A DNA stretch of 64,000 nucleotides, taken from contig CP084166.1 in the NCBI GenBank assembly GCA_021513695.1, positions 2,368,001 to 2,432,000 on the forward strand, given 5' to 3'. The notes under the pieces are model-generated. The model saw only the letters and a list, made by a program, of their open reading frames with translations, searched no databases and was not told the DNA's origin. Source of the DNA: Candidatus Heimdallarchaeum aukensis (GTDB lineage Archaea; Asgardarchaeota; Heimdallarchaeia; Heimdallarchaeales; Heimdallarchaeaceae). This document shows positions 1 to 64,000 of the stretch, piece after piece (positions within the stretch are counted from its first letter, which is position 1; each line of letters starts with the position of its first letter). Made by a program: the position numbers and the translations under genes.

Positions 1-1
1 A

Positions 2-2320
2 TTAAGCTCTATACTCGGAACTTCACTTATGCCAAATACTAATGCATTGTATTCTAATATCGATATTAGATTCCCATTTTTAGCTAATTTTACATTAGTA
101 AGACCCTTTCCAACAAATGTTGCCCCCAAATTGTCTGGGCTCTTTCAATGGGTGCTAAAAACTCCCTTATTTGTAATTTTTCCCACCTTTAATGCTTGTT
201 TGCATTATTACTTATCCGTTGAAGATAGTGCAAAATTTCCAAGAGTTATCATAACTAACTCTTATTCTGATACTTTAATTGAAGAAAATGGTATCTTCAA
301 AATGAATTATGAAGTAGAAAATATAGGGAACACTATCGCTTATAACACTACCTTGTTCTTTCCAATTCCTCGTGAACTTGAGTTCTATTCAAAAGAAAAC
401 CTTTCTGTTCCCGTTCTAAAGGACGAAATCGAAATAAATTCGAGTTTTAGTAATGAAATTAAATTGAAAATTGATATTCCTTATCTATTAAAAGAGACAG
501 ACTTACTTCTGCGAATATTAGGTTGGTATCAAAATGTTTCAACTAACGCATTAGAAAGATGGAATGATACTACTCAGATTCCACTATATGGAACTGAATT
601 AACACTGATCTCAGAATATGGGTTTCCATCTGATCTTGTTGACTTATTAGTAAATTTCATTATTCCATATCTTATGAAAAACTATGATACAGTTCTAGAG
701 CTATATAATGATCTAGATACTGTGGTCGAGATATTATATCTGTCACTTATTTCTACTTATAATACAACTTTCCACGCTTTCTATGATATGAAACCAATAT
801 TTAATTACATATCAGATGATTTTCAAATAATTCACACTTCTTTTGGAAGCTTTCTTTATTGTGTAATTCCAGAAATTGGTGTAAATGAAACTATTAGAGT
901 AAATTGGTCAATTGAAAATATTCCAACAAAATATGATCGAGTAGGAATATTTAACCTAACATCTGAAACCAATGATGATCAGGTTATAAAGAAATATGCG
1001 ATATTTCAAACAAAGAATACAGATTATCATACTCTTCTCATATCTAAATATTCAGAAACTGACAGTACAGGACGGATATTGAGTGATTACGATGAAATAA
1101 CGAATTCATTCATTAATATTGGTACCCGATTTAAGTATTCGAACATAAATGGGGATGAATATTATGGTTTGACAAACGGTATAAATATTCAAATTGGGGA
1201 TGATGAGGCCATCATAGAAAGTAAATTGACTACATCTAGTTCTGTATATTCTGTTGGGGATAATATATTTTTAACATTAAATATAACTAATAGAGGACAA
1301 ATACCTGCATATGATATTAATATTGAAATTGCCAACATCAAACTAGATTTCCTATGGCAACCTAGCGACATTATAAAATTAAAGAGTTTAACGATTGATT
1401 CGATTGCTCCTAACGAAAGTTTTGTGAGGGTAATTCAATTAAGAGCAAACAGCTATATAGGTTTTAATACTTATATTGCGTTTATTAGTTTTGTTTCTGA
1501 CAAAGATCAACATGGTGTTGAAGTAACTAATCCTTGGACAAATCAAACTTCAGTGTGGACATACGGTGGTGAAACAAAGAATATTGTTACTTCTACATTA
1601 GTTTCTGGATTGCTTATTCCTTCTCAGTCATTTGTGAATAAATCCAGACCTAGTTTTCCTTTACCTGAGATAGTGTCAAATGTTAGTTATTCACTCTCTC
1701 CCGCCAATTCTACTGTAACTGTACAATATGAAATAAGCAATACTGGCTTATCAGAAGCAAACGTTTCCATCACACAATTTCTCGATAATTCCACCTATTC
1801 TTCCCTAGAATCGGTCGAAATTAGAAAAAGTGAAGTCAGTTATAATTATGTAGCTAGTAGTTACCTAACTTATATTAAATTAAATCTGATAGAGCAAGTT
1901 ACTCTTCTTCCTGGAGAAAAAGTAACAATAACAGAGACTTATTCTGTTAAAAACACTAAATTAGTTCTTTCACCTTTACAAATAGAGTATTATTCACTTT
2001 ATGAGATAATGACAACTGACTTCCAATCCGACTACACTGATTTTGGTGAAGAAAGCACAGTTTTTGTTAGCGAGTATTTACACTTCAGCCCACTAACCGC
2101 AACCGAAAGCGATCAAGCCAAATTCAAATGGTCTTCGTATTCTGACAACATTGATATTGATTTACCACCAATAGAAGAGGAACAAACAACGAAATTTGTA
2201 GTTACTTTTCCTGAAATCCACTTTATGTTTATACTCGTGAGCGTTGGCACAGCAACAGTTGTAGTAAGTATATTTTCGATTATAAGTGCAATATTAAGAA
2301 AAAGAAGAGGATATATGTAA
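2..2320 (+). CDS. Large cell-surface (glyco)protein with a C-terminal TM anchor and basic tail. Probably 5'-partial, because the frame is open to the window edge and there is no signal peptide after M29.
   Basis: 763 aa ORF with many N-x-S/T sequons. The C-terminal hydrophobic helix is followed by RKRRGYM. The frame is open from position 2. Confidence 0.45.
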   Translation, partial: LSSILGTSLMPNTNALYSNIDIRFPFLANFTLVRPFPTNVAPKLSGLFQWVLKTPLFVIFPTFNACLHYYLSVEDSAKFPRVIITNSYSDTLIEENGIFKMNYEVENIGNTIAYNTTLFFPIPRELEFYSKENLSVPVLKDEIEINSSFSNEIKLKIDIPYLLKETDLLLRILGWYQNVSTNALERWNDTTQIPLYGTELTLISEYGFPSDLVDLLVNFIIPYLMKNYDTVLELYNDLDTVVEILYLSLISTYNTTFHAFYDMKPIFNYISDDFQIIHTSFGSFLYCVIPEIGVNETIRVNWSIENIPTKYDRVGIFNLTSETNDDQVIKKYAIFQTKNTDYHTLLISKYSETDSTGRILSDYDEITNSFINIGTRFKYSNINGDEYYGLTNGINIQIGDDEAIIESKLTTSSSVYSVGDNIFLTLNITNRGQIPAYDINIEIANIKLDFLWQPSDIIKLKSLTIDSIAPNESFVRVIQLRANSYIGFNTYIAFISFVSDKDQHGVEVTNPWTNQTSVWTYGGETKNIVTSTLVSGLLIPSQSFVNKSRPSFPLPEIVSNVSYSLSPANSTVTVQYEISNTGLSEANVSITQFLDNSTYSSLESVEIRKSEVSYNYVASSYLTYIKLNLIEQVTLLPGEKVTITETYSVKNTKLVLSPLQIEYYSLYEIMTTDFQSDYTDFGEESTVFVSEYLHFSPLTATESDQAKFKWSSYSDNIDIDLPPIEEEQTTKFVVTFPEIHFMFILVSVGTATVVVSIFSIISAILRKRRGYM

Positions 2321-2578
2321 TTACCTTAAATCAAAATCATCTGAAGTTAGATTCTTCAGAAAAGCCATCATTTCTTCTTGCATATCTTGACTTTGTTTCA
2401 TGCTCATTGTCTGTGCATAAAACATTGTAAACAATTCTCCTAGTAAGCATTGTGTGCATAGTTCTGTAGTAAGCTCCTCATTTGGAAATCTACAAGGAAA
2501 ATCAAGTTTTTTTACGTTACCATTTGGATCTCTTGCATTAATACTTGGCTTCCATTTACATTTTCTCGTTGACTGCAT
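2321..2578 (-). CDS. Small Cys-containing hypothetical protein
   Basis: 85 aa ORF with C-x21-C-x11-C-x2-C spacing. It abuts the stop of the upstream gene. No family was recognised. Confidence 0.3.
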   Translation of the reverse strand: MQSTRKCKWKPSINARDPNGNVKKLDFPCRFPNEELTTELCTQCLLGELFTMFYAQTMSMKQSQDMQEEMMAFLKNLTSDDFDLR

Positions 2579-2746
2579 TTTAATTCACCAAAAAGAAAAA
2601 ACTTTCTGATTTCCTTTTTCTTATTGGATTAAAAGCTTTATTGTAAAAACCTTTTCAGTTTCAAGATTTAAATGATATTACTTTTTATAATAACTGCTTG
2701 AGGTTAAAAGTGACATGTTTAAAAAGAAAAAACTTCTTTTTCGTTT

Positions 2747-5293
2747 GTGAAATGTCCCGATTGTAGTAAAACCTTAACGATTGAAGAAAAAAGTCACACA
2801 TTTACTTTTCGTTGTCAATTTTGTGGATACTACTCAAAAATTGTTGGTGCTAAAAATGTTGAAGAAGCTTATAAGAAGACTGTGGAGAGGGCTATAGCTC
2901 AAAACAATATAATCCAAATATCAAAAAAAGAATCAGAACAACTAGTTAAAAGATTAACTCTTCAAGAGAAAATTAATCTGATTAAAAAAGGGAATGGTGA
3001 TCCTTCTAATCTCCCAAATCCCTTAGTTAAATTGTTAAGACATCCTGACTTAGAACCAGTTTACTATTTATTCTTGGAGCAAAAGTCTCCAGCTTTAGCT
3101 AAAGATTCCCTTTTTCTTCCATCTGAATTAAGTTCCTTTCTTAAGAAAAAGGGTTTTGTTCAATTATATGAATTTCAAAAACAATCGTTCAAAAAGATAA
3201 CAGAAGGAAAAAATGTAGTTATTGTAGCCCCAACTGGAACAGGTAAAACCGAGGCTTTCCTTTTTGCTATATTAACAGAAATTTGGGAATCTCATCCTCA
3301 TCCTCTATTACGAAATGGTCCTTATGCAATCTTTATCTATCCAAATAAAGCTTTAGCTAGAGATCAACAAAAGAAGATAAGCGAATATAGTTCAAAATTG
3401 GGAATAACCTGTGAAATTTTTGATGGCGATACTTCACAATCCAAAAGAAAAAAGATTTTGGAAAATCCTCCTGATATTTTAATAACAAATCCTGATATGC
3501 TACACTATCATATGCGAAAACCTAGTTTTAGGAGTCTGCTTTATCCGGTAAAGTTTGTAGTTATAGATGAAGTTCATGTGGCCGTAGGAGCATTTGGAAC
3601 AAATCTTTATTTTATAATTAGGCGATTAAGTCGATTGACAAAAAATAAATTACAATTTATTGCTGTTTCTGCCACAATAGGTAATGCCGTTGAGTTTACT
3701 TCTAAATTATTTAACAGCCCTTCTATGGATATAGTAGAAGTAACAGATGCACGAAAAGCACCTACTCATCTTATGATTGTGTATCCATATGGAACAAGCC
3801 AGTATACACTTACAGGAGACATTACTCGATTACTTGCTTCATCTGGTAGAAAAATCTTAGTTTTCCAGAATAGTCATAAAAATGCAGAAATTATTAATCT
3901 CCTTCTCAGCCAGAGAATGAAAATTGACAGCGCAGTGCATAGAGCGGGTCTCACAAAGAAATATAGAGCACAGGTAGAAAAAAGATTTAGAGATAATGAA
4001 CTAGATGTGTTAGTTTCAACGCCTACTTTAGAATTAGGAATAGATATTGGCAGTGTAGATTCTGTTGTATCTTCAATTGTTGACTTTACAAGGTTTACTC
4101 AACGATTAGGTAGAGCAGGAAGAAAAGGACAAGAATCAATAGGTATTCTTATTCTTAGGGACAATGACCCGATCTCTACCTATTATGCTTTTTACCCTGA
4201 AGACTATTTTGAAGACATAAGAAAAGGATTTATTGAACCTAAAAATGAACTCATTGCCTACTACCAAATATTATCCGCTGTGATGGATAAACCTCTAAAA
4301 GAAAATGAATTTCAAGAGTTTAAACACATTATTTTGAATCTTGTAAATGATGGTTTAGTTAAATTAGCACCAAAAGGAGAATTTCAAATAGCTGATTATT
4401 CAAAGGTTAGAAAAGTTTTGTCAGTATTTAACTTAAGAGGAATCGGTGATACTATCGTAATTGAAGATATCAATGGCAAAGAACTAGGTAGTCGTTCAAT
4501 GCCAATGGCTGCAAGAGAGTTACATCCGGGGGCAATATATTTACTAGGCGGAAAATATTATCGCTCTCTGTCCTTTCAGTATGATCCGAGATTAGGTCGT
4601 GGAAGAGTTAAAGTTCAAAATATTCCGCCGCTTAATAAAAAAACTACTGCTTTACGTTTTGCAATGCCTGAGATTATTAAAATTCATGAATTAAAGAAAA
4701 TTACTGGAACAGAAGCAATTTACTGTGATCTACGAATAACAGAAAATGTAATTGGTTATTCACTTTCTGATATCTTTACTGATGAGAATGTTGAAAACAT
4801 CCCGTTAAAAGAACCTATTCAGTATTCTTTTGTAACTAAAGGATTTATGTTTGTGATGCCAAAACCTCAAAAAATCTTCAGAAATTACCCCGATAAGCAT
4901 GAAGATGAACTAGCCACTGGCACATTTCACGCAATTGAACATGTTTTAATCGAATCAAGCGAAATGATAACTGGTGGAGGAAGTAATGAAATAGGAGGTA
5001 TTTCAATGGGACATTCTGGAGCAATTTTTGTGTATGATGGAGCTAAAGGAGGTTCTGGTCTTTCAAAGCTACTTTTTGACCGATTAGATGAAGCGCTTGA
5101 TCGTTCATTAAATATCCTTAAGAAATGTACATGTAAAACAATGGACGGTTGTCCTAGATGTACCTATAGCTATCAATGTGGAAACAATAATTTCCCACTG
5201 AACAAGTATGGTGCTATTGAATCTCTGACACTTGTTAAAAAATCTAAATTAAAAATCATTGAAGATGTGAGCGGTTATAATCCTCTGATCTAG
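2747..5293 (+). CDS. DEAD/DEAH-box helicase of the COG1205/YprA(MrfA)-like family. It has an N-terminal zinc ribbon and a C-terminal DUF1998 Cys-cluster domain.
   Basis: Walker A APTGTGKTEAF, motif II VVIDEVHV, SAT (SATIGN), motif VI RLGRAGRKG. N-terminal CPDC...CQFCGY. C-terminal CTCKTMDGCPRCTYSYQCG. Confidence 0.75.
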   Translation: MKCPDCSKTLTIEEKSHTFTFRCQFCGYYSKIVGAKNVEEAYKKTVERAIAQNNIIQISKKESEQLVKRLTLQEKINLIKKGNGDPSNLPNPLVKLLRHPDLEPVYYLFLEQKSPALAKDSLFLPSELSSFLKKKGFVQLYEFQKQSFKKITEGKNVVIVAPTGTGKTEAFLFAILTEIWESHPHPLLRNGPYAIFIYPNKALARDQQKKISEYSSKLGITCEIFDGDTSQSKRKKILENPPDILITNPDMLHYHMRKPSFRSLLYPVKFVVIDEVHVAVGAFGTNLYFIIRRLSRLTKNKLQFIAVSATIGNAVEFTSKLFNSPSMDIVEVTDARKAPTHLMIVYPYGTSQYTLTGDITRLLASSGRKILVFQNSHKNAEIINLLLSQRMKIDSAVHRAGLTKKYRAQVEKRFRDNELDVLVSTPTLELGIDIGSVDSVVSSIVDFTRFTQRLGRAGRKGQESIGILILRDNDPISTYYAFYPEDYFEDIRKGFIEPKNELIAYYQILSAVMDKPLKENEFQEFKHIILNLVNDGLVKLAPKGEFQIADYSKVRKVLSVFNLRGIGDTIVIEDINGKELGSRSMPMAARELHPGAIYLLGGKYYRSLSFQYDPRLGRGRVKVQNIPPLNKKTTALRFAMPEIIKIHELKKITGTEAIYCDLRITENVIGYSLSDIFTDENVENIPLKEPIQYSFVTKGFMFVMPKPQKIFRNYPDKHEDELATGTFHAIEHVLIESSEMITGGGSNEIGGISMGHSGAIFVYDGAKGGSGLSKLLFDRLDEALDRSLNILKKCTCKTMDGCPRCTYSYQCGNNNFPLNKYGAIESLTLVKKSKLKIIEDVSGYNPLI

Positions 5294-5367
5294 TTGTAAT
5301 ACCCTAGTAATGTTCACATCATGTGCCCATGTTATATCATTTTTTTAGGTAAACCAAGAATTGGTTC

Positions 5368-5787
5368 TTGATCAACATGCTATCGTCATCAAATCTTAAT
5401 GTGAAAGAGATGCTTAATATTGCTCTCGACTGTATTTTCCCAACTAGTGAATCAATAGAACCTGAAATATTAAAAGAAATCACAAAATTCTTAGAACAAC
5501 AAGAACCTCAAGCTCCAACAGAAGATGCTGAAATTGTTAGAGGTGAAATAAGGAAAGCATTAATCCACTTTAAAAATCGTCCTTATTTGTATAATTCTAG
5601 AAAGAAAATTGAGAGTCTATTACTTAAGAACGAAAATTGGAAAAAATTCATTATTGCTCCTCATTCATTTAAAGATGAACTTATTGAAGCAGGGTTATCA
5701 TCAAAAGAGATAGCATTGTTGAAATCATCTCTTGAGAATGCAGAAAACACATTAAACCTCCTAAAACATATTCCCCAACCTCACTAA
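5368..5787 (+). CDS. Hypothetical protein
   Basis: 139 aa ORF co-directional with and 75 bp downstream of the helicase. No recognisable motif. Confidence 0.35.
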   Translation: MINMLSSSNLNVKEMLNIALDCIFPTSESIEPEILKEITKFLEQQEPQAPTEDAEIVRGEIRKALIHFKNRPYLYNSRKKIESLLLKNENWKKFIIAPHSFKDELIEAGLSSKEIALLKSSLENAENTLNLLKHIPQPH

Positions 5788-5912
5788 TCTTTTTGCATTC
5801 TCCTTTTTTTAAATCCTATTCTTTTTTCTTGTTAATTTCATTCTCCTTTTTACTCTCAATTACATGAAAAAAAAAGATAATGTTTTAAATTATTGATTTT
5901 TTCTTAATTTTA

Positions 5913-7433
5913 ATGGCAGATTTAAGACTTAAATACGGTACATCGCTAAATAAACAAAAAATGATGGAAATAACTATTGTAAGTATTATTGCACTATTTC
6001 TCTTTGTTTTGTCATTATATGTTAAAGATGCTTTTTGTTCTTGGTTCAATATGCAGAAGGGTGCAGGTTTTTACTGGTATTATGACCCCTCTAACCCTGA
6101 AGCTGTTTGGTACATAGAAGGATACGTTGATGCCTCATATTATTATCAACCTTATTTGTATGCATTTAGATATCAGAATTGGAATCCTTACTTGGGTGGA
6201 GAAGGACCATTGAATGGTTATGCTTATGGCCCCCTTTTTATATATGGTCTTTATTTTATTTCTCTTTTTGTTTCTATTGCAAATCCTTCTCTAACGAATT
6301 TTCAAGTGGTAATTGAATCAGTAAAATGGACACATATTGTTTTTGACTCATTATCGGTTGTTATGCTTTTTTTTATTGTTATCAATTTAGAAATAATGAA
6401 GTCAAAGAAATTTTCTAAATATTTAACTGGTGTTATAGCATCTGTTGTATATATTTTCATGCCCTTTAATCTGCTATACATTGATGCTTTAAGTCTTAAT
6501 ATTCCTCAAATGACTTTCTTTGTTCTTCTTGGAACATTTTTATTTAGAAAAGAAAAATATATTTTATCTTCATTTGCCATGACTTTGGGTTGGTTATCGA
6601 AACAGATGCCACTATTTATTGTTGTTCCTTGGTTTATAATACTCTGGAAAAAAGATGAAGACTTGAAAAAAGCACTTGTAGATTTCTTATTCCCTTTCTT
6701 TATTTTCACTTTGATATTCTCAATTCCTTGGTTAATATTGTCACCGGGAGGATATTTATTTAGAATATTTGGACCTGGAAAACCATTATCTATCGTTTCT
6801 TTGTCTTCCAAATATAATGGATATACTGTCACCTTGGCACATAGTTTTCTGAAATTAGGAAGCGAAACTTTAGCAAACATATATTTGTTTCTAAATAAGT
6901 ATATGATACCTTTTTTTGTTTTTTATATACTTACGTTATTAATTTGCTATTTTAATGCTTTAGATATATTTAATGACGAAAAACAATTTTACATTTATAA
7001 CACAGTAGTAATTCTTGTGTCTCATATATTCATTTCTAGAGGAATTTACAAATATTATGATGCATTTTTTTCTCCTTTCTTCATTCTTTTTCTTGTTTTA
7101 CTACTTTGGTCTTATTTTGACTTATGTAGATTCAACAATAGAACTTTATTGTATTCTTATTTTTTCGTTTCAATAATTTCCAGTTCAATTATTTTGTACT
7201 ATATTAATTGGGTAATAATCATCAAATCTAGATTCCTTCATCCTCTCTACTTGTTATTAATTTTTATTTTCATTTCTAGCTTTTTAGAAAGTAATTTTTA
7301 CTCGAGTCTAACCAAGTTTGAAAGCTACAGAATGATAATATTAGATATCAAAAAGATTTACTCTGATATAAAAAACTCTCTTCGAATACACAAAAAGGAA
7401 AAAGATCCGAAAATAAATCCGAATTTAGAATAA
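5913..7433 (+). CDS. Polytopic integral membrane protein, possibly a GT-C-fold glycosyltransferase (DUF2029-like)
   Basis: 506 aa, aromatic-rich, at least 10 predicted TM helices, N-terminal soluble loop rich in Y/W/P. Assignment by architecture only. Confidence 0.35.
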   Translation: MADLRLKYGTSLNKQKMMEITIVSIIALFLFVLSLYVKDAFCSWFNMQKGAGFYWYYDPSNPEAVWYIEGYVDASYYYQPYLYAFRYQNWNPYLGGEGPLNGYAYGPLFIYGLYFISLFVSIANPSLTNFQVVIESVKWTHIVFDSLSVVMLFFIVINLEIMKSKKFSKYLTGVIASVVYIFMPFNLLYIDALSLNIPQMTFFVLLGTFLFRKEKYILSSFAMTLGWLSKQMPLFIVVPWFIILWKKDEDLKKALVDFLFPFFIFTLIFSIPWLILSPGGYLFRIFGPGKPLSIVSLSSKYNGYTVTLAHSFLKLGSETLANIYLFLNKYMIPFFVFYILTLLICYFNALDIFNDEKQFYIYNTVVILVSHIFISRGIYKYYDAFFSPFFILFLVLLLWSYFDLCRFNNRTLLYSYFFVSIISSSIILYYINWVIIIKSRFLHPLYLLLIFIFISSFLESNFYSSLTKFESYRMIILDIKKIYSDIKNSLRIHKKEKDPKINPNLE

Positions 7434-7577
7434 AAATATGATTTTTCAATTATCATTTCTTAACTTTATACTTTCCCTTTTTTAAGAAATCTTCTATAAT
7501 AGCAATGTTTGACCTATATCAAAAAGAATTATAAAGTATAAAATTTCATTATTAGTAGTAAATAGTAAGGTATTCAA

Positions 7578-8138
7578 ATGAAGGAAACAAAAAATCGTGC
7601 TGTTTCTCCAGTTATAGGAACAATGCTAATGATTAGTTTAGTTATTGCGGCGAGTGTATTTGTGGCAATTTTTATTGGCAATATTAGAGTTCCTGCAATT
7701 GAAATTGGAGAAGAGACTCCCTCTCTTTATTCAGTAAACATTGATGTTATTTATTTTAACATAACTGATACTAATTCTAATGGACTAAATGATACACTTG
7801 TAGTAAAGTTTAATCTGGATTTAGATTCCCCAACAATTTATGTACAAGATATTGACATTTTGTTGCCTACAGGAAACTTACTTGATGATATAGTTCCATG
7901 GGTTATTATTGATTCAAATAGCTCTTGGAATTCAGACTTCTATGGATATTCTGTTTTGAATGGTAGTTTGAATGCTACATTTACTGTACAATGTTATGAC
8001 CTATCTAAGTCTGTAGGTGAAATTGCTCCAGGATATTCATTTTATTATTTAATTAAATATAACTATGTTTCTGTCAAAGGAAACCAATTGACTCTTATTT
8101 CTGATGTTTATCAATCAGAGTTAATAGAGACAAAATAA
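7578..8138 (+). CDS. Archaeal type IV pilin-like protein (class III signal peptide)
   Basis: N-terminus KNRAVSPVIGTMLMISLVIAASVF matches the archaeal prepilin/archaellin signal (R/K-G/A-V-S-P-V-I + hydrophobic helix). Secreted domain with N-glycosylation sequons. Confidence 0.65.
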   Translation: MKETKNRAVSPVIGTMLMISLVIAASVFVAIFIGNIRVPAIEIGEETPSLYSVNIDVIYFNITDTNSNGLNDTLVVKFNLDLDSPTIYVQDIDILLPTGNLLDDIVPWVIIDSNSSWNSDFYGYSVLNGSLNATFTVQCYDLSKSVGEIAPGYSFYYLIKYNYVSVKGNQLTLISDVYQSELIETK

Positions 8139-8214
8139 TATACAACATAATAATACATTTTTTTCTTTTTTCAAAACATTTTTTTAGATATTTGTGCTTA
8201 CTAATTTGAACATA

Positions 8215-8949
8215 ATGTCCCTTGAACCAAAACGAGCTTATAAAATAGTTTTAATTGGAGACCCAGAAGTAGGAAAAACTTCCATAAGAAGAAGATATAT
8301 GGGAAAAACGTTTAAAGGAGAATATTTGAAAACAATAGGTGCTGACTTTGCAGCACAAAAAGTAGAAATTGAAGATGAGGTCGTTTTATTAACAATATGG
8401 GATCTAGCTGGGCAAACTATCTTTCATGGAATGCGTTCTTCCTTTTACCAAGGATGTAAGTCTGCGTTAGTTGTTTTTGATGTAACAAATGTTGAAAGTT
8501 TGAACAATGTAGAAAAATGGACAGAAGAAGCTGTAACCTATGCAAAAAGTTCATTACAAGAGATTTATTTAATAGGCAATAAAATAGATTTGAAGAAAGA
8601 GAGAGTAGTTACAAAAGAACAAATAGACAAAAAAGTAAAACAATTGGAATCTTTAGTTAACTTTCCTATTAGAGTTTATGAAACATCTGCTCTTACAGGA
8701 GAAAATATCCAATCTTTATTTATGGATCTAAGTAGACGATTAATTATTAGTGATAACGTTAAATTTGAAGAAGAAATAGAAGCTAAACGTGCTCATGATG
8801 TTAAGAAAGAAAAAAGAAAAGAACCAGGTAAAGATGTTGATTATAAATCTAAAGATGACTTGAAAGAGATAATAAACCATATCGAGCTTCATGTTGAGAA
8901 AATAAATGACTTTATCAAATTATTGAAAAAACGATTAGATAAACTGTAA
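8215..8949 (+). CDS. Rab/Ras-like small GTPase with a charged, coiled C-terminal extension
   Basis: G1 GDPEVGKTS, switch I YLKTIGADF, G3 WDLAGQ, G4 GNKID, G5 ETSAL. ATG at 8215 is preferred over the GTG at 8194. K/E-rich C-tail, no CAAX. Confidence 0.8.
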   Translation: MSLEPKRAYKIVLIGDPEVGKTSIRRRYMGKTFKGEYLKTIGADFAAQKVEIEDEVVLLTIWDLAGQTIFHGMRSSFYQGCKSALVVFDVTNVESLNNVEKWTEEAVTYAKSSLQEIYLIGNKIDLKKERVVTKEQIDKKVKQLESLVNFPIRVYETSALTGENIQSLFMDLSRRLIISDNVKFEEEIEAKRAHDVKKEKRKEPGKDVDYKSKDDLKEIINHIELHVEKINDFIKLLKKRLDKL

Positions 8950-9030
8950 TTTTAAATCTCTTTACTTTGTAATAATCTTCAACAGTCATTCTTTTTTTAG
9001 AAAAAAGAAAAGATTTTGGATAAATTATTC

Positions 9031-10347
9031 TCATTCATCTAATTCTGTTAGTTTGACATATAGTCTCTTATAAAAATCTTGTACAGTTTGTAGAGATTTT
9101 AACTCAATATATTCATTTGCTCCATGAACATTTCCGCCAATTCCTCCAAATTCGATAGCAGGGATGTTCCTAGCGCTAAACCATCTTGAATCTGTAGCTC
9201 CTCCCATCTCAATTGTTTTTGTAGGTAATTCCAGTTCCTTAGCTACTTCAAGAGCTTTTTGAACTAATATTGAGGATTCAGACGTATTAACAGGTCCAAT
9301 ACTTCCTTCTGCTTTTATCTCTGCTTCAACATTGTGGTCTTTAAAGAAATCTTCAAAATATTTTTGAATTAAAGTATGATTATTACTCATAATTCTCAAG
9401 TCTAGTTGTACAAAGTAATGACCTTCTTTTTCAATAAAATAGTTGAAAGTAAGATTTATTCCATAATCACTATAATCTGATTCAATATCAACATTATCAA
9501 AGTCTCTTATAGAACGAAGAAATAAAGTTAAGTTTTTATCAATCTCAAAAGCTTCTCCTTCTTCATTTATCTTAACATAATCAATTGTAATTTCTGGTGG
9601 AATAACATTATTTTTTATGAAAACTCCGCTAATTGTTTGAACCAAGTCATCTTCTGAAAGTTTCTTAGATGCTGCAACAGCACAATGGATATCTAATTCC
9701 TTATTAAAGTATGCAGCATGCATAGTTCTATTTCCAGCTATTTCTGTTGTAAACTTCTCCGTATATAACTTCCCTTTTACTGTTTTCTTCTTTTTTGGAA
9801 TTTTTAAGTTTATAATGTACGGATTTCTACGTCTATTAATTATTTGTAAACCATTAGCATCACCATTTACTACATAATCTGGAACTAAATCATGTTTTTC
9901 TAATTGAGGAAGAAGTTCTCCTGCTCCAAAAGCTCCTCCTGATTCTTCGTCTAAATTAAAAGCAAAAATGATTGTGCCTTTCTCTTCTTTTGCAAAAAAT
10001 TCAGCCAGACTTAGCATTACAGCTACAGAACCCTTCATGTCTGCACTCCCTCGCCCATATCCTTTTTCGTCCCTTATTATAAAGGTAAATGGATCAGTTT
10101 CCCAATTTGGCCCCGGTGGTACAACATCACAGTGCCCTAAATATAACATCTTAGGGCTATCTCTTTTGATATAGGAAATAAGAGTCCAATAACCTTCTTT
10201 TACGTACATAACATTTTCGTATCCATATTCAGATAAGTAATTTCTTATAAAAATGAGTATGTCTTTACTAGGTTTGATTTTTTTTACAGGATTATTTATC
10301 GTATTGAATGAAACAAGTTTTTCAAGAATGGTTAAGTATGATTTCAT
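9031..10347 (-). CDS. M20 family metallopeptidase (ArgE/DapE/CPG2-like deacylase)
   Basis: GHCDVV, GRGSADMKG, EESGG and HGANEYIE metal-binding/catalytic motifs. Confidence 0.75.
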   Translation of the reverse strand: MKSYLTILEKLVSFNTINNPVKKIKPSKDILIFIRNYLSEYGYENVMYVKEGYWTLISYIKRDSPKMLYLGHCDVVPPGPNWETDPFTFIIRDEKGYGRGSADMKGSVAVMLSLAEFFAKEEKGTIIFAFNLDEESGGAFGAGELLPQLEKHDLVPDYVVNGDANGLQIINRRRNPYIINLKIPKKKKTVKGKLYTEKFTTEIAGNRTMHAAYFNKELDIHCAVAASKKLSEDDLVQTISGVFIKNNVIPPEITIDYVKINEEGEAFEIDKNLTLFLRSIRDFDNVDIESDYSDYGINLTFNYFIEKEGHYFVQLDLRIMSNNHTLIQKYFEDFFKDHNVEAEIKAEGSIGPVNTSESSILVQKALEVAKELELPTKTIEMGGATDSRWFSARNIPAIEFGGIGGNVHGANEYIELKSLQTVQDFYKRLYVKLTELDE

Positions 10348-10577
10348 AAATGGAACTTATTATGTAAATTTATTAGTTTTCTCCATCTTCTTGTGAACTT
10401 TTTAAACTACTCAAAATAATTTTCTCTAAAACCGGCAAAATATTAATTTCGGGAACATTGACTTATCTCTGGATAAAGTGAGAAAAAATGCGCATTTCGG
10501 ACTTTTCAGCACAATATTTTTATACTACTTTTTTTATCAATGAATTGCATACTACACGTGTGTAGGTGTTAAAAAAA

Positions 10578-11702
10578 ATGAATAAAAAAGGAATCTTTTT
10601 AATGGCATTGTTCTTACTTTCATTCCTTAGTGTAATGCCAACTAAGGCCGTAGTGGAAGATAAGAACACTGTTACCATTACATTGGGAACAGATGTCGCT
10701 GGTTATGTTGACAAAGGTGAACTCTATGTCGAAATTGACCGCGACGTCCTTCCAGATGGAAAAATCTTCTACACTGGAGATGAGCTATGGTTACACTTCT
10801 TCTATGATGTAGCCTATACAAACTTCTTCGGTGCAGCAGCTCCAAATGGAGGTTTCCAATGTGATGCATGGTTCTATGAAGAACCAGATGAAAACGGACT
10901 ATATAATGAAACAAGATTCAGTGGTATGCTAAACGGATATCTAGACGACTACGATTTAGGTCTAACAGATTTCGATCCTTACGACGGTAATACAACCCAA
11001 GAAATAACAATTACCTTAGAGGAAGGATGGCACACCTTTACTATTGTAGCTGCTGAATACATTTCAGACAACACTCATACCGAATTCCACTGGGAATGGG
11101 TAAAAGATCAAGTAAGCTTCTACGTTACTTCTGATACAACCTTAACAGAAGCTCCTGCAGTCGAATCATCCGGTAAGAAAGTCAAATTCGAATCAATCGC
11201 TAAAAACTCTGAAAACATGACCAACGGATTTGATTGGACAGATCCATGGACTGTTCGTCCAGTAGCTGAACCAGCTGCTTATTCAGACCTAGAAATATCA
11301 ACAAAGAAACTAGTAACCAAACTAACTGCTTATTACAACACTACATGGCAAGAATTAAACTTGACTGACTACGTTTGGGATACAGGTTTTGTTGATGAGT
11401 ATTCAATGGGTTATGGTGATGTTGCATGGTTCAATGCTGCTATAAACAACAGTTTAGTACAAGCAACTGAAGGAACTATTCCTTTGAACCTTGGAGTAAA
11501 CTACGTTGTATTTGCAGTAGTTGGATTCCACGCAGCTGATTTTGCAGCACTTTATGGAATACCCTTCCCAACAGTGCAATTCTCAAGCGTAATCTACAAG
11601 ATTGATGTAGTACCAGGACTAGGACCATCATACGGTATCCTTATAAGTGTCTCAATCTTTGGTCTAGTGGCTGCTTTAGGATTAAAGCGCTTCAGAAAAT
11701 AA
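10578..11702 (+). CDS. Secreted surface protein with a signal peptide and a C-terminal TM anchor plus basic tail
   Basis: N-terminus MNKKGIFLMALFLLSFLSVMPTKA. C-terminus GLVAALGLKRFRK. Atypical C-ending codon usage (TTC/TAC/AAC/GAC). Start chosen at the ATG 12 nt inside the track ORF. Confidence 0.55.
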   Translation: MNKKGIFLMALFLLSFLSVMPTKAVVEDKNTVTITLGTDVAGYVDKGELYVEIDRDVLPDGKIFYTGDELWLHFFYDVAYTNFFGAAAPNGGFQCDAWFYEEPDENGLYNETRFSGMLNGYLDDYDLGLTDFDPYDGNTTQEITITLEEGWHTFTIVAAEYISDNTHTEFHWEWVKDQVSFYVTSDTTLTEAPAVESSGKKVKFESIAKNSENMTNGFDWTDPWTVRPVAEPAAYSDLEISTKKLVTKLTAYYNTTWQELNLTDYVWDTGFVDEYSMGYGDVAWFNAAINNSLVQATEGTIPLNLGVNYVVFAVVGFHAADFAALYGIPFPTVQFSSVIYKIDVVPGLGPSYGILISVSIFGLVAALGLKRFRK

Positions 11703-11717
11703 TAAAGGTGAAAAAAA

Positions 11718-13667
11718 ATGAACAAGAAACTATTTATTGCCCTTTTTGTAGTCTCTACAATGTTGGTGTCTAGTGTATATTCTGCTTCAACAAGTAAGGC
11801 TGCAGTAGAACCAATCGCCACTTTAACCTATAAAACAAACGGTGGAGGCTTCCGTCCCGATTATGGTCTTTACATTGCTCAATACTTAAGTGAATTAGGT
11901 ATTAAAGTTAATGTAAAGGTTGAGGAATGGATAGTCTTCGTAGGTACACTGTTAGTTACCTACGACTTTGACCTCGCTTTTGTAGGTTTAGTAGGTGGTG
12001 GTGCAGACCCTGATCTAACAGGTGTATACAACGAAAATGGTTCTCTAAACATGTTTGGTATAAACACCAAAATGCCTTATGGAGCAGAAAATGAAGAAAT
12101 GATGAAGGAAGGAGTCCTCATCATGGATCTTGAAGAAAGACAACAACACTATTATGAATGGCAACAATTAATCATGGACAAAATCTTGCCAATGTTACCA
12201 TTCTTCAGTCCTCGTTCATATGTTGCTAATTGGGCTACATTAGACGGATATGACAATCGTTGGGGTATAATTGACTCCTTACCATACATGGAGTTCACAG
12301 AATTACACGAAGGTCAAACATCCACTGAAGAATTCTATGATTCTGACGCTAAATGGAAAGAATTGAACCCATTGTTGCAAGATGATGCATCAAGTTCTTA
12401 CATTTCATCCTTAGTCATGGAACCATTAATGCAAATGACTCCTGACTTTGAACCAGTCAAAACTGGTATAGTTATCGATTGGGAACAAGATGAAACCAAT
12501 GAACTCTTATACAAATTCACTCTACGTGATGATGTCTACTGGAACCCATCCTTCAACATCACAGGCAGAGATAGTAGCTCTGATCCATTAGTTGATGAAG
12601 ATGGAAACATCGTAGATCCCAGCATCTTAATGGTTGGTGATAAAGGAGAGTTCAGTGATGGAACAAACCAACAAGTAACTGCTAAAGACGCAGTATTCAC
12701 ATTACTTGCTTGGGCAAACCCAATCACCAGTGAAGACGCTGATGTATACAAATGGATTCATGACATATGGGTTGATCCTGAAGATGAATTATCCTTCTGG
12801 ATAGAAATCGATGGTGATCCTGACACTCCTGAACCAGAAAATTATGCACCCTTCTGGTCAGCAATGACTCCAAGATTACTACCAGAATTCTTCTTAAACA
12901 CAACCAACACAACTGTTACATACTCCTCTGGTGGAGTACCAATGGTTGGTTTAGGAGAAGGTATTCTTGATACTCCTCAATGGAAGACCTACAGTACTTC
13001 CGCATTTGGTTGTGGTAAGTACATGTTAGACTACTACGTTGAGAACTCAATTACAGTCTTACAAGCTTCTCCATTCTGGTTTGGTGTAGGAGCCATTGAC
13101 GGAACAGAACAAGATCTAGATATCAAAACCTTCAACATTCGTGTTATTCCAGATCAAACATCTGCATTAGCAGAATTCAAAGCTGGAAAACTCGATATCA
13201 TGGGTATGACTGCCTTCCCAGAGGAAAGAAAGGAGATGGAAACCGATCCTAGATTCGAAGTTCAATCAGCTCTAAGAAGCTATGTTAACTTCATGGGATT
13301 CAACCTCAGAAGACCATTCATCGGTGGAGACGACAACTATGTCTTCTTAACTGAACCTGGTTATGAGGAATATACCAAAGCTCTCGCTGTCAGAAAAGCT
13401 ATTGCATACGCAATCGACAGAGAAGAAATCAACAACGTTCTTCATGATGGTGAATACTTGATCTCTCACAGCGTTATTTATCCAGTACAAGCATTCTGGT
13501 ATTATAACGACATTATCAAGTACAACCATGATCTCGATACAGCTATTGCATGGCTTAAGAGAGCAGGAGTATATAAGGAAGCTGAAGTTACAACAACTCC
13601 ATTACCAATAATTGGTGTTGTTGCAGCAATCATGTCCTTTGTTTTACTCAGAAGGAAGAGAAACTAA
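11718..13667 (+). CDS. ABC-transporter family 5 (OppA/DppA-like) solute-binding protein homolog, C-terminally membrane anchored
   Basis: Signal peptide. SBP_bac_5-like segment KALAVRKAIAYAIDREEINNVL. C-terminal TM followed by RRKRN. Same atypical codon usage as the upstream gene. Confidence 0.55.
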   Translation: MNKKLFIALFVVSTMLVSSVYSASTSKAAVEPIATLTYKTNGGGFRPDYGLYIAQYLSELGIKVNVKVEEWIVFVGTLLVTYDFDLAFVGLVGGGADPDLTGVYNENGSLNMFGINTKMPYGAENEEMMKEGVLIMDLEERQQHYYEWQQLIMDKILPMLPFFSPRSYVANWATLDGYDNRWGIIDSLPYMEFTELHEGQTSTEEFYDSDAKWKELNPLLQDDASSSYISSLVMEPLMQMTPDFEPVKTGIVIDWEQDETNELLYKFTLRDDVYWNPSFNITGRDSSSDPLVDEDGNIVDPSILMVGDKGEFSDGTNQQVTAKDAVFTLLAWANPITSEDADVYKWIHDIWVDPEDELSFWIEIDGDPDTPEPENYAPFWSAMTPRLLPEFFLNTTNTTVTYSSGGVPMVGLGEGILDTPQWKTYSTSAFGCGKYMLDYYVENSITVLQASPFWFGVGAIDGTEQDLDIKTFNIRVIPDQTSALAEFKAGKLDIMGMTAFPEERKEMETDPRFEVQSALRSYVNFMGFNLRRPFIGGDDNYVFLTEPGYEEYTKALAVRKAIAYAIDREEINNVLHDGEYLISHSVIYPVQAFWYYNDIIKYNHDLDTAIAWLKRAGVYKEAEVTTTPLPIIGVVAAIMSFVLLRRKRN

Positions 13668-13785
13668 ATTTTCAAACATTTTCTTTTTTTCTATTTTTTT
13701 TTGAATTCAGTTCAGTTTTGACGATTGTTAAAATTTTTAACTGTTGCTGATTTTTGTTTCACATAAAAGGTCAAGTGTTTGTCTT

Positions 13786-14214
13786 ATGCGTTGCCCCTAC
13801 TGTGGTTATCATAAAATAGTTAAGAAAGCAGATAAAAGATTAATCCATGAGTGTCCTAGATGTAAGTATCAATTTGAAGTCAGTTTTTCTAAAATGATGT
13901 TTGAGAAAATTTTTTCTATACCTTTTTCTTCAGTCATTGTCTTCTCGGTTATCCAAGTGATGTGTTTTTCTCTGTCACTTATTTCAAATGAATTTTTATC
14001 TAAATCTTTTTGGAATAGTTTCACTGTATTTAACGCTCTCTTTCTTGTAGTGCAGCTCTTTTTATATTTCATTTACGTAGAACCCAAACAGATTTTCCTA
14101 ATAAAAGATAAAGTGAGTTTTATACGTAAAATTGTCTATCTTTCCCCTTTCTTAAAAATCTCAATGTTAATAGTTGTCACAATAATTACTATTCAAATTA
14201 TAGTCATTAAATAA
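13786..14214 (+). CDS. Zinc-ribbon membrane protein, hypothetical
   Basis: N-terminal CPYCGY...CPRC zinc ribbon followed by 3-4 TM helices. ATG at 13786 is preferred over the TTG at 13744. Confidence 0.4.
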   Translation: MRCPYCGYHKIVKKADKRLIHECPRCKYQFEVSFSKMMFEKIFSIPFSSVIVFSVIQVMCFSLSLISNEFLSKSFWNSFTVFNALFLVVQLFLYFIYVEPKQIFLIKDKVSFIRKIVYLSPFLKISMLIVVTIITIQIIVIK

Positions 14215-14299
14215 AGAAATGGTGAAATGATTTTTTCATTTCTTACTTCTTGGAAAAAAAAGATTCAAAGTCCTTTAGAATTTGAGTTAGTAGTGACAC

Positions 14300-15067
14300 T
14301 TAACTCTTTATTCTTATTTTTATCCTCTTAGAGCACCAATTTATTATGCTTTTTGCAATAATAAACTTCTGAAATTTTTTGCCAATCTTCTCTTTCGTGA
14401 GAGTGTTTACTTTTGAGTATTTTCCTATTTTTTCTCCAAAGTCATACCCAAAAAGGATAACTTTTTTTATTTCTGAATTTACGGCAAAACAAACAGCTCT
14501 ATCACCATCTGTAAAACCTAAAAAATTTCTAAAATTTCCTAATTCTTCTGTTTGTGTTGAAAATAACACGTTTCCTGCCTTTATTAGTTTGGGTAGATAT
14601 TTCTTTGCTTGTTCAAGATTATCCCCGTGAATATGAACAATCATAGTAGAACCGAGTCTTTGGGCTTCTATTTGATCTTCTACGCAACCGTCTAAATCAG
14701 AAATAATAACTTCAGGAATCAGGTTCTGTTCTAATAAAAATGTTGTAGCCCCATCAACTGAAATAAGAACGGTGTTAGTAACATTTTTTGATTTTATTTC
14801 TTTAATTTTTTTTGCTGTTTCATTTGATAAACTATTTCCAGGGGCTATAATTATTGCTGTTTTTCTTTTTAATTCATTTACTAACTCTTCAACCCTTAAA
14901 TTAGGTTTGAATAAGTTATCAATATCCTTCACAGCATTTAAGTCGCTTTGTGGAGAAATATTTAGAAAATCACATATCGCAGGATACCAATGTTCTAGCC
15001 AAGTGGAAAGAGAAAAATCTAGTTTCTCAAGTTGAAGAAACAATGTATTTTCAGTCTTAAAAATCAT
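14300..15067 (-). CDS. DUF115 / MptE-like protein (archaeal 6-hydroxymethylpterin diphosphokinase family)
   Basis: Segments APGNSL ... ISDLDG ... HIHGDN resemble the MptE/Maf (PF01973) family. Recalled from memory, not searched. Confidence 0.45.
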   Translation of the reverse strand: MIFKTENTLFLQLEKLDFSLSTWLEHWYPAICDFLNISPQSDLNAVKDIDNLFKPNLRVEELVNELKRKTAIIIAPGNSLSNETAKKIKEIKSKNVTNTVLISVDGATTFLLEQNLIPEVIISDLDGCVEDQIEAQRLGSTMIVHIHGDNLEQAKKYLPKLIKAGNVLFSTQTEELGNFRNFLGFTDGDRAVCFAVNSEIKKVILFGYDFGEKIGKYSKVNTLTKEKIGKKFQKFIIAKSIINWCSKRIKIRIKS

Positions 15068-16832
15068 CTAAATCTTCCTTTGTTATCTTTCTTTTGCTCT
15101 CTAGCTTAAGAAGAGCAGTGTTATATCTACTAACTACATCATTGAAGTTTATAAAACCAATGACTTTCTTATCATTTTTTAAGGATACTACTGGCATCCC
15201 TTCAATATTATTGTCTTTTAACTTTGCGATGACTACTCTTAATGTATCACTTGGTTTAACGGTTATTACGTTTTCAGTCATTACTTCGTGAACATACTTT
15301 TTATTAGAAGAAAAACCTCTTGAGAAATCTGAACTCGCAATAATTCCAACAAGATTATCTTCTTCGTCAAAAACAGATATGGCTGAAACTTTGTGCAGAT
15401 ATAGTAGTGAAATTGTATTCTTAAGTAGGTCATTCTTTTTTACTTTGGGAAAAACAGTATCCATTGCTTCAGAAACTTTTATTCCTTCCAAGATGTCAGT
15501 ATTGCTTATTTTTTTCCTTAATATGACTTCTTTGCTTTGTACTTGTCCAGTATATAGACTGAAATCCATGGAAACTACAAAAGCTGCAGCATTTGATAGA
15601 ATTATTGGAATAACAAGAGAAGGAAATCCTAACATTTCTAAAACAATAAGCATAGATGCAATCGGAGTTTTTGTAGTGGCTGCATGCATTGCAGACATTC
15701 CTACTATAATAAATGCAATATAATTGACGCCAGGAAAGATCTTAGAATAAACAGCCCCCAAAACAGCTCCTGTTACTAGCGATGGACCCATGACTCCTCC
15801 AGATGCACCCATTCCAACACATGTGGAAGTAACAATAATTTTACCAAGAAAAAGAAGAAGTAGAATAGAAAAACCTATATTTTCACCTTTCTCTAAAAGA
15901 AAATTTATCGCTTGAAAACCTGTTCCTTGTAAAGATAGACCTTCTGGTAATCCTAAACTGAACAAAAAGACGATAAGAGCTGTAATTGTCATTCCAATAA
16001 AAGGGAGAATATATGACCATTTTATGTATCTATTAACTAAATTTGTAAGGGATTTATATAGTAATGAAAAACCTATTCCTGAAATTCCAGAAATAACTCC
16101 TAATAATAAGAACAAAAGAGAATTAACAATTGTAAGCTGTACTGGAGCTGTTTCAATATCTAAATAAACAGGGTGGGAGTTTAGTGCTGTCAAAATTGCC
16201 ATTGAAACTAAAAGAGAAATTGCACTTCCCAAAAGAGCAGGAAGAAATACTGTTTCATCAAGATCGTGTTTGTATGGAACTTCAGAAGCAAAAACTGTTC
16301 CACCTAAAGGAGAACGAAAAACTGCTGCAGTGCAAGCTGCTGCTCCTATTGTTATAGCATGTGTAGCATCATCTTGGTTGAATTTCATTTTTTCTCCTAA
16401 AGAATAAGCCATCGCTGCTCCTATTGTAACAGATGGTCCTTCTCTTCCTGCAGGAGCATTTACTCCCAAAGTGAGAAAACTTGCTACAAACTTTGACCAA
16501 ATAACTCGAATAGGAATTTTCTTTCCCGTGTTTTTATGTTCTAAAATATAGGAAATTCCTGCTCCTCGCACTTCATCAAACCCAAAATAAAGGAAGAGTG
16601 ATATTAATGCTCCAGTTAATGGAAAAGAAATCAAAATAGAAATTTGAGACAACCATTTTTGAGTATTAACTACAAGGCTTGCAAACAAACCCATTACAAC
16701 TCCACTTATAATACCAGTAATGATTGCAAAGGGAAACCATTTTTTGCTATATTTCCAATATTTGATAAAAACCTCTTTAAAATTCCTAAAAAATCTCTTA
16801 TTTTCTTTATCATTTATTGCTTTTTTTTTCAC
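15057..16832 (-). CDS. ClC family chloride channel/transporter with a C-terminal CBS pair
   Basis: GREGP selectivity motif (NAPAGREGPSVTIGAAMA). Several GxxxP/GG motifs, about 11 TM helices, C-terminal CBS domains. Confidence 0.8.
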   Translation of the reverse strand: MKKKAINDKENKRFFRNFKEVFIKYWKYSKKWFPFAIITGIISGVVMGLFASLVVNTQKWLSQISILISFPLTGALISLFLYFGFDEVRGAGISYILEHKNTGKKIPIRVIWSKFVASFLTLGVNAPAGREGPSVTIGAAMAYSLGEKMKFNQDDATHAITIGAAACTAAVFRSPLGGTVFASEVPYKHDLDETVFLPALLGSAISLLVSMAILTALNSHPVYLDIETAPVQLTIVNSLLFLLLGVISGISGIGFSLLYKSLTNLVNRYIKWSYILPFIGMTITALIVFLFSLGLPEGLSLQGTGFQAINFLLEKGENIGFSILLLLFLGKIIVTSTCVGMGASGGVMGPSLVTGAVLGAVYSKIFPGVNYIAFIIVGMSAMHAATTKTPIASMLIVLEMLGFPSLVIPIILSNAAAFVVSMDFSLYTGQVQSKEVILRKKISNTDILEGIKVSEAMDTVFPKVKKNDLLKNTISLLYLHKVSAISVFDEEDNLVGIIASSDFSRGFSSNKKYVHEVMTENVITVKPSDTLRVVIAKLKDNNIEGMPVVSLKNDKKVIGFINFNDVVSRYNTALLKLESKRKITKEDLDDF

Positions 16833-17031
16833 ACTTCTAACTTGAAAAGAACTCTTTTATTTTTTTCTCCATCTTATAGTTGAGAAAAATTTCTTCTTAA
16901 ATTCCTTTAGTTAGGAAAACAAATGTAAAATTGATAAACTATTATTATAAATATTTAATTATATATAACGATTAATAGTTATCTAAAATTTAATATATTT
17001 GCTTAAAATCGAGAGTTATAGGGGATTAGTG

Positions 17032-18804
17032 ATGAAATTGCGATTGCCACATGTGAATTTTAAGTTACCGAGTTATACAAAAAAATGGTTGCTATTAGAT
17101 GTATTAGGAATAATTATTGGTATTATTGGAGGGTTAGGAGCAGTATTCTTTCGTTTTATTTTAAAGTACCTCAAGATCTTCTTTTTTGATATCTTGTTAC
17201 CATTAGTTACAATAAATGTTGGTGGATTTAATTTAGGTTATATATTTCTTCCAATAATTGGGGCTTTAATTGTAGGGCCTGTTGTTATGTTTTTTGCTCC
17301 TGAAACTAAAGGACATGGTGTTCCTGAAGTGATGGAATCTGTAGCATTAAAAGGAGGGGAGATAAGAAAAAGAGTTGCTTTTCTAAAAGTGGCTGTTTCT
17401 TCTATAACTATCGGTTCTGGAGGCAGTGCGGGAAGAGAAGGACCAATTGCCCAAATAGGTGCAACACTTGGCTCATTCTTTGGAGGACTATTCAAACTTG
17501 ATCCACAACATAAAAAGCTGATGGTTGTTTGCGGTCTATCTGCTGGTATAGCTGGGACATTTAATGCTCCACTTGGCGGAGCGTTATTTGGAATGGAAGT
17601 GCTGTTGAGAGGAATAGGATTATTTAACGCAATGCCAGTAATTTTGTCTTCTGTAGTTTCTGTAGGTGTAGCTTCAGTGTTGATTCCGATAGCATTAGGT
17701 GAAGAAGTAGGACCTGCTTTTATTATAGATATAGCAACATCATGGAATCCTGCAGAACTGCCTTTATATATTGTTTTAGGAATAGTATTTGGATTATTGT
17801 CAATATTATGGGTAAAAGGATTCTACTTTATAGAGGATATTTTTGACAAACTAAAAATTTATCCTCATCTAAAACCAGCAATTGGAGCCTTTTTTACAGG
17901 ATTAATTATTGTCTTCTTCCCAACATATGGTATCGCTGGAGTTGGTTATGAAGGGATAGAACTTGCTCTTGTTGGAGAAATAACTTTGGGTTTATTAATA
18001 GCTCTAGGTTTTCTCAAAATTCTAGCAACAGGATTCTCAATTGGTTCGGGAGGAAGTGGAGGAATCTTTGCTCCTAGTTTATATATAGGCGCTATGTTTG
18101 GAACTGCAATAGGCATGGTTTTTAAATTAATTTTTCCAGGAACTGTGTCTAATTGGACAACATATTCATTAGCTGGTATGGGCGCTTTATTTGCAGGTGC
18201 AGCACAAGCTCCAATAAATGTAATAATAATGATTCCAGAGATGACCAACGATTATTTATTGATACCACCAATTGCTATTGCTTCATTCATCAGTTTTTTC
18301 ATTAATTGGATATTCATGAAAGGGACTTCAATTTACACAATAAAATTAGAAAGAAGAGGAGTTAAAATTAGAATGGGTAGTCCTTTCATTTTAGAATTAG
18401 TGAAAAACGAAGAAATAATGACAAAAGATGTGGTTACTCTCCAAGAAAAGTTTCCTGTTTCAATCCTAGAGCTATACTTTGAAGAACATCAACACCATGG
18501 ATATCCAGTGCTAAATGAAGAAAAGAAACTTGTGGGAGTTGTAACCTTGGGAGACTTGCAAAAGTTAGAAGAGGAAGAAAGAAAAAACAAAATCATTGGA
18601 GATATTTGTTCAAGAGAGCTTGTGACCGTTAAAGCAGAAGAAACAGTCTCTGAAGCTTTAAGAAAAATGAATGAGTTTGATATTGGTAGAGTAATTGTTG
18701 TAGATAGTGAAGACCCTAATAAAATAAAAGGAATAGTTACGAGAACTGATATAATGAATGCTTATCGTATTGCTTCACAAAACCCGGCACTTACAACACT
18801 TTAA
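17032..18804 (+). CDS. ClC family chloride channel/transporter with a C-terminal CBS pair (second, divergent copy)
   Basis: GSGGSAGREGPIAQIG, GGIFAPSLYIGAMFG, C-terminal CBS pair. ATG at 17032 follows an AGGGGA SD-like motif; the track start is a TTG at 16999. Confidence 0.8.
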   Translation: MKLRLPHVNFKLPSYTKKWLLLDVLGIIIGIIGGLGAVFFRFILKYLKIFFFDILLPLVTINVGGFNLGYIFLPIIGALIVGPVVMFFAPETKGHGVPEVMESVALKGGEIRKRVAFLKVAVSSITIGSGGSAGREGPIAQIGATLGSFFGGLFKLDPQHKKLMVVCGLSAGIAGTFNAPLGGALFGMEVLLRGIGLFNAMPVILSSVVSVGVASVLIPIALGEEVGPAFIIDIATSWNPAELPLYIVLGIVFGLLSILWVKGFYFIEDIFDKLKIYPHLKPAIGAFFTGLIIVFFPTYGIAGVGYEGIELALVGEITLGLLIALGFLKILATGFSIGSGGSGGIFAPSLYIGAMFGTAIGMVFKLIFPGTVSNWTTYSLAGMGALFAGAAQAPINVIIMIPEMTNDYLLIPPIAIASFISFFINWIFMKGTSIYTIKLERRGVKIRMGSPFILELVKNEEIMTKDVVTLQEKFPVSILELYFEEHQHHGYPVLNEEKKLVGVVTLGDLQKLEEEERKNKIIGDICSRELVTVKAEETVSEALRKMNEFDIGRVIVVDSEDPNKIKGIVTRTDIMNAYRIASQNPALTTL

Positions 18805-18874
18805 TAACTTTTTTCTCTTTTTTCTTGAAAAAGCATAATCTTGAAAAGGTAAAAAAAGAAAAGAATAATAGGCA

Positions 18875-21037
18875 ATGCAGTATAAGAAAAAAACTTTCTA
18901 TTGTTTGTTATTTATTGGGGTTATATTTACAACTTTGTTCTTGTATCTATACCCATTCAATTCTAAAATAACTTTTGTAAGTGATTATAAAGATTATACA
19001 TATTCATCTAATATTGAGATAGTAAAACAAGATTACACAGAGGATTTTGATAGAGAAATAAGTTTATCAGATTTTCTTACTTATTCAATTGAACCTTATG
19101 TTCTTGATTTTGAAAAAGATCAATCATTCGAATTTTTTGTTATCTCAAATCGTTATAATGAAACTGAAGGAAATAAATTATTTTTACTAAAAGATGCTAG
19201 TATTATGCCTAACTGGCCAATTCAACTAGATGTGGATATTGAGGATGTAGTAGGTCAAGAGACTTATGATAACGAACAAATTGTAATAGTAAGAGCTAAA
19301 GATAAGAATAGTATCAATCAAACCTTATTTTATGGCATAAATAAAAATGGAGACGTGATCAGTTCATTTACAAAAGTAGTAGGAGAAACATTTAGTGGAG
19401 ATACTTTATTTGGTGACATTGATGAGGACGGTCTAAATGAATTTGTGATACATAGTAACTATCAGGTCTTTGTGTATGAAGATGATTTTACATTAAAAGA
19501 GAATTGGCCAAAAGAAACAAATGAGACAATCTTTTCAGAAATTGTTGTGGAAGATGTAAATTTAGATGGAAGAAAGGATATTGTAACCCTAACTGAGCAA
19601 GGACTAATCTTTGTATGGGATTGGAATGGAACATTGTTAAGTCACTTTACTAAAAGGATTGATCTTCTATATTACAAAAATGGGGAAGGATTTAGAGTCA
19701 TGCCCATAGTGACAGACAGTAATAAGGATGGAGTAGTAGAGATTTTCGCTTCATCAACCTTTGGTTATCTCTATTGTCTAGAACTATCTAAAGCAAAAAC
19801 AAGCACTTATTATCAAAAATTACCTAATGCTATTTATAGTTTAAATCAAGCTACTGCTAGCGATATAAACAAGGATGGACTAATTGATATCATACAACCT
19901 TTCTCCGATGGTTTTTATATTTTTAATTTTAATAAAAGCTTGGAAGTTAAGACAAAAGTAGAAGGGTCTTATTCTTTCACGGGAGCTCCTGTACTAGCAG
20001 ATATAAACAAAGATAATACACTGGAACTAATTTTTGTTTCCGACTATCGTTTACTAGTTTTCAATTATACTGGGGTTGAAAATCAAAATTATGAAAGATC
20101 AATCCCCTATGCTTATAGTAATGGAATTTCACCTATTGTATTTGATAGTGATAGTGATAGTGAGATTGAGATAGTCTATTTAAATAATTATGGAAAAATA
20201 AAAATATTCGAAACAAATGATTTTGGATTGCTTCCATGGTTGTTCAAGTATTCTTCTCCTCTACATTCTGTTAATAATGACTATGATAGTGATGGATTGT
20301 TAAATTATGAAGAAGAAATAGTAGGCAGCGACCCTCTAAACTCTGACAGCGATTCTGATACAGTTTATGATGGAGAAGAAGTTAATCAATATGTGATGAA
20401 TCCTATTATTGCTGATTTATCTTTAGATAGTGATGAAGACAATTTAACTAATATTGAAGAAGTAGACATTTATTTAACAAATCCGTTAAATCCAGACAGT
20501 GATTTTGACGGGTTAAAAGATGGAGAGGAAGTACTTATTTATTCAACGAACCCATTATCTATTGATTCAGACGAAGATGGGTTGCCAGATTCTTTTGAAG
20601 TAGAATATACTTTTTTAGATCCAAATGATGCTGATGATGCTCAGTTAGATTATGATGGAGATAATTTGTCAAATTTAGAAGAATACCTTTATGGAACTGA
20701 TCCAAGTAATCCTGATACTGATTCCGATACTCTTTCTGATGGAGATGAAATTTATAGATACTTTACGAATCCTATAGTTCCTGATGCTGATGCTGATTAT
20801 GATGGAGATGGCTTAACCAATGTTGAAGAAGTAGATATTTATCATACTGACCCATCTTCAGCAGATAGCGATGGTGATGGAATAAATGATGGTGAAGAAA
20901 TAGAAAAGGGGTCAGACCCTAATGATCCACAAAGTATACCTAAAACATCAAAAATTCATTTTGATACATTTTTCATGGTAATTTCACTTTTTTCTCTAAT
21001 CTTTGTAATTACTTTAGTAAAAAGGGCAAGGAATTAA
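18875..21037 (+). CDS. Integrin-like surface protein with an N-terminal signal anchor, FG-GAP/beta-propeller repeats, thrombospondin type 3-like Ca-binding repeats and a C-terminal TM anchor
   Basis: Repeated D-x-[DN]-x-D-G-x-x-[DE] units (DIDEDGLNEFVI, DVNLDGRKDIVT, DSNKDGVVEIFA, DINKDGLIDIIQ). C-terminal D-x-D-x-D-G-x-x-D-G-E-E repeats (DSDFDGLKDGEEV, DSDEDGLPDSFEV, DSDGDGINDGEEI). Ends with a TM helix + KRARN. Confidence 0.6.
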   Translation: MQYKKKTFYCLLFIGVIFTTLFLYLYPFNSKITFVSDYKDYTYSSNIEIVKQDYTEDFDREISLSDFLTYSIEPYVLDFEKDQSFEFFVISNRYNETEGNKLFLLKDASIMPNWPIQLDVDIEDVVGQETYDNEQIVIVRAKDKNSINQTLFYGINKNGDVISSFTKVVGETFSGDTLFGDIDEDGLNEFVIHSNYQVFVYEDDFTLKENWPKETNETIFSEIVVEDVNLDGRKDIVTLTEQGLIFVWDWNGTLLSHFTKRIDLLYYKNGEGFRVMPIVTDSNKDGVVEIFASSTFGYLYCLELSKAKTSTYYQKLPNAIYSLNQATASDINKDGLIDIIQPFSDGFYIFNFNKSLEVKTKVEGSYSFTGAPVLADINKDNTLELIFVSDYRLLVFNYTGVENQNYERSIPYAYSNGISPIVFDSDSDSEIEIVYLNNYGKIKIFETNDFGLLPWLFKYSSPLHSVNNDYDSDGLLNYEEEIVGSDPLNSDSDSDTVYDGEEVNQYVMNPIIADLSLDSDEDNLTNIEEVDIYLTNPLNPDSDFDGLKDGEEVLIYSTNPLSIDSDEDGLPDSFEVEYTFLDPNDADDAQLDYDGDNLSNLEEYLYGTDPSNPDTDSDTLSDGDEIYRYFTNPIVPDADADYDGDGLTNVEEVDIYHTDPSSADSDGDGINDGEEIEKGSDPNDPQSIPKTSKIHFDTFFMVISLFSLIFVITLVKRARN

Positions 21038-21047
21038 AAAAATCAAC

Positions 21048-21530
21048 TTAAAATTCCCAAATGTAAGTAACTCCTTGTCCATCATCTTCACAAACAGAAA
21101 CCTTTAAGCTTTTAATGTTTTTTTCGTTGAATTTTTTTTCTTTTATCAATAACTCTGTAAAATATCTACTTAGTTCTTCAACTGTAGTATTTTCAATAGG
21201 TAAAATTTTAACATCCTCTTTTGGGATTTCATATTCTTTATCTAATCTAGGCACTTTAATGATTACTTGTTTATCTGTTTCAATAATCTCTAGATGTTTA
21301 TTATACCTCGGTAAAATGAGGTGATGATCAAGTGAATCAACAACGGGTTGAACTATTCTCTTTATATCATAAAAATTGACCACCATATTGTCTTTAGATT
21401 GCTGTCCAACAATATTTACTTGAACAGTATAATTGTGTCCATGTAATTTTTCAAAAAAGCTTTCTCCAATAACAATATGAGAGCAAGAAAATATGAAATA
21501 CTCCCTGGATAAAAACAAATCATAGCTCAT
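21048..21530 (-). CDS. 6-pyruvoyl-tetrahydropterin synthase / QueD-like (PTPS family)
   Basis: C-x3-H-G-H-x-Y-containing segment CSHIVIGESFFEKLHGHNYTV. Size 160 aa. Confidence 0.55.
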   Translation of the reverse strand: MSYDLFLSREYFIFSCSHIVIGESFFEKLHGHNYTVQVNIVGQQSKDNMVVNFYDIKRIVQPVVDSLDHHLILPRYNKHLEIIETDKQVIIKVPRLDKEYEIPKEDVKILPIENTTVEELSRYFTELLIKEKKFNEKNIKSLKVSVCEDDGQGVTYIWEF

Positions 21531-21612
21531 TTTGTTATAAGTATCCTTCTATTAATTGAATTTTGCTATTGAATACCTTGCTTAATCTTTTCGAATGGGA
21601 GCATATTAGTTT

Positions 21613-22554
21613 TTATAATTCTGCAGATGATAATATTATATTTTCAAGTTCTTGGATTTCTAAGTCAATATCAACTAAAAAAACTAAAAATTCTGACATT
21701 ATTGATGCTAGTTCATTTCTCAACTCTTTTCCAAGTTTTATTAGTTCTTCAACAGAGGAAATATCATCTAAACCCCATGAAAGAACATCACATAATCTTC
21801 CAAGTTGTTCGTCAGGTATTTTCTCTTCTTCTTTTGCTTTACTGTTAGTTGAAATTTGAGAAAGAATTTTTTCTGCAGTATTAATTTCATCTTCAAAAAC
21901 AGTGGTCAATGGATTTATACTCATATCTAACAATTCACGCAAAATCATCTGGGCTTTATCCCCAAGTTCAGCAGCCTGAAAGGAAAGATCTGTTATTTCT
22001 TCTACTTGCTCCTTTTGGAGTTGCACAATTTCATTAGGTTCTGCAAAAAATTTCTGAATATATTCTCTGTTCTTTTCATTAACTAATGATATTTGTTGTC
22101 TAAAACTGGAAGATTCTTCAGACTCTGAAGAGAGGAGAAAATAAATTTCTTGCCATTTACTGTTTAACTTTTCCTTGGTTAAAAACAAGTCCTTTGCTTT
22201 TTCCAAAACATTAATTATTTTCTCTATGATAGCTTCTTTTTCTATCAAACCTTTTGTACGTGCACGAGAAACTTCCTCATTAAATTCTCTGGAAACACTT
22301 TCATTTCCTCGAAGATTCTCTATAAGAGAACTCTGATAATATGTTCTCGCGAGAGAAGCCATAAGTGAAAGAAGCGATGAGCGCAAAGAAAAAAGTGATC
22401 CTTCATCTGAACTCAAAAAAATATCTATATGCTCAAATAAAGAACCCATTTTTTTATATAGTTTACGTATTGGCCTGTAGTTTAAATTGTCGAGAAATTT
22501 ACCTAGTAAGGTCTGTCTCTCTAGAACAGTATCAGTATAATTATGCATTGTCAT
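21613..22554 (-). CDS. Acidic coiled-coil hypothetical protein
   Basis: 313 aa, E/L/K-rich heptad-like sequence. No catalytic motif. Confidence 0.4.
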   Translation of the reverse strand: MTMHNYTDTVLERQTLLGKFLDNLNYRPIRKLYKKMGSLFEHIDIFLSSDEGSLFSLRSSLLSLMASLARTYYQSSLIENLRGNESVSREFNEEVSRARTKGLIEKEAIIEKIINVLEKAKDLFLTKEKLNSKWQEIYFLLSSESEESSSFRQQISLVNEKNREYIQKFFAEPNEIVQLQKEQVEEITDLSFQAAELGDKAQMILRELLDMSINPLTTVFEDEINTAEKILSQISTNSKAKEEEKIPDEQLGRLCDVLSWGLDDISSVEELIKLGKELRNELASIMSEFLVFLVDIDLEIQELENIILSSAEL

Positions 22555-22690
22555 GAGTCCCCAGAAACAATTTTCTCCAGTAGACGATAATATCTACATA
22601 GTCTAATATATTATTTTCCCTACTACAAGTCACTTAATTGTGAAAAGTTTAAATATTTTAAAGAGAAAAAAAAAATTTTAAAAAATAAAG

Positions 22691-23236
22691 TTAGAGTAAT
22701 TTTTTTGTTTTCGCTACATACCAACCTAAAATAGTTGCTCCGTGAATAATCACATTTCTCTGTATCATCTTTTCAACTTCACTTTTTGACAATTCTAAAA
22801 CTTCAATAAACTCATTTTCGTCTAGTTTCTGATTCCCTTCTTTTTCTACGATTGCAAAGTAAAGGTGTCCCCAACTACTACTAAAAGCTACAGGATGCCA
22901 AGTTAATAAAGGTTCAATAGAAAGCACTTTATAACCCGTTTCTTCCCTTACTTCTCTTTTAGCCGAAAGAGTTGGATCTTCTTCTGGTTCTATAAGACCA
23001 GCAGGAATCTCAATACTAACGCTACTCCACGGATATCTGTATTGTTTTATCATAACTATTTTTTCGTCTTTTGTCATGCATATTGTGGCTGTGAAGTTTT
23101 TACTCTCAACAACAGAAAATTCTACTTCTTTGCCTTTTGGATTCTGCACTTTATCATTTCTTACTCTGAGATAATTGTTGGAAAAAACTTCATTTTTATT
23201 TATACATATCCAGTTGCTTATATCCATTAAAATCAC
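22691..23236 (-). CDS. NUDIX hydrolase (ADP-ribose pyrophosphatase-like)
   Basis: Nudix box GLIEPEEDPTLSAKREVREETGY (G-x5-E-x7-REVxEExGY). Confidence 0.75.
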   Translation of the reverse strand: MILMDISNWICINKNEVFSNNYLRVRNDKVQNPKGKEVEFSVVESKNFTATICMTKDEKIVMIKQYRYPWSSVSIEIPAGLIEPEEDPTLSAKREVREETGYKVLSIEPLLTWHPVAFSSSWGHLYFAIVEKEGNQKLDENEFIEVLELSKSEVEKMIQRNVIIHGATILGWYVAKTKKLL

Positions 23237-23272
23237 AATTCCTTAAAAATAAAAAGAAAAAGAAATTTAATT

Positions 23273-24490
23273 TTATTCACTTTCTTTTTTTTGGTTGTGC
23301 TCTTTAATTAGTTTTGTTAATTCTGGAATAATTTTTAGTACATCTCCAATAACTGACAAATTCGCTACTTTAAATATAGGTGCTTCGGGGTCATTGTTTA
23401 CTGCAATTATAACATCAGAGCTTTTCATTCCTACTAGGTGTTGTACTGCTCCAGAAATTCCAAAAGCTAAGTAGAGATTAGGAGAAACGGTTTTTCCTGA
23501 TTGACCAACTTGTCTAGCATGAGGTAACCAACCTATATCCACCAAAGCTCTTGATCCAGATAAAGTCGCACCCATTGCTTCAGCTAGTTCTTGAGCAATT
23601 TTTATATTTTCTTTGCTTTCTATTCCTCTACCGACGGATACAAGTTTATCTGCCTCTTCTATATTTACAACTTCATCTAAAACGTGTATCTCTTCAAGTA
23701 TTTTTGTTCTGATAGAAGAACGTTTAAGGGTCACTTCAAAAATCTCAGTCTCACCTTCTCTTGTTTGATCTTCTTTGGGTTTCTTGAACACATTAGGTCT
23801 TACAGTAGACATCTGAGGACGGGTATATGGAGATAAGATAGATGCCATGATGTTTCCACCAAAGGCAGGTCTTGTTTGAACTAATTGGTTCTCTTCATCA
23901 ATATCTAATCCTGTACAATCAGCTGTTAGACCTAATCCTAATCTCGCAGCTATTCTAGGCGCAAGATCTCTTCCATTGGGTGTTGCTCCATAAAGAACAA
24001 TTGAAGGTTTTTTTGCAGCAATTATGCTTGAGATTACTGTAGCATAACCATCAGTAGTATAAGCACCTAATAATTCATGTTCTGCTAAGATAACTTTATC
24101 TGCACCATGATGGAATAATGTAGGAATTAGTTCTTTAACTTTATATCCGGCTAAAACAACGGTTAATTCTTCATTTAATCTATCTGCAAGTTCTCTTCCT
24201 TTTCCTAATAGTTCCAAGACGACATTCTTGATATGTGGAACGTTTTCTCTTTTCTCCCATTCTCCCCATATGAAAACACCAGTGTATTGAGACAATTGTT
24301 CTTTTGAAATTGTTTTTCTTTCAATAGTTAGTGCTCCATAGGGACAAGCATTAACACATGTTCCACATAAAGTACAATTTTCTAGAACTTTAGCCTTTTT
24401 TGTGTCTGCTGGAACAATTATTGCTCCGAAAGGACAAACTTTTTCGCAAATTCCACAACCAATGCATTTTTCTATATCAACGATTAACAT
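23273..24490 (-). CDS. etfA: Electron transfer flavoprotein alpha subunit with an N-terminal 2x[4Fe-4S] ferredoxin domain (LctC-like)
   Basis: CIGCGICEKVCP and CTLCGTCVNACP clusters, followed by an ETF-alpha FAD-binding domain (…AVQHLVGMKSSDVIIAVNNDPEAPIF). Confidence 0.8.
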   Translation of the reverse strand: MLIVDIEKCIGCGICEKVCPFGAIIVPADTKKAKVLENCTLCGTCVNACPYGALTIERKTISKEQLSQYTGVFIWGEWEKRENVPHIKNVVLELLGKGRELADRLNEELTVVLAGYKVKELIPTLFHHGADKVILAEHELLGAYTTDGYATVISSIIAAKKPSIVLYGATPNGRDLAPRIAARLGLGLTADCTGLDIDEENQLVQTRPAFGGNIMASILSPYTRPQMSTVRPNVFKKPKEDQTREGETEIFEVTLKRSSIRTKILEEIHVLDEVVNIEEADKLVSVGRGIESKENIKIAQELAEAMGATLSGSRALVDIGWLPHARQVGQSGKTVSPNLYLAFGISGAVQHLVGMKSSDVIIAVNNDPEAPIFKVANLSVIGDVLKIIPELTKLIKEHNQKKESE

Positions 24491-24503
24491 TTTTCATCCT
24501 CCT

Positions 24504-25304
24504 TTAAATAAAATTATTAGCTACCAAGAATTCAAAGATCTTCTTTGCTGCAAGTTTAGGTTCCTCTCTTCCATCGATTATTTCTCCTCCACCTTTTTCT
24601 GGAGGGGCAAAAACTTTTGCGACTTGAGTAGGTGAAGCATTTAATCCTACTTTTGTGTCATCTGCTCCAATTTCATCTGCAGACACAATCTCCAAGGGCT
24701 TCTTTCTTGCTTCTAACACTTGTTTCATAGAAGGCATACGGCGAATATTAGATCCTTTACTCATAGTTACCAAAGCAGGCAACCTTGTGGAAACAATTTG
24801 GTATCCTTCTTCAGTCTCACGTTTGACAATTATTTTCTTGTTTTCTAACTTTGTGTTTACTCCATAAGTGATTTGAGGGATAGCAAGATGTTCTGCTGTT
24901 TCAGGTGGTACTTGAGCGGTGTCACCATCAATTGCTTGTTTTCCAGCAAAAATTAAATCAAAGTCAGGAACAAGTTTTTTCACACCTAAAGACAAAGCAT
25001 TTGAAGTTGCCCAAACGTCAGAACCTGCAAATTTTCTGTCAGAGAGTAAATAAGCTTTATCTGCTCCCAGTTCTAAACAACGCATAAGAGCATTTTTGGC
25101 TTGTGGTGGGCCCATGCTTATTGCTATTACTTCTATTTCTTTTTCTGGATATTCTTGTTTGAGTCTAACAGCTTCATCAAGAGCATACTCACAAAAAGGA
25201 TTGAGGATTGAAGCCACTCCTTCTCGAATTAAAGTACCTGTTTCTGGGTTAACAGCGACTTTATCAGCTTCAGGTACTTGTTTAACTAATACAACAATTT
25301 TCAT
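24504..25304 (-). CDS. etfB: Electron transfer flavoprotein beta subunit (LctB-like)
   Basis: MKIVVLVKQVPE… typical ETF-beta N-terminus. Overlaps the upstream gene by one base; same operon. Confidence 0.8.
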   Translation of the reverse strand: MKIVVLVKQVPEADKVAVNPETGTLIREGVASILNPFCEYALDEAVRLKQEYPEKEIEVIAISMGPPQAKNALMRCLELGADKAYLLSDRKFAGSDVWATSNALSLGVKKLVPDFDLIFAGKQAIDGDTAQVPPETAEHLAIPQITYGVNTKLENKKIIVKRETEEGYQIVSTRLPALVTMSKGSNIRRMPSMKQVLEARKKPLEIVSADEIGADDTKVGLNASPTQVAKVFAPPEKGGGEIIDGREEPKLAAKKIFEFLVANNFI

Positions 25305-26944
25305 TATTTTTTCACCTCTATATCAAAAATGTTTCCTGGATTAAGGATACAGTTGGGGTCAATGCTCAATTTTACATGTCGCATTTGATCTACGTTTTCT
25401 TCTCCATACATTATTATCAAGTACTCATGCTTAATTTTACCTATTCCATGCTCTGCAGAAACAGAACCCCCAAACTCTACAGCTTTCTTCGCGAATTTTT
25501 TGTAAAGAAGTTTTCCTTGCTCTAGATCTTCCATGTTCCTTGGGAGAATATTAACATGAACATGATTGTCACCTATATGTCCCCAAATTACATATTCTAA
25601 ACCTGCTTCTTCAAGTGATTCATGATAAAATTTCATCATATCAACTAAGTGTTCATCAGTAACAGACATGTCAGTTCCAAGTTTATGAATCTCAGGGTAG
25701 GTCTTCTTCCTTTCGGCAATTAAGTTATTGACTATTTCTGGTACAGCATGTCTAAAATGCTTGAATCTAGCTCTTTCTCGCTCTTCATAACCACACCAAG
25801 TGTTCTCTAATGAGGAGTTACATTGTTCAAGGAAATCACCAACTTCAGAAATAATAGTTTCTATAGTCTCCTCGTCAAAGGGTAAATCAAAAGATATTGC
25901 TGCTTCTGCAGTTTTAGATATTGTAGGCATATCGACAAATTTTGGATCTTCCTCTTGTTTATTTCTTAACAAAGTTAAAGCGTTTTTATCAAAGTATTCA
26001 ATGAATTCTGGTTTGAAAGTTGATTTTTTACGAAGCAAATCAACAAAATGTAGTGCGTCTATTTCTTTATCAAAAAATGCCACATTAGACATATGACTTT
26101 CATATTCCTTAATCCACAATTCTGCTTCTGTGATTACTCCCAAAATTCCTTCAGAGCCAATAAACAAGTCAATAAGATCCATATCTGGCTTTGCATAAAG
26201 TCCTGCAGCATTTTTTGCCTTAGGCATTTCGTAAGTTGGAATAGTTAACTTGATTTCTCCTTCTTTTGTTTTAATGATAAAATAGCCATCTTTAGCCAAA
26301 TATTTACCTCTTGGAATGTCGAGAACCTCTCCTGTTGGAATGACAACACGAATTCTTCTGACCCACTCTCTTGTAGCTCCATACCTAAAAGAACGGGCAC
26401 CAGAAGCATTAGCAGCGATAGTTCCTCCTACAGCTGCACTAGTTTCTGTTGGATCAATTGGATAGTAATAAGTGTTCAATTCTTTAAATTTCTCAACCCA
26501 ATTCTTTTCGGGAGGAATACTCTGATTTTCTTCGAACTTTTTTAATTTAACAATGTCATTTAGTTCAGATAAGGTAACATTTGGTTCAAGGCGTACAAAC
26601 CATCGTTTTTCCTCTTCATCGTACCCAATTCCTTTTACTGAATTTAACTGTTCGAAGGAAATGATAACTCCACCATAAAGAGGTACAGCTGAACCAACTA
26701 TTCCAGTTCTAGCTGCAGAAATGGTTACTGGTATTTTTTCTTCGTTAAGTTTTTTAATAATTGTAGCTACTTCTTGCTCATTTTTAGGGAAAAAAATCTT
26801 TTCCGCATGTCCTCCGCTTATTTTTGATTCGTCAAATAAATAACCAGGATGAGAAATTCTTATTTCTTCCTCTCCTTCAATGACCCTAATAGTTTCAAGG
26901 GGTACTTCTTCTACTGTTTCAGGGATAACTATATTATTAGTCAT
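25304..26944 (-). CDS. FAD-linked oxidase (GlcD/D-lactate dehydrogenase-like, LctD-like)
   Basis: PCMH-type FAD-binding N-terminus, 546 aa. First gene of the operon with etfB/etfA. Confidence 0.65.
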   Translation of the reverse strand: MTNNIVIPETVEEVPLETIRVIEGEEEIRISHPGYLFDESKISGGHAEKIFFPKNEQEVATIIKKLNEEKIPVTISAARTGIVGSAVPLYGGVIISFEQLNSVKGIGYDEEEKRWFVRLEPNVTLSELNDIVKLKKFEENQSIPPEKNWVEKFKELNTYYYPIDPTETSAAVGGTIAANASGARSFRYGATREWVRRIRVVIPTGEVLDIPRGKYLAKDGYFIIKTKEGEIKLTIPTYEMPKAKNAAGLYAKPDMDLIDLFIGSEGILGVITEAELWIKEYESHMSNVAFFDKEIDALHFVDLLRKKSTFKPEFIEYFDKNALTLLRNKQEEDPKFVDMPTISKTAEAAISFDLPFDEETIETIISEVGDFLEQCNSSLENTWCGYEERERARFKHFRHAVPEIVNNLIAERKKTYPEIHKLGTDMSVTDEHLVDMMKFYHESLEEAGLEYVIWGHIGDNHVHVNILPRNMEDLEQGKLLYKKFAKKAVEFGGSVSAEHGIGKIKHEYLIIMYGEENVDQMRHVKLSIDPNCILNPGNIFDIEVKK

Positions 26945-27050
26945 ACAGAACTCTCCTTAATAAGCTTAAGTAGGAGTGAAACATTCAGTTTAAAAAATTA
27001 ACTCATATCTACGAACAAAAAAATATAAGTTCTAATTTTAATAGACAGAT

Positions 27051-27374
27051 ATGAGCTACTATAAAATAATTACTTTAGTTCCAGAAGAAGTCATCGGGGA
27101 TTTAATGGATGAACTGAATAAAGTGGTAAAGCCCATTTATCCAAATTATGATTATGTTTTTACATATTCAAAAGTAATTAGTACTTGGAGACCACTATCA
27201 GGTTCTAACCCTTTTAAAGGAAAAATAAATCAAATAGAACATTCTTCAGAGATAAAACTAGAAATAAATGTGCATAAAGAAAATATTGATGATGTAATTA
27301 GTACGATTAAAAAAATTCATCCATATGAATGTCCTGTCATTGAGTATTTCGAAATAAGAATTCCAGGTTTCTAA
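27051..27374 (+). CDS. Small CutA1-like / PII-like fold protein (tentative)
   Basis: 107 aa, N-terminus YKIITLVPEE, HPYECP near the C-terminus, resembling the HPYEVP motif of CutA. Weak. Confidence 0.3.
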   Translation: MSYYKIITLVPEEVIGDLMDELNKVVKPIYPNYDYVFTYSKVISTWRPLSGSNPFKGKINQIEHSSEIKLEINVHKENIDDVISTIKKIHPYECPVIEYFEIRIPGF

Positions 27375-27411
27375 CATTTATTATTGAGTTAAAAAAAGAA
27401 TCAAGATGCGA

Positions 27412-29229
27412 CTATGTTTTTTCAAAAAATGTACTCATTTCAGCAATCCATTCAGCAGATTGATGTTTAAAGTATGTGTTGTATAGTTCAGCATAAAATC
27501 CTCCTTTGCTAAGCAGAGTTTCGTGGGTTCCTTCTTCTATTATTTTTCCATGGTCTAATACTATAATTCTATCTGCATTTTGAATAGTAGTTAATCTGTG
27601 AGCAATAACAATAGAAGTTCTATTCTGTAGAAGTTTATCTAAAGCTTCTTGAATTTTCCACTCAGTATAAGCGTCAACAGCAGCTGTAGCTTCATCTAAA
27701 ATAACGATTTTTGGATTAGTTATCAGAGTTCGAGCAAAAGATATCATTTGTCTTTGTCCTAATGATAAACCTTTTCCTCTTTCTCCGATTTCAGTGTTTA
27801 AACCATCGGGGAGTGCATCAATAAATTCTTGTGCTGCAACGATTTCTATTACTCGTTTAACTTCTTCTAGAGTCGCATTTGGATTACCAAAACGGATATT
27901 ATCCAATACCGTACCACTGAAAAGAAAAACATCTTGGCTAACCAACCCAATATTCTTTCGTAAATGTTTAATGTCATAGTCTCTTATGTCAATGTCATCA
28001 ATTTTGATTGAACCTTTACTAATGTCATAGAAACGCATTAACAATGATGCAATGGTGGTTTTTCCTGCACCAGTATGCCCTACAATCGCAATAGTCTCAC
28101 CGGGCTCAATTTTAAGATTTATGTCTTCAAGGACGGGAGAATTAGGCTCATATTCGTGGTATACGTGTTCAAAAGTTACCTTTCCCACTATCTCTTTTTG
28201 GACTGGATTCTCTTTATTTACAACTGTTCTCTCATGATCAATAATACTAAATATTCTCTCCATAGCAGCAAAACCGCTCTGAATAATTGAGATTTGAGAA
28301 GCCACTCTCATTAAAGGATAGAGAAAACGATTTAGTAGTAAAATGAATAACAAAATGGTTGAAGCTGTCCCAAGACCTTCAAATATGAGCCAGCTACCAA
28401 AAAGTGTTATTCCAAAGACCCCCAAAATACTAATTCCATCCATAACAGGCCAAATTCCAGTTATCGCAAAAGCTCTTCTTTTTGCGTATTGAAACGTCTT
28501 TTCATTAATAACATTAAATTCTTCCTTAGATTTCTTTTCTCTACCAAAAGCTTTTGCTATAGCAATCCCAGCAACACTTTCTTGAAAAGCCGCATTTACC
28601 TCGCCTATAGCTGCCCTCCAACTCCCGCTAGTTTTTCTTATGATCTTTCTGAATAATACTCCTGTTGCTATAACCACTGGACCCATTGCAAGTGTGACCA
28701 AAGTAAGTCTCCAATTAACGGCAAACATAATTGCTAAAACTGCAAAAAGAATAACAAAATTAGAAATAAATTGTCCTATAAGACCAATCATTTGATTTAA
28801 TTCTTGTGCGTCATTTGTTATTCTACTCATAATTTTTCCTGTTGACTGTTTGTCATAAAAAACTAAATCATGCTCTTGTAAACTAACAAAAGTATCAACT
28901 TGAATATCTTTTATTATTTTTTGAGTTGTTTTAATTAACAATATTCCATTAACTACTTGAATAAACCACAGTATAAAGGATAAAATAACATAAGCAAGTG
29001 CATAAGGAAAGACTACAGTCCACTGCTGCTTTGCTTCTAAAACGTCAAAAGCTTTTTGCACCATGAGGGGAGGAACAATGTTTAATCCGGCGCCTACTAA
29101 AATCAAAATAACTATTGCTACAAGTTTAATCTTGTGTTTTCTCAAATAATTCCAAAACTTGCTTAATAATTCTTTATCCGAGTAATCCTTGTCGTAGTCT
29201 TCTTTATAGTTATACTGCATAATAATCAC
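27412..29229 (-). CDS. ABC exporter, fused permease-ATPase (MsbA/MdlB-like), subunit 2
   Basis: 6 TM N-domain. Walker A GHTGAGKTT, signature LSLGQRQ, Walker B ILDEAT. Confidence 0.85.
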   Translation of the reverse strand: MIIMQYNYKEDYDKDYSDKELLSKFWNYLRKHKIKLVAIVILILVGAGLNIVPPLMVQKAFDVLEAKQQWTVVFPYALAYVILSFILWFIQVVNGILLIKTTQKIIKDIQVDTFVSLQEHDLVFYDKQSTGKIMSRITNDAQELNQMIGLIGQFISNFVILFAVLAIMFAVNWRLTLVTLAMGPVVIATGVLFRKIIRKTSGSWRAAIGEVNAAFQESVAGIAIAKAFGREKKSKEEFNVINEKTFQYAKRRAFAITGIWPVMDGISILGVFGITLFGSWLIFEGLGTASTILLFILLLNRFLYPLMRVASQISIIQSGFAAMERIFSIIDHERTVVNKENPVQKEIVGKVTFEHVYHEYEPNSPVLEDINLKIEPGETIAIVGHTGAGKTTIASLLMRFYDISKGSIKIDDIDIRDYDIKHLRKNIGLVSQDVFLFSGTVLDNIRFGNPNATLEEVKRVIEIVAAQEFIDALPDGLNTEIGERGKGLSLGQRQMISFARTLITNPKIVILDEATAAVDAYTEWKIQEALDKLLQNRTSIVIAHRLTTIQNADRIIVLDHGKIIEEGTHETLLSKGGFYAELYNTYFKHQSAEWIAEMSTFFEKT

Positions 29230-30990
29230 CTATTCTTTCACTCCAGCTTTCAAAGGAGGAAGCTCAGAAAAACGTTCAAATAGCCGCCTATAGTCAATAC
29301 TTGATTGAATTAGTTCAATATGCGTTCCGTGGGCAACAAGTTTTCCTTTTTTCAAAATAATAATCTGATCTGCATTTTTTATAGTAGCTAAACGATGAGT
29401 AATAATGAAAGTTGTTCTCTCTTTTAATACATTGGCAATAGCAATCTGTATCTCTCTTTCTGTTTCAGCGTCAATAGCACTACTCGCATCATCAAAAATT
29501 AAGATTTTTGGATTTCCCAATAAAGCACGAGCAATAGCAATTCTTTGTTTTTGCCCTCCAGAAAGCTTAACTCCTCTTTCTCCAACAATCGTATCATATC
29601 CTTCTTCAAATGACATAATAAAATCATGTGCTTGAGCCAACTTTGCAGCGTGTTCAATTTCTTCTTGACTGGCTTGTGGTTTTCCATAAGCAATATTTTC
29701 TCTTATTGTCTTGCTAAAAAGAAAAATATCTTGTTCTATAGCTCCTATATTTTTCCTCAGACTAGACAAACTCATTTCTCTTAGGTCAATACCATCAATG
29801 GTTATTCTACCCTCTGTAGGGTCATAAAAACGCATCATTAGCTTAATCAATGTAGATTTTCCTGATCCAGGAGCACCAATAATGGCTATAGTAGAACCTG
29901 CAGGAACATGAAGGTTAATGCCATCAAGAGTTTTCTCGTTGGTATTGGTTCCATTATAAGAAAAAGACACGTTTTCAAAAACAATTTCACCTTTCGGCTC
30001 TAACCATTCTATAGGTTTTTTGGCTTCTGGAACATATTCTTGTCTAGTTTTCATATTGTATATCCTTTTTGCAGCAGCCATCCCAATTTGAAATTGAGTA
30101 CTAGCCCAACCTAATTGCCATGTGGGAGAGTTCAAAGTCATTGCTAACATTACAAAAGAAACTAGTTGAGAAAGTGAAATGCTCCCCTTTGTTACTTCAA
30201 AGCTACCCCATAGAAAACTAAAAGCTATAACTAGAATGGTAATCAGAATAGGATAATACTTTGTGCTTAATATCCCTCTTTGTGTGTTAATCTCTCGAAG
30301 CTTATCAGCTTGTGTGTCAAAATAATTAATCTCTTCATCCTCTTTCACAAAACTTCTGATTATTCTAATACCTGTTACACTCTCTTGTAAGAATTCATTA
30401 AGCCTACTATTCTGTTCAACTTGAGCTTTAGAGATTGGCTGTAATTTCTTGTTAAAATCATAAATTGTTATAATATAAAATGGTAATGCAAAAACAAGAA
30501 TTAATGTGAGCTTTGGGCTAATATAAATCATAAGAGAAACAGAAAATAGTATTGTAAAAAAACCTTCAAGTAAAAACTTTAATCCTGGAGAAATAAAGAT
30601 ATTCATCTGACGGGTATCATAAGTGGCACGAGCCATGATATCTCCAATACGGACACGATCATGAAACTCATGGCTCTTTTTTAGCATATCGTCATAAAAT
30701 TCTTCTGTGACATTTTTTGTAACTTTGTGTGCTATAACCTCATTTGTATAACTCTGGGTAAAATCAGCTAAAGTGCGAATAATTCCCGCTAAAGCAATTA
30801 GTAGAGCAGTTTTTATAATTTCTAGAAACGAACTATTTTCTTTTGCTAACTCATCAAAAATATCTCCAATTAACATAGGTGTAAAAGATACAGTAGCAAT
30901 AAAGAAAATAAGGAAAAAAATCATAATAGTTACTAGTTTCTTTTCTCTCAATATATGCTTAAATAACCAACTTTTATACCCCATAGACAA
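29230..30990 (-). CDS. ABC exporter, fused permease-ATPase (MsbA/MdlB-like), subunit 1
   Basis: Walker A GAPGSGKST, signature LSGGQKQR, Walker B ILIFDDASSA. Abuts the downstream paralog; likely a heterodimer. Confidence 0.85.
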   Translation of the reverse strand: MSMGYKSWLFKHILREKKLVTIMIFFLIFFIATVSFTPMLIGDIFDELAKENSSFLEIIKTALLIALAGIIRTLADFTQSYTNEVIAHKVTKNVTEEFYDDMLKKSHEFHDRVRIGDIMARATYDTRQMNIFISPGLKFLLEGFFTILFSVSLMIYISPKLTLILVFALPFYIITIYDFNKKLQPISKAQVEQNSRLNEFLQESVTGIRIIRSFVKEDEEINYFDTQADKLREINTQRGILSTKYYPILITILVIAFSFLWGSFEVTKGSISLSQLVSFVMLAMTLNSPTWQLGWASTQFQIGMAAAKRIYNMKTRQEYVPEAKKPIEWLEPKGEIVFENVSFSYNGTNTNEKTLDGINLHVPAGSTIAIIGAPGSGKSTLIKLMMRFYDPTEGRITIDGIDLREMSLSSLRKNIGAIEQDIFLFSKTIRENIAYGKPQASQEEIEHAAKLAQAHDFIMSFEEGYDTIVGERGVKLSGGQKQRIAIARALLGNPKILIFDDASSAIDAETEREIQIAIANVLKERTTFIITHRLATIKNADQIIILKKGKLVAHGTHIELIQSSIDYRRLFERFSELPPLKAGVKE

Positions 30991-31088
30991 ACCTGCAATT
31001 TAATCTTATTCAAATACCTTTGATTAATCTTCTTTAAAACTTTTTTTTTAATGTATTTTCTTACAATTAATGATAGTTTGATGAGTTT

Positions 31089-32219
31089 TCAAAGCAATAG
31101 ATGTTTATTTCCGATATTAACCATCTTCAGATGTTTTTTTGCTGCACGTTCGCAGCTTTCAGCTAGTTCTCTAGAAGTAACAGGTAGATCTTTAAACATA
31201 TGTTGTGGGTAAAAAGCCAATAGAGAGTAAGGAATATTTTCATTCAGGTCAGCAATAAAAGAAGCAATATTCTCAACTTCTTCTTCATCAATATAACCAG
31301 GAACAAGAAGAGTGGTAGCATTTAAAACTGGAAGTTCTGGCCTTTGTTCAAAAAATTTTCTAGCTACAAATTTGAAATTTTCTAGCACTTTTTCATTAGT
31401 GACTCCTGTCAAAGCTTTATGTATTTGAGGATTCCAAGCTTTTAAATCAAATTTAATGTTTCCTCCAGAAATTAAAGAAAACTCTGCTGCTTTTGAAATA
31501 TATTTTTGATTACCAAATCCATTCCACTCCCAACAAATACGAGCAATCCTTTTTTCTTCTTTAGAGATTTGCAAAATCCTTTTTGATAAATTGAGAGCAA
31601 AAGGAAAGTGAGGTTCTGGGGAACCTCCAAAAAAACAGATACACGTGATTCTTTTATTAGCTCTAAAAGTATCAAGAAGTTTGTTTAGATTTACTTCTGG
31701 TCCTAATTTAATGTTTTTATGATGCTGGTTTTGGCAATACAAACAATCAAAGGAACAACCATAAAAGAAAATGGATAAGTTATAGAACCCATATTCTTTA
31801 CCTTCTTTCATTGCAAATTCTGGAAAACCAGAACCCGTGCCTGCAGGACAAAACCAGGCTGCACAACAATTGCAAGGTAAAGGGTCTAAATAATAATCAA
31901 GAACACCTACATTTGAATTTGTAAGAGAAATAACTTTTCCTTCTTTATTATACTTTAGCCCACAGTAACTTACCTCGTTTTTATCTAATCCGCATTTATG
32001 GTTGCACAAGTTACAAATAGAACTTAAGTTACTAGGTGGTAATGGTGGAAGATTCTGTTTTTCTCTTGCTTTTTTATGAGCCTTAAAGATATATTCTTCT
32101 GATTGTATAGGTCGCTCTTTTAAACAAGAATTACAAATAGTAAGAATTTGAGCTATTAGTTTTTTTTCTCCACATATGCCACAATCACGTCTTGTGTTTC
32201 TTTGGTCAGTGAAAAACAT
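31089..32219 (-). CDS. Radical SAM protein, PflX/PFL-activating-enzyme-like, with an extra N-terminal Cys-rich (zinc-ribbon) region
   Basis: CX3CX2C in GCSFDCLYCQN (…YCQN as in PflA-type activases). N-terminal CGICGE…CNSC and CNLCNHKC. No SPASM C-terminus. Confidence 0.6.
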   Translation of the reverse strand: MFFTDQRNTRRDCGICGEKKLIAQILTICNSCLKERPIQSEEYIFKAHKKAREKQNLPPLPPSNLSSICNLCNHKCGLDKNEVSYCGLKYNKEGKVISLTNSNVGVLDYYLDPLPCNCCAAWFCPAGTGSGFPEFAMKEGKEYGFYNLSIFFYGCSFDCLYCQNQHHKNIKLGPEVNLNKLLDTFRANKRITCICFFGGSPEPHFPFALNLSKRILQISKEEKRIARICWEWNGFGNQKYISKAAEFSLISGGNIKFDLKAWNPQIHKALTGVTNEKVLENFKFVARKFFEQRPELPVLNATTLLVPGYIDEEEVENIASFIADLNENIPYSLLAFYPQHMFKDLPVTSRELAESCERAAKKHLKMVNIGNKHLLL

Positions 32220-32305
32220 TCAATATAACTAAGTATTACATATTTCTTAATCTTTTGTTGCAAAATAAGAGTAGCAATAGTTCTAAAAAAAAAAGAAAAA
32301 TAATT

Positions 32306-33463
32306 TTAAATTAAATTAAACAATTTTTTTCTTTTACGGATAATAATAACCATAGTCATTAAAAACATAATAGCCGTTAAAGAGTAATTCAGTGAGTAAT
32401 CTAAAGGAAATGTGTTTAATATGTCAGTATTTGTATCAGTTGTATTTCCACTTGGTTCCTCTCCTTCTCCCAAAATTCTTAGTTCGTGAATAGCTAGTGC
32501 AGGCATGCTTTCGTTGTTATATGCTACATCGAAATAGTTGGGCCCTTCTAATGATTGATATTAAGCTAAATTTGTGAAGTATATACTTTCTCCCAAATTA
32601 GTTTGAAAATCTCCTCCGTTAATATCTTCTGATCTTAAAGGCTTTGAAAACTCTATTTGTCTCATGTTTTGGTTATAAATAAATGTGGCTCATCCATCAA
32701 TTGTTCCTCCGACATCAATGTCACTAATAGGTTCTCCTTTAGTTTGATCAAAAACCATATCTTCGTATGATTCTGGGGTCATTACAGCAAGATCTGTTCC
32801 TCTATCAACTTCCAACATATTTGCTGTTTGACCAAACATGAATATATTCGCATCTCCTTCATCATATTTCTCCTCATAGATCTCAAAATAGATATATGTT
32901 GTGTATCCATCAGTAACAAAACGAATTTCTCCATCAAAGCGATTATCCTCTTGGATATAGTTATTTTCCCAATCAACAAAATATATAGTAACATGGTATG
33001 TTACTGCTCTATCCCAAAAATCTTCATTTGCATAACCGTCATAAGTAATATCCACCGAAGAGAGATAAACACACTCATAGACTTGATCTGAAAGCAACCA
33101 ATTAACCTTTCCTCCTATTTCTGGAGTGTGGATAATATCTCCATTATCAGTACCAAGTGAGAGACGAATAAATTTGAATGTAGAACCATCCGCAATAGAC
33201 CGATTAGGTCCTCCAGGAGCAGTTGTGTCAATCCAAGCTACAATGAAAACACCAATTGAGTTGCCATAACCTAGATCAAAATCAAAGCCATTGATATCAT
33301 TAGACTGTAATTCTTTTTGAAATTCAAAATATGAACCGTCGTTAGTCATTTTCGTGAATGCATTAACATTATTTTGCCCTCCCCTATCTCCATCGTTAAA
33401 AGGTTCTACGAAAAAAGAATCAAAGCCATGGTCTTCGACTCTATTATCTGAAGCGTTCATCAA
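32306..33463 (-). pseudogene. Inactivated surface-anchored protein gene: one reading frame interrupted by two in-frame stop codons (TGA at about 32690-32692 and TAA at about 32561-32563, complement)
   Basis: The 257 aa ORF, a 42-codon coding-like inter-stop segment and the 66 aa ORF ending in a TM anchor + RKRKK are all in the same frame. No signal peptide at the 5' end. Confidence 0.5.
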
Positions 33464-33496
33464 CTTAATTTTTGTACAATATTCTTGTACGCCAAT

Positions 33497-33700
33497 CTTG
33501 CTCTCGGAAAGATCTGTCTAGGGGGGAGATCTAAACACTCATTAAGCCAGAGGAGAAGGTTGAGCACTCCTCCACCGTGGAAACTGGATGAATAAATCCT
33601 CTCACACGGGAAAGTTAAGTTGTATTTAACTTTTCTTTGATTTCTTTCTTTATGCGCATGTTTTTTTATCCTGACACACCGTGCCAGCTTAGAGAGTAAG
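33497..33700 (+). ncRNA. Candidate structured RNA of unknown identity (GC-enriched intergenic segment with a 9 bp terminal helix)
   Basis: CUUGCUCUC (5') pairs with GAGAGUAAG (3') including a G-U, which favours the plus strand. An internal helix UGUCUAGG/CCUGACA. AGAUCU-flanked hairpin. About 45% GC versus about 30% for flanks. No ORF on either strand. Confidence 0.2.
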
Positions 33701-33757
33701 TATTTTTCTTAACATTTATCTTTTTTTTTCACTCTCTACATTACTAATGTCTTTTCA

Positions 33758-34180
33758 CTATTTAAACACCAATTTTTTAATTTGACAAAAATGTACAAAA
33801 AAGTAATCCATGAATATTGCATCAATTGTTTCTCCTTGCTCTTCTCTTCCAAAGAACATTATCTCTGTTGCATAAACTTGTCCTTCTAGATTAGGAATAT
33901 AAACAAAACCATAAAGAAATGAGTTGTCATATGCAAAATTTACTTTTGCAGAAACAATTATGGGTGGATCGTGGGGTTCTATTGGAACCAAATTTATCTC
34001 CACAAGGGAACTATTATCCCATTCTTGAAAGATTCCATCTAATACAATGGTGTCATTATAAGGAGCAATTATTGAGGGATTATCTGTTGTTTCCCCAGCA
34101 TAAAGTAAATTGATTTTTATAATTAATCCAATTAGAAGGCAAGCGAAAAAAATTATTGAAAAAATTTTTCTTTGCTTCAT
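33758..34180 (-). CDS. Small secreted hypothetical protein
   Basis: N-terminal signal peptide MKQRKIFSIIFFACLLIGLIIKINLLYA. 140 aa. Confidence 0.45.
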   Translation of the reverse strand: MKQRKIFSIIFFACLLIGLIIKINLLYAGETTDNPSIIAPYNDTIVLDGIFQEWDNSSLVEINLVPIEPHDPPIIVSAKVNFAYDNSFLYGFVYIPNLEGQVYATEIMFFGREEQGETIDAIFMDYFFVHFCQIKKLVFK

Positions 34181-34307
34181 TTTATCACCAACTATGTTTG
34201 CTTAGACAATGTTTTGATAATATATATTTTTTTCAAAAAGGTAAATTGTAAAAAGAAAAAAACATTTGTTTCTTTTTGGAATATAGGTCGTGAAATGGCT
34301 TTTTAGA

Positions 34308-35465
34308 TTAGCTTTTCTTTTTTTGAGTGATAAGGATTATAACAACTGTTGCTACGATTAGTCCTATTCCTCCTATAATAAATGCTGGATATATGGGTTT
34401 GGAAGGAATAGGTATTTGTTCATCTTCAATTCCCATTAATTTGTTAAGTGCTGCAGTAGCATTTATCAAACCATAACCGAAGTAATTATCTTTCCCCACA
34501 TCTCCAAGATCAGTAGCTGTTTCATGAAAAATGTTTCTTATTTCATCGACAGAGATGGTATTGTTTAGAGATTTCATTAGGGCTATTATTCCTGAAACTT
34601 GAGGGGCAGCAAAAGAGGTTCCCCAGCCGAACATATACCCCTCGGATAGGTAAGGGCCTTTTATTCCTGTTCCTTCATCTCCTACTGGAGCTACTAATTC
34701 AGTCCACTCTCCATAGTTGCTGTAATCAGCTTTTTCTTTGTCATAGTTTGTTGCTCCTACGGCAATTACTTCCTCATAAGCTCCAGGGTAAGACATTATT
34801 TCTTTTCCTCCCCCATATGAAAGCCAAGAGTTACCAGTTATTGAGACTATTGCAACATTATTTTCTATAGCATAAACTATATCATCGTGATAATCTTCAC
34901 TTTCAGAATAGTATTGTAAACTTAAATTAATTACGTCTGCTCCATTATCTACGGCATATCTTATTGCATCACCTAATCCTTTTAACGTAGTTCCTTGATA
35001 ATTATCTGACTTGAGTACTCGAATATCCATAATAGTTACGTTAGGAGCTACTCCTGCGATTCCCTCATCATTGACTGGAGATGCGATAATTCCTGCAATA
35101 AATGTAGCATGCCAATGAATAGGGTCGTCTTCTTCTGGACCAGGGATGCTGTCATTAGAAACAAAATCCCAACCGTGTATATCATCAATATAACCATTAT
35201 TATCGTCATCAATAGAATTGTTTGCAATTTCGTCTTCATTGATCCACACCACATCTTGTAACTCCGGATGTGAAAAATCTATTCCACTGTCAATAACAGC
35301 TATAGTAATATCTCTTGAACCGTTAGTTAATTTCCAAGCTCCATATATGCCTATTTGCTCAAAATACCATGGATTTTCACTAGAAATAGCAAAAGTGTCG
35401 AAATAATAGTTGAATTGATTTAAAAGGAATAGTAAAAGAATCCCAATCACAATTTGTTTTTTCAT
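34308..35465 (-). CDS. Subtilisin-like serine protease (S8) with a signal peptide and a C-terminal TM anchor
   Basis: Catalytic triad motifs AVIDSGID (Asp), HATFIAG (His), GTSFAAPQVSG (Ser). C-terminal hydrophobic helix + QKKKS. Confidence 0.85.
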   Translation of the reverse strand: MKKQIVIGILLLFLLNQFNYYFDTFAISSENPWYFEQIGIYGAWKLTNGSRDITIAVIDSGIDFSHPELQDVVWINEDEIANNSIDDDNNGYIDDIHGWDFVSNDSIPGPEEDDPIHWHATFIAGIIASPVNDEGIAGVAPNVTIMDIRVLKSDNYQGTTLKGLGDAIRYAVDNGADVINLSLQYYSESEDYHDDIVYAIENNVAIVSITGNSWLSYGGGKEIMSYPGAYEEVIAVGATNYDKEKADYSNYGEWTELVAPVGDEGTGIKGPYLSEGYMFGWGTSFAAPQVSGIIALMKSLNNTISVDEIRNIFHETATDLGDVGKDNYFGYGLINATAALNKLMGIEDEQIPIPSKPIYPAFIIGGIGLIVATVVIILITQKKKS

Positions 35466-35554
35466 ATTTTATAACTAGATTATGGAAATATATAAGACTA
35501 TAGAAAAATGAAGAATAAGTAATAGAAACGTTCGTTGAAATAATTTAAGAATGA

Positions 35555-38692
<3,138 letters not shown>

Positions 38693-38728
38693 GATAAATA
38701 ATAAAAATAACAACAAAAATTTTGTTCT

Positions 38729-39550
38729 ATGAATGGAAAGAGAGGAAAAAACTTTCGTGTAGTTCCCTTTGAGAAAAATCGGAAAATTATTCTAGATTTA
38801 CTTGAGCAAGGAAAGAAAAGAAATCATGTGAAAGCTTTAGTTGAAGTTGATGTGACTGATGCTAGAGAGTTTTTTAAGAGATACAAAGAAATTAAAGGAG
38901 AAAAACTATCTTTTACTGCATGGATTATATATTGTGTAGCTAAAGCAATAGATGAGAATATAGAAGTAAATGCATATAGAAAGGGAAGAAGAAAAATAGT
39001 TATCTTTGACGAAGTTGATGTGGGAACAATTATTGAAAGAGAAATTGAAGGAAAAAAAATACCCAGAAAATACATAATCAGAGGAGCTAATAGAAAGAGT
39101 TTGATAGATATTCATAATGAAATAAGAGCTGTTCAAAGAAAAGAGATTAGTGGCCCCATACTAGGAAATAAAAAAGAAACAAAATTTGTTAACTTTTTTG
39201 CTTCATTACCTAAGTTTATCAGAAAAATTTTCTGGTGGTGGACAAAACAAAAGCCTGAATTCAGAAAGAAAATGTTAGGGACAATTACAGTTTCATCTGT
39301 TGGTATGTTTGGAAGAACAGGAGGTTGGGGGATAGTTATTTCTTCTGAAACTGTTCATGTTATGATTGGAGGGATTGCTAGAAAACCTGGAGTGGTAGGG
39401 GATGAAATCTCGATTAGAGAGTATTTAGATCTTACATTAATGGCTGACCATTCAATTATTGATGGAGGACCTATAGCCAGACTTCTTCAAAGACTCATTG
39501 ACTTGATAGAAAGCTCTTACGGCTTAGATGACAATCTACTAAAAACTTAA
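38729..39550 (+). CDS. 2-oxoacid dehydrogenase E2 acyltransferase catalytic-domain-only protein (CAT-like fold)
   Basis: C-terminal DHSIIDGGPIARLL resembles the E2 active-site DHRxxDG motif. N-terminal region like the E2 catalytic-domain start. No lipoyl domain. Confidence 0.5.
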   Translation: MNGKRGKNFRVVPFEKNRKIILDLLEQGKKRNHVKALVEVDVTDAREFFKRYKEIKGEKLSFTAWIIYCVAKAIDENIEVNAYRKGRRKIVIFDEVDVGTIIEREIEGKKIPRKYIIRGANRKSLIDIHNEIRAVQRKEISGPILGNKKETKFVNFFASLPKFIRKIFWWWTKQKPEFRKKMLGTITVSSVGMFGRTGGWGIVISSETVHVMIGGIARKPGVVGDEISIREYLDLTLMADHSIIDGGPIARLLQRLIDLIESSYGLDDNLLKT

Positions 39551-39576
39551 TAAAAAATGAGAAGAAGAGAAAAAAT

Positions 39577-40119
39577 TTACACTTTGTCTGTTATGTGGTC
39601 AACAATTCTGAAAAGCATAGCAAAAGGAGTTAAGGCTCCAAGAATGTAAACAAAGAAGTTAATAATTATAACCACTATTGGAACAGGAATGTATAGAGAT
39701 CCAATTGATAAACCGATCAGGATAACTAAGAATATGATAAATCCTAAAAGTATTTTTAAGGCTCCACCAAACGCACCAAAGAAACTAACCTTCTTAGAGA
39801 ATTTAGGTCCTCTTGTTGCAGTGAAAATAAAAGCTGCAAAACCACCGATCATTATGAACAAAAATCCTAAAATTATTAGTACAAAACCAATAATGCTTGC
39901 TACATTTCCGAAGAAAGCTGTTGGATCTAATAATACACTGAAGTCTCCTCCAATCAAAGCTAAAAGCGCTGTAAAGTCAAACAGGAAAAATCCTCCTACA
40001 ACTAACCCAAAACCAATTATGTTGTAAACTATTGATATTAGTATGTAGATGATTGCTCTTCCATACGATTCAAAAAAATTCGAGATTCCCGACTGTTCTT
40101 TATAAACCATTTTTTTCAC
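39577..40119 (-). CDS. Small polytopic membrane protein, hypothetical
   Basis: 180 aa with 4-5 hydrophobic helices (G/F/I rich). Confidence 0.4.
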   Translation of the reverse strand: MKKMVYKEQSGISNFFESYGRAIIYILISIVYNIIGFGLVVGGFFLFDFTALLALIGGDFSVLLDPTAFFGNVASIIGFVLIILGFLFIMIGGFAAFIFTATRGPKFSKKVSFFGAFGGALKILLGFIIFLVILIGLSIGSLYIPVPIVVIIINFFVYILGALTPFAMLFRIVDHITDKV

Positions 40120-40174
40120 CTAATATTTTATTTTTGTAAAGATTTAGTAGAAGAGACATATAAATCTTTGCTAT

Positions 40175-40183
40175 CTTGGAGGA
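40175..40183. repeat. Left copy of the 9 bp target-site duplication CTTGGAGGA
   Basis: Identical 9-mer directly abutting both IS ends. Confidence 0.7.
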
Positions 40184-40945
40184 GGTAGTGTCTAGTTTTC
40201 TTCCGACAAAATATTTGTGGGGACTCTAATAGTAAGATATGAAAACACAAAAACTATCTACTCTTTTTAAGAGATGCAGAGTCCCCAAAAAAATAATAAT
40301 AAAAGCTATTTATGAATATATTGGTTCAAAGAATGGTTTGAGGACAGTAGCATGGAAGAATGGTTTAACGCATCAAACATTATGGTATTGGGTAAAGAAG
40401 TTCAGGCTCTTTAGGGAAAGTTTACATAGAGTTGTAGCAGAGAGAGGGGGAATACCAGAGATTATAGTAGTAGATGAAACAGAGATTAGGACCTCTCAAG
40501 GCTCAATATATCTGTGGTTCGCGTTAGATCCTTACAACAAGACTTTACTGGGTTTTAGTATTACTAAAGGACGGAGTAATCTTGAATGTTTACTAACTTT
40601 CCGTTATTGGTTCAAATGTTGGGGTTTTAAGCCCCGTATTGTCGTTACAGATGCAGGAGTATGGTATCCTGTCTTACTTCGTCTCGGTATCAAAATCTCT
40701 GTTATCAAAGGTGGTTTACGCTCCTATATTGAACGTTTTAATGCTACTCTTAAGAGTTATCGTTGGTTTCATTCTATTCTCCACTGCACTTGTCCTATCC
40801 GTGCCGTCTATGGCTCTACTCATCTTTCTGGTTTCCTTACTCTCTTTATGCTCCATTATAATTTCGTTCGTCCTCATCAGAGCTTGGGACATCCTCCCCT
40901 TAGTTCCTTTTTACCTAGGAGGTGGTATAAAAACTAGACACTACC
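40184..40945 (+). mobile_element. Intact ~762 bp single-ORF insertion sequence (IS6/IS240-like DDE transposase) with 16 bp terminal inverted repeats and a 9 bp target-site duplication
   Basis: IR-L GGTAGTGTCTAGTTTT (~40184-40199). IR-R AAAACTAGACACTACC (~40930-40945). Flanking direct repeat CTTGGAGGA at ~40175-40183 and ~40946-40954. Internal GC higher than flanks. Confidence 0.8.
40239..40937 (+). CDS. DDE transposase (IS6/IS240-like, rve-type catalytic core)
   Basis: VVDETEI (D), VVTDAGVWY (D), SYIERFNATLK (E). C-terminal YNFVRPHQSLG integrase-core signature. Spacing resembles IS26 Tnp. Confidence 0.75.
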   Translation: MKTQKLSTLFKRCRVPKKIIIKAIYEYIGSKNGLRTVAWKNGLTHQTLWYWVKKFRLFRESLHRVVAERGGIPEIIVVDETEIRTSQGSIYLWFALDPYNKTLLGFSITKGRSNLECLLTFRYWFKCWGFKPRIVVTDAGVWYPVLLRLGIKISVIKGGLRSYIERFNATLKSYRWFHSILHCTCPIRAVYGSTHLSGFLTLFMLHYNFVRPHQSLGHPPLSSFLPRRWYKN

Positions 40946-40954
40946 CTTGGAGGA
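40946..40954. repeat. Right copy of the 9 bp target-site duplication CTTGGAGGA
   Basis: Identical 9-mer directly abutting both IS ends. Confidence 0.7.
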
Positions 40955-40970
40955 AGAAATATTGTACTGT

Positions 40971-41396
40971 CTAAAAAACAATTGGTGTAATGTAGAGTTT
41001 TCCTCCGATAACAGCTTTGAAGGAAAGAATGTTCTCGGAAAATTCTTTTATTTGCCTTGCTTTTCCTTTAAGAAAAATCGTTTCCAAACACAATTCGTGC
41101 GTAATATGGGCATGCATGGTTGATACAATTATTTCATCATTATCATGTTGTATTTGAGTTAACTTCTCGGAGCTATTAAAAGAATGGTGGTCGTATAAAT
41201 AAGTTAAACTTCCAACAACTTGAACATTAGGGTCAACGTTAAGTTCAGATTTGGCTAAATGTTCCCTTACTATAAATCTAATAGCTTCAGACCTGTTAGG
41301 GAATTTTTTTTCTTTTATCCATTCATCAAGCTTTGAAAGTAACTCTGGTTCGAAAGACACTCCTGTCCTAGTGACATAGGTCTTTTTTTCTTTCAT
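40971..41396 (-). CDS. nikR: Nickel-responsive transcriptional regulator NikR
   Basis: N-terminal ribbon-helix-helix (TRTGVSFEPELLSKLDEWI…NRSEAIRFIV). C-terminal Ni-binding domain with HDNDEI…VSTMHAHITHELCLETIFLKG, matching NikR His/Cys ligands. Confidence 0.85.
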   Translation of the reverse strand: MKEKKTYVTRTGVSFEPELLSKLDEWIKEKKFPNRSEAIRFIVREHLAKSELNVDPNVQVVGSLTYLYDHHSFNSSEKLTQIQHDNDEIIVSTMHAHITHELCLETIFLKGKARQIKEFSENILSFKAVIGGKLYITPIVF

Positions 41397-41687
41397 AATT
41401 TTCTAACAGCTTTTGAGATTAAAGAATATTTCCTTAAATGAACTTTATATTTAGTTGATTATAAGAGAATACCTTTAATAGAGAATAAAAGTCAATTTGT
41501 TTGCAATTTTATAAAGATGAGAGTGATACTTGTAATTAATTTTGCTTAATTTTATGAAAAATGAAAAGTTTAATTTTTTAACTGTTGTGTGTTTTAAACT
41601 TAATTTTTTTAATAGATAGTATTATTACTTACCATTACTAATTTGTTTTAGTTAAAATGTTTAATGAAAACTTAATCATAAAATCAA

Positions 41688-42089
41688 TTGGAGGATTATC
41701 AAATGGAGCCTGGTGAACACATGATGGATTGGTGGGGTATTCCTTTTATGGGTTATATGATGATTGGAGCAGCACTCGTGCTTGTATTAATTGCATTTCT
41801 GATATATTTAGATGCAGAAAAACGTGGAATGAATGGTTTATTATGGTTTTTCTTGGTTATTGTACCAATGATAAGCGTGGTATCTATTATAGTCTACCTC
41901 ATAATAAGAGTTGATTATCCTGTACAGCAACCAGTTAAAGAAAGCTTATTACACAAACCACAAGTTTATCAAGAAAGCCCAACATCAAAGATTACTGCTT
42001 TAGCAAAGCTTGATGAACGCTATGCTAATGGCGAAATAACTCGTGAAGAATACTATCAGATGAAAAGAGATATTGAGTTATCCCCATAA
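41688..42089 (+). CDS. SHOCT-domain membrane protein
   Basis: Two TM helices, then C-terminal LAKLDERYANGEITREEYYQMKRDI (SHOCT short C-terminal domain). Confidence 0.6.
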   Translation: MEDYQMEPGEHMMDWWGIPFMGYMMIGAALVLVLIAFLIYLDAEKRGMNGLLWFFLVIVPMISVVSIIVYLIIRVDYPVQQPVKESLLHKPQVYQESPTSKITALAKLDERYANGEITREEYYQMKRDIELSP

Positions 42090-42214
42090 AAATAACCAAT
42101 TTTTTTATTTTTGTCTGTAGAGACTATTAACAAGACCAATAAAAATAGACTTTATATATAAAGCAAAAAGTTTCTGCTTTTTCTTTTTTTATTCTTTTTC
42201 ATTTTTTTGAAATT

Positions 42215-42931
42215 TTAATTTCTTTTTGTTTCTTTTTCAATTACTCCATCTCTCATGTGAATGGTCCTTTTTGCCACTTTTGCAGCAGATAAGTTGTGAG
42301 TAACCATCAAAATGGTTGTATTCTTTTTCTCATTTAATTCTTGTAAAAGTTCTAAAACTCTTTGTCCAGTTTGTGAATCAAGGTTTCCTGTAGCTTCATC
42401 ACATAATAATATGACAGGGTCGTTTACTATACTTCGCATTATTGCTACTCTTTGTCTTTCTCCAGAACTTAATTCTTCAGGAAACTTGTGTTTTAGATGA
42501 TTTAAATCAAAATCATCAAATAGTTTGTTTACTTTTTTTCTTCTCTCGGAGTAATCTTGATAGTCAAAAATGAGTGGAAGTTCCACGTTTTCGTAAGCTG
42601 TTAAACCATCAATTAGGTTGAAAAATTGAAAAACAAATCCTATCTTTCTTCTTCTAAATTTTGCTAGTTCGTTTGGAGAGAATTTAGTTACATTCTCTCC
42701 GTCAATTATTATGGATCCTTCAGTTGGGTGTTCTATTGTTCCAATTAGATTTAGTAATGTGGTTTTTCCACTCCCTGAAGGTCCAACACATGAAACAAAT
42801 TCTCCTTTGTCAATTGAAAAACTTATATCTCTGACTGCTATAACCTCATTTTCTCCAACAGTAAATGACTTTTTTACGTGTTCAACTTTCACAATAGGAT
42901 TCATTCTCGAGAAGACTTCTTTAATATGCAC
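42215..42931 (-). CDS. ABC transporter ATP-binding protein (MacB/LolD-like), orphan (no adjacent permease gene)
   Basis: Walker A GPSGSGKTT, signature LSSGERQRVAIMRSI, Walker B LLCDEATGNLD. Confidence 0.85.
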   Translation of the reverse strand: MHIKEVFSRMNPIVKVEHVKKSFTVGENEVIAVRDISFSIDKGEFVSCVGPSGSGKTTLLNLIGTIEHPTEGSIIIDGENVTKFSPNELAKFRRRKIGFVFQFFNLIDGLTAYENVELPLIFDYQDYSERRKKVNKLFDDFDLNHLKHKFPEELSSGERQRVAIMRSIVNDPVILLCDEATGNLDSQTGQRVLELLQELNEKKNTTILMVTHNLSAAKVAKRTIHMRDGVIEKETKRN

Positions 42932-43087
42932 TAATAAAGTTGTTTAAAAAACATTAAAACTTATCTTTGAGAAATACTGTGCTTCATTTATTTTTCCTTA
43001 AGATTCCTTTTATTTTATGAGCAAAAGTTAAAAAGCATAGACTTTTTTCCACTCAGTAAAACAAAATTTATGGAGTGAATAAATAAA

Positions 43088-43690
43088 ATGGCAGAATTTC
43101 ATTTAACAACACCGATTCATCCAGAAAAACTGGAAGAAATAAAGGTTGGAGATATTGTGTATATCACGGGAACTGTAATTACTGCTCGTGATGAAGCACA
43201 TTTAAAAGCCTTAGAATTGCATAAAGAAGGAAAAAAACCTCCTGTAGACTTCAAGGGCAATGGACTTTTCCATTGTGGACCAGTTATGAAAAAAAACGAA
43301 GATGGTTCGTGGACAGTTGTCGCAGCGGGGCCAACTACTTCTGCAAGAATGGAAATTTTCCAAGATAAGTTCATTAAAGCTTTTCATCCTGGAATCATTA
43401 TTGGTAAAGGGGGAATGATGGAAAGAACAGCAAAAGCATGTCAAGAAGAAAAATGCATTTATGGTTATTTTACTGGGGGAGCAGCTCTTCTAGCTGCTGA
43501 TAGAATTAAAGAGGTAAAAGATGTTTTCTGGCTGGAAGAATTAGGTATGCCTGAGTGTTTGTGGGTCTATCAAGTAGAAAACTTCGGTCCTTTAACTGTT
43601 ACCATTGATGTTCATGGTGGAAACCTTACAGAGGACAGTAAGAAAAATATTATGAAAAACAAAGAAAAAATTTTGGAGGAGATGAAATAA
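43088..43690 (+). CDS. Class I fumarate hydratase / Fe-S hydro-lyase, beta (C-terminal domain) subunit
   Basis: 200 aa Fumerase_C-like sequence (…GTVITARDEAHLKALEL…GPTTSARME…GKGGM). Start overlaps the alpha subunit gene. Confidence 0.7.
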   Translation: MAEFHLTTPIHPEKLEEIKVGDIVYITGTVITARDEAHLKALELHKEGKKPPVDFKGNGLFHCGPVMKKNEDGSWTVVAAGPTTSARMEIFQDKFIKAFHPGIIIGKGGMMERTAKACQEEKCIYGYFTGGAALLAADRIKEVKDVFWLEELGMPECLWVYQVENFGPLTVTIDVHGGNLTEDSKKNIMKNKEKILEEMK

Positions 43691-44568
43691 TGAAAGATAT
43701 TGCCCAAGTTGTTGAAGATACTGCTTTTGAATTACTCAAAGTTGCAGCAACCAAATTACCAAGTGAGGTTAAAGAAGCTCTAGTAAAAGGAAAAAATGAG
43801 ACAAAAGGGAGCCTAGGAAAGGCACAATTGAGTGCAATTGTAGAAAATGTTGAGCTTGCTGAAACAAATATCAAGCCAATGTGCCAAGATACAGGTCTGG
43901 TAGCTTTTTTTGTTAAAATAGGTGATAAATTTCCATTAAGATCAGAAGTTAAAGAAATTCTAAAGAAAGCAACTGAAAGAGCAACAAAGGAAGTTCCCCT
44001 TAGACCTAATGCTGTGGATATGTTTGAAGGAAATACAAAAACAAACATAGGATTAAGAGGGTATGTTCCTTGGTTTTATTTTGATCTAGCTGAAGGCGAT
44101 AAACTTGAGATTATAGCTATGCCTAAAGGTGGAGGGAGTAGTAATGTTGGTAAAATGAAAATGATCCCTCCAGGAAAAGGAATAAAAGGTGTGAAAGAAT
44201 TTGTTGTAGAAGCTTTAGCTGCAGCAGGACCTCTCGCTTGTCCTCCTTATACTGTAGGTGTAGGAGTTGGTGGAGGAGAAGATATGTGTATGAATCTAGC
44301 TAAAAAAGCTCTTCTTCGCCCCCTTTATCACTATCACGAAGATGAACGAATAGCAGCTATTGAAAAAGAATTACTTCAAACTCTTAACCAATTAGAGATA
44401 GGAGCTATGGGACTAGGTGAAGGACCATCTGTTCTAGATGTTCATATGGAATTTGCTGCACGTCATCCAGCCAGTTTGCCTGTTGGTGTCGTTATTTCTT
44501 GTTGGGCTTTAAGACATGCTGGAGCAACAATTGACAAAGATGGAAATGTTGAATATCATCCTCATTAG
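43690..44568 (+). CDS. Class I fumarate hydratase / Fe-S hydro-lyase, alpha (N-terminal domain) subunit
   Basis: CQDTG motif (PMCQDTGLVAFFV) and Cys ligands typical of the FumA/TtdA N-domain. 292 aa. Confidence 0.7.
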   Translation: MKDIAQVVEDTAFELLKVAATKLPSEVKEALVKGKNETKGSLGKAQLSAIVENVELAETNIKPMCQDTGLVAFFVKIGDKFPLRSEVKEILKKATERATKEVPLRPNAVDMFEGNTKTNIGLRGYVPWFYFDLAEGDKLEIIAMPKGGGSSNVGKMKMIPPGKGIKGVKEFVVEALAAAGPLACPPYTVGVGVGGGEDMCMNLAKKALLRPLYHYHEDERIAAIEKELLQTLNQLEIGAMGLGEGPSVLDVHMEFAARHPASLPVGVVISCWALRHAGATIDKDGNVEYHPH

Positions 44569-44597
44569 GATATCTCTTTTTCTTTCTTTTCTATTTT

Positions 44598-46271
44598 TTA
44601 ATTTGCACAACAGGACAATTTTTCAACATCTTTATCAAGAGCTAATATTGCCAATTTTATTGCTTCAACTTGAACTAGATAGGGGAAAAACTCTGTTGTA
44701 ATATCAGTTAAAGTCACTCCATATTTTTTCCCGAAACTAATAATTAAAGAGGCTGTTTGAATAATTTCTCCTGCATTAACAGTAATGATATGTGCACCGA
44801 TTAAGTAATCTGTTTCCTTATCTGCTATCAATTTTACAAATCCTCGAGTATCAAAGGAAGTAAGAGCATGTGGAACATATTTCATGGGTAAAAGGCTAGT
44901 TTTTACTTTGTATCCTTGATCGATAGCTTGTTTTTCAGTTAATCCAACAGTAGCGATTTGTGGGTCGGTAAAAATAACTGAGGGAAGTGTAGATAAATCA
45001 ATTTTTTTAATATTCCCTTTCACTGCATTTTCTGCTGCAATACCTCCCGAAGCAGCAGCAACATAAACAAATTTAGGTAAAGTAGTTACATCTCCTGCAG
45101 CATAGATATTATCAATATTAGTTTGCAAGTGATTATTAACAACAATAAAACCATCCTTGTCAGTCTTTAAACCAATATTTTTCAATCCAAGTTCTTTAGT
45201 GTTGGGTGTCCTTCCAAGAGCTACCATTATCTCCTCTGCTTTAAATTCTCTTTTTTTTCCGTTAATTTTTGCAATTATACTCTTTTCTTCTTTTTGTTGA
45301 TAAGCATCAACAATCTTAACACTAGTAAAGATTCTCAAACCTTCTTTCTTTAAAATCTCTGTTATCTCATGAGATAATTCTGGTTCGTGAACTGGGATTA
45401 TAGTAGAACTTCTTTGAAGTATTGTTACTTTAACTCCCAACCGATGAAACATCTGTCCTAATTCTAAAGCAATTGCTCGTCCACCTAAGATAATTAAGGA
45501 TTTGGGAAGAGATTTCAGTTGCATTGCAGTTGTGCTTGTAAGAACATCAACTCCTTTTTTTTCTAAAATAGAGAGATTTTTCGGTTTTGCTCCAGTTGCG
45601 ATAATTATTTTTTCTACTTTAATTATATGTTTATTATCAATTTTTATACTATTTTTTCCTATAATCTCTGCTTTTCCTTGTATAAGCTTTATTCTTTCTT
45701 TGTAGCTGTTTAGAACATTAATATATTTGTCTTTCCTTAATTCGTTAATTAGTGCATTTTTTTGTGAAATAACTTTCTGCCAATTAAATTCTTTAATATC
45801 TGCTGTTAATCCTTGAATAGGGTTATATTGTAATTTATGCTTAAATCCTGCAACCTTAATGAGAGTCTTTGAAGGCACACAACCTATATTTACACATGTT
45901 CCTCCTATCGTTCCTTTTTCGATAATAACAACATTTTTACCCAATTCTGCAGTTTTAATAGCTGCAGCTACTCCTGCGCCTCCAGTACCAATTACAGCGA
46001 TATCAAAATCAGCATTTCTTACCTTATTGATTTCATCTGAAAAAATCTTTACTCTCTTAATTTTTTTGAGCTTATATCCGATGTTTTCAATTGATGTTTT
46101 TATTGTTTCATCATTAATGATTTTTGAAGTAATAACTTCGGCTTTTCCTTCTTCCCATTTGGAAACATGAACATTATTTATACCATCCAATTTAGATAAA
46201 GCCTTTTTTACATGTAATTCACATGATGCACAGGACATTCCTTGTATTTCTAATTCGATCTTTTCTTCCAT
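44598..46271 (-). CDS. merA: Mercuric reductase MerA with an N-terminal HMA (NmerA) domain
   Basis: N-terminal GMSCASC metal-binding motif. FAD site GTGGAGVAAA. Redox-active GGTCVNIGCVPSK. C-terminal vicinal Cys pair …LSCCAN, diagnostic of MerA. Confidence 0.8.
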   Translation of the reverse strand: MEEKIELEIQGMSCASCELHVKKALSKLDGINNVHVSKWEEGKAEVITSKIINDETIKTSIENIGYKLKKIKRVKIFSDEINKVRNADFDIAVIGTGGAGVAAAIKTAELGKNVVIIEKGTIGGTCVNIGCVPSKTLIKVAGFKHKLQYNPIQGLTADIKEFNWQKVISQKNALINELRKDKYINVLNSYKERIKLIQGKAEIIGKNSIKIDNKHIIKVEKIIIATGAKPKNLSILEKKGVDVLTSTTAMQLKSLPKSLIILGGRAIALELGQMFHRLGVKVTILQRSSTIIPVHEPELSHEITEILKKEGLRIFTSVKIVDAYQQKEEKSIIAKINGKKREFKAEEIMVALGRTPNTKELGLKNIGLKTDKDGFIVVNNHLQTNIDNIYAAGDVTTLPKFVYVAAASGGIAAENAVKGNIKKIDLSTLPSVIFTDPQIATVGLTEKQAIDQGYKVKTSLLPMKYVPHALTSFDTRGFVKLIADKETDYLIGAHIITVNAGEIIQTASLIISFGKKYGVTLTDITTEFFPYLVQVEAIKLAILALDKDVEKLSCCAN

Positions 46272-46400
46272 TTAACTCAGTAGTACAGATGATGATAGGT
46301 TAATAATATGTATGCTTTAAATTTTAAAGTTTGAAAAGGAGCTATTTTTTATTTCAGATGAATTAGAAATGTTTATATCATAATAATCCAAATTTAGCTT

Positions 46401-47327
46401 ATGAATAATGAAGAAATTAGAGAAATTACTCCTGAAGATGTTGACGAAGGAAGAGAACAAAGTGTCAGAGAAAAAAGAAAAAAAGAAAAAAATCTAAATA
46501 AAAATGAAACTGAAGAAGATAAAGAAGCACAAAGATTAATTGAAGAAAAAAAACTTAGAAAGACTGTTTACAAAAAAATCATCGTCGATTTAAGGGGAAC
46601 AAAATTTCATGCCGATGAATGGGGCATAAGGCTTGACCAACAAAGGCAATCTAAATCAAGACAATGGACAAAAGATATGGATACAATTGGTGACGTTAAG
46701 ATTAACGATAAACCTTGGGGAAAATTAGGTATAAGAGAAGAAAAATGGAAAACAGTTGATCCACTAAAAAAACGTTTTGTGATGAAACTCTTTACTAATA
46801 GTTTTTACTGGAGAGGAACAATAGAGTTTCTTCAGGGAGAAAGCGTATTATTATCTTATGTCACAAATGAAAACTGTCCTGTATATATGTGTAATATTAG
46901 TACTAGTTTAAATTTAGTGCGTATTAGACGTCTCCCTCATAAACCTAGATTTAGGGGAGAAGTATTTGGTTTTGATATTGTAGATGATGATGGAATACAC
47001 AATGTGTTTATGATTGATGACAAAAGGTTTACACTAGGTTCTGATTGGTATGTCAGAGATGTTCATAATAATGTTGTGGCCATTATAAATGGAAAATTCT
47101 TTAATGTAGGTGGGAGATACGATATTGAAATATATGACAAAAAACTTGCCTCAAATAAAGAATTTTTCTATGTATTGATACTTTTTGCTTCTACATTGCG
47201 TTGGCATAAAGACATAAAAAAGCTCCTAAAGAAAGTGTTGTACGAAATAAGGAAAAAGAATCAAACCTTAAAGTTGCAAGAGAGCGAGGCAGACTTGTAT
47301 CTGAACCCAAGAAAAATGAACTATTAA
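46401..47327 (+). CDS. Hypothetical protein with a charged N-terminal region; possible tubby/LURP1/scramblase-like beta-barrel with a C-terminal hydrophobic helix
   Basis: Repeated D-x-x-G-x-hydrophobic strand patterns (FDIVDDDGIHNVFMIDD, YDIEIYDKK), then the hydrophobic helix EFFYVLILFASTLRW. Tentative. Confidence 0.3.
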   Translation: MNNEEIREITPEDVDEGREQSVREKRKKEKNLNKNETEEDKEAQRLIEEKKLRKTVYKKIIVDLRGTKFHADEWGIRLDQQRQSKSRQWTKDMDTIGDVKINDKPWGKLGIREEKWKTVDPLKKRFVMKLFTNSFYWRGTIEFLQGESVLLSYVTNENCPVYMCNISTSLNLVRIRRLPHKPRFRGEVFGFDIVDDDGIHNVFMIDDKRFTLGSDWYVRDVHNNVVAIINGKFFNVGGRYDIEIYDKKLASNKEFFYVLILFASTLRWHKDIKKLLKKVLYEIRKKNQTLKLQESEADLYLNPRKMNY

Positions 47328-47344
47328 TTTTTTATATCTTCTTT

Positions 47345-48100
47345 CTATTCTATTTTTCTAAGCTCTTTTTCCAATTCTGGAAGAGTATGTTGAACATTTC
47401 CTTGGACAAAATATTGTATCGTGTTCATATTAGATATAGCAGTATAGTTAAATAAAACACGAGTAGCTTTCTTGTTCTCAAAAAAGATATATGAAGCAGG
47501 GTAAACCTCCAGACTCGTACCTACTGCAATTAGTAGGTCACACTTTCTTGAAATATCAATGGCAGCAGTGTATACATCCTGAGGAAGATATTCACCAAAA
47601 AGAATAACTTCTGGTTTTAGTGGATTGTTGCATTTTGGGCATTGTGGAAAAGGTTTTTCACTAAGATGTTTCTCTTCATTAACAAGCTCCTCGTATTGAC
47701 ACCAAAGACAGTGTAACTTTCTTGTTGTTCCATGTATCTCAAAAACATTTTTTGTATCTGCTTTCTGATGTAAGGTGTCAATATTTTGCGTAGCGACAAA
47801 AACTTTTTCTTCACCAAGAATTTTTTGTATATTAGATATTGCATAATGTGCTTCGTTGGGTTCTGCAGATTTGATAATAGAAAAAACTTCTAAAAAGAAT
47901 TTCCAGACTTTTTCAGGATTCTTTTTAAAAGCAGTTATCGTAGCATATTCGTTAGGGTCAAATTTTTGCCATATCCCGTTAGTAGAACGAAAATCAGGTA
48001 TCCCACTAGGGGTACTAATACCAGCACCAGTAAAGAAAAGTATTTTTTTGGCCTTTTTTGCTAATCTAGCTATATCACTAATGTCTTCTACATCATTCAT
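47345..48100 (-). CDS. cobB: NAD-dependent protein deacylase, Sir2 family (sirtuin)
   Basis: GAGISTPSGIPDFR, QNIDTLH, Zn-binding CLWC…CPKC, GTSLEVYPA. Confidence 0.85.
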   Translation of the reverse strand: MNDVEDISDIARLAKKAKKILFFTGAGISTPSGIPDFRSTNGIWQKFDPNEYATITAFKKNPEKVWKFFLEVFSIIKSAEPNEAHYAISNIQKILGEEKVFVATQNIDTLHQKADTKNVFEIHGTTRKLHCLWCQYEELVNEEKHLSEKPFPQCPKCNNPLKPEVILFGEYLPQDVYTAAIDISRKCDLLIAVGTSLEVYPASYIFFENKKATRVLFNYTAISNMNTIQYFVQGNVQHTLPELEKELRKIE

Positions 48101-48199
48101 TAAGTGATATTATCTCTATAGGTAAAAAATATTCTTACACTTTTTGAAGAGAGTTTTAACAACAAACCAATTTAGAGCTTACTCTCTCTTTATCTTTTA

Positions 48200-48460
48200 C
48201 TATTTTTTAATAGACGTTGTAAGTAGCTGCTTGTAGAGTTTTCTATCTAATAACTCTCCTCCAACACTTAAGTAATTTGAAATAAGCTTATCACTTATTT
48301 TCTTGCTTATACCTGTTTCTTCTACAAATTTTTTAGATAAAAATTTAGTTACAATCCTTTTTCTTCTATCCATCGTTCTGAAGTACCAGAATAATTTAAT
48401 TTTGACAATTATAAAGAAAAAAAGAGCCAAAGGTGCATCTATTATTTTTTTTATTCTCAT
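48200..48460 (-). CDS. Small hypothetical protein with an N-terminal TM helix
   Basis: 86 aa. Start abuts the stop of the upstream 109 aa ORF (translational coupling). Confidence 0.3.
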   Translation of the reverse strand: MRIKKIIDAPLALFFFIIVKIKLFWYFRTMDRRKRIVTKFLSKKFVEETGISKKISDKLISNYLSVGGELLDRKLYKQLLTTSIKK

Positions 48461-48790
48461 CTATTCACCTTTGCCATTCTTTAAGAATGAGATCATCTTA
48501 TTCAAATTTCCAGAGAATTCTAAAACTATTTTCTCCACTGTTTCTTTTGATATTCCTTCATCTAATAGTTTTTGATAAACTCTAATTACTGCATCAGCAT
48601 AATTTTCAGCTACATCTACATTATATATGGAACCTAATAACTGTTCAACTATTGTTCCTATTTCACCTGAAAGAACTTTTAAGAACTCCTTAGTTTGGGT
48701 TTTGTCGTCAATGCTTATTTTTTCTTTATCTAGTGCATAATCATTAATGTGGCTTTTTCCATTAGTTGAAGAGTTTCGTTCTTTCGTCAT
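48461..48790 (-). CDS. Small hypothetical protein
   Basis: 109 aa, soluble, acidic. Confidence 0.3.
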   Translation of the reverse strand: MTKERNSSTNGKSHINDYALDKEKISIDDKTQTKEFLKVLSGEIGTIVEQLLGSIYNVDVAENYADAVIRVYQKLLDEGISKETVEKIVLEFSGNLNKMISFLKNGKGE

Positions 48791-48983
48791 TAAATCACAC
48801 TCTACGATTACATCGAGTTTTCATTTAAAACCTTTTCCTAAGTCCTTTATTTCTACAAAAACATTGTTTATAAAATAAATAAAGATAAATTTACATACCT
48901 TCTCAATAAAAATTACTCCGTTTCTAAATTAAGATTCTGACAAAATTAAAATAAAAAGAATTAGAAAGATGTAATGCGCCAAT

Positions 48984-49658
48984 TTACTGTGCTTCTTGGG
49001 GAACAGATACTTGTTTTTCTGCTTTAGATAATTGAATTGTTCCATAGATGAAACGTTGGATAACTGTTATGACACATAAACCTGTAAGAATCATGTAACC
49101 AATATAGAAGTATGTTCCGTGAGAAAAATTACCTATAGTGAAGAATGGGTTATCCTTAAAAGTTGGAATAAACAGGGAGATCACCATCAAGAAGAACAAG
49201 AATAGCAGCCTTTCACTTCTCTCCATCAAACCAACAGCCATTTTTTCTATTCCTATACTTTCACCTTTTGCACGAATATAGCTTATAAGTAAAGTAGAAG
49301 TAACCATTATTATACCTGTTACTAGATCTACATGAATGCTAAGTGCAACTCCTCCAAAAATTGCCAAGTCACTTATTCTATCTACAATGCTATCTAGAAA
49401 ACCACCTTTTCTTGTTGCGAGCCCTCTGTATCTAGCAACTCCTCCATCCAAGAAGTCCATAGCTGCACCAAACATGAGTAAAATTACAGCTGTAAGAAAA
49501 TTGTCTAAATAAATGAATACACCTGCAGCAATAGACAATAATACTCCTAAATAAGTGAAGACGTTAGGGTGGATTCCTAGTTTTCCAAAAAAAACAACAA
49601 TTGGCATTAGTATTTTAGTAACAGGTTCTCGTATTTGACTTGATACCATAATCTTCAT
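48984..49658 (-). CDS. CDP-alcohol phosphatidyltransferase family protein (archaeal phospholipid head-group synthase)
   Basis: DFLDGGVARYRGLATRKGGFLDSIVDRISD matches D-G-x2-A-R-x8-G-x3-D-x3-D. Polytopic membrane protein. Confidence 0.8.
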   Translation of the reverse strand: MKIMVSSQIREPVTKILMPIVVFFGKLGIHPNVFTYLGVLLSIAAGVFIYLDNFLTAVILLMFGAAMDFLDGGVARYRGLATRKGGFLDSIVDRISDLAIFGGVALSIHVDLVTGIIMVTSTLLISYIRAKGESIGIEKMAVGLMERSERLLFLFFLMVISLFIPTFKDNPFFTIGNFSHGTYFYIGYMILTGLCVITVIQRFIYGTIQLSKAEKQVSVPQEAQ

Positions 49659-49785
49659 ATTTCGTTAAGGAGAGTAGCAATTTAAACTTATCGCAACAAA
49701 ACATTATGCTTTTTTTTCTGTCTGTAATACACAATATTACATAACTACTAATATTTGCCGACAAAAATAATACTAGGGGAAAAAG

Positions 49786-50151
49786 ATGAGAGAAGAGTTA
49801 ACTGATTCAGAGATAAGTAGCTTCTTACAAAGATATGGAAAAGTTCGTTCTTTATCTTTGCCTAAGCAGAAGCTTAGTAGCAACATTTTACCTTATGAGG
49901 TAGAAAATGAAAATCAAAAATTTGCAGTTTTTGTGTATAATTGGAAAAAAAGTATAGGTACAGATGTACTTATAAGACTAGAAGACAAGGTTGCTGATTT
50001 GGGAAAGAAATATGATGGTATCATAGTTATCGGAAAAAAGTTCAGTGTAAATGCAAGAGATATTGTAGATGATATAAACAGAAGAGGAAAGAATCCTTTG
50101 ATTTTGATCCGGCGCTCTGAGATTTCTATGATCTTGGATTCAGCAAGATAA
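49786..50151 (+). CDS. Hypothetical protein (possible PD-(D/E)xK-like fold, speculative)
   Basis: 121 aa. GTDVLIRLEDKV could be a D…E-x-K motif. Weak. Confidence 0.3.
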   Translation: MREELTDSEISSFLQRYGKVRSLSLPKQKLSSNILPYEVENENQKFAVFVYNWKKSIGTDVLIRLEDKVADLGKKYDGIIVIGKKFSVNARDIVDDINRRGKNPLILIRRSEISMILDSAR

Positions 50152-50186
50152 AAAATAATCTCTCTTAAAAAAGAAAGAGGAATTAT

Positions 50187-50474
50187 TTATTGTCTTTTCC
50201 TGAGCTCTAATCTCTCTTTGTCTCTTTTTTCCTCCACTTCATCTGAAGAATACTTTGTTTGTGTATATACTGATCTTTGCACAATAAGCATTATTCCTAA
50301 TCCTAATACTCCTAGTGAAATAAAGAATAGAATATCTGTTGCTGTTGCTTGAGAGATAATTAGTAAAACTACTCCCAGTGTTGCAGTAGAATAAGCCACA
50401 ATACTGTAAATCAAATTTTTTCTTTTCTTTTTTTCTTGTTCCTCTGAAATATCGTTTTTTCCTTTTGACTTCAT
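50187..50474 (-). CDS. Small membrane protein, hypothetical
   Basis: 95 aa, two TM helices, C-terminal charged region. Confidence 0.35.
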   Translation of the reverse strand: MKSKGKNDISEEQEKKKRKNLIYSIVAYSTATLGVVLLIISQATATDILFFISLGVLGLGIMLIVQRSVYTQTKYSSDEVEEKRDKERLELRKRQ

Positions 50475-50614
50475 TGTTTTTCAACTTTGTTCTAATTTTA
50501 AAAGTATTTCTTATTATATTCAAAAAAAATATTCGAAAAAATTCTACGTTTAAAGTGGGTATCTTCTTTCAAGAAAAATAAAATAGAAAGTTCAATAAAA
50601 AAAATGATTGACCA

Positions 50615-50995
50615 TTAAAAATCATAAACCCAATTTGTTTCGGGAATGTACAGCAAATTTAAGATAAGTGTCCATACTGCTATAGTTACAATAAAAAACT
50701 GAAAGATTGCAGAAGTATAAAATGATTTAGTTTTAAGTCCAGTATTTTTGTTTCTATAAATTAAAAACCAAACTGAAGATGTTAATAGAAATACTCCAAG
50801 TAATGTAAGTCCTGCTGGCCAGTTTCTAAAATTAGTTACACCAAAGATTATTCCTGTAACTATTCCCACTAAAACTTTTGAATAGTACATTTTATTTGTT
50901 AAAGGCATTTCTTTAATCTTTTCTAACCAGTTGACGGGATTCAAATTGTTTTTAACTTTATTCTTAATTTTGTTCATATCAATATTCAAACTCAT
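50615..50995 (-). CDS. Small membrane protein, hypothetical
   Basis: 126 aa, 3 TM helices. Confidence 0.35.
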   Translation of the reverse strand: MSLNIDMNKIKNKVKNNLNPVNWLEKIKEMPLTNKMYYSKVLVGIVTGIIFGVTNFRNWPAGLTLLGVFLLTSSVWFLIYRNKNTGLKTKSFYTSAIFQFFIVTIAVWTLILNLLYIPETNWVYDF

Positions 50996-51011
50996 TCACC
51001 CAGGTGTTAAT

Positions 51012-53027
51012 ATGAAATCATCATTAACTTCATTAGATATCAATTGTCTTGTTGAGGAACTGAGACCCGAAATTATCGGCAGTTGGCTCAATAACGTCTA
51101 TAACATTGGAGAGAAATTACTTATTTTAAAGTTTCGAAAGTCTAGCAAAATTAATTTTGAGCTTATTATTGAACTAGGAAAAAGGTTTCATATAACAAAA
51201 TATGCCCGAAGTAAACCACCTGCTCCGAACAACAAGGTAGCAATGATGCGTAAACATATAAAAGGACTTCCTGTTGATGATTTTTATCAAATTGGTTTAG
51301 ATAGAATTATAGTATTTGAGATAGCTTACAAAGATTCACATTATAAGCTAGTTATTGAGTTGTTTGGAGAGGGGAATTACATTCTAGTAGATCCTGCAAA
51401 CAGGATATTGGTTGCTCAAACATATAGAAAAATGCGAGATAGAGATATTCATCCCGGAAAAGAGTTTTTCTTACCTCCACAACAAGAAAAAGATATTCTT
51501 TCAATTAGTAAGGACGATATTCTGGAATCTCTATCAAGTAAAGAAGAAAAAATCATCCCACTTCTCAATAAACTTTTAGGGTTAGGCCCTAAATATTCAA
51601 AAAATATTCTGGATAAGGCAAAAATCAATAACAAGGTAACAACTGAGTTAACCACCAACGAAAAAGAGTCACTCATAAAAGAAATACTAGAATTAAAGAA
51701 AATAATAGAAGAAAAAAGATATTCTCCTGTTGAGTATTTTGATGGTGAAGAAGTTATTGATATATCGCCTATTCCAATAGAGAAGTATAATGATTTAGAA
51801 AAAAAAGAACTAGATTCATTTAATGATGCTCTAGATGACTTTTTCACTGAAAATGAAGAGACACCAGAGTTCGAGAAAACAGAAGGAAAAATAAAGAGTA
51901 CTCAGTCAAAACATGAAAAAATTCTCCAGAATCAAATTGAACATAAGAAAAAACTAGAATTACAAGAGGAGTTAGAAAGAAAAAAAGGTGATTTACTATA
52001 TGCTCACTTCTCATTAGTTGATGAATTGCTAAACACCATTATAAAAGCGAGGAAAAATAATGTTCCTTGGTCTGAAATAGAGAAAAAAATGGATGAAGCA
52101 AAAAAGAAGAATATTCCTGCAGCATTAATCTTACACAAGATCAACCCTAAAACAAAAGAAATATGGGTAAAATTGGAAGATTTAGAAACTGGAGAAAATG
52201 AAATAATTGTACTAGATTTCACTCTTTCTGTTGCCGATAATGCGAATAAATTTTATGAAAAAAGTAAGAAGGCAAGGAGAAAAATACCAGGGGCCATCCA
52301 AGCAATAGAACGAACAAAACAACAAATTGAGAAAATGAAAGAGAAAGGAGAGCAACTTCTTACTGAAAAAGAAACTAGAAAAATGGTTGAAAAACGTCCA
52401 AAACGATGGTTCGAAAAATTTCACTGGTTTTTATGCGATGACACTGTAATCGTTGGAGGAAAAGATGCTAAATCCAATGAAAGATTACTTAAAACTTATC
52501 TGGAAGACGATGATCTCTTTTTCCATGCAGATGTGCATGGAGCCCCTTATGTTATAGCTAAAGACGGTAGGAAAAAACTCTCTGATGAATGTGTTAAAGA
52601 AATAGCAGCTTTTGCTCTATCGTTCTCAAGTTTGTGGAAAGCAAAAAAATTAGTGGGCGATGTCTATTACGTAAATCCTGATCAAGTGAGCCTAAGTGCT
52701 CCTTCTGGACAATATCTGGCTAAAGGAAGTGTAATGATATATGGAGAAAAGAATTATGTTAAGAATGTGGAAGTCAATCATGTGTTGGGATTAATCATTC
52801 ATGAAAACTACGCTCAGGTAATTGGAGGACCTATGAGAAGTGTTGACAATAAAACTGACATGATAATAAGATTAAAACCTGGCGAAATTAGTAAAGGAAA
52901 AATAGCAAAAATAATAAAGCAAAAGTTTATTGAGATGTGTCCAGAAGAAGATAAGTACAAAGTTGAAGCTCTTGATATTAATGAAATAATGGACTTCATT
53001 CCTGGAGATTCAGAGATAATAGAATAA
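51012..53027 (+). CDS. NFACT family protein (Rqc2/NEMF/FbpA homolog; ribosome-quality-control-like)
   Basis: NFACT-N region (…VYNIGEKLLILKF…), central coiled coil. NFACT-R/DUF814 segment WFEKFHWFLCDDTVIVGGKDAKSNERLL…FFHADVHGAPYVIAK. ATG at 51012 is preferred over the TTG at 50931. Confidence 0.75.
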   Translation: MKSSLTSLDINCLVEELRPEIIGSWLNNVYNIGEKLLILKFRKSSKINFELIIELGKRFHITKYARSKPPAPNNKVAMMRKHIKGLPVDDFYQIGLDRIIVFEIAYKDSHYKLVIELFGEGNYILVDPANRILVAQTYRKMRDRDIHPGKEFFLPPQQEKDILSISKDDILESLSSKEEKIIPLLNKLLGLGPKYSKNILDKAKINNKVTTELTTNEKESLIKEILELKKIIEEKRYSPVEYFDGEEVIDISPIPIEKYNDLEKKELDSFNDALDDFFTENEETPEFEKTEGKIKSTQSKHEKILQNQIEHKKKLELQEELERKKGDLLYAHFSLVDELLNTIIKARKNNVPWSEIEKKMDEAKKKNIPAALILHKINPKTKEIWVKLEDLETGENEIIVLDFTLSVADNANKFYEKSKKARRKIPGAIQAIERTKQQIEKMKEKGEQLLTEKETRKMVEKRPKRWFEKFHWFLCDDTVIVGGKDAKSNERLLKTYLEDDDLFFHADVHGAPYVIAKDGRKKLSDECVKEIAAFALSFSSLWKAKKLVGDVYYVNPDQVSLSAPSGQYLAKGSVMIYGEKNYVKNVEVNHVLGLIIHENYAQVIGGPMRSVDNKTDMIIRLKPGEISKGKIAKIIKQKFIEMCPEEDKYKVEALDINEIMDFIPGDSEIIE

Positions 53028-53257
53028 ATAATTTCTAGAATTACATAAAAAGTGTTCAGAGAATTAGATTAGAATAATAATAATAACATTTCTATCAACT
53101 TCCTTCTCTTTTTTTATAATGTTTTTTTGATTTAATTTAGATTTTATGCATTAAGTCCTAAAACAAGTACAAAATATTGCTAAATATGTTTTAACTAAAA
53201 AACAGACAATATGTTGTAGATATTACATGAGATTAAAATTATTATTCGAATAATTAG

Positions 53258-54538
53258 TTGGTGAGTCCTATCACTCAAAAGAAGAAATGCCCTGTATGTG
53301 GATATGTGACAAAAGATCATCGTTTAATGAATTGTCCTAATTGTGGAACAGAGCTTATTTTAGATGTTGTTCTTCCAAGCCTAAATGTTCAGGATTCTTT
53401 TTTTGATATACAAGGAAACGAGTTAAAAGAAACACATAATCTAGGGAACAATAGTAAAAAAATTGACCAACCAGCTTGGCAAATAATGGATCAGGAAGGT
53501 GGAGCGACACAATATCCACTATTTGTAAAAAAGGAAGTAAATCTGTATCCTGTAATTCAAATACCCAGAGTTTCATTTGATTTTTTTAAGCAATATAGAG
53601 TTATATATCTAATTCTAATTTCAATACTCTCAATGTTACAATCAGCTTCTTTTTTGTTCCTAATATCGAGTTTATATGTCATGTTAAATCGAATTAAGTC
53701 GTCTAGCGCTGTTTCTATTATTCCATTTTTACTAGTAGGATTAATCTGTTATTCACTATTTTCTTATTTACAATTTAAATTTATATTTCATATAAAGCAA
53801 AAAAACTTCCCAGAAAGAATATTAGAAAAAGATTCTTCCTTTACTAGTTTTGTTCTAATTAATGCTTTACAATTGTTATTTTCCGCTATTCTCTTAGGAG
53901 TAATTTTCTTATTAATAGCAAAATCGGGAGCAAATATTGAGAAACCAATTATTTCTCAACTTATGTTGGGATTAGGGCTTCTACTAATTGTTCCATTGTT
54001 ACTAGTCTTTAGAACAGCAAAAATTTTAAGCTTGATGAGGAAAACAGGGATCTTTCAAAACATGTACGATGCCATTCAATTTTCAAAATTTTCATTAAGA
54101 AGGGGATACGGGATTCTCTTTGTAAGTATATTATTACCTATTTTCATAGTTACTCTTGGGGTCGGATCTATAACTACATGTTTATCTTCTCTTTTCAGAA
54201 TTTCTGGTTACACAGTGTCAGTATTGCATATTGTTACTACTGTATTTTTACTTATATTGGTGTCTGGATTATTCCTTATTTCAAATAATGAAGATGTTGA
54301 TATTTTGTCCATCTATGAATCATACTTGTTTGCTTTCTCCGTTCCACCTAAAATAACTTGGTTAAATAAAGAAACCAATATCGAAAGCTCGAAAGAAGAA
54401 AAACAAGAATTTGAAGATTTATTTAATCTAGACAATGTTGACTCTTTAGTTGAAGTAAAGTACTGCCCAGTTTGTTCAAGTAAATTACCTGATGATGTTG
54501 ACTATTGTGTGAGCTGTGGTCACCCTCTAAGAGAATGA
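53258..54538 (+). CDS. Polytopic membrane protein bracketed by N- and C-terminal zinc ribbons, hypothetical
   Basis: N-terminal CPVCGY…CPNCG. About 8 TM helices. C-terminal CPVCSS…CVSCGHPL. Confidence 0.45.
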   Translation: MVSPITQKKKCPVCGYVTKDHRLMNCPNCGTELILDVVLPSLNVQDSFFDIQGNELKETHNLGNNSKKIDQPAWQIMDQEGGATQYPLFVKKEVNLYPVIQIPRVSFDFFKQYRVIYLILISILSMLQSASFLFLISSLYVMLNRIKSSSAVSIIPFLLVGLICYSLFSYLQFKFIFHIKQKNFPERILEKDSSFTSFVLINALQLLFSAILLGVIFLLIAKSGANIEKPIISQLMLGLGLLLIVPLLLVFRTAKILSLMRKTGIFQNMYDAIQFSKFSLRRGYGILFVSILLPIFIVTLGVGSITTCLSSLFRISGYTVSVLHIVTTVFLLILVSGLFLISNNEDVDILSIYESYLFAFSVPPKITWLNKETNIESSKEEKQEFEDLFNLDNVDSLVEVKYCPVCSSKLPDDVDYCVSCGHPLRE

Positions 54539-54567
54539 GAAAAGGATAATAAAAGATGAATTTTCTC

Positions 54568-55305
54568 TCACTTGAATTTTTTTACGAGTTGTTTTAGAAT
54601 TGTTTGTATTGTTTCTATTTTTTCTTCTATTTTCTCCACTCTTTTAACAAGCTTATTGAATTCGTCAGCTGATACTTCTACTTCTCCAGAGACTGATTCC
54701 ATCATCGATTCTTTAATATCTATAATTCCAGGAGCAAGTTCTTTTTTCTTTGTTACTTTAACGTTATTTGCTTCGAGAAGTGTGTAAGCCAAGAAATCAA
54801 ACGTTTCTTGGATATTTTGTCCTGTTAATGCCGATGTTTCACTATAGTAGAAGTTTATTCCCGTTTCAGTCATTAGTCTCTGACAAAATTCTATAGCCAT
54901 TTTCTGTGATACTCTCCTATTTTCTGGAGGAAGATCGATCTTATTAGCTATTACAAAGTAAACTAGAATTCCAGAATTTGAACCTTCAATACTCTCTTCT
55001 AGCCATGTTCGTAGATTAGTCATTGTTTGTTGATCTTGGATATCAAATACCAACAAAGCAGCTATAGCTCCTTTATAAAAAGTTGACCTAACAGCTGAAT
55101 AGCTATCTTGTCCTGCAAGATCCCATATCTGAAAAGTGATGTCATTGTCTTCTACTTTTACTTTTTTTGAAGCAAAGTCAGCCCCAATTGTTTTAAGATA
55201 GTCTCCTGTAAATCCTTTTCCCATATATCTCTCTCTAATAGAGGTCTTTCCTACTGCTCCATCTCCAGCCAATACAATTTTAAAATTCCATTTTTTTCCT
55301 GTCAA
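54568..55305 (-). CDS. Rab/Ras-like small GTPase with a C-terminal coiled-coil extension
   Basis: G1 GDGAVGKTS, switch I YLKTIGADF, G3 WDLAGQ, G4 ANKID, G5 ETSAL. TTG start. K/E-rich tail, no CAAX. Confidence 0.8.
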   Translation of the reverse strand: MTGKKWNFKIVLAGDGAVGKTSIRERYMGKGFTGDYLKTIGADFASKKVKVEDNDITFQIWDLAGQDSYSAVRSTFYKGAIAALLVFDIQDQQTMTNLRTWLEESIEGSNSGILVYFVIANKIDLPPENRRVSQKMAIEFCQRLMTETGINFYYSETSALTGQNIQETFDFLAYTLLEANNVKVTKKKELAPGIIDIKESMMESVSGEVEVSADEFNKLVKRVEKIEEKIETIQTILKQLVKKFK

Positions 55306-55309
55306 GATT

Positions 55310-55996
55310 TCACCCTTGTTGTTTGTATTTAGCTAATTCTTCTTCTAGCTCATCTATTCTTCTCTGAGCTTCAAGTAATCTCTTTTGGAATGTTTCTCCT
55401 ACTTCCTGCTGAGTTCTTTCAAAGTGTGCTTTTGCTTCTTCTAACTCTTTCCTCATTTTTTCTCTTTCCTCACGAGCTTTCTTTATTTCTTCACTCTCAC
55501 GAACTGTTTGAACAGCCTTTTTGAGCAATGTTTCCAAGTCATCTTTTGAAACATCAAAATTTGAGGAAGTAAGCATCTTTAGAGCGTTAAATTCATCAGC
55601 AGAGATTGTAGGTCTACTTTTCATTAGGTCTTCAACCTTCTCTTGTAGAGCTTTTTTCTCGATAAGTAGATCAGAAACCTGTGCTTTCAGTTGTCTATTT
55701 TCTTCACTTAATTGAGTAGAATTTTGTGTTTCAATATCAAGTGATCTTCTAAGATGTTCAATCTCATCAGAACTTTCTCCTAATTGCTTTATGTATCGAA
55801 CTAGCATAACTATATATTCACGCAAAAGAGGATGGATTAAATGCCAATATTGATGGATTTCTCGTTCAATATCAGATAATCTCGGATCTTTCATGTTTGG
55901 AGGGAGTTTTACAAAAACAGGGTTTTCAACATCAATTTGGGGATAATACTCTGGAATATAATTGTAGATTGTTTCTCCTTTATACTTTTTAAACAT
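55310..55996 (-). CDS. Coiled-coil protein encoded immediately upstream of the small GTPase, 5 bp gap (possible regulator or effector)
   Basis: 228 aa. N-terminal globular about 90 aa, then a long heptad-rich E/K/L/Q region. Confidence 0.4.
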   Translation of the reverse strand: MFKKYKGETIYNYIPEYYPQIDVENPVFVKLPPNMKDPRLSDIEREIHQYWHLIHPLLREYIVMLVRYIKQLGESSDEIEHLRRSLDIETQNSTQLSEENRQLKAQVSDLLIEKKALQEKVEDLMKSRPTISADEFNALKMLTSSNFDVSKDDLETLLKKAVQTVRESEEIKKAREEREKMRKELEEAKAHFERTQQEVGETFQKRLLEAQRRIDELEEELAKYKQQG

Positions 55997-56160
55997 AGTT
56001 TAACCTCACTTTTTTAATCAATTATATGTATCAATTACATTTAATAAAAGTTTTATGTCAAAGGAAAAACTAATGAAAGTTAAATTGAGAATGTTTTTTA
56101 AAGTTAGTTAGTAATTCTAAGTAGGCCTAAATAATTTACAAATCTACGATTGTGAAAGAA

Positions 56161-57576
56161 ATGAGTGAAGAAAATAAAGAACAGTTTTTTGAGTTAGTGA
56201 AAGAGATAGATGAGATTGTTTTCCAACACATGAAAGATAAAGCTACATCAATAGAGTTTAAACAAGTCTTAAAAAAAGAAAAAAGTGATATTAAACCTAT
56301 TAATTCAATACTTGATGCAGAAAATGAGGAAACAGAGATATCATCAGTTATGGATAATATAGGTATTAATACAAAAAAGGCAAATATTCTTGAAGAAGAG
56401 CAGTTGTTATTAGAAGAAGCAGAGGAAAATAAAATATTTTTACAATTAAAGGACAAGTATCCTGACTATAATATCTATATAAAGCAGATATATTGTTCAA
56501 GTAGCTATCAAGAGGACAGAGTAATTCAGCTTTTACAAAAAGATCTAACCTCGCTCAAAGACATACGAATTAAGAAAAGTGAGATCAAGTTTTTTCCATT
56601 TTTATTGCATAATATTAAGTTTGTATTAGAAAAACCATTTTCTATTAGTTTTTACGATTATGAAATCCCTATCTATAGAACTTTACAAGAAGAAAAACTG
56701 CGTTTTTATCCAATAGGAGAATATCCTTTTGAAGAAAGAGAGAAAATTTTTGAAAATAAGTGGATTCCACTAATAAGTAGTTTGCAACACTCATTAATAA
56801 AATCAATTAATGATGGAAAGTTAGCTGAAAAGAGAGTAGAAAGAATAGATAAAAAAAATATTTCACCTGTTGATTTTAGTAAATTACAAGAATCAATCAG
56901 TGCTTCTATAGATAGTGCAAAGAAAGCTTTTTCAAATCCTAATAAAGAAAACACGTCTAATTTTGAAACATTTTGGCAGAATGAGAAACAGTTCAACAAT
57001 GCTATATTACAATTAAAAAAACAGTTAGTAAATATAGAGCATGAGTTAAAAGAAGAAGATGATAGGATAAAAGAAGAGTATCTAGAATTAAAGAAAAAAC
57101 AAGTAAAATTGAATAAAGAAGCAAAAATGTATAAGCAACTTGAAAATCAAGGAATAAAAATTGAACGAGAAAAAAAAGAAAAAGTTGCAAAGATGTTATC
57201 TGAATTTCAAAGCAAAAAAGAATCAGTTCAGAAAAAACTCTTTGAATTTAAGAAGAAAAAGAACTTGTTGGAGCAACTGACAGAGCTTATTAAAAATAAG
57301 AATATGACTGATTTTGAAAAGAACTTTAGAATGCTCTTCAAGAAAGATGTTGACAATGCATTAGAAGCAATTAAAACAAGCATCGAAGAGCAAGGATCTA
57401 ATATAAATTTAGTTGAAAGTAACCATCTTGAAAAAAATATTAGGTTACATGTTGTTTGGGTTCCAATATTCTTAATAACCTTCAAAGCATCACAAGAGGA
57501 ACGTAAAATAGATGGAAAAGCATTTTATTCAGATTTTGATAATAAAGTCTTCATTATTTCTCCTACCACAAGTTAG
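56161..57576 (+). CDS. Large K/E-rich coiled-coil hypothetical protein
   Basis: About 470 aa, highly charged, long predicted coiled coils. The track ORF starts with a GTG at 56152; the first ATG is at 56161. Confidence 0.4.
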   Translation: MSEENKEQFFELVKEIDEIVFQHMKDKATSIEFKQVLKKEKSDIKPINSILDAENEETEISSVMDNIGINTKKANILEEEQLLLEEAEENKIFLQLKDKYPDYNIYIKQIYCSSSYQEDRVIQLLQKDLTSLKDIRIKKSEIKFFPFLLHNIKFVLEKPFSISFYDYEIPIYRTLQEEKLRFYPIGEYPFEEREKIFENKWIPLISSLQHSLIKSINDGKLAEKRVERIDKKNISPVDFSKLQESISASIDSAKKAFSNPNKENTSNFETFWQNEKQFNNAILQLKKQLVNIEHELKEEDDRIKEEYLELKKKQVKLNKEAKMYKQLENQGIKIEREKKEKVAKMLSEFQSKKESVQKKLFEFKKKKNLLEQLTELIKNKNMTDFEKNFRMLFKKDVDNALEAIKTSIEEQGSNINLVESNHLEKNIRLHVVWVPIFLITFKASQEERKIDGKAFYSDFDNKVFIISPTTS

Positions 57577-57817
57577 ACAATAGTGACTAGATAGCTTTCT
57601 GATTCATTGATTTTTTCTGGATATGTTAGTAATAAGGCTCAAGAGACTAAAACGCAGATATTTCTGAATTCATATTTGATTAAACTTTCGTTCTATTTAT
57701 TAAAAAAATAACAAATTCTTGTGTAAATTAACCATGTGTATATATAATTCAACGTTCTTATCTGAATCTAAAAGTTTAAGAGTTTCTAAACTAGATATTT
57801 TCGTAGACAAAGTGAAA

Positions 57818-58420
57818 ATGATGAAAACGCTTTTCGATAAATCAAAATTCGATATGAAAGTAGAAGAAATTATGACAAAAGGGGTAATTTCTGTTGCCCC
57901 AAAAGCAAGTGCAGAAGTTTGTGCCAAACTAATGATCGATAATAAGATTGGCTCTGTCGTAGTAATAGACAGTAGTAAAAAAATTCTAGGTATCATTACC
58001 AAAGAAAATCTAATTAAACATGTTATAGCACAAAATGCAAGTCCAGAAGAAGTAAAAGCTTTTGAGATAATGTCTGCGCCAGTAATTACAGCTAGAGAGA
58101 CAATAACTATTTCAGAAGCTATGCGAAAAATGTTTAAAGAGAATATCCGCCACTTGGTGATTACTGATTCACAAGGATTTGTAATAGGAATATGTACAGA
58201 TACAGATCTGTTTAAAGTAGTTCCCACTTTAATTCTGATAGAAAAAGAATATTTGCAACTGATGAGAAATGAAGAGGAAGATACTAAAAATGAAGAATTA
58301 GTATCAGGATATTGTGATGACTGTGGAGAATATTCAGATTCACTAATGGAAATTGATGGCCAATTTAAGTGCCCAAGATGTGTCCCAGAAGATATAAACA
58401 TTATGCCACCTGAAATATAG
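57818..58420 (+). CDS. CBS-pair protein with a C-terminal zinc ribbon
   Basis: Two CBS repeats (VEEIMTKGVISVAP…, IMSAPVITARE…HLVITDSQGFVIGICTDTD). C-terminal CDDCGE…CPRC. ATG at 57818 is preferred over the upstream TTG. Confidence 0.6.
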   Translation: MMKTLFDKSKFDMKVEEIMTKGVISVAPKASAEVCAKLMIDNKIGSVVVIDSSKKILGIITKENLIKHVIAQNASPEEVKAFEIMSAPVITARETITISEAMRKMFKENIRHLVITDSQGFVIGICTDTDLFKVVPTLILIEKEYLQLMRNEEEDTKNEELVSGYCDDCGEYSDSLMEIDGQFKCPRCVPEDINIMPPEI

Positions 58421-58447
58421 TCAAAAAATATTCTCTTAAGGGTAGAA

Positions 58448-58930
58448 ATGAAATTCTATGTTGATGCGATGTTTGGAAATCTGTCAAGATTTTTAAGGGT
58501 TTTAGGTTACGATTGCTTGCTACGTTCCAATACTCAAAATACAGATGATTATTTTTGTAAGGTTATAGAAGAAAATAGGATAATCATAACTCGCTCTAGG
58601 GTTCTTTATAACCAAGCTCGCAAAAGAGATATTAAAGCCATTTTCATTAATAAAGAAGGAATTGTAAATATCTTGTGTGAACTGAAAAGGAAAATAAATA
58701 TCAACCTTACTTGTGACCCTAATAATTCCCGTTGTTCAGATTGCAATGGTTTATTAGTTAAAACTGATAAAAACCTTATAAAAAAAGAAGTTAATAGTGG
58801 AACTTTTGAGCACTTTGAAGAGTTCTGGAAATGTAAAAGTTGTGGGAAAATTTATTGGGAAGGAGCTCATTGGGCTGATATAAGGAGAAAAATAAAACAA
58901 GTAAAAGAGTGTGTTGGAAATGAAAATTGA
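58448..58930 (+). CDS. Mut7-C (DUF82) PIN-like RNase domain protein with a C-terminal zinc ribbon
   Basis: N-terminus FYVDAMFGNLSRFLRVLGYD matches the Mut7-C family start (…DxMLGxLARWLRLLGYD). C-terminal CSDCNG…CKSCG. Confidence 0.65.
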   Translation: MKFYVDAMFGNLSRFLRVLGYDCLLRSNTQNTDDYFCKVIEENRIIITRSRVLYNQARKRDIKAIFINKEGIVNILCELKRKININLTCDPNNSRCSDCNGLLVKTDKNLIKKEVNSGTFEHFEEFWKCKSCGKIYWEGAHWADIRRKIKQVKECVGNEN

Positions 58931-59534
58931 ATTTGAGACAGGAGAATACCTTGTGAAACTAGCTAGAAAAGCAGGAGAAAGTTGGGTTAAGTATAATAAA
59001 GCTATTGACCCTATAGAACCCATTCCTGAGCAAGCAAAAATGAAAACAGGAGCTTTTGTAACAGTAAAAAAGTATAAATTTACTTTAGAAAGCCTAAGAG
59101 GATGTATCGGTTACGTAGAAGGCATTGCTCCTTTATATGAAGAAGTGATAATGCTTGCAAAATCTGCAACACAAGAAGATCCCAGATTTCCCCCAGTAAA
59201 ACCAGATGAGTTGTCAAATTTGCTTTTTGAAGTAACTATAATGACTGTACCAAAAATAATCAATTATAACTCAATTGAGGAATTAATAAGTCAAATAAAG
59301 ATAGGGAGGGATGGATTAATAGTAGAAAAAGGGTTTAACAGAGGACTTCTCCTACCTCAAGTCCCAGTAGAGCAAAATTGGTCTGTTGAAGAATTCTTGT
59401 CTTACACATGTAGAAAAGCTTATCTCCCTACTGATGCTTGGAAAAAAATGGATCTGAAAATTAAGAAATTTCAGGGTGTAATATTCAAGGAGATAGTTCC
59501 TGAAGGAAAAATTGAACAGGAAGTTATTCAATAA
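58920..59534 (+). CDS. AMMECR1 domain protein
   Basis: LRGCIGYVEG…DPRFPPV, the hallmark AMMECR1 motifs. Overlaps the Mut7-C gene by about 11 nt. Confidence 0.8.
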   Translation: MKIEFETGEYLVKLARKAGESWVKYNKAIDPIEPIPEQAKMKTGAFVTVKKYKFTLESLRGCIGYVEGIAPLYEEVIMLAKSATQEDPRFPPVKPDELSNLLFEVTIMTVPKIINYNSIEELISQIKIGRDGLIVEKGFNRGLLLPQVPVEQNWSVEEFLSYTCRKAYLPTDAWKKMDLKIKKFQGVIFKEIVPEGKIEQEVIQ

Positions 59535-60459
59535 TTTTAAGAATTTTATCAATCTTTTTGAAATCTGGCCTTTCAGCTATGTCAGGAACAAAAATTGGTA
59601 TAGTAACTGGAAGCTTTTGTTCAATTTGGTAAAATAGATTTTTTGACATAACTATTGCTTTAGAATTACTACGTGAATAAAGAGAAAGTATCTCTTCTAC
59701 TCTATCTTTTTGACTTTCAATAAATAGCAAATGTTGTTCCTTAGAACTTTTAGATTGGAGGTCTAATATCAATTCAATAAAATTAAGAAATGTTTTGTTA
59801 AAATCATCCCGAGGTTTGAAAGAACAGATTGTAGTATTTGCTCCACGTTGATACATTTTCAGGATATTAGCTAAATCTTCTTTTTTTCCTTCAACTAGAA
59901 TTAATACTCTTCCTTGGCAACCTACAGGTAATCCTCCTAAACCTTCTTCTTTTGCATGAAACAGGTATGCATCTTTTTCTCTAACCTCAATGAACAGTGT
60001 ATATTCTGGAGAAGTTAAATCCACTTTTAGTTGTTTGCTAGAACATTTTTCTAAAATAAACGATCCAATTTCAGCTGCAAGTTCCATGCTGGTGAAAGGG
60101 TGAGTTCCTACTCTTTTTACTCTTACTGCAAAAGAAGAGTGGGTCTGAATTTCATTAAGTAGCTGCTTTTCAATAACATTTTTGATTTCCTCTAATTCTG
60201 AGGGACATTTTATTGTTTTACTTATACTTTTGACTCCTGGAACAAAAGCACTAACAATTCTTTCAGCTTTTTCCAACTCGTCTGTTGACACAAAAATTCT
60301 GCTATATTGGTTTGAAACCCTAAAATCTTGAATGTTGAAATAGTTTAAACAATATCTAATGTGATTTAATAGAATAGATGTAAACCATTGTCTAGTTTTT
60401 TTACTTTTAATTCCAATTTCAGAGAAACGTACTAGCAGTAAGTGTGGATAGTCATTCAT
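59524..60459 (-). CDS. THUMP-domain protein (ThiI/Tan1-like N-terminal module, no PP-loop)
   Basis: N-terminus LLLVRFSEIGIKSKKTRQWF resembles the ThiI/THUMP-family start (…IRYGEIxLKGKNR). No SGGxDS motif. Confidence 0.4.
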   Translation of the reverse strand: MNDYPHLLLVRFSEIGIKSKKTRQWFTSILLNHIRYCLNYFNIQDFRVSNQYSRIFVSTDELEKAERIVSAFVPGVKSISKTIKCPSELEEIKNVIEKQLLNEIQTHSSFAVRVKRVGTHPFTSMELAAEIGSFILEKCSSKQLKVDLTSPEYTLFIEVREKDAYLFHAKEEGLGGLPVGCQGRVLILVEGKKEDLANILKMYQRGANTTICSFKPRDDFNKTFLNFIELILDLQSKSSKEQHLLFIESQKDRVEEILSLYSRSNSKAIVMSKNLFYQIEQKLPVTIPIFVPDIAERPDFKKIDKILKIIE

Positions 60460-60507
60460 TAGTTTTACCTAGAATGAAGGAAGAAACGAAGAATATAAGA
60501 ATAACTA

Positions 60508-60765
60508 TTATTCATTAAAGAAATCTATGCCCTCGATGAATCTTTCTCTTCTCTCTTCTTTTTCTGCTTCGCTAATTTCTATTTCTTCTTCCTCGATTAT
60601 GACATCACCTAATTCACTAGATTTGTGTTCAACTTCTTCTTGTATTTCGTATTTTGAAGTATCGTCGATATCTTTTTCAAACTTACACTTAGGGCATATA
60701 AGAATGCGTTTTTTACCCTTCTTTGCAGGGATTAACATTTTTCCGCAATTTTCACAGAATTCCAC
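60508..60765 (-). CDS. Small zinc-ribbon protein with an acidic C-terminal tail (TFS/Rpb9 N-terminal ribbon-like)
   Basis: MEFCENCGKMLIPAKKGKKRILICPKCKFE, then an E/I-rich acidic tail. No second ribbon. Confidence 0.4.
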   Translation of the reverse strand: MEFCENCGKMLIPAKKGKKRILICPKCKFEKDIDDTSKYEIQEEVEHKSSELGDVIIEEEEIEISEAEKEERRERFIEGIDFFNE

Positions 60766-60956
60766 GTGCTACTCACTTTTTTATCTTGTGATTTTTGGTA
60801 TGTCGCTTTTCACTTTTTAACTTTTCTCTTTAAAACTTTTTTAGCAGATTCTTTATATTTTCTTGTAAATTTTCTAACAATTTTGTAAAATAACAATTCC
60901 AATAACTGCAAAGAGATAAACTTTTGAACTGCTTTTTTTTTACTTATCTGAAAAGA

Positions 60957-62000
60957 ATGCCTAATAAAACTTCTCCTAGAAAAGATGAGCATCTAAAGAT
61001 ATGCAATGAGTTAGACGTAAATTATGATCTAATTTCTCCTGGTTTTGAGAAAGTAAGCATCTCTGATGAGCTTTCAAACTTCTCAGATGTTACTCCTGAT
61101 ATGGTTAAACTTGAAACTTCACTATTTGGAAAAAAAATAGATTTTCCAGTGATTATCTCAGGAATAACTGGAGGTTCAGAAGAAGGAAAAAAAATTAACA
61201 AATCTATAGCTAAAGTTTGTAATGAATTTAATATCGCCATGGGTGTAGGAAGTCAGAGAGCAGCAATTGAAGATCCACAATTGGTATCTACTTATCAAGT
61301 TCGAGAGTATGCTCCTAATATTCCTTTAATTGGGAATCTTGGGGTAGCTCAACTCTTAGATAAAACAAATGGAGAAAAGGTAAAACTTGCTGTAGAAATG
61401 ATTGATGCAGATGCTATAGCTTTGCACATAAATCCTTTACAAGAATATGTACAATATGAAGGAGACAAACATTTTACTAACATGATTCCATCTTTAAGGC
61501 ATATAGTTCAAAACAGCAGTTTTCCTATAATAATAAAAGGTGTTGGTTTCGGATTTAGTTTTAAGGATATGCAAATAATTGGTAAAATAGGCGCAAAATA
61601 TGTAGACATTGCTGGTGCAGGAGGAACAAATTGGACGAAAATAGAACTTTATAGACATAAAAAAGAATTTGGTTTTTCTAATGATTTTGTAAATCTGGGC
61701 ATCTCAACAGTAGAAACACTAAGAAACGCCGTACTTGTGCAACAGACTTATCCTTACAAAATTATTGCATCTGGAGGAATATGGTCAGGAATAAATGCTG
61801 TAAAAGCTTTGCTTTTAGGTGCTGATTACGTGGGTTTAGCTCTACCAATCGTAAAAGCTTTCTATCATAAAGGAGAAGAAGGAATAAAATCTTTTCTTTC
61901 AACTTTCATAACTGAAATGAAAATAGTTTTAGCTATGATGGGTATTAGAGACTTAAGTCAACTAAATAAAAGAAAAAAGAAATTCTTATCCCACCAGTAA
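60957..62000 (+). CDS. fni: Isopentenyl-diphosphate delta-isomerase, type 2 (FMN-dependent)
   Basis: N-terminal RKDEHLKIC, MGVGSQRAAIEDP, GTNW, IASGGIWSG…LLLGADYVGLA. ATG at 60957 is preferred over the TTG at 60924. Confidence 0.85.
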   Translation: MPNKTSPRKDEHLKICNELDVNYDLISPGFEKVSISDELSNFSDVTPDMVKLETSLFGKKIDFPVIISGITGGSEEGKKINKSIAKVCNEFNIAMGVGSQRAAIEDPQLVSTYQVREYAPNIPLIGNLGVAQLLDKTNGEKVKLAVEMIDADAIALHINPLQEYVQYEGDKHFTNMIPSLRHIVQNSSFPIIIKGVGFGFSFKDMQIIGKIGAKYVDIAGAGGTNWTKIELYRHKKEFGFSNDFVNLGISTVETLRNAVLVQQTYPYKIIASGGIWSGINAVKALLLGADYVGLALPIVKAFYHKGEEGIKSFLSTFITEMKIVLAMMGIRDLSQLNKRKKKFLSHQ

Positions 62001-62139
62001 ATAGGCTTTAAAGTTAGGAATCAGCCTAACTATGATTCGTCATTGTCTTTTTAGACTCAGCAATGCCTTGCTCATCACTTAGGATCAAATGATTTTTGGA
62101 GTATATCTTTCTTCCTATCTCTCCCTTATTTTAAAAAAA

Positions 62140-63072
62140 TTAAAATAGATTAGTACTTAACATTAATGGTGGAATAATAATTAGTACATTGGCGGCTAAT
62201 ATTGCTGCATAAGCAAATTTATTCCAGTTAAGAATTTTTTTTCCGTCTAGCTGCCATAAGGGAATGCAATTAAAAAGCGCAATAAGTCCGTTGAATAGAG
62301 TTATTTTCAAAAAGATATTTTCAAATATAGGTGAAAAAGTCAAAGGTAGAATTGCAAATTTGATAAGTAAACCAATAATTAGACTAACTCCTCCAATAAT
62401 TGCATTTATAGCTGGACCAGCTAAAGCTACAAGTCCGCCTTCTTTTTTAGTCATTTTTCGTCTAGGATCTAAGGGAACAATTGCTACAAAGCCAGGAACA
62501 ATTAAACCTATTTGGAAAATTAAAGTAAATAATGTGAATAGAATACCTTTTGTCCATAGAACATACCTTGCAAATTGTCCTTTTTTAATTGCCACAAATT
62601 TATGAGCTAGTTCATGAGGTAGAAAAGCTGTACCAATAAGGATTCCTGAAATAATAAATCCCCAGTAGTTTCTTTCGAAGATAAATTCTGATATCCCAAA
62701 TACAAGTATAATTAGTCCAAAACCAAAAATCAGGTCTAAAGCTTCTGAACCTAAAGAAAAAATATCAGGAGAAGCTAACAATCTTCTAGTTATTAATTCT
62801 TTTTTCGATTTATTGTCTAAACGAGATAATTGGTCATAGTATGCTTGTTGGGCTTGTTTTTGAACATATTCTGCAGCTTTTTGTATTCCCGTCATTATAG
62901 CAGAAGTTGCTTGCGCTACTGTCTCTGCTTGTTCTGGGAAAGATTGACCTAAAAAGATGGGGCATTGATGATTTTGGGGATCACGATGCTCCTCACAGAA
63001 AGAGTGGTGACAATATCTACAATAAAAGAGTATATCTTCATCTCTATTACAGTTAGGGTAATCGCATTTCAT
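62140..63072 (-). CDS. M50 (site-2 protease-like) intramembrane metalloprotease with an N-terminal AN1-type zinc finger
   Basis: N-terminal C-x2-C…C-x2-C-H-H-x-F-C…H…C. HELAHKF (HExxH) in a TM segment. LWQLDGKKIL (LDG motif). Confidence 0.65.
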   Translation of the reverse strand: MKCDYPNCNRDEDILFYCRYCHHSFCEEHRDPQNHQCPIFLGQSFPEQAETVAQATSAIMTGIQKAAEYVQKQAQQAYYDQLSRLDNKSKKELITRRLLASPDIFSLGSEALDLIFGFGLIILVFGISEFIFERNYWGFIISGILIGTAFLPHELAHKFVAIKKGQFARYVLWTKGILFTLFTLIFQIGLIVPGFVAIVPLDPRRKMTKKEGGLVALAGPAINAIIGGVSLIIGLLIKFAILPLTFSPIFENIFLKITLFNGLIALFNCIPLWQLDGKKILNWNKFAYAAILAANVLIIIPPLMLSTNLF

Positions 63073-63254
63073 TAGTTAAACTCAATTTAACATAGGCATT
63101 TTAGAACCTATTCATTTAGCAGAAATTTTTCAATGTTCAAATCTAAAATTTTTGAATGAAATAGAATTTTAAAAAATTATAACTGTTTTATTCCAATAAA
63201 ACTTTTAAGGTAGAATCATCTAACATTTTTTAACAACTCAATTTAGGTGTGAAA

Positions 63255-64000
63255 ATGAAACCCGATATTGAAATCTCACAAGAAAAAGCAAAAGATATGA
63301 AAGATATTAGAGAAATTGTAAAAAAAGTAGGTTTAACTGAAGACGATCTTCAGCTTTACGGTAAGTATATAGCCAAGTTAAGTCAAGAGGCCATTTCTCG
63401 CATTCTTAACTCAGATAAAGAAGAAGGAAAATTAATTTTCGTTACAGCTATGACTGCCTCAAAAGCAGGAGAAGGAAAGACAGTAACCAGTATAGGTCTG
63501 TCTCAAGCTTTCGCTAAACTAGGAAAAAATGTAATGTTTGCCATTAGAGAACCATCAATGGGACCAACTTTTGGAATAAAAGGAGGAGCAACTGGTGGAG
63601 GATATTCACAAGTCTTCCCAATGGTTGATATTGATCTGCACTTTACAGGAGATCTTCATGCAATTACATCAGCTCACAATTTACTCGCTGCACTGATTGA
63701 TAATCACATAACGAAAGGTAATAAACTAAACATTGATCCTACTAAGGTCACTTGGCCAAGAGCTTTGGATGTAAATGACAGAGCATTAAGAAACATCATT
63801 ACTGGGTTGGGAGGAAGAAGATTAGGCGGAGATATTCGTAATACTGGTTTTGTAATTACTGCAGCTAGTGAAATAATGGCTATTTTGGCACTTTCAATGG
63901 ATATGAAAGAATTGAAAGAAAGGCTAGGTAATATTTTAATTGGTTATACTTACGATGATAAGCCAGTATATGCAAGAGATCTAAAAGCTGTTGGCGCAAT
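63255..64000 (+). CDS. fhs: Formate--tetrahydrofolate ligase (3'-partial, runs off the window)
   Basis: [22 protein letters not shown] hallmark, plus [13 protein letters not shown]. Confidence 0.85.

Follow-up and report, generated by a model that had tools for sequence, protein, structure and literature searches.

The adjacency of a pilin-like gene and a Rab-like small GTPase gene described here is probably incidental, and the two are probably separately transcribed neighbours. Both lie in the 64-kb stretch of Ca. Heimdallarchaeum aukensis DNA that was analysed (the window), where an earlier note had suggested a possible pilin-GTPase transcript. We consider the following account, taken as a whole, likely: the two genes would be independent of each other and would have become neighbours by local rearrangement within a conserved collinear block, the GTPase would be expressed from its own promoter, and its C-terminal tail would act as a coiled-coil element.

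Archaeal type IV pilins and archaellins (PF07790; TIGR02537) combine a class III signal peptide motif with a hydrophobic helix and a beta-sandwich, and the pilin-like protein has these elements in common with them. Its gene (7578-8138, + strand, 186 aa) was recovered by the ORF read and matches Pfam Pilin_N (E=3.7e-07; 31.3 bits, cut-off 25.2) and the NCBIfam model TIGR02537, 'archaellin/type IV pilin N-terminal domain' (E=1.6e-06). The class III motif is formed by the N-terminus MKETKNR-A-VSPVIGTMLMISLVIAASVFVAIFIG, and the pattern K/R-[AG]-[VI]-S-[PE]-V is kept in all eight orthologs. On these matches and this motif, the canonical class III (prepilin) signal peptide reported earlier is genuine, as is the assignment of the gene to Pilin_N. 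The AF2 model (mean pLDDT 85.5) contains a helix at residues 11-34 followed by a beta-sandwich at 55-180, giving a predicted fold of class III signal peptide, N-terminal hydrophobic helix and Ig-like beta-sandwich. Foldseek returned no match to this model at E<=1e-3, and the protein was not assigned to any particular pilin or adhesin family; archaellins were among the best structural matches and aligned over the full length, although weakly (TM 0.32-0.40). The protein carries five N-x-S/T sequons and belongs to a very small family (15 representative clusters in 1.84 billion proteins), and its globular domain has no significant sequence or structural relative beyond this Heimdallarchaeaceae family. 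It differs from archaeal type IV pilins in that isolation and in the lack of assembly genes nearby. A Pfam scan of ORFs of 120 aa or more in the 64-kb window detected neither a pilus ATPase nor a platform protein or prepilin peptidase, and the PilB/ArlI ATPase, PilC/ArlJ platform and PibD/FlaK peptidase were likewise missing from the orthologous neighbourhoods that were fetched. The product would be a lineage-specific member of the type IV pilin superfamily, either secreted or membrane-anchored.

The GTPase gene (8215-8949, + strand, 244 aa) was also recovered by the ORF read, with the same boundaries as before. All orthologs open with MSLEPKRAYK, and ATG 8215 is therefore the conserved start; the upstream GTG at 8194 was rejected as a start, as it is not conserved. 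The protein matches Pfam Ras (E=1.8e-43), Roc (7.9e-29) and Arf (8.2e-14), so that all three families proposed for an HMM check are hit, and the domain matches of both ORFs are strong and far beyond chance. Its G domain (residues 1-177; 8215..8745, + strand), seen with Pfam, PDB, AF2 and Foldseek, contains the boxes GDPEVGKT, switch I T40, DLAGQ, NKID and TSAL. The five G boxes and DxxGQ motif noted earlier are thus all present, and their key residues (G15/G20/K21/T22, T40, D63/G66/Q67, N122/K123/D125 and S158/A159) are invariant in 55/55 relatives. With G1-G5 set in a Ras-type fold, modelled by AF2 at a pLDDT mostly above 90, the GTPase is a member of the Ras superfamily. Since the canonical G1-G5 boxes, the catalytic Gln67 of DxxGQ and the switch I Thr40 are retained, it should bind and hydrolyze GTP, and it would be a cytoplasmic Rab-like nucleotide switch.

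Within the superfamily the GTPase is closest to Rab by sequence and predicted fold, and not to Ras, Rho, Ran or Arf, an assignment made from best PDB sequence and Foldseek matches. Its best PDB sequence match is a Thorarchaeota Rab (7ezb, E=2.5e-33, residues 7-179), followed by Ypt1/Rab1, and the remaining 59 PDB matches listed are all Rab/Ypt. Among the 50 best Foldseek matches in the PDB, 49 carry the name Rab or Sec4, the exception being an unnamed predicted human GTPase; target TM-scores against Rabs span 0.80-0.92. Eukaryotic Rabs (Ypt1/Rab1, Rab8, Rab10, Rab6, Rab7) are accordingly its next-best matches after the Thorarchaeota protein. The earlier identification as an Asgard Rab-like small GTPase with a Rab-like switch I (YLKTIGADF) agrees with these results, and a Heimdallarchaeum aukensis protein is 100% identical to the GTPase. 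When compared with the reference RabF motifs (IGVDF, KLQIW, RFRSIT, YYRGA and LVYDIT), the GTPase resembles eukaryotic Rabs in RabF1 (IGADF, 4/5 positions), with LLTIW matching at 3/5 and VVFDVT at 4/6; it departs from them in RabF3 (IFHGMR, 1/6) and RabF4 (FYQGC, 2/5). Over all 27 positions, read from the alignment with RabF5 set by eye, it is identical to Ypt1 at 14 and to Thorarchaeota Rab at 15. Residues F45, W62 and Y78 fall at the positions of the Rab hydrophobic triad. NCBI already names these genes 'GTP-binding protein', 'Rab family GTPase' and 'archaellin/type IV pilin N-terminal domain-containing protein', and the G domain is that of an ordinary Asgard Rab-like GTPase.

In eukaryotic Rabs the G domain is joined by a variable, flexible linker to a C-terminal localization element, and the GTPase has the same overall layout. 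Its tail (residues 177-244; 68 aa, 51% K/R/D/E) corresponds well to the K/E-rich coiled tail of about 70 aa first described and has two parts. The first (residues 177-213; 8743..8853, + strand) is an extension of alpha5 that passes into a charged disordered linker; AF2 predicts helix at residues 165-195 and a pLDDT below 50 at residues 194-212, and these alignment columns are poorly conserved among orthologs. The second (residues 214-243 and the stop codon; 8854..8949, + strand) is a terminal heptad-repeat helix. In the AlphaFold model, proposed earlier as a check of the tail, a helix does appear at 214-243 after the low-pLDDT linker, with a pLDDT of about 75-82. Heptad a/d positions are 89% L/I/V/M/F, compared with 17% at other positions, and a comparable pattern (78-100% versus 4-26%) is seen in 50 of the 55 relatives; E224 is near-invariant among them. 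Across the family the tail measures 65-75 aa and consists of a disordered variable linker and a heptad helix of ~30 aa. The lack of a prenylation motif was confirmed: C81 is the lone cysteine of the GTPase, no C-terminal cysteine is available for a geranylgeranylation motif, and none of the 55 relatives has a cysteine in its last 15 residues. In this respect the family differs from eukaryotic Rabs, ending in a heptad helix and not in a lipid.

Thorarchaeota Rab (7EZB/7EZD/7EZE; Tran et al. 2024, PMC10933270) likewise has a Ras-fold G domain, DxxGQ, a TIG-x-DF switch I and no C-terminal cysteines, and homologues of Rab escort protein and Rab geranylgeranyl transferase were not found for it (PMC10933270). 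It is described as having no C-terminal extension, and such an extension has been proposed to have arisen during eukaryogenesis (PMC10933270). The Heimdallarchaeal family, in contrast, has its conserved extension of 65-75 aa, made of disordered linker and heptad helix. In a literature search of limited reach, no account of Asgard Rab-like GTPases with a coiled-coil or C-terminal extension came up.

From the heptad pattern and the monomer model, helix 214-243 probably forms a coiled coil. The flexible, poorly conserved charged linker and the heptad helix of ~30 residues would then replace the prenylated end, and the helix would localize or assemble the GTPase by pairing as a coiled coil with another copy of itself or with a coiled-coil partner. 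We regard such pairing as the most likely role of the tail, judging from its predicted structure and residue pattern. The helix could instead be an in-plane amphipathic membrane anchor and not a coiled coil, in effect a lipid-free stand-in for Rab prenylation. It is strongly amphipathic in most of the family (hydrophobic moment about 1.3-1.7, Kyte-Doolittle), it sits at the extreme C-terminus past a flexible linker as the prenylated end of eukaryotic Rabs does, and it is often closed by a K/R-rich stretch. However, its hydrophobic residues form a narrow heptad stripe at a/d (3-4-3-4 spacing) that includes hardly any aromatics, and the remainder of the helix is rich in both Glu/Asp and Lys, for a net charge of about -2 to +2. 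This charge and stripe are typical of coiled coils and unfavorable for anionic membranes, and membrane anchoring is in our judgment unlikely.

A second GTPase (54568-55305), one of two among the roughly 51 genes of the window, also argues for the coiled-coil reading. This paralog is 40% identical to the GTPase over the full length and has the same tail architecture, so that at least two paralogous families of Heimdallarchaeal Rab-like proteins carry the linker and heptad-helix tail. The tail of the paralog gives weak leucine-zipper-type Pfam matches (CLZ), and its gene sits 4-13 nt downstream of a gene for a conserved 228-229-aa coiled-coil protein (55310-55996 in the window) in all three genomes examined, a tight coupling that speaks against a membrane anchor. 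Genome layout rarely helps to link Asgard small GTPases to partners (PMC10933270). The tail together with this gene coupling offers a testable candidate for a localizing or effector pairing of non-prenylated Asgard Rab-like proteins. The paralog has no pilin-like neighbour.

If the pilin-like gene and the GTPase formed a true operon, they would be co-transcribed, and the GTPase would control assembly, placement or secretion of the filament subunit. In Myxococcus, the Ras-like GTPases MglA and SofG regulate type IV pilus polarity, which provides a precedent. The likeness is one of concept only, namely a genetic association between a Ras-superfamily GTPase and a type IV pilus system, and the present locus differs in several ways: the G3 box is a canonical DLAGQ, the best matches are Rabs, and there are no pilus motor genes and no roadblock/MglB neighbour (a Pfam scan found no partner gene of this type adjacent to the GTPase). 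An MglA-type identity was rejected on the G3 box, the uniformly Rab best matches and the missing roadblock neighbour. In the Lokiarchaeon MK-D1, small GTPase genes generally do not share an operon with their regulators (PMC10933270).

Gene order was compared across 10 related lineages, with the window and its 94%-identical relative L011/L012, which has the same gene order, counted as one. The two genes adjoin on the same strand in three of these (the window with L011/L012, L007 and L008). The pilin stop codon and the GTPase ATG are 76 nt apart in the window (55 nt if GTG 8194 is counted), in keeping with the co-directional arrangement and 55-77 bp gap described earlier, and the gaps in L011/L012, L007 and L008 are 66-73 nt; both the shared strand and these short gaps are compatible with an operon. 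In the other seven lineages the arrangement is missing. An M20 peptidase gene, which in the window lies downstream of the GTPase (9031..10347, - strand; Peptidase_M20 E=1.7e-31), stands between the two in five lineages, and three lineages have the GTPase on the opposite strand. Pilin-like gene, M20 and GTPase follow one another on one strand in L001, L005/6 and L010; the GTPase is turned to the opposite strand after M20 in L003/4 and L014; the two genes are convergent in L009; and the most divergent GTPase ortholog, L015, has unrelated neighbours. M20 lies between the genes in the two closest distinct relatives (L003, 68%; L001, 67%), and the order of the window is that of L003 with the M20-GTPase pair inverted. 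Inverted repeats that could act as recombination sites behind such inversions were sought and rejected, as only AT-rich low-complexity matches were obtained and the one 16-nt pair is read as terminator-like (see below).

In the window, a T7-C-T6 oligo-T tract resembling an archaeal terminator (8158..8171, + strand) lies 20-33 nt past the pilin stop, and is directly followed by a BRE/TATA-like element (CAAAACATTTTTTTAGATAT; 8172..8191, + strand) that ends 23 nt before the GTPase ATG. All eight aligned loci have cAAAAgA and then TTAAAATAA or TTTTTAGATA at the same distance from the ATG, placing the element about 25-45 nt ahead of it across orthologs, and it is kept whether the upstream gene is the pilin-like gene, the M20 peptidase gene or a divergently oriented gene. 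The element thus belongs to the GTPase itself, which argues against an operon. A similar element precedes the pilin-like gene (CAAAAAGAATTATAAAGTAT; 7520..7540, + strand), with cAAAAg and TTATAAA/TTAAATA about 40-60 nt before the start codon in orthologous loci. These elements may act as promoters, an assignment that rests on cross-genome conservation and not on a motif derived from the window: a de novo Gibbs-sampler motif from 36 window upstream regions was weak (A-rich, then AT-rich) and, although best placed on both proposed elements, scored them low (1.6 and 3.1), and a BRE/TATA regex scan of the window gave too few independent matches.

Oligo-T runs distinguish gaps of different kinds within the window. 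Sense-strand runs of T>=6 reach 9.2 per kb over the 60 nt that follow stop codons, compared with 0.93 per kb in coding sequence, and such a run is found in the gap of 15 of 18 gene pairs spaced by at least 70 nt but in none of the 11 tight same-strand pairs (<=36 nt). The T7-C-T6 tract sets the pilin-GTPase gap apart from the tight operons of the window. Read-through from the pilin-like gene into the GTPase is nonetheless possible, and in L007 and L008 the gaps (66-67 nt) hold a T4 run only. On the other side of the GTPase, a T7 run followed by an A-rich run (8992..9012, no strand assigned) lies between the convergent GTPase and M20 genes and resembles a bidirectional terminator; 8996-9011 and 8161-8176, which consist of T-run and A-run tracts, form a 16-nt inverted match (I16) that flanks the GTPase. 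RNA from 8125-8225 is not predicted to fold more stably than its shuffled counterparts (z=+1.0), and neither Rfam families nor tRNAs were found anywhere in the window. The pilin-like transcript would end at the T7-C-T6 tract, and the GTPase transcript would start at its own BRE/TATA promoter with a very short leader or none.

Taken together, adjacency in only three of 10 lineages, the conserved promoter-like element and the oligo-T runs suggest that the two genes are probably transcribed separately, the outcome named beforehand as evidence against a joint transcript. The shared strand and short gap of the proposed pairing stand, whereas the shared transcript and functional pairing are not supported: the gap is not free of terminator- and promoter-like signals and the adjacency is not conserved. 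Considering also the lack of pilus machinery among the scanned ORFs of the window and a paralog of the same architecture with no pilin-like gene beside it, we find a true operon very improbable.

The pilin-like gene and the GTPase nevertheless stay no more than about 1.5 kb apart in nine of the 10 lineages. They belong to a Heimdallarchaeaceae block that opens with an MrfA-like helicase and a ~140-aa ORF, followed in some lineages by a ~303-aa Ras-like gene; next come the genes for a polytopic membrane protein and the pilin-like protein, in some lineages that for the M20 peptidase, and then those for the GTPase, a ~375-409-aa surface protein and an SBP_bac_5 protein. The gene that most constantly neighbours the pilin-like gene is that for the 506-aa polytopic membrane protein (5913..7433, + strand), which is directly upstream on the same strand in eight of the nine lineages having the block. 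This protein has no Pfam match, even at a relaxed threshold, and its profile has none among PDB sequences; its orthologs are 48-64% identical and annotated 'hypothetical', in a family essentially restricted to Heimdallarchaeaceae, for which 105 homologues were retrieved. Its distant relatives P0237-P0239 show nearly full-length, sub-threshold matches to PMT_2 (E=1.6e-4 to 1e-3), and another, P0241, a weak match to ALG3. The membrane protein is probably a divergent GT-C-type glycosyltransferase, and it, and not the GTPase, would be the steady genomic partner of the pilin-like gene.

Such a block could represent a loose cell-surface module, in which genes that are not co-transcribed are still functionally linked and the GTPases regulate glycosylation, export or positioning of surface proteins. 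Its members would be the probable GT-C glycosyltransferase, the pilin-like protein, one or two small GTPases and two membrane-anchored surface proteins, the downstream 378-aa and SBP_bac_5 proteins, which carry signal peptides and C-terminal anchors. The block is kept in nine of 10 lineages across 52-69% GTPase identity, and the second, ~303-aa Ras-like gene adjoins the membrane protein in L005, L007, L008, L009 and L010; this gene and the ~1.5-kb proximity make a loose functional link possible. However, the second Ras-like gene is lost in the window, L001 and L003 with nothing else changed, the orientation of the GTPase changes freely, as do the position and orientation of M20, and the association is gone in L015. 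In addition, the collinearity takes in genes of unrelated function, including the MrfA-like helicase, the M20 peptidase and, at a greater distance, CLC channels, PTPS and ETF, as well as FG-GAP/TSP3 proteins, which indicates phylogenetic inertia; general synteny suffices to account for the closeness of the pilin-like gene and the GTPase. We therefore hold a surface module to be distinctly unlikely, and it is a shade less probable still that one or two tail-docked Rab-like GTPases steer glycosylation, export or positioning of the pilin-like and anchored surface proteins. If true, a eukaryote-type small GTPase would be directing traffic to the cell envelope in an archaeon.

The main result is thus negative: the pilin-GTPase pairing most likely reflects local gene shuffling and should not be used as a functional clue. 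Asgard Rab-like GTPases are an already well-known eukaryotic signature, and it is the tail of this one that is modestly interesting. Two by-products are of more use, namely the probable divergent GT-C glycosyltransferase as steady partner of the pilin-like protein, and the conserved linker and heptad-helix tail on at least two Rab-like paralog families. That this tail is a lipid-free localization device of Heimdallarchaeal Rab-like GTPases is a tentative proposal, to which we give somewhat less than an even chance. If it is, a long C-terminal targeting extension would predate eukaryotes, contrary to the suggestion made from Thorarchaeota Rab (PMC10933270).

The pilin-like ORF (7578-8138, 186 aa) and the GTPase ORF (8215-8949, 244 aa) were identified on the same (+) strand both in the ORF listing and by direct reading. 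The intergenic gap is 76 nt, or 55 nt if counted from an in-frame GTG at 8194, in agreement with the short co-directional spacing described in the earlier note. Because MSLEPKRAYK forms the N-terminus of every GTPase ortholog, the ATG at 8215 is taken as the true start. The class III signal peptide attributed to the upstream gene is indeed present: the N-terminus reads MKETKNR-A-VSPVIG followed by a hydrophobic helix, and the protein matches Pilin_N (Pfam; E=3.7e-07, over the curated cut-off) and NCBIfam TIGR02537. For the GTPase, Pfam searches returned Ras as the best match (E=1.8e-43) with weaker Roc and Arf matches, and all five reported G boxes were found, with key residues invariant in 55 relatives. 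The reported lack of a prenylation motif was also borne out, as C81 is the sole cysteine, and the charged tail, put at about 70 aa, comprises the C-terminal 68 residues (51% charged). The earlier observation is thus right in all details open to checking, and its interpretation finds partial support.

The GTPase is 100% identical to a Candidatus Heimdallarchaeum aukensis protein from a 3.08-Mb contig. Many Heimdallarchaeaceae assemblies contain orthologs of ~245 aa (52-69% identity), and a more divergent ortholog has 232 aa (P0070, 46% identical). NCBI names the orthologs 'GTP-binding protein' or 'Rab family GTPase', and a pilin-like copy at 94% identity is named 'archaellin/type IV pilin N-terminal domain-containing protein'; both genes had therefore been annotated publicly before. 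The window has a G+C content of ~30%, and a search of its whole length for tRNA and Rfam families found none.

In a PDB sequence search, the top match to the GTPase was the Thorarchaeota Rab 7ezb (E=2.5e-33), followed by Ypt1, Rab1, Rab6, Rab7, Rab8, Rab10 and Rab35, and all 60 listed matches were Rab-type. In an AlphaFold model built with 55 homologues, the G domain is confidently predicted. When this model was searched against the PDB with Foldseek, 49 of the top 50 matches were named Rab or Sec4 (target TM-scores 0.80-0.92), the remaining one being 2il1, described solely as a predicted human GTPase. The RabF motifs are identical to those of Ypt1 at 14 of 27 positions, with good matches in RabF1 (IGADF) and RabF5 (VVFDVT) and a poor one in RabF3. 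Whereas eukaryotic Rabs are defined by prenylation cysteines, these are absent from all 55 relatives. Given Rab-type matches with only partial RabF motifs and no prenylation cysteines, we therefore class the protein as an Asgard Rab-like GTPase rather than a strict Rab. With Gln67, Thr40 and the P-loop all invariant, it is probably a working GTP switch, and among the Asgard Rab-like GTPases already known it is an ordinary case.

The pilin-like family is very small: a search of 1.84 billion proteins yielded 15 representative clusters, and the nine matches that are near full length and fall below E=1e-20 each measure 186-195 aa. The predicted structure of the window protein (mean pLDDT 85.5) has an N-terminal helix joined by a short linker of low confidence to a confidently modelled beta-sandwich. 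Structural matches were weak, with none at E<=1e-3; archaellins aligned over their full length at TM 0.32-0.40. The model thus has the predicted architecture of the type IV pilin/archaellin superfamily, without a specific relative. The scanned window ORFs of at least 120 aa included no assembly ATPase, platform protein or prepilin peptidase. The constant neighbour of the pilin-like gene is an upstream polytopic membrane protein (5913-7433, + strand, 506 aa) of an unannotated, Heimdallarchaeaceae-specific family, which directly precedes it in eight of the nine lineages having the block. Among orthologs, the membrane protein is better conserved (48-64% identical) than the pilin-like protein (36-54%). 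Distant relatives of the membrane protein gave three nearly full-length sub-threshold PMT_2 matches and one weak ALG3 match, and our best guess is that it is a divergent GT-C glycosyltransferase. The window pilin-like protein contains five N-x-S/T sequons, and more distant orthologs contain one or two.

Neighbourhoods were compared across ten related lineages. The collinear block comprises a MrfA-like helicase, a ~140-aa ORF, the membrane protein (470-570 aa), the pilin-like gene, the GTPase, a protein of 350-410 aa and SBP_bac_5; some lineages also have a Ras-like gene of ~303 aa ahead of the membrane protein, and some an M20 peptidase gene ahead of the GTPase. The pilin-like gene and GTPase are adjacent on one strand in the window lineage (including L011/L012), L007 and L008. 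The M20 gene lies between them on one strand in L001, L005/6 and L010; it follows the pilin-like gene with the GTPase on the opposite strand in L003/4 and L014; the two genes are convergent in L009; and L015, with the most divergent ortholog, has wholly different neighbours. Since M20 separates the two genes in L003 and L001, the nearest distinct relatives, and the window order equals that of L003 with the M20-GTPase pair inverted, the adjacency is most simply a derived rearrangement. Collinearity also takes in unrelated genes (helicase, peptidase, CLC channels, PTPS, ETF, FG-GAP/TSP3), so shared ancestry alone suffices to explain lasting proximity. The pairing is most likely incidental.

Several further features of this region were observed. 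The GTPase and M20 (window 8139-10565, compared with L001, L003, L005 and L009) behave as a small rearrangement-prone unit, M20 being present or absent between loci and the GTPase inverting alone or with M20. A search for flanking recombination repeats there gave nothing convincing, the sole match being a 16-nt T-run/A-run pair (8161-8176 and 8996-9011). The Ras-family protein between the ~140-aa ORF and the membrane protein is ~301-304 aa with an N-terminal extension of ~110 aa (L005:1129-2043, L007:2564-3475, L008:2564-3475, L009:9156-10061(-), L010:1230-2135), and is missing from the window (site 5788-5912), L001, L003 and L014. Downstream, a 378-aa protein of no known family (10566-11702, +) lies 15 nt from the SBP_bac_5 solute-binding protein (11718-13667, +). 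Both proteins carry a signal peptide at the N-terminus and, at the C-terminus, a hydrophobic anchor with basic residues after it. All related loci retain the pair, which probably forms an operon for anchored surface proteins.

Transcription signals were assessed by comparing the GTPase upstream regions of eight loci, anchored on the ATG. In all eight, cAAAAgA followed by TTAAAATAA or TTTTTAGATA ends ~23-27 nt ahead of the ATG, whichever gene adjoins upstream. By its form and position, read in the light of established archaeal promoters, this element would fit a BRE/TATA promoter whose transcript is leaderless or has a very short leader. The pilin-like gene has a comparable element of its own ~40-60 nt upstream. 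Direct reading revealed T7-C-T6 after the pilin-like stop (8158-8171) and T7 after the GTPase stop (8992-8998). Across the window, sense-strand runs of at least six T reach roughly tenfold their coding-sequence density within 60 nt downstream of stop codons, and occur in 0 of 11 tight same-strand pairs (gap <=36 nt) versus 15 of 18 pairs with gaps >=70 nt. The pilin-GTPase gap contains three such runs and, when examined for RNA structure, was not structured. The common transcript raised as possible in the earlier note is not supported: beyond the variable gene order, the conserved promoter-like element and the T-runs in the gap suggest that the two genes are probably separate transcription units. 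Some read-through is possible in L007 and L008, where the gap lacks a strong T-run.

Other window genes also gave matches. A 126-aa membrane ORF adjoining the NFACT gene (50615-50995, -) has a sub-threshold EMC6 match (17.8 bits), and its counterpart, L016:387-764, exceeds the Pfam cut-off (E=4.3e-06, 27.5 bits); it may be a Heimdallarchaeaceae homologue of ER membrane complex subunit 6. As this ORF overlaps the listed TTG start of NFACT at 50931, the true start is probably further downstream. Borderline matches of a 763-aa protein (29-2320, +) to CARDB (24.5 bits) and TRAP_beta (translocon-associated protein beta; 23.1 bits), just over cut-offs, may reflect merely Ig-like fold similarity. A 232-aa ORF (40239-40937, +) with weak integrase-core matches (rve, rve_3) under Pfam cut-offs may be a transposase remnant. 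Two CLC chloride-channel genes, each with CBS domains, are divergent and side by side (15057-16832, -; 16999-18804, +). On opposite strands, two ORFs of 233 aa overlap over nearly their whole length (57700-58401, -; 57719-58420, +); a domain match (CBS pair, E=3.1e-26) is confined to the + strand ORF, so the other is probably a shadow ORF.

In the GTPase model, helix alpha5 runs on to about residue 195, and the tail is predicted as a low-confidence linker (194-212, pLDDT below 50) and a terminal helix (214-243, pLDDT about 75-82). In the ortholog alignment the linker columns are unconserved and the helix pattern is kept, with Glu224 nearly invariant. Over the last 32 residues of each of the 55 relatives, heptad a/d positions are 78-100% L/I/V/M/F versus 4-26% elsewhere in 50. 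The helix has near-neutral net charge and few aromatics. Together with the heptads, this pattern favours a coiled coil over an in-plane membrane helix. A second Rab-like GTPase in the window (54568-55305, -, 245 aa) is 40% identical over its full length, including a like tail; the architecture is therefore a family trait, independent of the pilin neighbour. A gap of 4 nt separates this paralog from an upstream gene for a coiled-coil protein (228 aa; 55310-55996, -), and the pair recurs in two other Heimdallarchaeaceae genomes (L016, L017) with gaps of 11-13 nt and partners 61-64% identical to the window's. Both as an operon and as a candidate GTPase with its partner, this pair is far more convincing than the pilin pairing.

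Thor-Rab, the Thorarchaeota Rab, and the MK-D1 Rab-likes were described without a C-terminal extension, which was suggested to have arisen during eukaryogenesis (Tran et al. 2024, PMC10933270). Against this view, the Heimdallarchaeal tail offers a counter-example in its layout of G domain, variable linker and terminal targeting element; its chemistry does not, as it carries no lipid. No description of such a tail was found in the searchable literature. The most useful leads here are the conserved linker-plus-heptad-helix tail and the tight, conserved association between the paralog and its coiled-coil neighbour; both are of modest interest.

Follow-up and report, generated by a model that had tools for sequence, protein, structure and literature searches.

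Why do two adjacent genes for surface proteins in Candidatus Heimdallarchaeum aukensis depart so strongly in codon usage from the genes around them, and what might their products do? The stretch of DNA that we analysed (the window; 64,000 nucleotides, GCA_021513695.1 CP084166.1:2368001-2432000) contains the pair, here called g1 and g2, as two plus-strand ORFs (10566-11702 and 11718-13667), as a sequence-only reading had proposed. The same reading had preferred translational selection over foreign DNA as the source of the codon usage and had suggested that the products are dominant envelope proteins. We consider it likely that the pair is a vertically inherited operon of the Heimdallarchaeaceae from which two surface proteins, both tethered to the membrane, would be expressed at a very high level (Table 1).

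Table 1. Features of the g1/g2 locus, with positions counted from the first nucleotide of the window
Feature	Positions	Strand	Basis or remark
BRE-like CACAATA, then TATA box TTTTTATA (10517-10524); archaeal promoter	10510..10524	+	aligned upstream regions
Stem-loop UUGCAUAC-[UACAC]-GUGUGUAG	10545..10565	+	minimum-free-energy fold, -6.6 kcal/mol
Shine-Dalgarno AGGTG of g1	10564..10568	+	9 nt before ATG; first two bases in 3' arm of stem
g1, 374-aa orphan surface protein	10578..11702	+
Shine-Dalgarno AGGTG of g2	11706..11710	+	direct reading; 15-nt gap after g1 double stop TAATAA
g2, 649-aa family-5 (cluster C, OppA/DppA-like) binding protein, signal peptide aa 1-~28	11718..13667	+
g2 aa ~30-200, canonical C-terminal third	11805..12317	+	Opp4A profile 416-542 of 556; AgaA 332-450
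g2 aa ~201-625, canonical N-terminal two thirds	12318..13592	+	Pfam 28-283 of 368; HbpA 27-349
g2 short TTTPLP linker, transmembrane helix, RRKRN tail	13593..13664	+	AF2 helix 632-648
Oligo-T tracts, likely archaeal operon terminator	13680..13702	+	direct reading; function inferred

Codon usage and ancestry of the pair

The GC content of 10566-13667 is 39.2%, compared with 31.8% for the remainder of the window, and is the maximum among all 3.1-kb windows (mean 32.2%, sd 1.9). The shift first suggested by eye is thus real on counting, but the 42-45% attributed to it was wrong; even 41-42% is reached only by single 300-base windows. GC at codon positions 1, 2 and 3 is 0.488, 0.368 and 0.325 in the pair and 0.441, 0.318 and 0.219 in the background, and about half of the rise is due to amino-acid composition (positions 1 and 2). 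At two-fold NNY and ATY codons, C/(C+T) is 0.544 in g1 and 0.550 in g2; because this fraction (NNC) averages 0.247 in the other window ORFs (n=48, sd 0.065), the pair lies at z ~4.5. Pooled, the C-ending bias of g1 and g2 has an odds ratio of 3.9 relative to the other ORFs (Fisher p = 3e-29), and it extends over Phe TTC (73% vs 25% in the background), Asn AAC (76% vs 26%), His CAC (64% vs 29%), Tyr TAC (47% vs 22%), Ile ATC (41% vs 13%) and Asp GAC (36% vs 24%). Four-fold GC3 (0.14-0.18) and G/(A+G) at Lys, Glu and Gln codons (0.19) are the same as in the background, and four-fold codons ending in G are nearly missing from both genes. The proposed combination of C-ending two-fold codons (54-55% vs ~25%) with unshifted four-fold sites is therefore borne out: NNY is the only shifted class, and in this class it is the codons ending in C that form Watson-Crick pairs with GNN anticodons. 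Taken alone, such a codon-usage signal is ordinary.

Synteny of the pair extends to more than 20 related genomes and to orthologs with as little as 55% identity; in Ca. Heimdallarchaeum endolithica, the g2 ortholog shares 94% identity. The bias recurs in syntenic orthologs (NNC of g1/g2 0.47/0.51 in locus L002, 0.44/0.475 in L005, 0.43/0.44 in L007 and 0.46/0.45 in L008) and is weaker in some of them (0.31/0.37 in L003). Binding-protein genes paired with g1 (n=29, with orthology assigned by synteny, not by tree) have a mean NNC of 0.44, which is 0.19 above their locus background, while the value for unpaired paralogs (n=74) is 0.27, or 0.016 above background; in a neighbour-joining tree, the g1-paired proteins form no clean clade. 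Between Ca. H. aukensis and Ca. H. endolithica, dS is 0.37 for g1 and 0.31 for g2, about half the synonymous divergence of the neighbouring genes, 12 of 13 of which fall between 0.61 and 1.7.

These observations bear directly on the possibility that the 3.1-kb stretch was acquired horizontally from a higher-GC donor and has not yet ameliorated. The stretch does hold the GC maximum of the window, and genes for surface proteins, as both of these are, often undergo exchange, but we regard such an origin as highly improbable: the shift is confined to NNY codons, with NNG and four-fold GC3 matching the host, whereas true mobile genes of the same genomes, the rve integrases, have raised GC in every codon class. 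Moreover, the pair keeps one neighbourhood across the genomes listed above, the g1 and g2 families are known from Heimdall genomes only, mobile elements were not found flanking the pair, and its dS is low rather than high. A horizontally acquired island would be atypical in every codon class, patchily distributed and out of synteny; g1 and g2 show none of these marks. What the pair does show are C-ending Phe, Tyr, Ile and Asn codons, a bias kept in orthologs and a lowered dS, which are signs of translational selection in the sense of Sharp et al. 2005. The preference for translational selection over foreign DNA is thus supported by the NNY-only shift, its recurrence in syntenic orthologs, the halved dS, the lack of bias in unpaired paralogs and the all-class GC enrichment of the integrases.

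Genes for ribosomal proteins, elongation factors and the thermosome were found neither by Pfam scans of 40 and a further eight window ORFs nor by a motif scan of six-frame translations from 83 related loci (1.29 Mb). The other genes with the highest NNC in the sampled loci encode an Asx-tRNA synthetase, an SSB-like protein, a glyoxalase, small unknown proteins and a transposase, a list that is at most suggestive. From the codon usage we infer that g1 and g2 are highly expressed; selection for efficient translation would then have favoured the C-ending Phe, Tyr, Asn, His, Ile and Asp codons in both genes, and the same selection may have purged four-fold codons that end in G and lowered the rate of synonymous substitution.

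The two surface proteins

The resemblance of g2 to family 5 solute-binding proteins, first noticed by eye, is confirmed by its match to Pfam SBP_bac_5 (E = 8e-38, 131 bits, cutoff 32.4), with the twist that its chain is circularly permuted. The native protein is not collinear with the profile, matching it in two stretches whose order is swapped; when the segments are re-joined in silico, they give a single Pfam stretch (28-354 of 368, 142 bits), and one PDB alignment spans the junction. These alignments show a circular permutation that places the termini of g2 at about canonical residue 350. All 120 g2 homologs among the matches listed carry PF00496, and the permuted order is found in all of the best 150 library representatives, of which the named ones are all from Heimdall or Asgard archaea. 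As judged from these alignments, the permutation holds for at least 150 sequence clusters and is Heimdall-restricted.

The AF2 model of g2 (pLDDT 90.1, pTM 0.83) has as its top Foldseek matches DppA, NikZ, OppA and similar proteins (probability 1.0). At E <= 0.001 it matches 113 PDB entries, and the 50 among them that were listed all belong to cluster C. The TM values of 0.3-0.5 are low, as expected when a sequential aligner is applied to a permuted chain, and g2 is predicted from the model to have the three-domain fold of cluster C. A limited literature search found no earlier account of an OppA/DppA-type binding protein that is naturally permuted throughout a family. The present family is also largely uncoupled from transporter genes. 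The family thus offers a natural experiment in the fold's tolerance of re-wiring, which could be useful for biosensor design.

Genes for an Opp/Dpp-type permease or ATPase were not found near the pair in the window. A crude neighbour screen combined with Pfam checks found importer genes close to 1 of 98 family members and none close to the other 97; in the exception (locus L073), the permuted protein is encoded 1 kb downstream of genes for the permeases OppB/OppC. The family does not conserve the aspartate with which DppA binds the amino group of a peptide: the equivalent of DppA Asp408 (in its G-D-P-D motif, mapped by sequence motif only) falls in GGGADPD in g2 and in SSPD, ASPD, GDPD or other motifs among its relatives. 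Because importers are not linked and this aspartate is variable, both transport and a peptide ligand are uncertain. The ligand would probably be peptides, since cultured relatives are peptidotrophic, and substrate could be passed to an Opp-type ABC importer encoded elsewhere.

For g1, the start at GTG 10566 that had been assumed is replaced by ATG 10578, which is conserved in 19 homologs. Both products have the signal peptide and the C-terminal transmembrane helix with basic anchor that had been described, as each contains a hydrophobic N-terminal segment, a C-terminal helix and basic residues. In g1, the signal peptide covers aa 1-24 (...TKA|VVE), and the conserved C-terminal helix reads G-x-G-I-L-I-S-V-S-x-x-G-L-V, followed by K/R residues (aa ~350-374). 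Its sequons N110 and N254 are conserved. The g1 ectodomain is predicted to be all-beta, in a structure model of medium confidence only, and its matches are generic. The protein may be a Heimdall-specific beta-sandwich (Ig-like) protein that, like g2, is tethered to the membrane by its C-terminal helix. Scans of NCBIfam with full-length g1 and g2 gave no sorting-signal match. Among the NCBIfam sorting models, the g1 tail likewise has no match, the tail of one g1 homolog scores 18.5 bits against Heimdall-CTERM NF045529 (cutoff 24), and the g2 tail scores a sub-threshold 17.7 bits against Loki-CTERM NF033507 (cutoff 19.9).

Promoter, leader hairpin and operon signals

The BRE and TATA elements are nearly invariant in two alignments of orthologous upstream regions (n=5 and n=4), and a TATA box of the g1 type occurs in 22 of 23 distinct loci; in 22 of the 23, 20-22 nt separate the end of the box from the start of the stem. 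This spacing would place the transcription start at about 10546-10547, at the foot of the stem-loop. The stem-loop is homologous to a GCUUAC...GUAAGC hairpin found in 22 loci, in whose alignment 85.6% of cells are paired, compared with 24-44% when the alignment is slid, with exchanges among G-C, G-U and A-U (pair 18-36, for example, is GC in 9, GU in 8 and AU in 4). RNAalifold recovers the same stem from the g1 leaders. The covariation is modest: of 500 shuffles, 18 reached its score, and the stem is conserved in sequence as well. The motif occurs mainly upstream of g1 and is missing from low-bias paralog pairs; an Rfam search with the g1 leader gave no family, only two chance-level matches.

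The palindrome that had been placed immediately upstream of the g1 start codon, and suggested as an operator, is present as ACACGTGT at 10554-10561, where it overlaps no coding sequence; its position relative to the start needs correction, as it lies 17-24 nt upstream of ATG 10578. As an isolated 8-mer palindrome it is not beyond chance, being found in 17 of 100 shuffles. It corresponds to the loop and 3' arm of the hairpin and is therefore probably no operator; the suggestion finds no support. The hairpin to which it belongs is conserved and would lie where the mRNA is predicted to begin. In a broader version of the idea, the inverted repeat with arms CTTAC and GTAAG would be a DNA operator for a dimeric repressor acting on the transcription start. 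The arm sequence is indeed what is conserved, the repeat sits at the predicted start, a typical position for an archaeal repressor, and the covariation statistics are only moderate, but we judge this unlikely on several grounds. The core ACACGTGT is kept only in the 94%-identical relative; G-U or U-G pairs at 17 sequence positions (six core stem pairs) preserve RNA pairing but break DNA symmetry; and the spacer, with lengths between 4 and 11 nt or more, would poorly suit a dimer of fixed geometry. In addition, the motif is essentially limited to this operon, which speaks against a regulon, and an adjoining conserved regulator gene was not found.

We favour an RNA hairpin at the head of a single transcript. 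Every orthologous g1 locus has GGTG at a distance of 6-11 nt upstream of the ATG, and g1 and g2 may be read as one operon with a BRE/TATA promoter, a 5' hairpin, Shine-Dalgarno sites and an oligo-T terminator. A strong conserved promoter would start the mRNA at the foot of a 6-8 bp stem-loop, which might shield the 5' end and so lengthen the life of the mRNA; canonical Shine-Dalgarno sites would serve both cistrons, and the oligo-T tracts would terminate the transcript. The hairpin is thus a candidate for an element of mRNA stability in archaea, of which few are documented.

A possible role at the cell surface

Abundant family-5 binding proteins are known from cultured Asgard archaea. In Promethearchaeum syntrophicum MK-D1, such a protein (DSAG12_03090) is by far the top protein, with an NSAF of 6.0 compared with 0.84 for the next, and an S-layer protein was not seen (PMC11284389); in the Hodarchaeales HC1 and SC1, peptide/nickel binding proteins reach high NSAF values and carry N-glycans (10.1101/2025.02.26.640444). 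Like g2, to which we liken them by description, these are Asgard family-5 proteins, and both sources place them among the most abundant and N-glycosylated proteins (PMC11284389, 10.1101/2025.02.26.640444). The cultured Heimdallarchaeaceae 'Ca. Y. umbracryptum' bears an amorphous protein coat (10.1101/2025.11.06.686947). By analogy only, it is plausible that g1 and g2 are dominant envelope proteins, and they are good candidates for the coat on Heimdallarchaeaceae cells.

A regular S-layer, made of a lattice protein and an anchor in which g2 no longer works as a binding protein, would also accommodate the apparent very high expression, the C-terminal anchors of both proteins, the conserved sequons and the lack of linked transporter genes. 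We consider it quite improbable, as the sole cultured Heimdallarchaeaceae shows an amorphous coat and no lattice (10.1101/2025.11.06.686947), g1 has only generic matches, the putative S-layer proteins of Hodarchaeales have been described as pore-forming homotetramers, and g2 retains a complete, confidently modelled binding-protein fold.

Most likely, g1 and g2 would form a dense ligand-capturing protein layer on the cell surface, in which the permuted OppA/DppA-type g2 would be kept near the membrane by its C-terminal helix. By its abundance, this layer could account for a large share of the amorphous coat that cultured Heimdallarchaeaceae display. More tentatively, and as a possibility against which we would still wager, the two proteins might be the main material of the non-crystalline coat on both cells and internal vesicles, a nutrient-binding protein having been recruited as envelope. 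The permutation would then re-orient an OppA-type protein for packing on the membrane with the Ig-like g1, and the lineage-specific 5'-terminal RNA hairpin would secure expression of both. If this were true, the prokaryotes most closely related to eukaryotes would use a nutrient-binding protein as their envelope. A classical S-layer seems to be missing from cultured Asgard archaea, and these candidates address the question of what covers their flexible membranes, which form protrusions. In the one cultured Heimdallarchaeaceae, vesicles inside the cell are lined by the same coat, so that a coat protein would mark membrane traffic and bear on the origin of the eukaryotic endomembrane system. The operon offers two genome-encoded coat candidates, open to testing by proteomics, with antibodies or by subtomogram fitting.

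Several known systems provide a frame for the operon. Bacterial transcripts can carry stabilising stem-loops at their 5' end, as in the ompA leader of E. coli and the aprE and ermC leaders of B. subtilis. The g1 transcript differs from these in being archaeal, with a predicted start, and has no sequence relation to them and no Rfam family; like them, it has a short stem-loop 0-2 nt from its (predicted) 5' end, followed by a strong Shine-Dalgarno site, and would code for a very abundant envelope protein. With DppA, OppA, NikA/NikZ and HbpA, g2 shares sequence matches, the predicted three-domain fold and an extracytoplasmic location. Unlike these, which are free periplasmic proteins or lipoproteins, it is predicted to be tethered by a C-terminal helix, its chain is permuted as judged from the alignments, its ectodomain is ~80 aa longer, its gene lies outside an opp/dpp operon and its equivalent of DppA Asp408 is variable. 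A further parallel comes from the oligopeptide-class binding proteins of Sulfolobus/Saccharolobus, which, according to Albers, Elferink and colleagues, are reportedly C-terminally anchored, glycosylated and abundant on the surface. Although those proteins have the canonical chain order, a long Ser/Thr-rich linker and adjoining permease and ATPase genes, unlike g2, they have in common with it the family-5 type, a signal peptide (of bacterial type in those proteins) and a C-terminal transmembrane anchor.

Codon usage of the putative surface-protein operon

The stretch 10566-13667 contains two ORFs, both on the + strand, which form a putative operon: g1, encoding an orphan all-beta surface protein, and g2, encoding a family-5 binding protein. 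Its GC content (39.2%) is the maximum among all 3.1-kb windows (mean 32.2%, sd 1.9; whole window 32.2%); the 42-45% given for it by an earlier, sequence-only reading applies to single 300-base windows only. Codon positions 1 and 2 supply roughly half of the GC excess (GC at positions 1/2/3 is 0.488/0.368/0.325 in the pair and 0.441/0.318/0.219 in the background). Exact codon counts bear out the C-ending shift with unshifted four-fold sites described in that reading: the C-ending fraction at two-fold pyrimidine codons plus ATY is 0.544 and 0.550 in the two genes, compared to a mean of 0.247 (sd 0.065) for the 48 other ORFs of the window that have 35 or more such codons (all codons pooled, pair versus rest: odds ratio 3.9, p = 3e-29). 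The shift is seen in TTC (73% in the pair, 25% in the rest of the window), AAC (76%, 26%), CAC (64%, 29%), TAC (47%, 22%), ATC (41%, 13%) and GAC (36%, 24%). At Lys/Glu/Gln codons the G-ending share (0.19) is at background level, as is four-fold GC3 (0.14-0.18); G-ending four-fold-box codons and CGA/CGG are nearly lacking, and GGT, CCA, ACC, GTC and CGT are raised. Archaea decode two-fold NNY boxes exclusively by GNN anticodons, which form Watson-Crick pairs with the C-ending codon; this preference underlies Sharp's S index, and the direction of the pair's shift matches it. Neither the window nor the sampled related loci (83 loci, 1.29 Mb) contain ribosomal-protein genes. An extremely hydrophobic 180-aa ORF with no match in Pfam or NCBIfam ranks third in the window for C-ending bias (0.475) and may be another abundant membrane protein.

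Foreign origin is the alternative to translational selection on abundant surface proteins, and four independent results (synteny, recurring bias, low dS and dissimilarity to mobile DNA) favour selection. The pair keeps its neighbourhood in many genomes, with g2 identity there ranging from 94% down to 55%; the conserved order is MrfA-type helicase, Ras GTPase, 500-aa membrane protein, pilin-like protein, M20 peptidase, Ras GTPase, g1, binding protein, ClC channels, MptE, PTPS. The bias recurs in g1 and g2, respectively, at locus L008 of the nearest relative, Ca. Heimdallarchaeum endolithica PR6 (CP084167.1; g2 94% identical; 0.46 and 0.45), and at the more distant L002 (0.47, 0.51), L005 (0.44, 0.475) and L007 (0.43, 0.44), where neighbour genes, as at L008, are mostly at 0.15-0.33. 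Across the 83 loci, binding-protein genes with a g1 homolog immediately before them (n=29) have a mean C-ending fraction of 0.44, +0.19 relative to their own locus background, whereas unpaired paralogs of the same family (n=74) average 0.27, or +0.016; the bias is therefore a property of the locus rather than of the protein family. Measured against Ca. H. endolithica, dS is 0.37 for g1 and 0.31 for g2, versus 0.61-1.7 in 12 of 13 flanking genes. Finally, rve integrases, which show the appearance of foreign DNA in these genomes, have GC raised at Lys/Glu/Gln codons and four-fold sites too (G-ending fraction 0.38-0.40 and four-fold GC3 0.26-0.29 in the two tabulated copies), unlike the pair. The comparative evidence thus supports well the sequence-only proposal of translational selection acting on abundant surface proteins, as opposed to foreign DNA, and we consider it the probable explanation.

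Several other features of the neighbourhood were observed (see table). The MrfA-type DEAD helicase gene has a dS of just 0.23 to Ca. H. endolithica, with 0.6-1.0 in surrounding genes, and carries no codon bias (C-ending fraction 0.21); recent recombination between lineages is possible. Compared with L002, L005 and L007, both the window and Ca. H. endolithica have the M20 peptidase gene inverted and swapped with a Ras-family GTPase gene, a minor local rearrangement close upstream of the operon promoter. The rve-type copy at L008 splits the ClC gene pair, which is unbroken in the window. Elsewhere, the window encodes two Ras/Arf-type GTPases, an archaetidylinositol-phosphate synthase-like protein and an MptE-like protein, gene content that fits an Asgard archaeon.

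Features of the window and of related loci (positions without a locus name are window positions)
Feature	Location	Strand	Remarks
MrfA-type DEAD helicase	2747-5293
506-aa membrane protein	5913-7433		about nine predicted membrane helices; lacks Pfam and NCBIfam matches; keeps this place upstream of the operon in every syntenic locus
M20 peptidase/GTPase rearrangement	8194-10347
TATA box of BRE/TATA element	10517-10524	+	near-invariant in aligned upstream regions
Stem-loop UUGCAUAC-[UACAC]-GUGUGUAG	10545-10565		minimum-free-energy structure, -6.6 kcal/mol
Shine-Dalgarno GGTG of g1	6-11 nt 5' of ATG		aligned orthologous loci
g1	10578-11702	+	374 aa
g2	11718-13667	+	649 aa
180-aa ORF	39577-40119	-
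rve-type integrase/transposase genes	40239-40937; L008 15225-16163
Duplicate pair, Ca. H. endolithica	L001/L009 8812-12100		different neighbourhood
Permease and binding-protein genes	L073 6739-11827
ERG4/ERG24-family protein and Rce1-like protease	L080 3588-4715; L082 4948-5844

A probable stem-loop in the operon leader

Upstream of g1, a BRE/TATA element is followed by an inverted repeat and the Shine-Dalgarno sequence. An alignment of 20 g1 homologs places the start of g1 at ATG 10578 (MNKKG...), not at GTG 10566 as first read; the gene ends in TAATAA, a 15-nt gap with AGGTG precedes the g2 start, and T-tracts follow g2. The palindrome core ACACGTGT, previously suggested to be an operator, occurs once in the window (17% of shuffles contain one) and is kept only in the 94%-identical relative, while the arms flanking it are far more widely kept; it corresponds to the loop plus 3' arm of the tabulated hairpin. 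The stem, (G/A)CUUAC ... GUA(A/G)G(C/U), closes a loop of varying length (4-11 nt); it is present in 22 distinct orthologous leaders and was recovered independently by RNAalifold. In the aligned leaders 85.6% of cells are paired, versus 24-44% with the partner column slid. Stem pair 18-36 is G-C in 9, G-U in 8 and A-U in 4 sequences, and pair 20-34 is U-A in 11, U-G in 6 and A-U in 2. The covariation score was matched by 18 of 500 shuffles, suggesting moderate covariation support for the stem.

An RNA helix survives G-U exchanges; a DNA palindrome does not. In 22 of 23 loci, the first base of the stem lies 20-22 nt beyond the TATA box, which puts the stem at the expected transcription start. 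This position would also suit an operator at the start site, which is the weaker alternative; the operator proposed in the sequence-only reading is wrong in detail. The motif has 21 matches upstream of g1, with about 25 other sites scattered in 1.29 Mb, and is missing from three low-bias duplicate pairs (L001, L022, L041). Given the conserved pairing, the G-U exchanges, the TATA spacing and the operon-focused distribution, we read the inverted repeat as a stem-loop located where the mRNA is predicted to begin, most plausibly a stabiliser. An Rfam search with the leader returned no such family. This conserved, operon-specific hairpin, missed by the sequence-only reading, is among the more interesting results. 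The duplicate g1-like and binding-protein pair of Ca. H. endolithica (78% identity to g2) has lost most codon bias (0.24/0.36) and has neither the conserved promoter nor the hairpin.

A permuted binding protein and its orphan neighbour

The g2 protein matches Pfam SBP_bac_5 in two pieces in swapped order: residues 43-179 correspond to the C-terminal part of family-5 proteins (Opp4A profile 416-542 of 556, AgaA 332-450) and residues 226-631 to the N-terminal part (HbpA 27-349, Pfam positions 28-283). When the chain was re-joined in silico (residues 201-625, then 29-200), it matched Pfam in a single stretch (28-354 of 368; 142 bits versus 131 for the native order), and single PDB alignments crossed the artificial junction (HbpA 174-472). 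Every canonical segment occurs exactly once; g2 is thus circularly permuted, its new termini lying near canonical residue 350. AlphaFold models it with confidence (pLDDT 90.1, pTM 0.83), and the 50 structural matches listed are all DppA, NikZ, OppA, AppA, MoaA and similar proteins; the TM-scores of these matches are partial, the inevitable outcome when a permuted chain is aligned sequentially. Exhaustive profile searching yielded 159 clusters (50% identity) at E < 1e-30; the permuted order is collinear in all 150 listed, and the named ones are Heimdall or Asgard. Many paralogs occur within single genomes. OppB/OppC permease genes lie near one of 98 full-length copies, at L073. That an OppA-type binding protein is circularly permuted throughout a Heimdall-specific family, mostly without linked transporter genes, likewise escaped the sequence-only reading and is among the more interesting results.

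At the position of the Asp that anchors the peptide's amino group in DppA, the family is variable. From the fold, the C-terminus continues as a six-residue linker, a helix and an RRKRN tail, which falls narrowly short of the NCBIfam Loki-CTERM cutoff. At L073 the order is OppB-like and OppC-like permeases (BPD_transp_1, OppC_N), a 259-aa ORF and the permuted binding protein, with an ABC-type ATPase-like ORF, called from its Walker A motif, further upstream. In P0176 (1772 aa), P0210 (1695 aa) and P0185 (1233 aa), two to four stretches match the permuted profile; these proteins may be tandem fusions that record the origin of the permutation. Other paralogs in Heimdall assemblies adjoin two eukaryote-flavoured membrane enzymes, an ERG4/ERG24-family (sterol-reductase-like) protein (E = 5e-70) and an Rce1-like CAAX protease.

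The g1 protein has a signal peptide and belongs to an orphan family, with no match in Pfam or NCBIfam; its search gave 68 clusters with a lowest bit score of 309 and zero twilight-zone matches, and the roughly 20 with a source name are all Heimdall. All named homologs of g1 and g2 come from Heimdallarchaeota/Heimdallarchaeaceae assemblies or are labelled 'Asgard group archaeon'. The protein carries six N-x-S/T sequons (2.6 expected), two of them conserved (N110, N254), and a strikingly conserved C-terminal helix, GILISVS..GLV, followed by K/R; the tails of distant homologs score below threshold against NCBIfam Heimdall-CTERM.

The most abundant protein of P. syntrophicum, far ahead of the others, is a family-5 binding protein, which is also the main N-glycoprotein, and an S-layer protein was not detected (PMC11284389); peptide/nickel binding proteins are likewise abundant and glycosylated in two Hodarchaeales isolates (10.1101/2025.02.26.640444). 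The protein coat of the single cultured member of the Heimdallarchaeaceae is amorphous, of unknown composition, and also lines internal vesicles (10.1101/2025.11.06.686947); by analogy, we infer, g1 and g2 would be the obvious genomic candidates for this coat.

Follow-up and report, generated by a model that had tools for sequence, protein, structure and literature searches.

A 64,000 nt window of the Candidatus Heimdallarchaeum aukensis genome carries a gene that the first-pass annotation described as encoding an integrin-like surface protein, which raises the question of what kind of protein this is. The ORF spans 18875..21037 on the forward strand, the strand of all the features described below. 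It begins with an ATG, the earliest start codon available downstream of the preceding stop, and encodes 720 aa plus a stop codon. The product is 100% identical to the hypothetical protein K9W45_10675 of Ca. H. aukensis. Its AlphaFold2 model (pLDDT 82) consists of a beta-propeller at approximately aa 55-460, loop-plus-short-helix repeats at aa 465-690 and a C-terminal transmembrane (TM) helix. The gene encodes a membrane-anchored surface protein, in which an eight-bladed calcium-loop propeller head is carried by nine bacterial-type TSP3 repeats. Such propeller-TSP3 proteins form a real, conserved but uncharacterized family built of modules common in prokaryotes; the protein is not an integrin. 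The ORF and the sequence features listed by the first-pass annotation were all recovered, with the placement of one hexanucleotide tract corrected. The Rfam scan of the whole window gave no match. A SCO1/SenC match (E = 0.013), which was the sole result of a single-sequence phmmer search against the PDB, was spurious, and two Pfam matches were judged to be generic Ca-loop similarity (Binary_toxB, E = 3.6e-4, under the cut-off) and noise (STT3_PglB_C, E = 0.07).

Pfam, AlphaFold2 and motif counts delimit the head as an FG-GAP_3/VCBS-type eight-bladed beta-propeller at 19037..20260 (aa 55-462). FG-GAP_3 (PF13517) matched in five stretches with 43.6 bits against a cut-off of 26.9. The blades start at approximately aa 71, 119, 174, 220, 274, 323, 369 and 417 and are 41-55 aa long. 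Six loops of the pattern D-x-[DNS]-x-[DN]-x3-[DE]-hydrophobic are located at aa 181, 227, 281, 330, 376 and 424, with Gly at position 6 in only four of them; aa 78-86 form a seventh loop, which is degenerate, and blade 2 has lost its metal loop in the aukensis protein. In 5000 composition-preserving shuffles of the N-terminal half, the motif occurred 0.23 times on average and three times at most, compared with six times in the protein. The ligand positions of the loops (Asp/Asn/Glu) are invariant or almost so among 15-35 orthologues. In VCBS-type blades, an Asp-rich DxDxDG loop joins strands A and B, and this AB-loop is a Ca2+ site in integrin and PVL-type blades (PMC8023676). The Pfam score, the Asp-loop blades of ~45-55 residues and the beta-propeller fold, confidently predicted by AlphaFold2, all place the head in the FG-GAP_3/VCBS superfamily. 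Thus, the claim of at least five FG-GAP-type repeats held, with six canonical loops and one degenerate loop under a Pfam match above the cut-off. Two sequons in the propeller, N251 and N216, are kept in 15/15 and 13/15 orthologues, respectively, a pattern that fits extracellular N-glycosylation.

The metal loop of blade 8 is encoded by a hexanucleotide tract, TGATAG x3.5, detected by Tandem Repeats Finder at 20143..20163. The tract is read in frame as GAT AGT GAT AGT GAT AGT GAG and gives DSDSDSE at aa 424-430. The GATAGT x3.5 repeat encoding DSDSDS therefore exists as first reported, but it sits in the last propeller blade and not in the TSP3 part. The accompanying suggestion that the tract could vary in length was not supported, as its sequence and length are the same in an orthologue of 83% identity and no indels occur at this position in 15 orthologues. 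D424, D426, D428 and E432 are invariant in the 15 orthologues.

The propeller is followed by nine TSP3 repeats of the bacterial type at 20261..20944 (aa 463-690), as identified by Pfam, motif count and AlphaFold2. The Pfam model TSP3_bac (PF18884) scored 58.4 bits against a cut-off of 25, so that this model and FG-GAP_3 both exceeded their thresholds. Units of the pattern D-x-D-x-D-x3-[DN]-x2-E are located at aa 469, 491, 518, 541, 564, 592, 614, 641 and 664, whereas shuffled sequences contained 0.05 on average and two at most; the tandem Ca-type repeats first estimated at about eight are thus present, but their count is nine. In each unit, the EF-hand-like loop D-x-D-x-D-G-x-x-[DN]-x-E-E leads into a short helix, which in turn gives way to T-[ND]-P, and the array closes with a conserved cap, GSDPxDPxS-I-P-K. 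No Cys occurs in aa 461-690, and Asp and Glu make up 30% of the array. Positions 1, 3, 5, 9 and 12 of the EF-hand-like loop, the putative ligands, are invariant across orthologues, a pattern from which Ca2+ binding is predicted. When the repeat number was compared as the first-pass annotation had proposed, the array proved invariant, at 228-229 aa in 15/15 orthologues, and its identity among orthologues was 62% as against 34% for the head. The Pfam search of the protein returned no dockerin, cadherin or EF-hand family, and a propeller is predicted, contrary to the outcome that would have refuted the first-pass annotation.

The combination of FG-GAP and TSP3 repeats had been regarded as a pair of eukaryote-style modules notable in an archaeon. 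The array indeed shares a tandem Asp-rich Ca2+-binding motif of the DxDxDGxxDxxD type with eukaryotic thrombospondin/COMP type 3 repeats. The eukaryotic repeats, however, are disulfide-knotted and followed by the TSP C-terminal lectin-like domain, whereas the archaeal array is devoid of Cys and no TSP_C domain is present. Neither Pfam TSP_3 nor TSP_C matched at E<=1, and the search of solved structures yielded no thrombospondin or COMP chains at E<=10. Two TSP3-type units in S. aureus Bap matched the array (chain 7c7u, E = 4e-5), and NCBIfam gave partial matches of the array to CglD and MtsD. The bacterial TSP3 arrays of Myxococcus CglD/MtsD, OmpA-family proteins and S. aureus Bap are built of the same Cys-free repeat of 22-23 residues, D-x-D-x-D-G-x-x-D-x-x-E. 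CglD is a lipoprotein with a VWA/beta-integrin-like domain and the OmpA proteins are peptidoglycan-binding; unlike in these proteins, the aukensis array lies directly between the propeller and a TM helix with its count fixed at nine. The matching TSP3 model being bacterial, the array being free of Cys and both modules being widespread in prokaryotes, the description as eukaryote-style is not supported.

Kyte-Doolittle analysis revealed hydrophobic segments at aa 5-29 and 693-719. The first belongs to an N-terminal Sec-type signal (18875..18961, aa 1-29) consisting of MQYKKK and a 22-residue uncharged segment, and the linker from the signal to approximately aa 54 is poorly conserved and modelled with low confidence. 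The second contains the C-terminal TM helix (aa ~696-716), which together with a short basic tail, KRARN, is encoded at 20945..21034 and kept in all orthologues. In the orthologues, the N-terminal uncharged run spans 13-19 residues and gives way to a polar stretch containing small residues, and these N-termini look like typical cleavable signal peptides. The 22-residue run is unique to the aukensis protein, the 83% orthologue having 17 residues, and the N-terminal segment of the aukensis protein is ambiguous between a signal peptide and a signal anchor. Anchoring at both ends, as originally described, was thus upheld for the conserved C-terminal TM helix with its basic tail, while the N-terminal anchor is unproven and resembles a signal peptide in the orthologues. 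A lipobox at Cys10 was rejected because this Cys varies among orthologues.

The same C-terminal segment could be read as a sorting signal of the archaeosortase/PGF-CTERM type, in which S-I-P-K would be recognized, the helix cleaved and a lipid anchor substituted. The tripartite layout would suit such a signal, as a motif with invariant S687 and P689 precedes the hydrophobic helix and the basic cluster at the extreme C-terminus. The NCBIfam sorting models gave no match at E<=1, and a scan of the neighbouring genes in the window and of the syntenic loci revealed no archaeosortase gene. Furthermore, the combination of a TSP3 array, a cap resembling 'DPLxxxSxP', a TM helix and basic residues recurs in other Asgard proteins beneath unrelated heads, for example of the caspase, beta-helix or LVIVD kind. 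Several of these paralogous proteins, including P0111 of the same genome, extend beyond the same cap and helix into cytoplasmic tails that are hundreds of residues long, an arrangement that a C-terminal sorting signal would not allow. We therefore consider a sorting signal highly improbable; the reuse of the module with long tails points to a generic stalk-and-anchor with a true TM helix.

Only Heimdallarchaeaceae-type genomes yielded colinear orthologues, which lie there in conserved synteny. Wherever the family was found, there was one syntenic orthologue per locus, in genomes diverged to about 40% identity. The neighbouring genes encode chloride channels, pterin enzymes and NUDIX proteins, and the syntenic genes include one for SBP_bac_5, a peptide/oligosaccharide-type solute-binding protein. 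As the seven syntenic genes are functionally unrelated, the synteny reflects shared ancestry and is mostly not functional evidence. A small zinc-ribbon (CPYC...CPRC) multi-TM protein is encoded at 13786..14214 in the window. Its orthologue abuts or overlaps the 3′ end of the propeller gene in every non-aukensis-clade Heimdallarchaeal locus with the downstream flank covered, and the pair has been split by rearrangement in the aukensis window. The zinc-ribbon protein is a possible partner of the propeller protein, the tight adjacency of their genes being the only suggestive feature. It is very improbable that the two proteins form a two-subunit adhesion receptor specific to the Heimdallarchaeaceae lineage, in which the Ca2+-propeller would bind a partner cell or matrix and the zinc-ribbon subunit would couple to the cytoplasm. 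Should this hold, a prokaryotic counterpart of outside-in integrin signalling, analogous but not homologous to it, would exist in the archaeal clade nearest to eukaryotes.

To place the head among known propellers, we compared it with solved structures. The best structural matches were the eight-bladed propellers of BamB, YxaL and V. cholerae Bap1, and the Foldseek top matches included ITFG2 and BBSome propellers. The best sequence-profile matches were Bap1, CRTAC1 (E = 3.9e-4) and ITFG2 (E = 3e-3). Integrin alpha was absent among both the sequence-profile and the structural matches to solved structures.

These results bear on whether the protein is a true archaeal homologue or forerunner of integrin alpha, or of ITFG1/ITFG2-type FG-GAP proteins, and hence a eukaryotic signature protein that would inform how cell adhesion arose. 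Besides the weak CRTAC1 and ITFG2 profile matches and the Foldseek matches, this idea draws on the type I topology, the extracellular FG-GAP-type head and the DxDxDG Ca2+ loops shared with integrin alpha. Moreover, the host belongs to the Asgard archaea, which, especially the Heimdallarchaeia, are the nearest known archaeal relatives of eukaryotes (PMC8813620). Asgard genomes are also reported to encode 'integrin repeat-containing ESPs' (PMC9258230, citing Liu et al., 2021), a claim that appears to rest on this secondary citation, since the word 'integrin' is absent from the text of the Liu et al. preprint. The description as integrin-like fails, however, on the blade number and the matches: the blades of integrin alpha number seven, of which only the last three to four bear Ca sites, whereas the aukensis propeller has eight, and bacterial Bap1 was the best match. 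Integrin alpha is further characterized by an Ig-like leg of thigh and calf domains, a tail bearing the GFFKR motif and obligate pairing with a beta subunit. In the aukensis protein, the region from the propeller to the TM helix contains TSP3 repeats only, with no Integrin_alpha2 match at E<=1; the tail is KRARN, and the orthologues likewise end in short basic strings lacking GFFKR; and neither the ten neighbours scanned nor the syntenic loci included a VWA gene. In addition, an exhaustive HMMER profile search found blade-level relatives in tens of thousands in prokaryotic metagenomes, and the colinear family is limited to Heimdallarchaeaceae. An integrin forerunner is thus extremely improbable.

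Instead, the protein is probably a Ca2+-dependent, type I-anchored ligand-binding surface protein, that is, an adhesin or a non-signalling receptor. This proposal is based on analogy with the exopolysaccharide-binding eight-bladed propeller of Bap1/RbmC, the biofilm adhesins of V. cholerae (PDB 6mlt). The Sec signal would send the protein out of the cell in what we infer to be a type I orientation (N-out, C-in). The distal FG-GAP_3/VCBS head is expected to hold structural Ca2+ in its six canonical loops and the degenerate one, although metal occupancy is presumed from the motifs. The very acidic array of fixed length would serve as a putative Ca2+-stiffened spacer that lifts the head above the membrane, and the single C-terminal TM helix with its basic tail of 5-10 residues would retain the protein there. 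The head may then bind an extracellular ligand in a Ca2+-dependent manner; we infer this activity, and candidate ligands are a glycan, an exopolymer, a matrix component or a protein on the surface of another cell. The cytoplasmic tail lacks the length needed to signal.

The eight-bladed metal-binding propeller is the feature in common with Bap1/RbmC, metal binding being a prediction for the aukensis protein. Bap1 is secreted and unanchored, whereas the aukensis protein has a C-terminal TM anchor. Bap1 also contains a beta-prism lectin insert and no TSP3 array, whereas neither the model nor Pfam revealed an insert domain in the aukensis protein, and identity is only about 14%. As to the stalk, Ca2+-dependent adhesion and gliding have been linked to the TSP3-type repeats of CglD, a Myxococcus surface adhesin that is needed for Ca2+-dependent gliding (bioRxiv 10.1101/2023.10.19.562135). 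Against an adhesin, one syntenic copy per locus and an invariant length across such diverged genomes are features more usual in conserved housekeeping components of the envelope than in adhesins, when these evolve fast.

The single syntenic orthologue and the invariant stalk would fit a structural part of the envelope, a coat or scaffold in which the propeller organizes envelope proteins in a BamB/YxaL-like manner and the TSP3 array sets the distance from the membrane. In support, NCBI assigns one relative to the 'BamB family', several orthologues carry PQQ-like Pfam matches, and a small membrane protein gene adjoins in most loci. However, BamB and YxaL are eight-bladed structural matches with no significant sequence similarity to the aukensis protein, which itself has no PQQ family match in Pfam; it carries Ca-loop motifs of the FG-GAP/VCBS kind, and the adhesin Bap1 is its best sequence match. 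BamB and YxaL propellers work in bacterial periplasmic or secreted contexts, and the BAM machinery is absent from archaea. To our knowledge, these PQQ-like propellers have no DxDxDG metal loops, and we know of no ordered S-layer in Asgard archaea. We regard a scaffold role as unlikely.

The propeller might also be catalytic. Its Pfam match to Beta-prop_CGLA, at 26.6 bits just below the cut-off of 26.8, is what a membrane-tethered polysaccharide-degrading enzyme with a Ca2+-loaded catalytic propeller might give, the models being the PL11 rhamnogalacturonan lyases and the lambda-carrageenase propeller. RGL11 lyases are eight-bladed, and the syntenic SBP_bac_5 solute-binding protein gene would suit such an enzyme. 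RGL11 lyases also fall in the VCBS supercluster (PMC8023676). The CGLA match, however, spans only 71/316 model positions, about two blades, no catalytic motif was identified in the propeller, and the chloride channel, pterin enzyme and NUDIX neighbours provide no polysaccharide-utilization context, which makes an enzyme very unlikely compared with the adhesin or non-signalling receptor proposed above.

Eukaryogenesis models depend on an archaeal host touching bacterial partners, yet the surface proteins of Asgard archaea are almost entirely uncharacterized; the Ca. H. aukensis genome paper mentions neither the propeller protein nor any surface or adhesion proteins. As common prokaryotic extracellular modules, the propeller and TSP3 repeats provide no evidence that integrins or thrombospondins arose in archaea. 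Our analysis defines one conserved, lineage-restricted surface family with an eight-bladed Ca-loop propeller, nine TSP3 repeats and a TM anchor, and gives targets for localization, ligand screening and cryo-ET assignment in enrichment cultures. Beyond this family, many different Asgard ectodomains stand on a TSP3 array joined to a TM helix, which thus forms a reusable module of stalk and anchor.

The ORF at 18875-21037 (+) runs uninterrupted for 720 aa in a window of low G+C content (~31%), and no start codon is possible between the upstream stop and its ATG. The product is 100% identical to the hypothetical protein K9W45_10675 of Candidatus Heimdallarchaeum aukensis, is named FG-GAP repeat protein in UniRef, and is not discussed in the Ca. 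H. aukensis genome paper. Six D-x-[DNS]-x-[DN]-x3-[DE]-hydrophobic loops (aa 181, 227, 281, 330, 376 and 424) and a degenerate one (aa 78-86) are located in the N-terminal half, in agreement with the at least five FG-GAP-type loops counted in the first-pass annotation. Secreted prokaryotic proteins make up most of the VCBS/FG-GAP supercluster, whose hallmark is such a DxDxDG loop connecting strands A and B (PMC8023676). In Pfam, FG-GAP_3 scored 43.6 bits, above its gathering cut-off of 26.9, and Beta-prop_CGLA fell just below its own (26.6 vs 26.8).

An AlphaFold2 model built with a 35-sequence alignment was confident (pLDDT 81.9, pTM 0.71) and comprises eight beta-strand groups at aa 60-450, nine loop-plus-short-helix units at aa 465-690 and a terminal helix at aa 696-719. 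Because no dockerin, cadherin or EF-hand family was among the Pfam matches and a propeller was confidently modeled, the alternative raised in the first-pass annotation, that the repeats align better to such families and form no propeller, is set aside. When the sequence was cut at the metal loops, eight mutually alignable repeats of 41-55 residues were obtained; blade 2 is devoid of the metal loop, a 'DLNNGT' remnant of which is retained in the orthologues. Searched against all PDB chains, the propeller profile matched Bap1 (E 1e-6), CRTAC1 (E 3.9e-4) and ITFG2 (E 3e-3), and no integrin chain at E<=10. These lines of evidence agree that the propeller is eight-bladed and not of the integrin type. 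The protein had been called integrin-like, but both the blade number and the PDB search make a true integrin homologue the less likely reading.

The C-terminal half harbors nine D-x-D-x-D-x3-[DN]-x2-E units (aa 469, 491, 518, 541, 564, 592, 614, 641 and 664), close to the earlier estimate of about eight TSP3-like Ca-binding units, and TSP3_bac scored 58.4 bits against a gathering cut-off of 25. Composition-preserving shuffles of the respective regions yielded on average 0.23 propeller loops (maximum 3) and 0.05 TSP3 units (maximum 2), and thus both kinds of repeat exceed chance by far even with the Asp-rich composition allowed for. Each TSP3 unit is an EF-hand-like 12-residue loop with an exiting helix, following the pattern D-x-D-x-D-G-x-x-[DN]-x-E-E, short helix and T-[ND]-P; 'N-x-E-E' and 'D-G-E-E' types alternate, with a single 'G-L-P-D' type in the middle of the array. 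The region contains no cysteine, and Asp and Glu account for 30% of its residues. Among PDB chains, the array profile matched S. aureus Bap (E 4e-5, over two equivalent repeats) and, weakly, the Ca-binding domain of C2 toxin and an OmpA-family protein; thrombospondin and COMP chains were not among the hits at E<=10. In NCBIfam, this part matched the Myxococcus adhesins CglD and MtsD partially and far below threshold. The array is therefore of the bacterial kind, and not the eukaryote-style module previously assumed.

Comparison of the orthologues revealed no variation in repeat number: the array spans 228 aa in 14/15 and 229 aa in 1/15, in a set whose overall identity is only ~40%. Mean identity is 62% in the TSP3 array, 34% in the propeller and 19% in the TM segment. 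The first-pass annotation had also pointed to a hexanucleotide tract encoding DSDSDS as potentially variable in length. This tract, TGATAG x3.5 at 20143-20163, is present and encodes DSDSDSE, but this is the metal loop of blade 8 and lies outside the TSP3 array. D424, D426, D428 and E432 are invariant among the orthologues, none of which has an indel at this position, and the 83%-identical orthologue carries the same DNA in sequence and copy number. These alignments give no support to a contingency tract of variable length; it looks as if the repeat simply follows from writing D-S-D-S-D-S in the codons that an AT-rich genome prefers. A second hexanucleotide repeat, CTGATG x2.8 at 20781-20797, encodes the P-D-A-D-A-D junction of TSP3 units 7 and 8, and this region is likewise constant in length among the orthologues.

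Hydrophobic segments were found at aa 5-29 and aa 693-719, and the last residues of the protein are KRARN; every orthologue retains the helix at the C-terminus and the basic tail. The same C-terminal module recurs beneath unrelated heads in many Asgard proteins, among them P0111 (encoded in the same genome), P0027, P0030, P0043, P0085 and P0108: a TSP3 array leads into a 'DPLxxxSxP'-like cap, then a TM helix and basic residues. The module has the appearance of a stalk-and-anchor cassette in general use among Asgard archaea. The heads include a caspase, a right-handed beta-helix, LVIVD and one unassigned N-terminal domain. In several of these proteins, including P0111, cytoplasmic tails of hundreds of residues extend beyond the helix; some are coiled-coil-like or zinc-ribbon. 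The reuse of the module under unrelated heads, in part with such tails, indicates that the helix genuinely anchors the protein in the membrane and that the TSP3 array serves as a generic stalk. It also disfavors a cleaved, archaeosortase-type C-terminal sorting signal, and no sorting-signal model was matched by the propeller protein in NCBIfam.

The N-terminal half of the claim that the protein is anchored at both ends is less secure. At the N-terminus, most orthologues have an uncharged run of 13-19 residues that gives way to polar sequence containing small residues (e.g., ...NVGTGA/VQ and ...KQLSA/DS), which looks like a cleavable signal peptide, and the run is 22 residues in the propeller protein vs 17 in its closest relative (83% identity). 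Anchoring at both ends is thus unproven, and as a family these proteins look like type I membrane proteins. Two conserved sequons, N251-G-[ST] in 15/15 and N216-x-[ST] in 13/15 orthologues, would be compatible with extracellular N-glycosylation.

When 1.84 billion representative proteins were searched exhaustively with the profile, 34,368 were returned at E<=0.001, among which only ~five 50%-identity clusters matched colinearly over the whole propeller; the rest aligned by single blades, in multiple stretches, within large repeat proteins. Scanning one genome per prokaryotic species identified ten loci, eight labeled Heimdallarchaeota, one 'Promethearchaeati' and one 'Thorarchaeota'. The conserved order is unknown-313aa(+), PTPS(+), MptE(-), CLC(-), propeller gene(+), zinc-ribbon multi-TM ORF(+) and SBP_bac_5(-). 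The syntenic genes (for chloride channels, pterin enzymes, NUDIX and a solute-binding protein) are functionally unrelated, and their shared order is therefore largely a matter of common ancestry. A partnership is hinted at only by the close juxtaposition with the zinc-ribbon ORF, and this juxtaposition is not obligatory. This ORF (13786-14214 (+); orthologues at L001:10175-10609, L003:10187-10624 and others) encodes a small protein with an N-terminal zinc ribbon (CPYCG...CPRC) and hydrophobic helices but no Pfam match. It directly adjoins the propeller gene on its 3' side or overlaps it (by 4 nt in L001) in every locus outside the aukensis clade with the downstream flank covered.

In the window and the close relative L005, the block is rearranged, with a second CLC gene upstream of the propeller gene and the zinc-ribbon ORF 4.6 kb off. 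The two CLC genes with CBS domains (CLC_a, 15057-16832 (-); CLC_b, 16999-18804 (+)) are divergently transcribed and only ~27% identical. CLC_b was found only in the window, L005 and L015, and CLC_a is detectable only as an 86-142 aa fragment in L001, L006, L011, L012 and L014, suggesting decay of this gene in these lineages. The MptE-like (6-hydroxymethylpterin diphosphokinase; 14300-15067 (-)) and PTPS (21048-21530 (-)) genes, adjacent and convergent in other Heimdallarchaeal loci, here lie on opposite sides of the CLC/propeller block, the mark of a local rearrangement confined to the H. aukensis clade. A Ser/Glu/Leu-rich 313-aa protein (21613-22554 (-)) without a Pfam match is kept next to PTPS at 52-54% identity in all Heimdallarchaeal loci examined. 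The 70 bp gap between CLC_b and the propeller gene holds a T-rich direct repeat, CTTTTTTCT x2 at 18808-18825, right behind the CLC stop codon. The repeat looks like an archaeal oligo-T terminator, in which case the propeller gene would be transcribed from a promoter of its own. In the AB_125-type locus, a gene for an Arf/Ras-family small GTPase, a typical Asgard eukaryotic-signature protein, is located ~4 kb downstream of the propeller gene (L001:14178-14924 (-)).

The propeller protein would most likely function as a Ca2+-dependent, type I-anchored surface protein, in which the eight-bladed propeller may serve as a ligand-binding head and a TSP3 stalk, stiffened by bound Ca2+, would keep it away from the membrane. 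The closest characterized relative, the Bap1/RbmC propeller, has a binding site for Vibrio exopolysaccharide in which an induced Mg2+ site takes part (bioRxiv 10.64898/2026.08.03.742583), and the Myxococcus surface adhesin CglD, which has TSP3-type repeats, is required for Ca2+-dependent gliding (bioRxiv 10.1101/2023.10.19.562135). The data show the domain composition, fold class, numbers of blades and repeats, conservation, distribution and repeated use of the stalk-and-anchor module, and metal occupancy, surface exposure, the role as a spacer and ligand binding are inferred. The main rival to a ligand-binding surface protein is a conserved envelope scaffold, which would suit the invariant length, single-copy status and synteny; an enzymatic, lyase-like propeller is less likely.

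Neither module is new, nor is its automated Pfam assignment, and earlier cataloguing of 'Integrin repeat-containing' Asgard proteins is reported in a secondary citation (PMC9258230). Our analysis defines a family restricted to Heimdallarchaeaceae and built of an eight-bladed propeller, nine TSP3 repeats and a TM anchor, demonstrates that it is neither integrin-type nor thrombospondin-type in the eukaryotic sense, and recognizes in its TSP3-plus-TM module an apparently general Asgard stalk and anchor. No surprise to specialists, the family has its value for Asgard cell-surface biology.

Follow-up and report, generated by a model that had tools for sequence, protein, structure and literature searches.

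What do three tightly packed genes for a FAD-linked oxidase, EtfB and EtfA do in Candidatus Heimdallarchaeum aukensis, and in which direction would their products move electrons? The genes lie within a 64-kb stretch of the genome, here called the window, and coordinate ranges given for the trio and its flanks are window positions of minus-strand features. Between 23273 and 26944 the ORF list holds exactly three minus-strand frames: the oxidase (546 aa, UJG40297.1, 25304..26944), which is the d-FAD subunit and belongs to a "long" D-2-hydroxyacid-dehydrogenase-like family; EtfB (266 aa, UJG40296.1, 24504..25304); and EtfA with an N-terminal ferredoxin domain (405 aa, UJG40295.1, 23273..24490). 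The three products are identical to the H. aukensis proteins with these accessions. As originally noted, two of the genes overlap by one base, 25304, at which the oxidase gene ends and the EtfB gene begins, in a TAATG junction. The EtfB-EtfA gap is 13 nt and contains an AGGAGGA ribosome-binding site. The three genes are one transcription unit, translationally coupled, with ribosome-binding sites. Inspection of the intergenic region upstream of the oxidase (26945..27050), shared with a divergent gene at 27051, suggests that it may act as the promoter: it contains a TATA-like A/T-rich stretch, TTAATTTTTTAAA, about 45-57 nt ahead of the oxidase ATG, and the oxidase ribosome-binding site, AAGGAGAG. 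By the same kind of inspection, a T-rich tract past the EtfA stop codon, TTTCTTTTTCTTTTTATTTTT (23237..23272), is likely the archaeal terminator of the unit. A NUDIX gene that follows this tract is unlinked to the trio in other genomes.

The oxidase has the Pfam domains FAD_binding_4 (4e-22) and FAD-oxidase_C (6.5e-33). Its best PDB sequence match is LctD (7qh2_C, 1e-36), and profile scores against the PDB are 164 bits for LctD, 126 for mLDHD and 108 for D2HGDH. The AF2 model (pLDDT 85.5) has mLDHD, LctD, D-LDH and D2HGDH as its top Foldseek matches. Identity to all characterised relatives is 23-28%. The protein belongs to a large, separate family of about 540 aa. NJ bootstrapping recovers this family as a clade in 100/100 replicates, with LctD as its sister in just 3/100. 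It was rejected as a GlcD orthologue because its TIGR00387 (GlcD) score of 208 bits is below the cutoff of 568 and because it branches outside the GlcD-containing clade of the NJ tree. LctD orthology was likewise rejected, given 28% identity, a separate family and different pocket positions. The earlier description of the enzyme as GlcD/Dld-like is sound as to a FAD-linked protein with a D-2-hydroxyacid core, but the enzyme is an orthologue of neither GlcD nor LctD. The oxidase is predicted to be a VAO/PCMH-type enzyme of a separate family that oxidises a D-2-hydroxy acid.

The R/H/H/E/H core of D-2-hydroxyacid dehydrogenases and E167 are invariant in the family, in which conservation was counted over 150 representatives. 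The predicted carboxylate-binding Arg, R398, lies in R398-H-A-V-P402 (25739..25753) with a family-specific His and Pro, and aligns with LctD R328, mLDHD R347 and D2HGDH R386. The segment W454-GHIGDNHVHV-N465 (25550..25585) aligns with LctD H377/H384/Y386 and holds the predicted metal ligands H456 and H463 and the pocket residues W454 and N465; H456, the family-specific H461, H463 and N465 vary little or not at all across the representatives. The predicted third metal ligand and catalytic base, E498-H499 (25448..25453), align with LctD E422/H423 and are kept in 150/150 representatives. E167, in T166-E167 (26444..26449), aligns with LctD Glu139, a residue in contact with the a-FAD/d-FAD pair (PMC9232219); 149/150 representatives have E at this position. 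Residues 213-241 (26222..26308) form a beta-hairpin insertion missing from LctD in MAFFT and phmmer alignments, with AF2 strands at 221-226 and 229-234 (pLDDT ~89-96). Mammalian LDHD (8JDE), human D2HGDH (6LPP) and yeast Dld2/Dld3 share the fold and the metal/His/Arg core, at 18-21% identity in structural alignments, and feed canonical non-bifurcating ETFs tied to respiration. E. coli GlcD also shares fold and core, at 24% identity, but its GlcE and GlcF partners are absent here.

The Etf pair is CarDE-like. EtfB (Pfam ETF, 1.6e-39) matches CarD (2.9e-72, 246 bits) above LctB (1.6e-52, 182 bits), and EtfA (ETF, 2.6e-47; ETF_alpha, 6e-35; Fer4 families) matches CarE (1.6e-113 over residues 6-393, 383 bits) above LctC (5.5e-81, 276 bits). 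CarE and CarD, of the Acetobacterium woodii caffeyl-CoA reductase-Etf complex CarCDE (PDB 6FAH), are the best solved-structure matches. CarCDE pairs its Etf with the acyl-CoA-dehydrogenase-type CarC, not with a FAD-linked oxidase as here. The extra ferredoxin domain claimed for EtfA is borne out by the Fer4 families and by two CxxCxxCxxxC(P) motifs in residues 1-65 (24296..24490), C9-C19 within CIGCGICEKVCP (residues 9-20) and C39-C49 within CTLCGTCVNACP (residues 39-50), and is predicted to hold 2x[4Fe-4S]. Its reading as the signature of LctC did not survive comparison: LctC has one cluster, whereas CarE has two in its N-terminal domain, as here, and the Etf scores favour CarDE.

Residues of the bifurcating type are found in both Etf subunits. 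EtfB has the RxFxG motif of the NAD(H) site (R90-K-F-A-G94, 25023..25037), the b-FAD recognition motif (D126-GDTAQVPP-134, 24903..24929) and SPT (from S224, 24627..24635). In EtfA, T206-RPAFGG-212 (23855..23875) aligns to CarE and supplies R207, equivalent to CarE R203 and LctC R205, an Arg that hydrogen-bonds b-FAD N5 (PMC9232219). Loss of any one of RxFxG, DGDTAQVGP, SPT or the EtfA Arg abolishes confurcation in Ldh-EtfAB, in a study that covers DGDTAQVGP and its mutation (PMC9232219); position 8 of the EtfB motif is Pro here, where DGDTAQVGP has Gly. The small Gly behind the first Asp is diagnostic of b-FAD as opposed to AMP (PMC12630350). Some close relatives of bifurcating Etfs, that of C. 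propionicum among them, do not bifurcate.

Linkage of the three genes is conserved. The oxidase-EtfB-EtfA order, with the ferredoxin domain on EtfA, recurs in Heimdallarchaeota (L001, L008), Hodarchaeota (L005) and Promethearchaeota (L006), and the trio is present in the sister species H. endolithica in clusters of at least 90% identity. Of 66 testable metagenomic family loci 32 have it, and so do 13 of the 15 closest. At about half of the family loci the oxidase gene has no Etf gene next to it. Similarity scores of oxidase and Etf drop in parallel across these loci. Since order and spacing repeat in Asgard contigs and in dozens of metagenomic contigs, the association is far beyond chance. At one locus (L154:3565-6450) a single protein carries Fer4x2, ETF, ETF_alpha, FAD_binding_4 and FAD-oxidase_C, a fusion which argues that EtfA and the oxidase are physically associated.

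Could the Etf merely shuttle oxidase electrons, without bifurcation, to an acyl-CoA dehydrogenase, an enoyl-CoA reductase or another acceptor whose gene lies elsewhere? Such a system would resemble the Megasphaera-type D-LDH/ETF and Ldh-ETF-Bcd of Fusobacterium nucleatum, in which a D-LDH-type flavoprotein, its gene adjoining Etf as here, is coupled to Bcd via a canonical ETF (PMC12630350). The Hodarchaeota locus has acyl-CoA dehydrogenase and enoyl-CoA hydratase genes two to three genes upstream, and an acyl-CoA dehydrogenase gene, lctG, can occur in bacterial lct clusters. However, the F. nucleatum ETF binds AMP in its beta subunit, whereas EtfB here, in place of the bulky residue seen in AMP-binding canonical ETFs, has the small Gly within a complete b-FAD motif, and it also has the NADH-site motif. 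DGDTxQ is present in 36/36 trio-linked EtfBs, and 20/21 full-length linked EtfAs keep the two ferredoxin motifs, for which a simple shuttle has no role. No Bcd is nearby, and the annotated ORFs of the window include no acyl-CoA dehydrogenase. We regard a simple shuttle as very unlikely.

The most likely reading, and one that we consider reasonably probable, is that the trio encodes a soluble flavin-based confurcating/bifurcating D-2-hydroxyacid dehydrogenase/Etf complex (D-2-hydroxyacid:NAD+/ferredoxin oxidoreductase). A D-2-hydroxy acid would bind at the oxidase metal site (H456, H463, E498), with its carboxylate held by R398 and H499 as base, and pass a hydride to d-FAD. Single electrons would then reach the b-FAD of EtfB via a-FAD in the mobile EtfA/EtfB shuttle domain. 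Reduced ferredoxin would give b-FAD the second, low-potential electron through the two N-terminal [4Fe-4S] clusters of EtfA, and fully reduced b-FAD would reduce NAD+. The net reaction, which would be reversible, is D-2-hydroxyacid + reduced ferredoxin (2 e-) + 2 NAD+ -> 2-oxoacid + oxidised ferredoxin + 2 NADH.

Which acid would be oxidised? D-lactate/pyruvate is the most likely candidate pair, put forward tentatively and somewhat short of an even prospect. Two family members (P0170, P0274) are fused to a lactate-racemase LarA (Lar_N) domain and have a pocket signature identical to that of the family. LarA homologues may, however, act on dicarboxylic or polar D-2-hydroxy acids too, in which case the fusion does not discriminate between the two kinds of substrate. 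The lactate subsite is hydrophobic in LctD and mLDHD; P402, N465, H399, H461 and K421 of the oxidase are polar or basic. It is conceivable, if rather unlikely, that the same complex acts on a dicarboxylic or polar acid such as D-2-hydroxyglutarate or D-malate, which it would recycle or catabolise in a host that lacks a respiratory chain by which a conventional ETF could be reoxidised. N465 (H+2) and P402 (R+4) match the pocket of D2HGDH and Dld2/Dld3 (N443; T390, Pro in yeast), unlike the hydrophobic residues of LctD (L332 at R+4), mLDHD (W351 at R+4) and GlcD. The family-specific insertion H420-KLGT-D425 (25670..25687), ahead of a conserved Asp and without counterpart in aligned LctD, contains K421 (144/150 representatives; D425, 150/150), two residues ahead of the D2HGDH K401 position on a shared strand, with a small intervening residue (G/S/A423). 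The family also shares a GSVSAEHG motif with D2HGDH-like proteins, an Asp/Glu-racemase-superfamily gene lies directly upstream at five Asgard-like loci, and a partial TCA cycle is predicted for Heimdallarchaeum (PMC8813620). Against this, D2HGDH K401 and Y432 are not conserved, the aligned positions being G423 and W/F454, and the PDB profile scores favour LctD and mLDHD over D2HGDH.

With a predicted flavin D-2-hydroxyacid enzyme and a bifurcating-type flavoprotein pair, the layout of the cluster resembles that of the bacterial lactate dehydrogenase/Etf complex. Ldh-EtfAB (LctBCD) of A. woodii (PDB 7QH2) has the same three subunits, a VAO/PCMH-type metal-dependent dehydrogenase, EtfB and Fd-EtfA, and the same R, H, H, E, H core, Glu139 equivalent, b-FAD, NADH and SPT motifs and EtfA Arg; the Anaerobutyricum lct cluster has the same gene order. 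The differences are an archaeal host, an oxidase about 80 aa longer than LctD, the pocket (P402 and N465 where LctD has L332 and Y386; H399, H461 and K421 against G329 and N382 in LctD) and the lack of linked genes: the window has no gene for a lactate permease, a racemase or a regulator, and the 149 neighbours of family loci show no enrichment of any of these. The original prediction of an LctBCD-like confurcating operon is supported by architecture, Etf motifs and oxidase core; LctD orthology, the LctC signature and a linked permease or racemase are not supported.

Heimdallarchaeum is a predicted H2-evolving fermenter and encodes a membrane-bound hydrogenase, MBH (PMC8813620). We infer that MBH uses ferredoxin. 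H. endolithica reached 3.55% only in lactate-fed enrichments, which speaks for the dehydrogenase reading, although cross-feeding could explain the rise. The complex might mainly bifurcate in vivo, NADH reducing a 2-oxoacid such as pyruvate and reduced ferredoxin supplying MBH, which would make it a fermentative redox valve and not an entry point for catabolism. The Ldh-EtfAB reaction can run both ways in vitro (PMC9232219), and the absence of a neighbouring transporter or regulator gene is in keeping with a housekeeping redox module. This direction is quite unlikely: the A. woodii enzyme works about 10-fold more slowly in reverse (1.2 vs 12.3 U/mg; PMC9232219), and the lactate-fed enrichment of H. 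endolithica fits oxidation better. As a confurcating D-2-hydroxyacid dehydrogenase/Etf complex, the trio would be a functional analogue, not an orthologue, of bacterial LctBCD, since it combines a different dehydrogenase family with a CarDE-like Etf.

The three minus-strand genes at 23273-26944 agree exactly with the ORF list, as originally predicted: an FAD-linked oxidase of 546 aa (25304-26944; Pfam FAD_binding_4 and FAD-oxidase_C), EtfB of 266 aa (24504-25304; Pfam ETF) and EtfA of 405 aa (23273-24490; Pfam ETF, ETF_alpha and Fer4). The predicted one-base overlap is a TAATG junction in which base 25304 is common to the oxidase stop and the EtfB start, and the 13-nt gap between EtfB and EtfA contains an AGGAGGA ribosome-binding site. 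Read from the sequence, AAGGAGAG and an A/T-rich TATA-like stretch lie 5' of the oxidase and a T-rich tract lies 3' of the EtfA stop codon; the TATA-like stretch may be the promoter and the T-rich tract the terminator. The encoded proteins are identical to UJG40297.1 (oxidase), UJG40296.1 (EtfB) and UJG40295.1 (EtfA) of Candidatus Heimdallarchaeum aukensis, an Asgard archaeon whose closed genome measures 3.08 Mb. The trio does not look foreign, since its GC fraction is ~0.33-0.36 against ~0.32 for the window. Two plus-strand ORFs antisense to the coding genes (25096-25344 and 25800-26096) fall within them and were taken to be spurious, and Rfam gave zero matches over the whole window.

Divergent from the putative promoter region of the trio is a 107-aa gene (27051-27374, plus strand) with a weak CutA1-like match (2.8e-06), whose adjacency to the trio is not kept in other genomes. 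The NUDIX hydrolase gene 36 nt downstream (22691-23236, minus strand) was considered as a further member of the unit and rejected; at L001, a homologous heimdallarchaeotal locus, two genes intervene, one of them on the opposite strand. L001 also has, downstream of the trio, this NUDIX gene and counterparts of three other minus-strand genes, which encode a 313-aa protein with no Pfam match (21613-22554), a member of the 6-pyruvoyl-tetrahydropterin synthase family (PTPS, 21048-21530) and an MptE-like pterin kinase (14300-15067). This recurrence looks like lineage synteny, possibly of a pterin-biosynthesis neighbourhood. The product of 18875-21037 (plus strand, 720 aa) has a hydrophobic segment at its N-terminus, a membrane anchor at its C-terminus and numerous acidic D-x-D repeats, and its L001 counterpart gives faint FG-GAP and TSP3 repeat matches; it is probably a surface protein. 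Two divergent genes resemble ClC-type chloride channels, one (15057-16832, minus strand) with Voltage_CLC and CBS domains in Pfam and the other (16999-18804, plus strand; ~600 aa, CBS-like C-terminus) by translation alone. Elsewhere in the window lie a DEAD-box helicase with an MrfA-type Zn-binding (MZB) domain (2747-5293, plus strand), an NFACT (Rqc2/NEMF-like) ribosome-quality-control homologue (50931-53027, plus strand) and a pyridine-nucleotide-disulphide oxidoreductase with an N-terminal heavy-metal-associated (HMA) domain, a mercuric-reductase-like architecture (44598-46271, minus strand). The ORFs at 5913-7433, 10566-11702, 32690-33463 and 56152-57576 (257-506 aa) have no Pfam match at E ≤ 1e-4.

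The Etf pair is closest to that of caffeyl-CoA reductase-Etf (CarCDE). The best solved relative of EtfA is CarE (6FAH_A, 1.6e-113, over residues 6-393 including the ferredoxin domain), ahead of LctC (5.5e-81), and that of EtfB is CarD (2.9e-72), ahead of LctB (1.6e-52). EtfA has two complete CxxCxxCxxxC motifs, C9-C19 and C39-C49, as in CarE. The N-terminal two-motif ferredoxin domain of the original prediction is therefore real, whereas its reading as the signature of LctC is not: the fusion is of the CarE type. Mutagenesis has shown that the LctB motifs DGDTAQVGP, RxFxG and SPT, together with LctC R205, are needed for confurcation (PMC9232219). Each has a counterpart here. The motif for b-FAD, the FAD in EtfB, is D126-GDTAQVPP, identical to DGDTAQVGP at 8 of 9 positions with Gly replaced by Pro at position 8; seven other linked EtfBs have the variant DGDTAQVPA. 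The NADH-site motif is R90-KFAG, the SPT anchor is S224-PT, and the arginine that contacts N5 of b-FAD (R203 in CarE) is R207 of EtfA, in TRPAFGG. The first Asp is followed by a small residue, Gly, the mark that separates b-FAD-binding Etfs from canonical, AMP-binding ones (PMC12630350). All the bifurcating FAD-binding residues, the lack of which would have counted against the proposed function, are thus present, and on sequence the Etf is of the bifurcating type. Service as a plain electron shuttle is a possible alternative role for it.

Linkage of the oxidase to Etf extends well beyond this genome. The order oxidase, EtfB, ferredoxin-domain EtfA recurs in other Heimdallarchaeota (L001, L008), in Hodarchaeota (L005) and in Promethearchaeota (L006); together with Pfam and the coordinates, this kept linkage upholds the claim that an FAD-dependent (VAO/PCMH) 2-hydroxyacid dehydrogenase adjoins EtfB and EtfA as in LctBCD. 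A metagenomic scan with a family-specific segment yielded 80 loci, which were searched with the window proteins. EtfB, usually with EtfA, directly follows the oxidase in 32 of the 66 loci whose downstream sequence is long enough to tell, and Etf is linked in 13 of the 15 closest. Among linked EtfA ORFs, two ferredoxin motifs occur in 24 of 26, or in 20 of 21 when only full-length ORFs are counted, and the similarity scores of oxidase and Etf fall in parallel across the loci. At least some of these loci are bacterial; a sigma-54 activator adjoins one of them (L169). On the high-GC metagenomic contig of L154, a single 962-aa protein (3565-6450) combines Fer4x2, ETF, ETF_alpha, FAD_binding_4 and FAD-oxidase_C, with EtfB encoded upstream (2709-3572); this gene fusion argues for a physical association of EtfA with the oxidase. 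Between 30 Etf-linked members and 23 unlinked ones there is no difference in the active-site signature, E39 and E167 included. No Etf adjoins the bacterial members at L010, L011 and L089, where the neighbours vary (Fe-ADH/SDR, SSF symporter), and a Pfam scan that pooled 149 genes neighbouring metagenomic family loci gave no conserved partner apart from Etf, the top families being URO-D and Asp_Glu_race with five members each. Heimdallarchaeaceae also have an oxidase paralogue with ~55% identity and the same active-site signature (8001-9632 at L003/L004, 6001-7629 at L007). It stands alone, without Etf, immediately preceded by a GH2 beta-galactosidase and with aldo-keto reductases nearby; no oxidase follows the GH2 beta-galactosidase of the window (35567-38692, plus strand).

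The oxidase itself belongs to none of the characterised groups. A search of 1.84 billion protein representatives gave 893 matches at E ≤ 1e-30. With LctD itself at 1e-36, this set probably takes in related 2-hydroxyacid dehydrogenases that are not family members; the firmer count is of at least 150 clusters at 50% identity that reach at least 315 bits against the window oxidase. The best 150 of the 893 are 34-56% identical to it, mostly 480-555 aa long, and score 315-700 bits, with LctD at 130. Common to these 150 is the signature T166, E167, S181, R398, H399, P402, E403, N406, K421, G/S/A423, T424, D425, F/W454, H456, H461, H463, N465, E498 and H499. In a neighbour-joining tree with E. coli GlcD, LctD, mouse LDHD (mLDHD) and D2HGDH-like proteins of proteobacteria as references, the family branches outside them all; it is monophyletic in 100 of 100 bootstraps and sister to LctD in 3 of 100; identity of the oxidase to each reference is 23-28%, with LctD at 28%. 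The oxidase is accordingly not an LctD orthologue. The GlcD-type label fared no better: the oxidase falls outside GlcD in the tree, so it does not cluster with the glycolate oxidase of non-bifurcating systems, it scores 208 bits against a cutoff of 568 for TIGR00387 and 91 against 897 for NF008408, and there is no glcE or glcF near it among the window ORFs. AGPS, the alkyl-DHAP (ether-lipid) synthase, was also rejected, as its match covers only the C-terminal ~50 residues (49 bits) and the oxidase has the metal-binding and catalytic residues of a 2-hydroxyacid dehydrogenase. At the catalytic motif, where AGPS has His-His-His, the oxidase has S-A-E-H-G. Family members come from archaea, both Asgard and others, and from some bacteria at least. 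A profile scan of genome contigs with the oxidase alignment was swamped by the generic GS[VI]SAEHGI and returned mostly proteobacterial D2HGDH-like genes (24-29% identity), with L008-L011 as the only family members. The family is large and has no characterised member.

Among solved structures, LctD is the best sequence match (1e-36; 164 bits by family profile), followed by family profile by mouse LDHD (126 bits), 3PM9 (119), human D2HGDH (108) and a D-LDH/glycolate-oxidase-like protein (106). Foldseek with the AlphaFold2 model (pLDDT 85.5, pTM 0.86) ranks these five about equally (TM ~0.8 on target) and AGPS clearly worse. LctD residues 43-463 were reconstructed from the HMMER alignment, in which 10 of 10 active-site residues carry the published numbering, and the active-site residues were then placed on 115 Asgard homologues. 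The catalytic apparatus is kept: R398 (LctD R328), which binds the carboxylate, the metal ligands H456, H463 and E498 (H377, H384 and E422) and the catalytic base H499 (H423) are invariant in the family, and D425 (D346) is likewise retained. E167, also invariant, aligns with LctD Glu139, which lies beside the a-FAD/d-FAD pair (the flavins of the mobile shuttle domain and of the dehydrogenase); E39 corresponds to Glu37 by residue offset only, LctD residues 1-42 being outside the alignment.

Other active-site positions differ from LctD and are themselves invariant in the family (P402/L332, N465/Y386, H399/G329, T166/G138, S181/G153 and H461/N382), and an H420-K-L-G-T stretch is inserted before D425. 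Of the hydrophobic lactate subsite of LctD (L80, L332, Y386), only the first position is kept, as I82; L332 is replaced by P402 and Y386 by N465, and H399, H461 and K421 are added. The specificity subsite is V101/W351/S365/I407 in LDHD, according to the mouse LDHD structure paper, and T390/K401/Y432/N443 in D2HGDH, with Pro first in yeast Dld2/3, according to the human D2HGDH structure paper. The window oxidase has P402/G423/W454/N465, with K421 two residues before G423, so its pocket differs from the hydrophobic one in which LctD and LDHD bind lactate. Compared with the distal-carboxylate subsite of D2HGDH, Pro (P402) and Asn (N465) match, K401 is replaced by G423 and Y432 by W/F454, and K421 is near by sequence. 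As judged from these residues, the pocket is partly D2HGDH-like yet falls short of the D2HGDH definition too; a dicarboxylate is a possible substrate. The literature searched contains no description of a bifurcating Etf paired with a 2-hydroxyglutarate dehydrogenase.

Other clues speak for a racemisable 2-hydroxy acid. Two family proteins of ~990 aa on separate contigs (P0170, at L088 314-3280, and P0274) have a lactate-racemase Lar_N domain fused to the oxidase, with the same signature, and count for such a substrate. A homologue search with P0170 gave only six matches, and the contexts of P0170 and of P0276 from Desulfomonile were uninformative. Other odd fusions, with an RlmL-type methyltransferase (P0234) or an Rce1-like domain (P0183), may be genuine or may stem from errors of assembly or gene calling. 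Counting in the same direction, the sister species H. endolithica has the same trio, and its abundance rose to 3.55% only where enrichments were fed lactate, compared with 0.27% when no substrate was supplied (PMC8813620 source data); that study predicts H2-evolving fermentation with MBH and SHY hydrogenases and does not mention the trio cluster. Against a firm assignment to lactate stand the polar pocket, the lack of a linked lactate permease, racemase or regulator, and the Asp/Glu-racemase-superfamily gene found directly upstream of the oxidase in five Asgard-like loci. The lactate permease or racemase to be looked for nearby is missing: the 64-kb window holds no lactate permease, racemase or regulator (lctE, lctF, lctA), phmmer with the LarA part of P0170 gave zero matches among all window ORFs, and such genes are not enriched among the 149 neighbours of family loci. 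At L142 (3996-4811), and also at L123, L128 and L135, an Asp/Glu/hydantoin-racemase-superfamily gene lies directly 5' of the trio and overlaps the oxidase start; a four-gene operon is possible in some Asgard-like contigs.

The mechanism of the trio is predictable by analogy with known systems. As in Ldh-EtfAB, the confurcating lactate dehydrogenase of Acetobacterium woodii, a D-2-hydroxy acid would bind at the metal and Arg site, H499 would take the hydroxyl proton and hydride would pass to d-FAD. Single electrons would then move from d-FAD to a-FAD on the mobile shuttle domain and on to b-FAD, which would receive its other electron from reduced ferredoxin through the two [4Fe-4S] clusters; reduced b-FAD would in turn reduce NAD+. 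Operation in the reverse, bifurcating direction is also possible. For the confurcating direction in Heimdallarchaeum, pyruvate:ferredoxin oxidoreductase would regenerate reduced ferredoxin, and at low H2 pressure the electrons of NADH would leave as H2, in keeping with syntrophic growth.

The trio would thus work like LctBCD, and its gene order is that of lctD-lctB-lctC in Anaerobutyricum. It differs in that its dehydrogenase is not an LctD orthologue and has a changed lactate subsite, its EtfA has a two-cluster ferredoxin domain, and no lct accessory genes are linked to it. The LctBCD-like reading therefore holds for design and, by prediction, for chemistry, both of them familiar, and not for membership, several marks of which are missing. 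The dehydrogenase family is uncharacterised, and the module is kept in Heimdall-, Hod- and Promethearchaeota; the literature searched on Asgard archaea with Etf, lactate dehydrogenase, LctBCD or confurcation gives no account of it.

Should the complex prove to be an ordinary D-lactate enzyme, it would carry a known system over into archaea, a modest advance. A bolder proposal, which we put forward tentatively and regard as rather improbable, is that the ~540-aa oxidases form an unrecognised, widespread class of Etf-coupled confurcating dehydrogenases, with a polar pocket (H399, P402, K421, H461, N465) for a substrate beyond simple lactate, and that in Heimdall-, Hod- and Promethearchaeota the complex is the point where hydroxy acids enter to power syntrophic H2 production by way of NADH and ferredoxin. 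If true, this would explain at the molecular level why the enrichment of Heimdallarchaeum depends on lactate. Since the family is large, has no characterised member and is Etf-linked at about half of its loci, characterising one member would annotate hundreds of genes and bring the bifurcating Etf family a further class of partner. Asgard archaea have a central place in models that explain eukaryote origin by syntrophy, and their energy metabolism has been inferred almost wholly from annotation. If hydroxy-acid oxidation is tied to NAD and ferredoxin, the trio would be a concrete node in the H2-producing metabolism proposed for Heimdallarchaeum.
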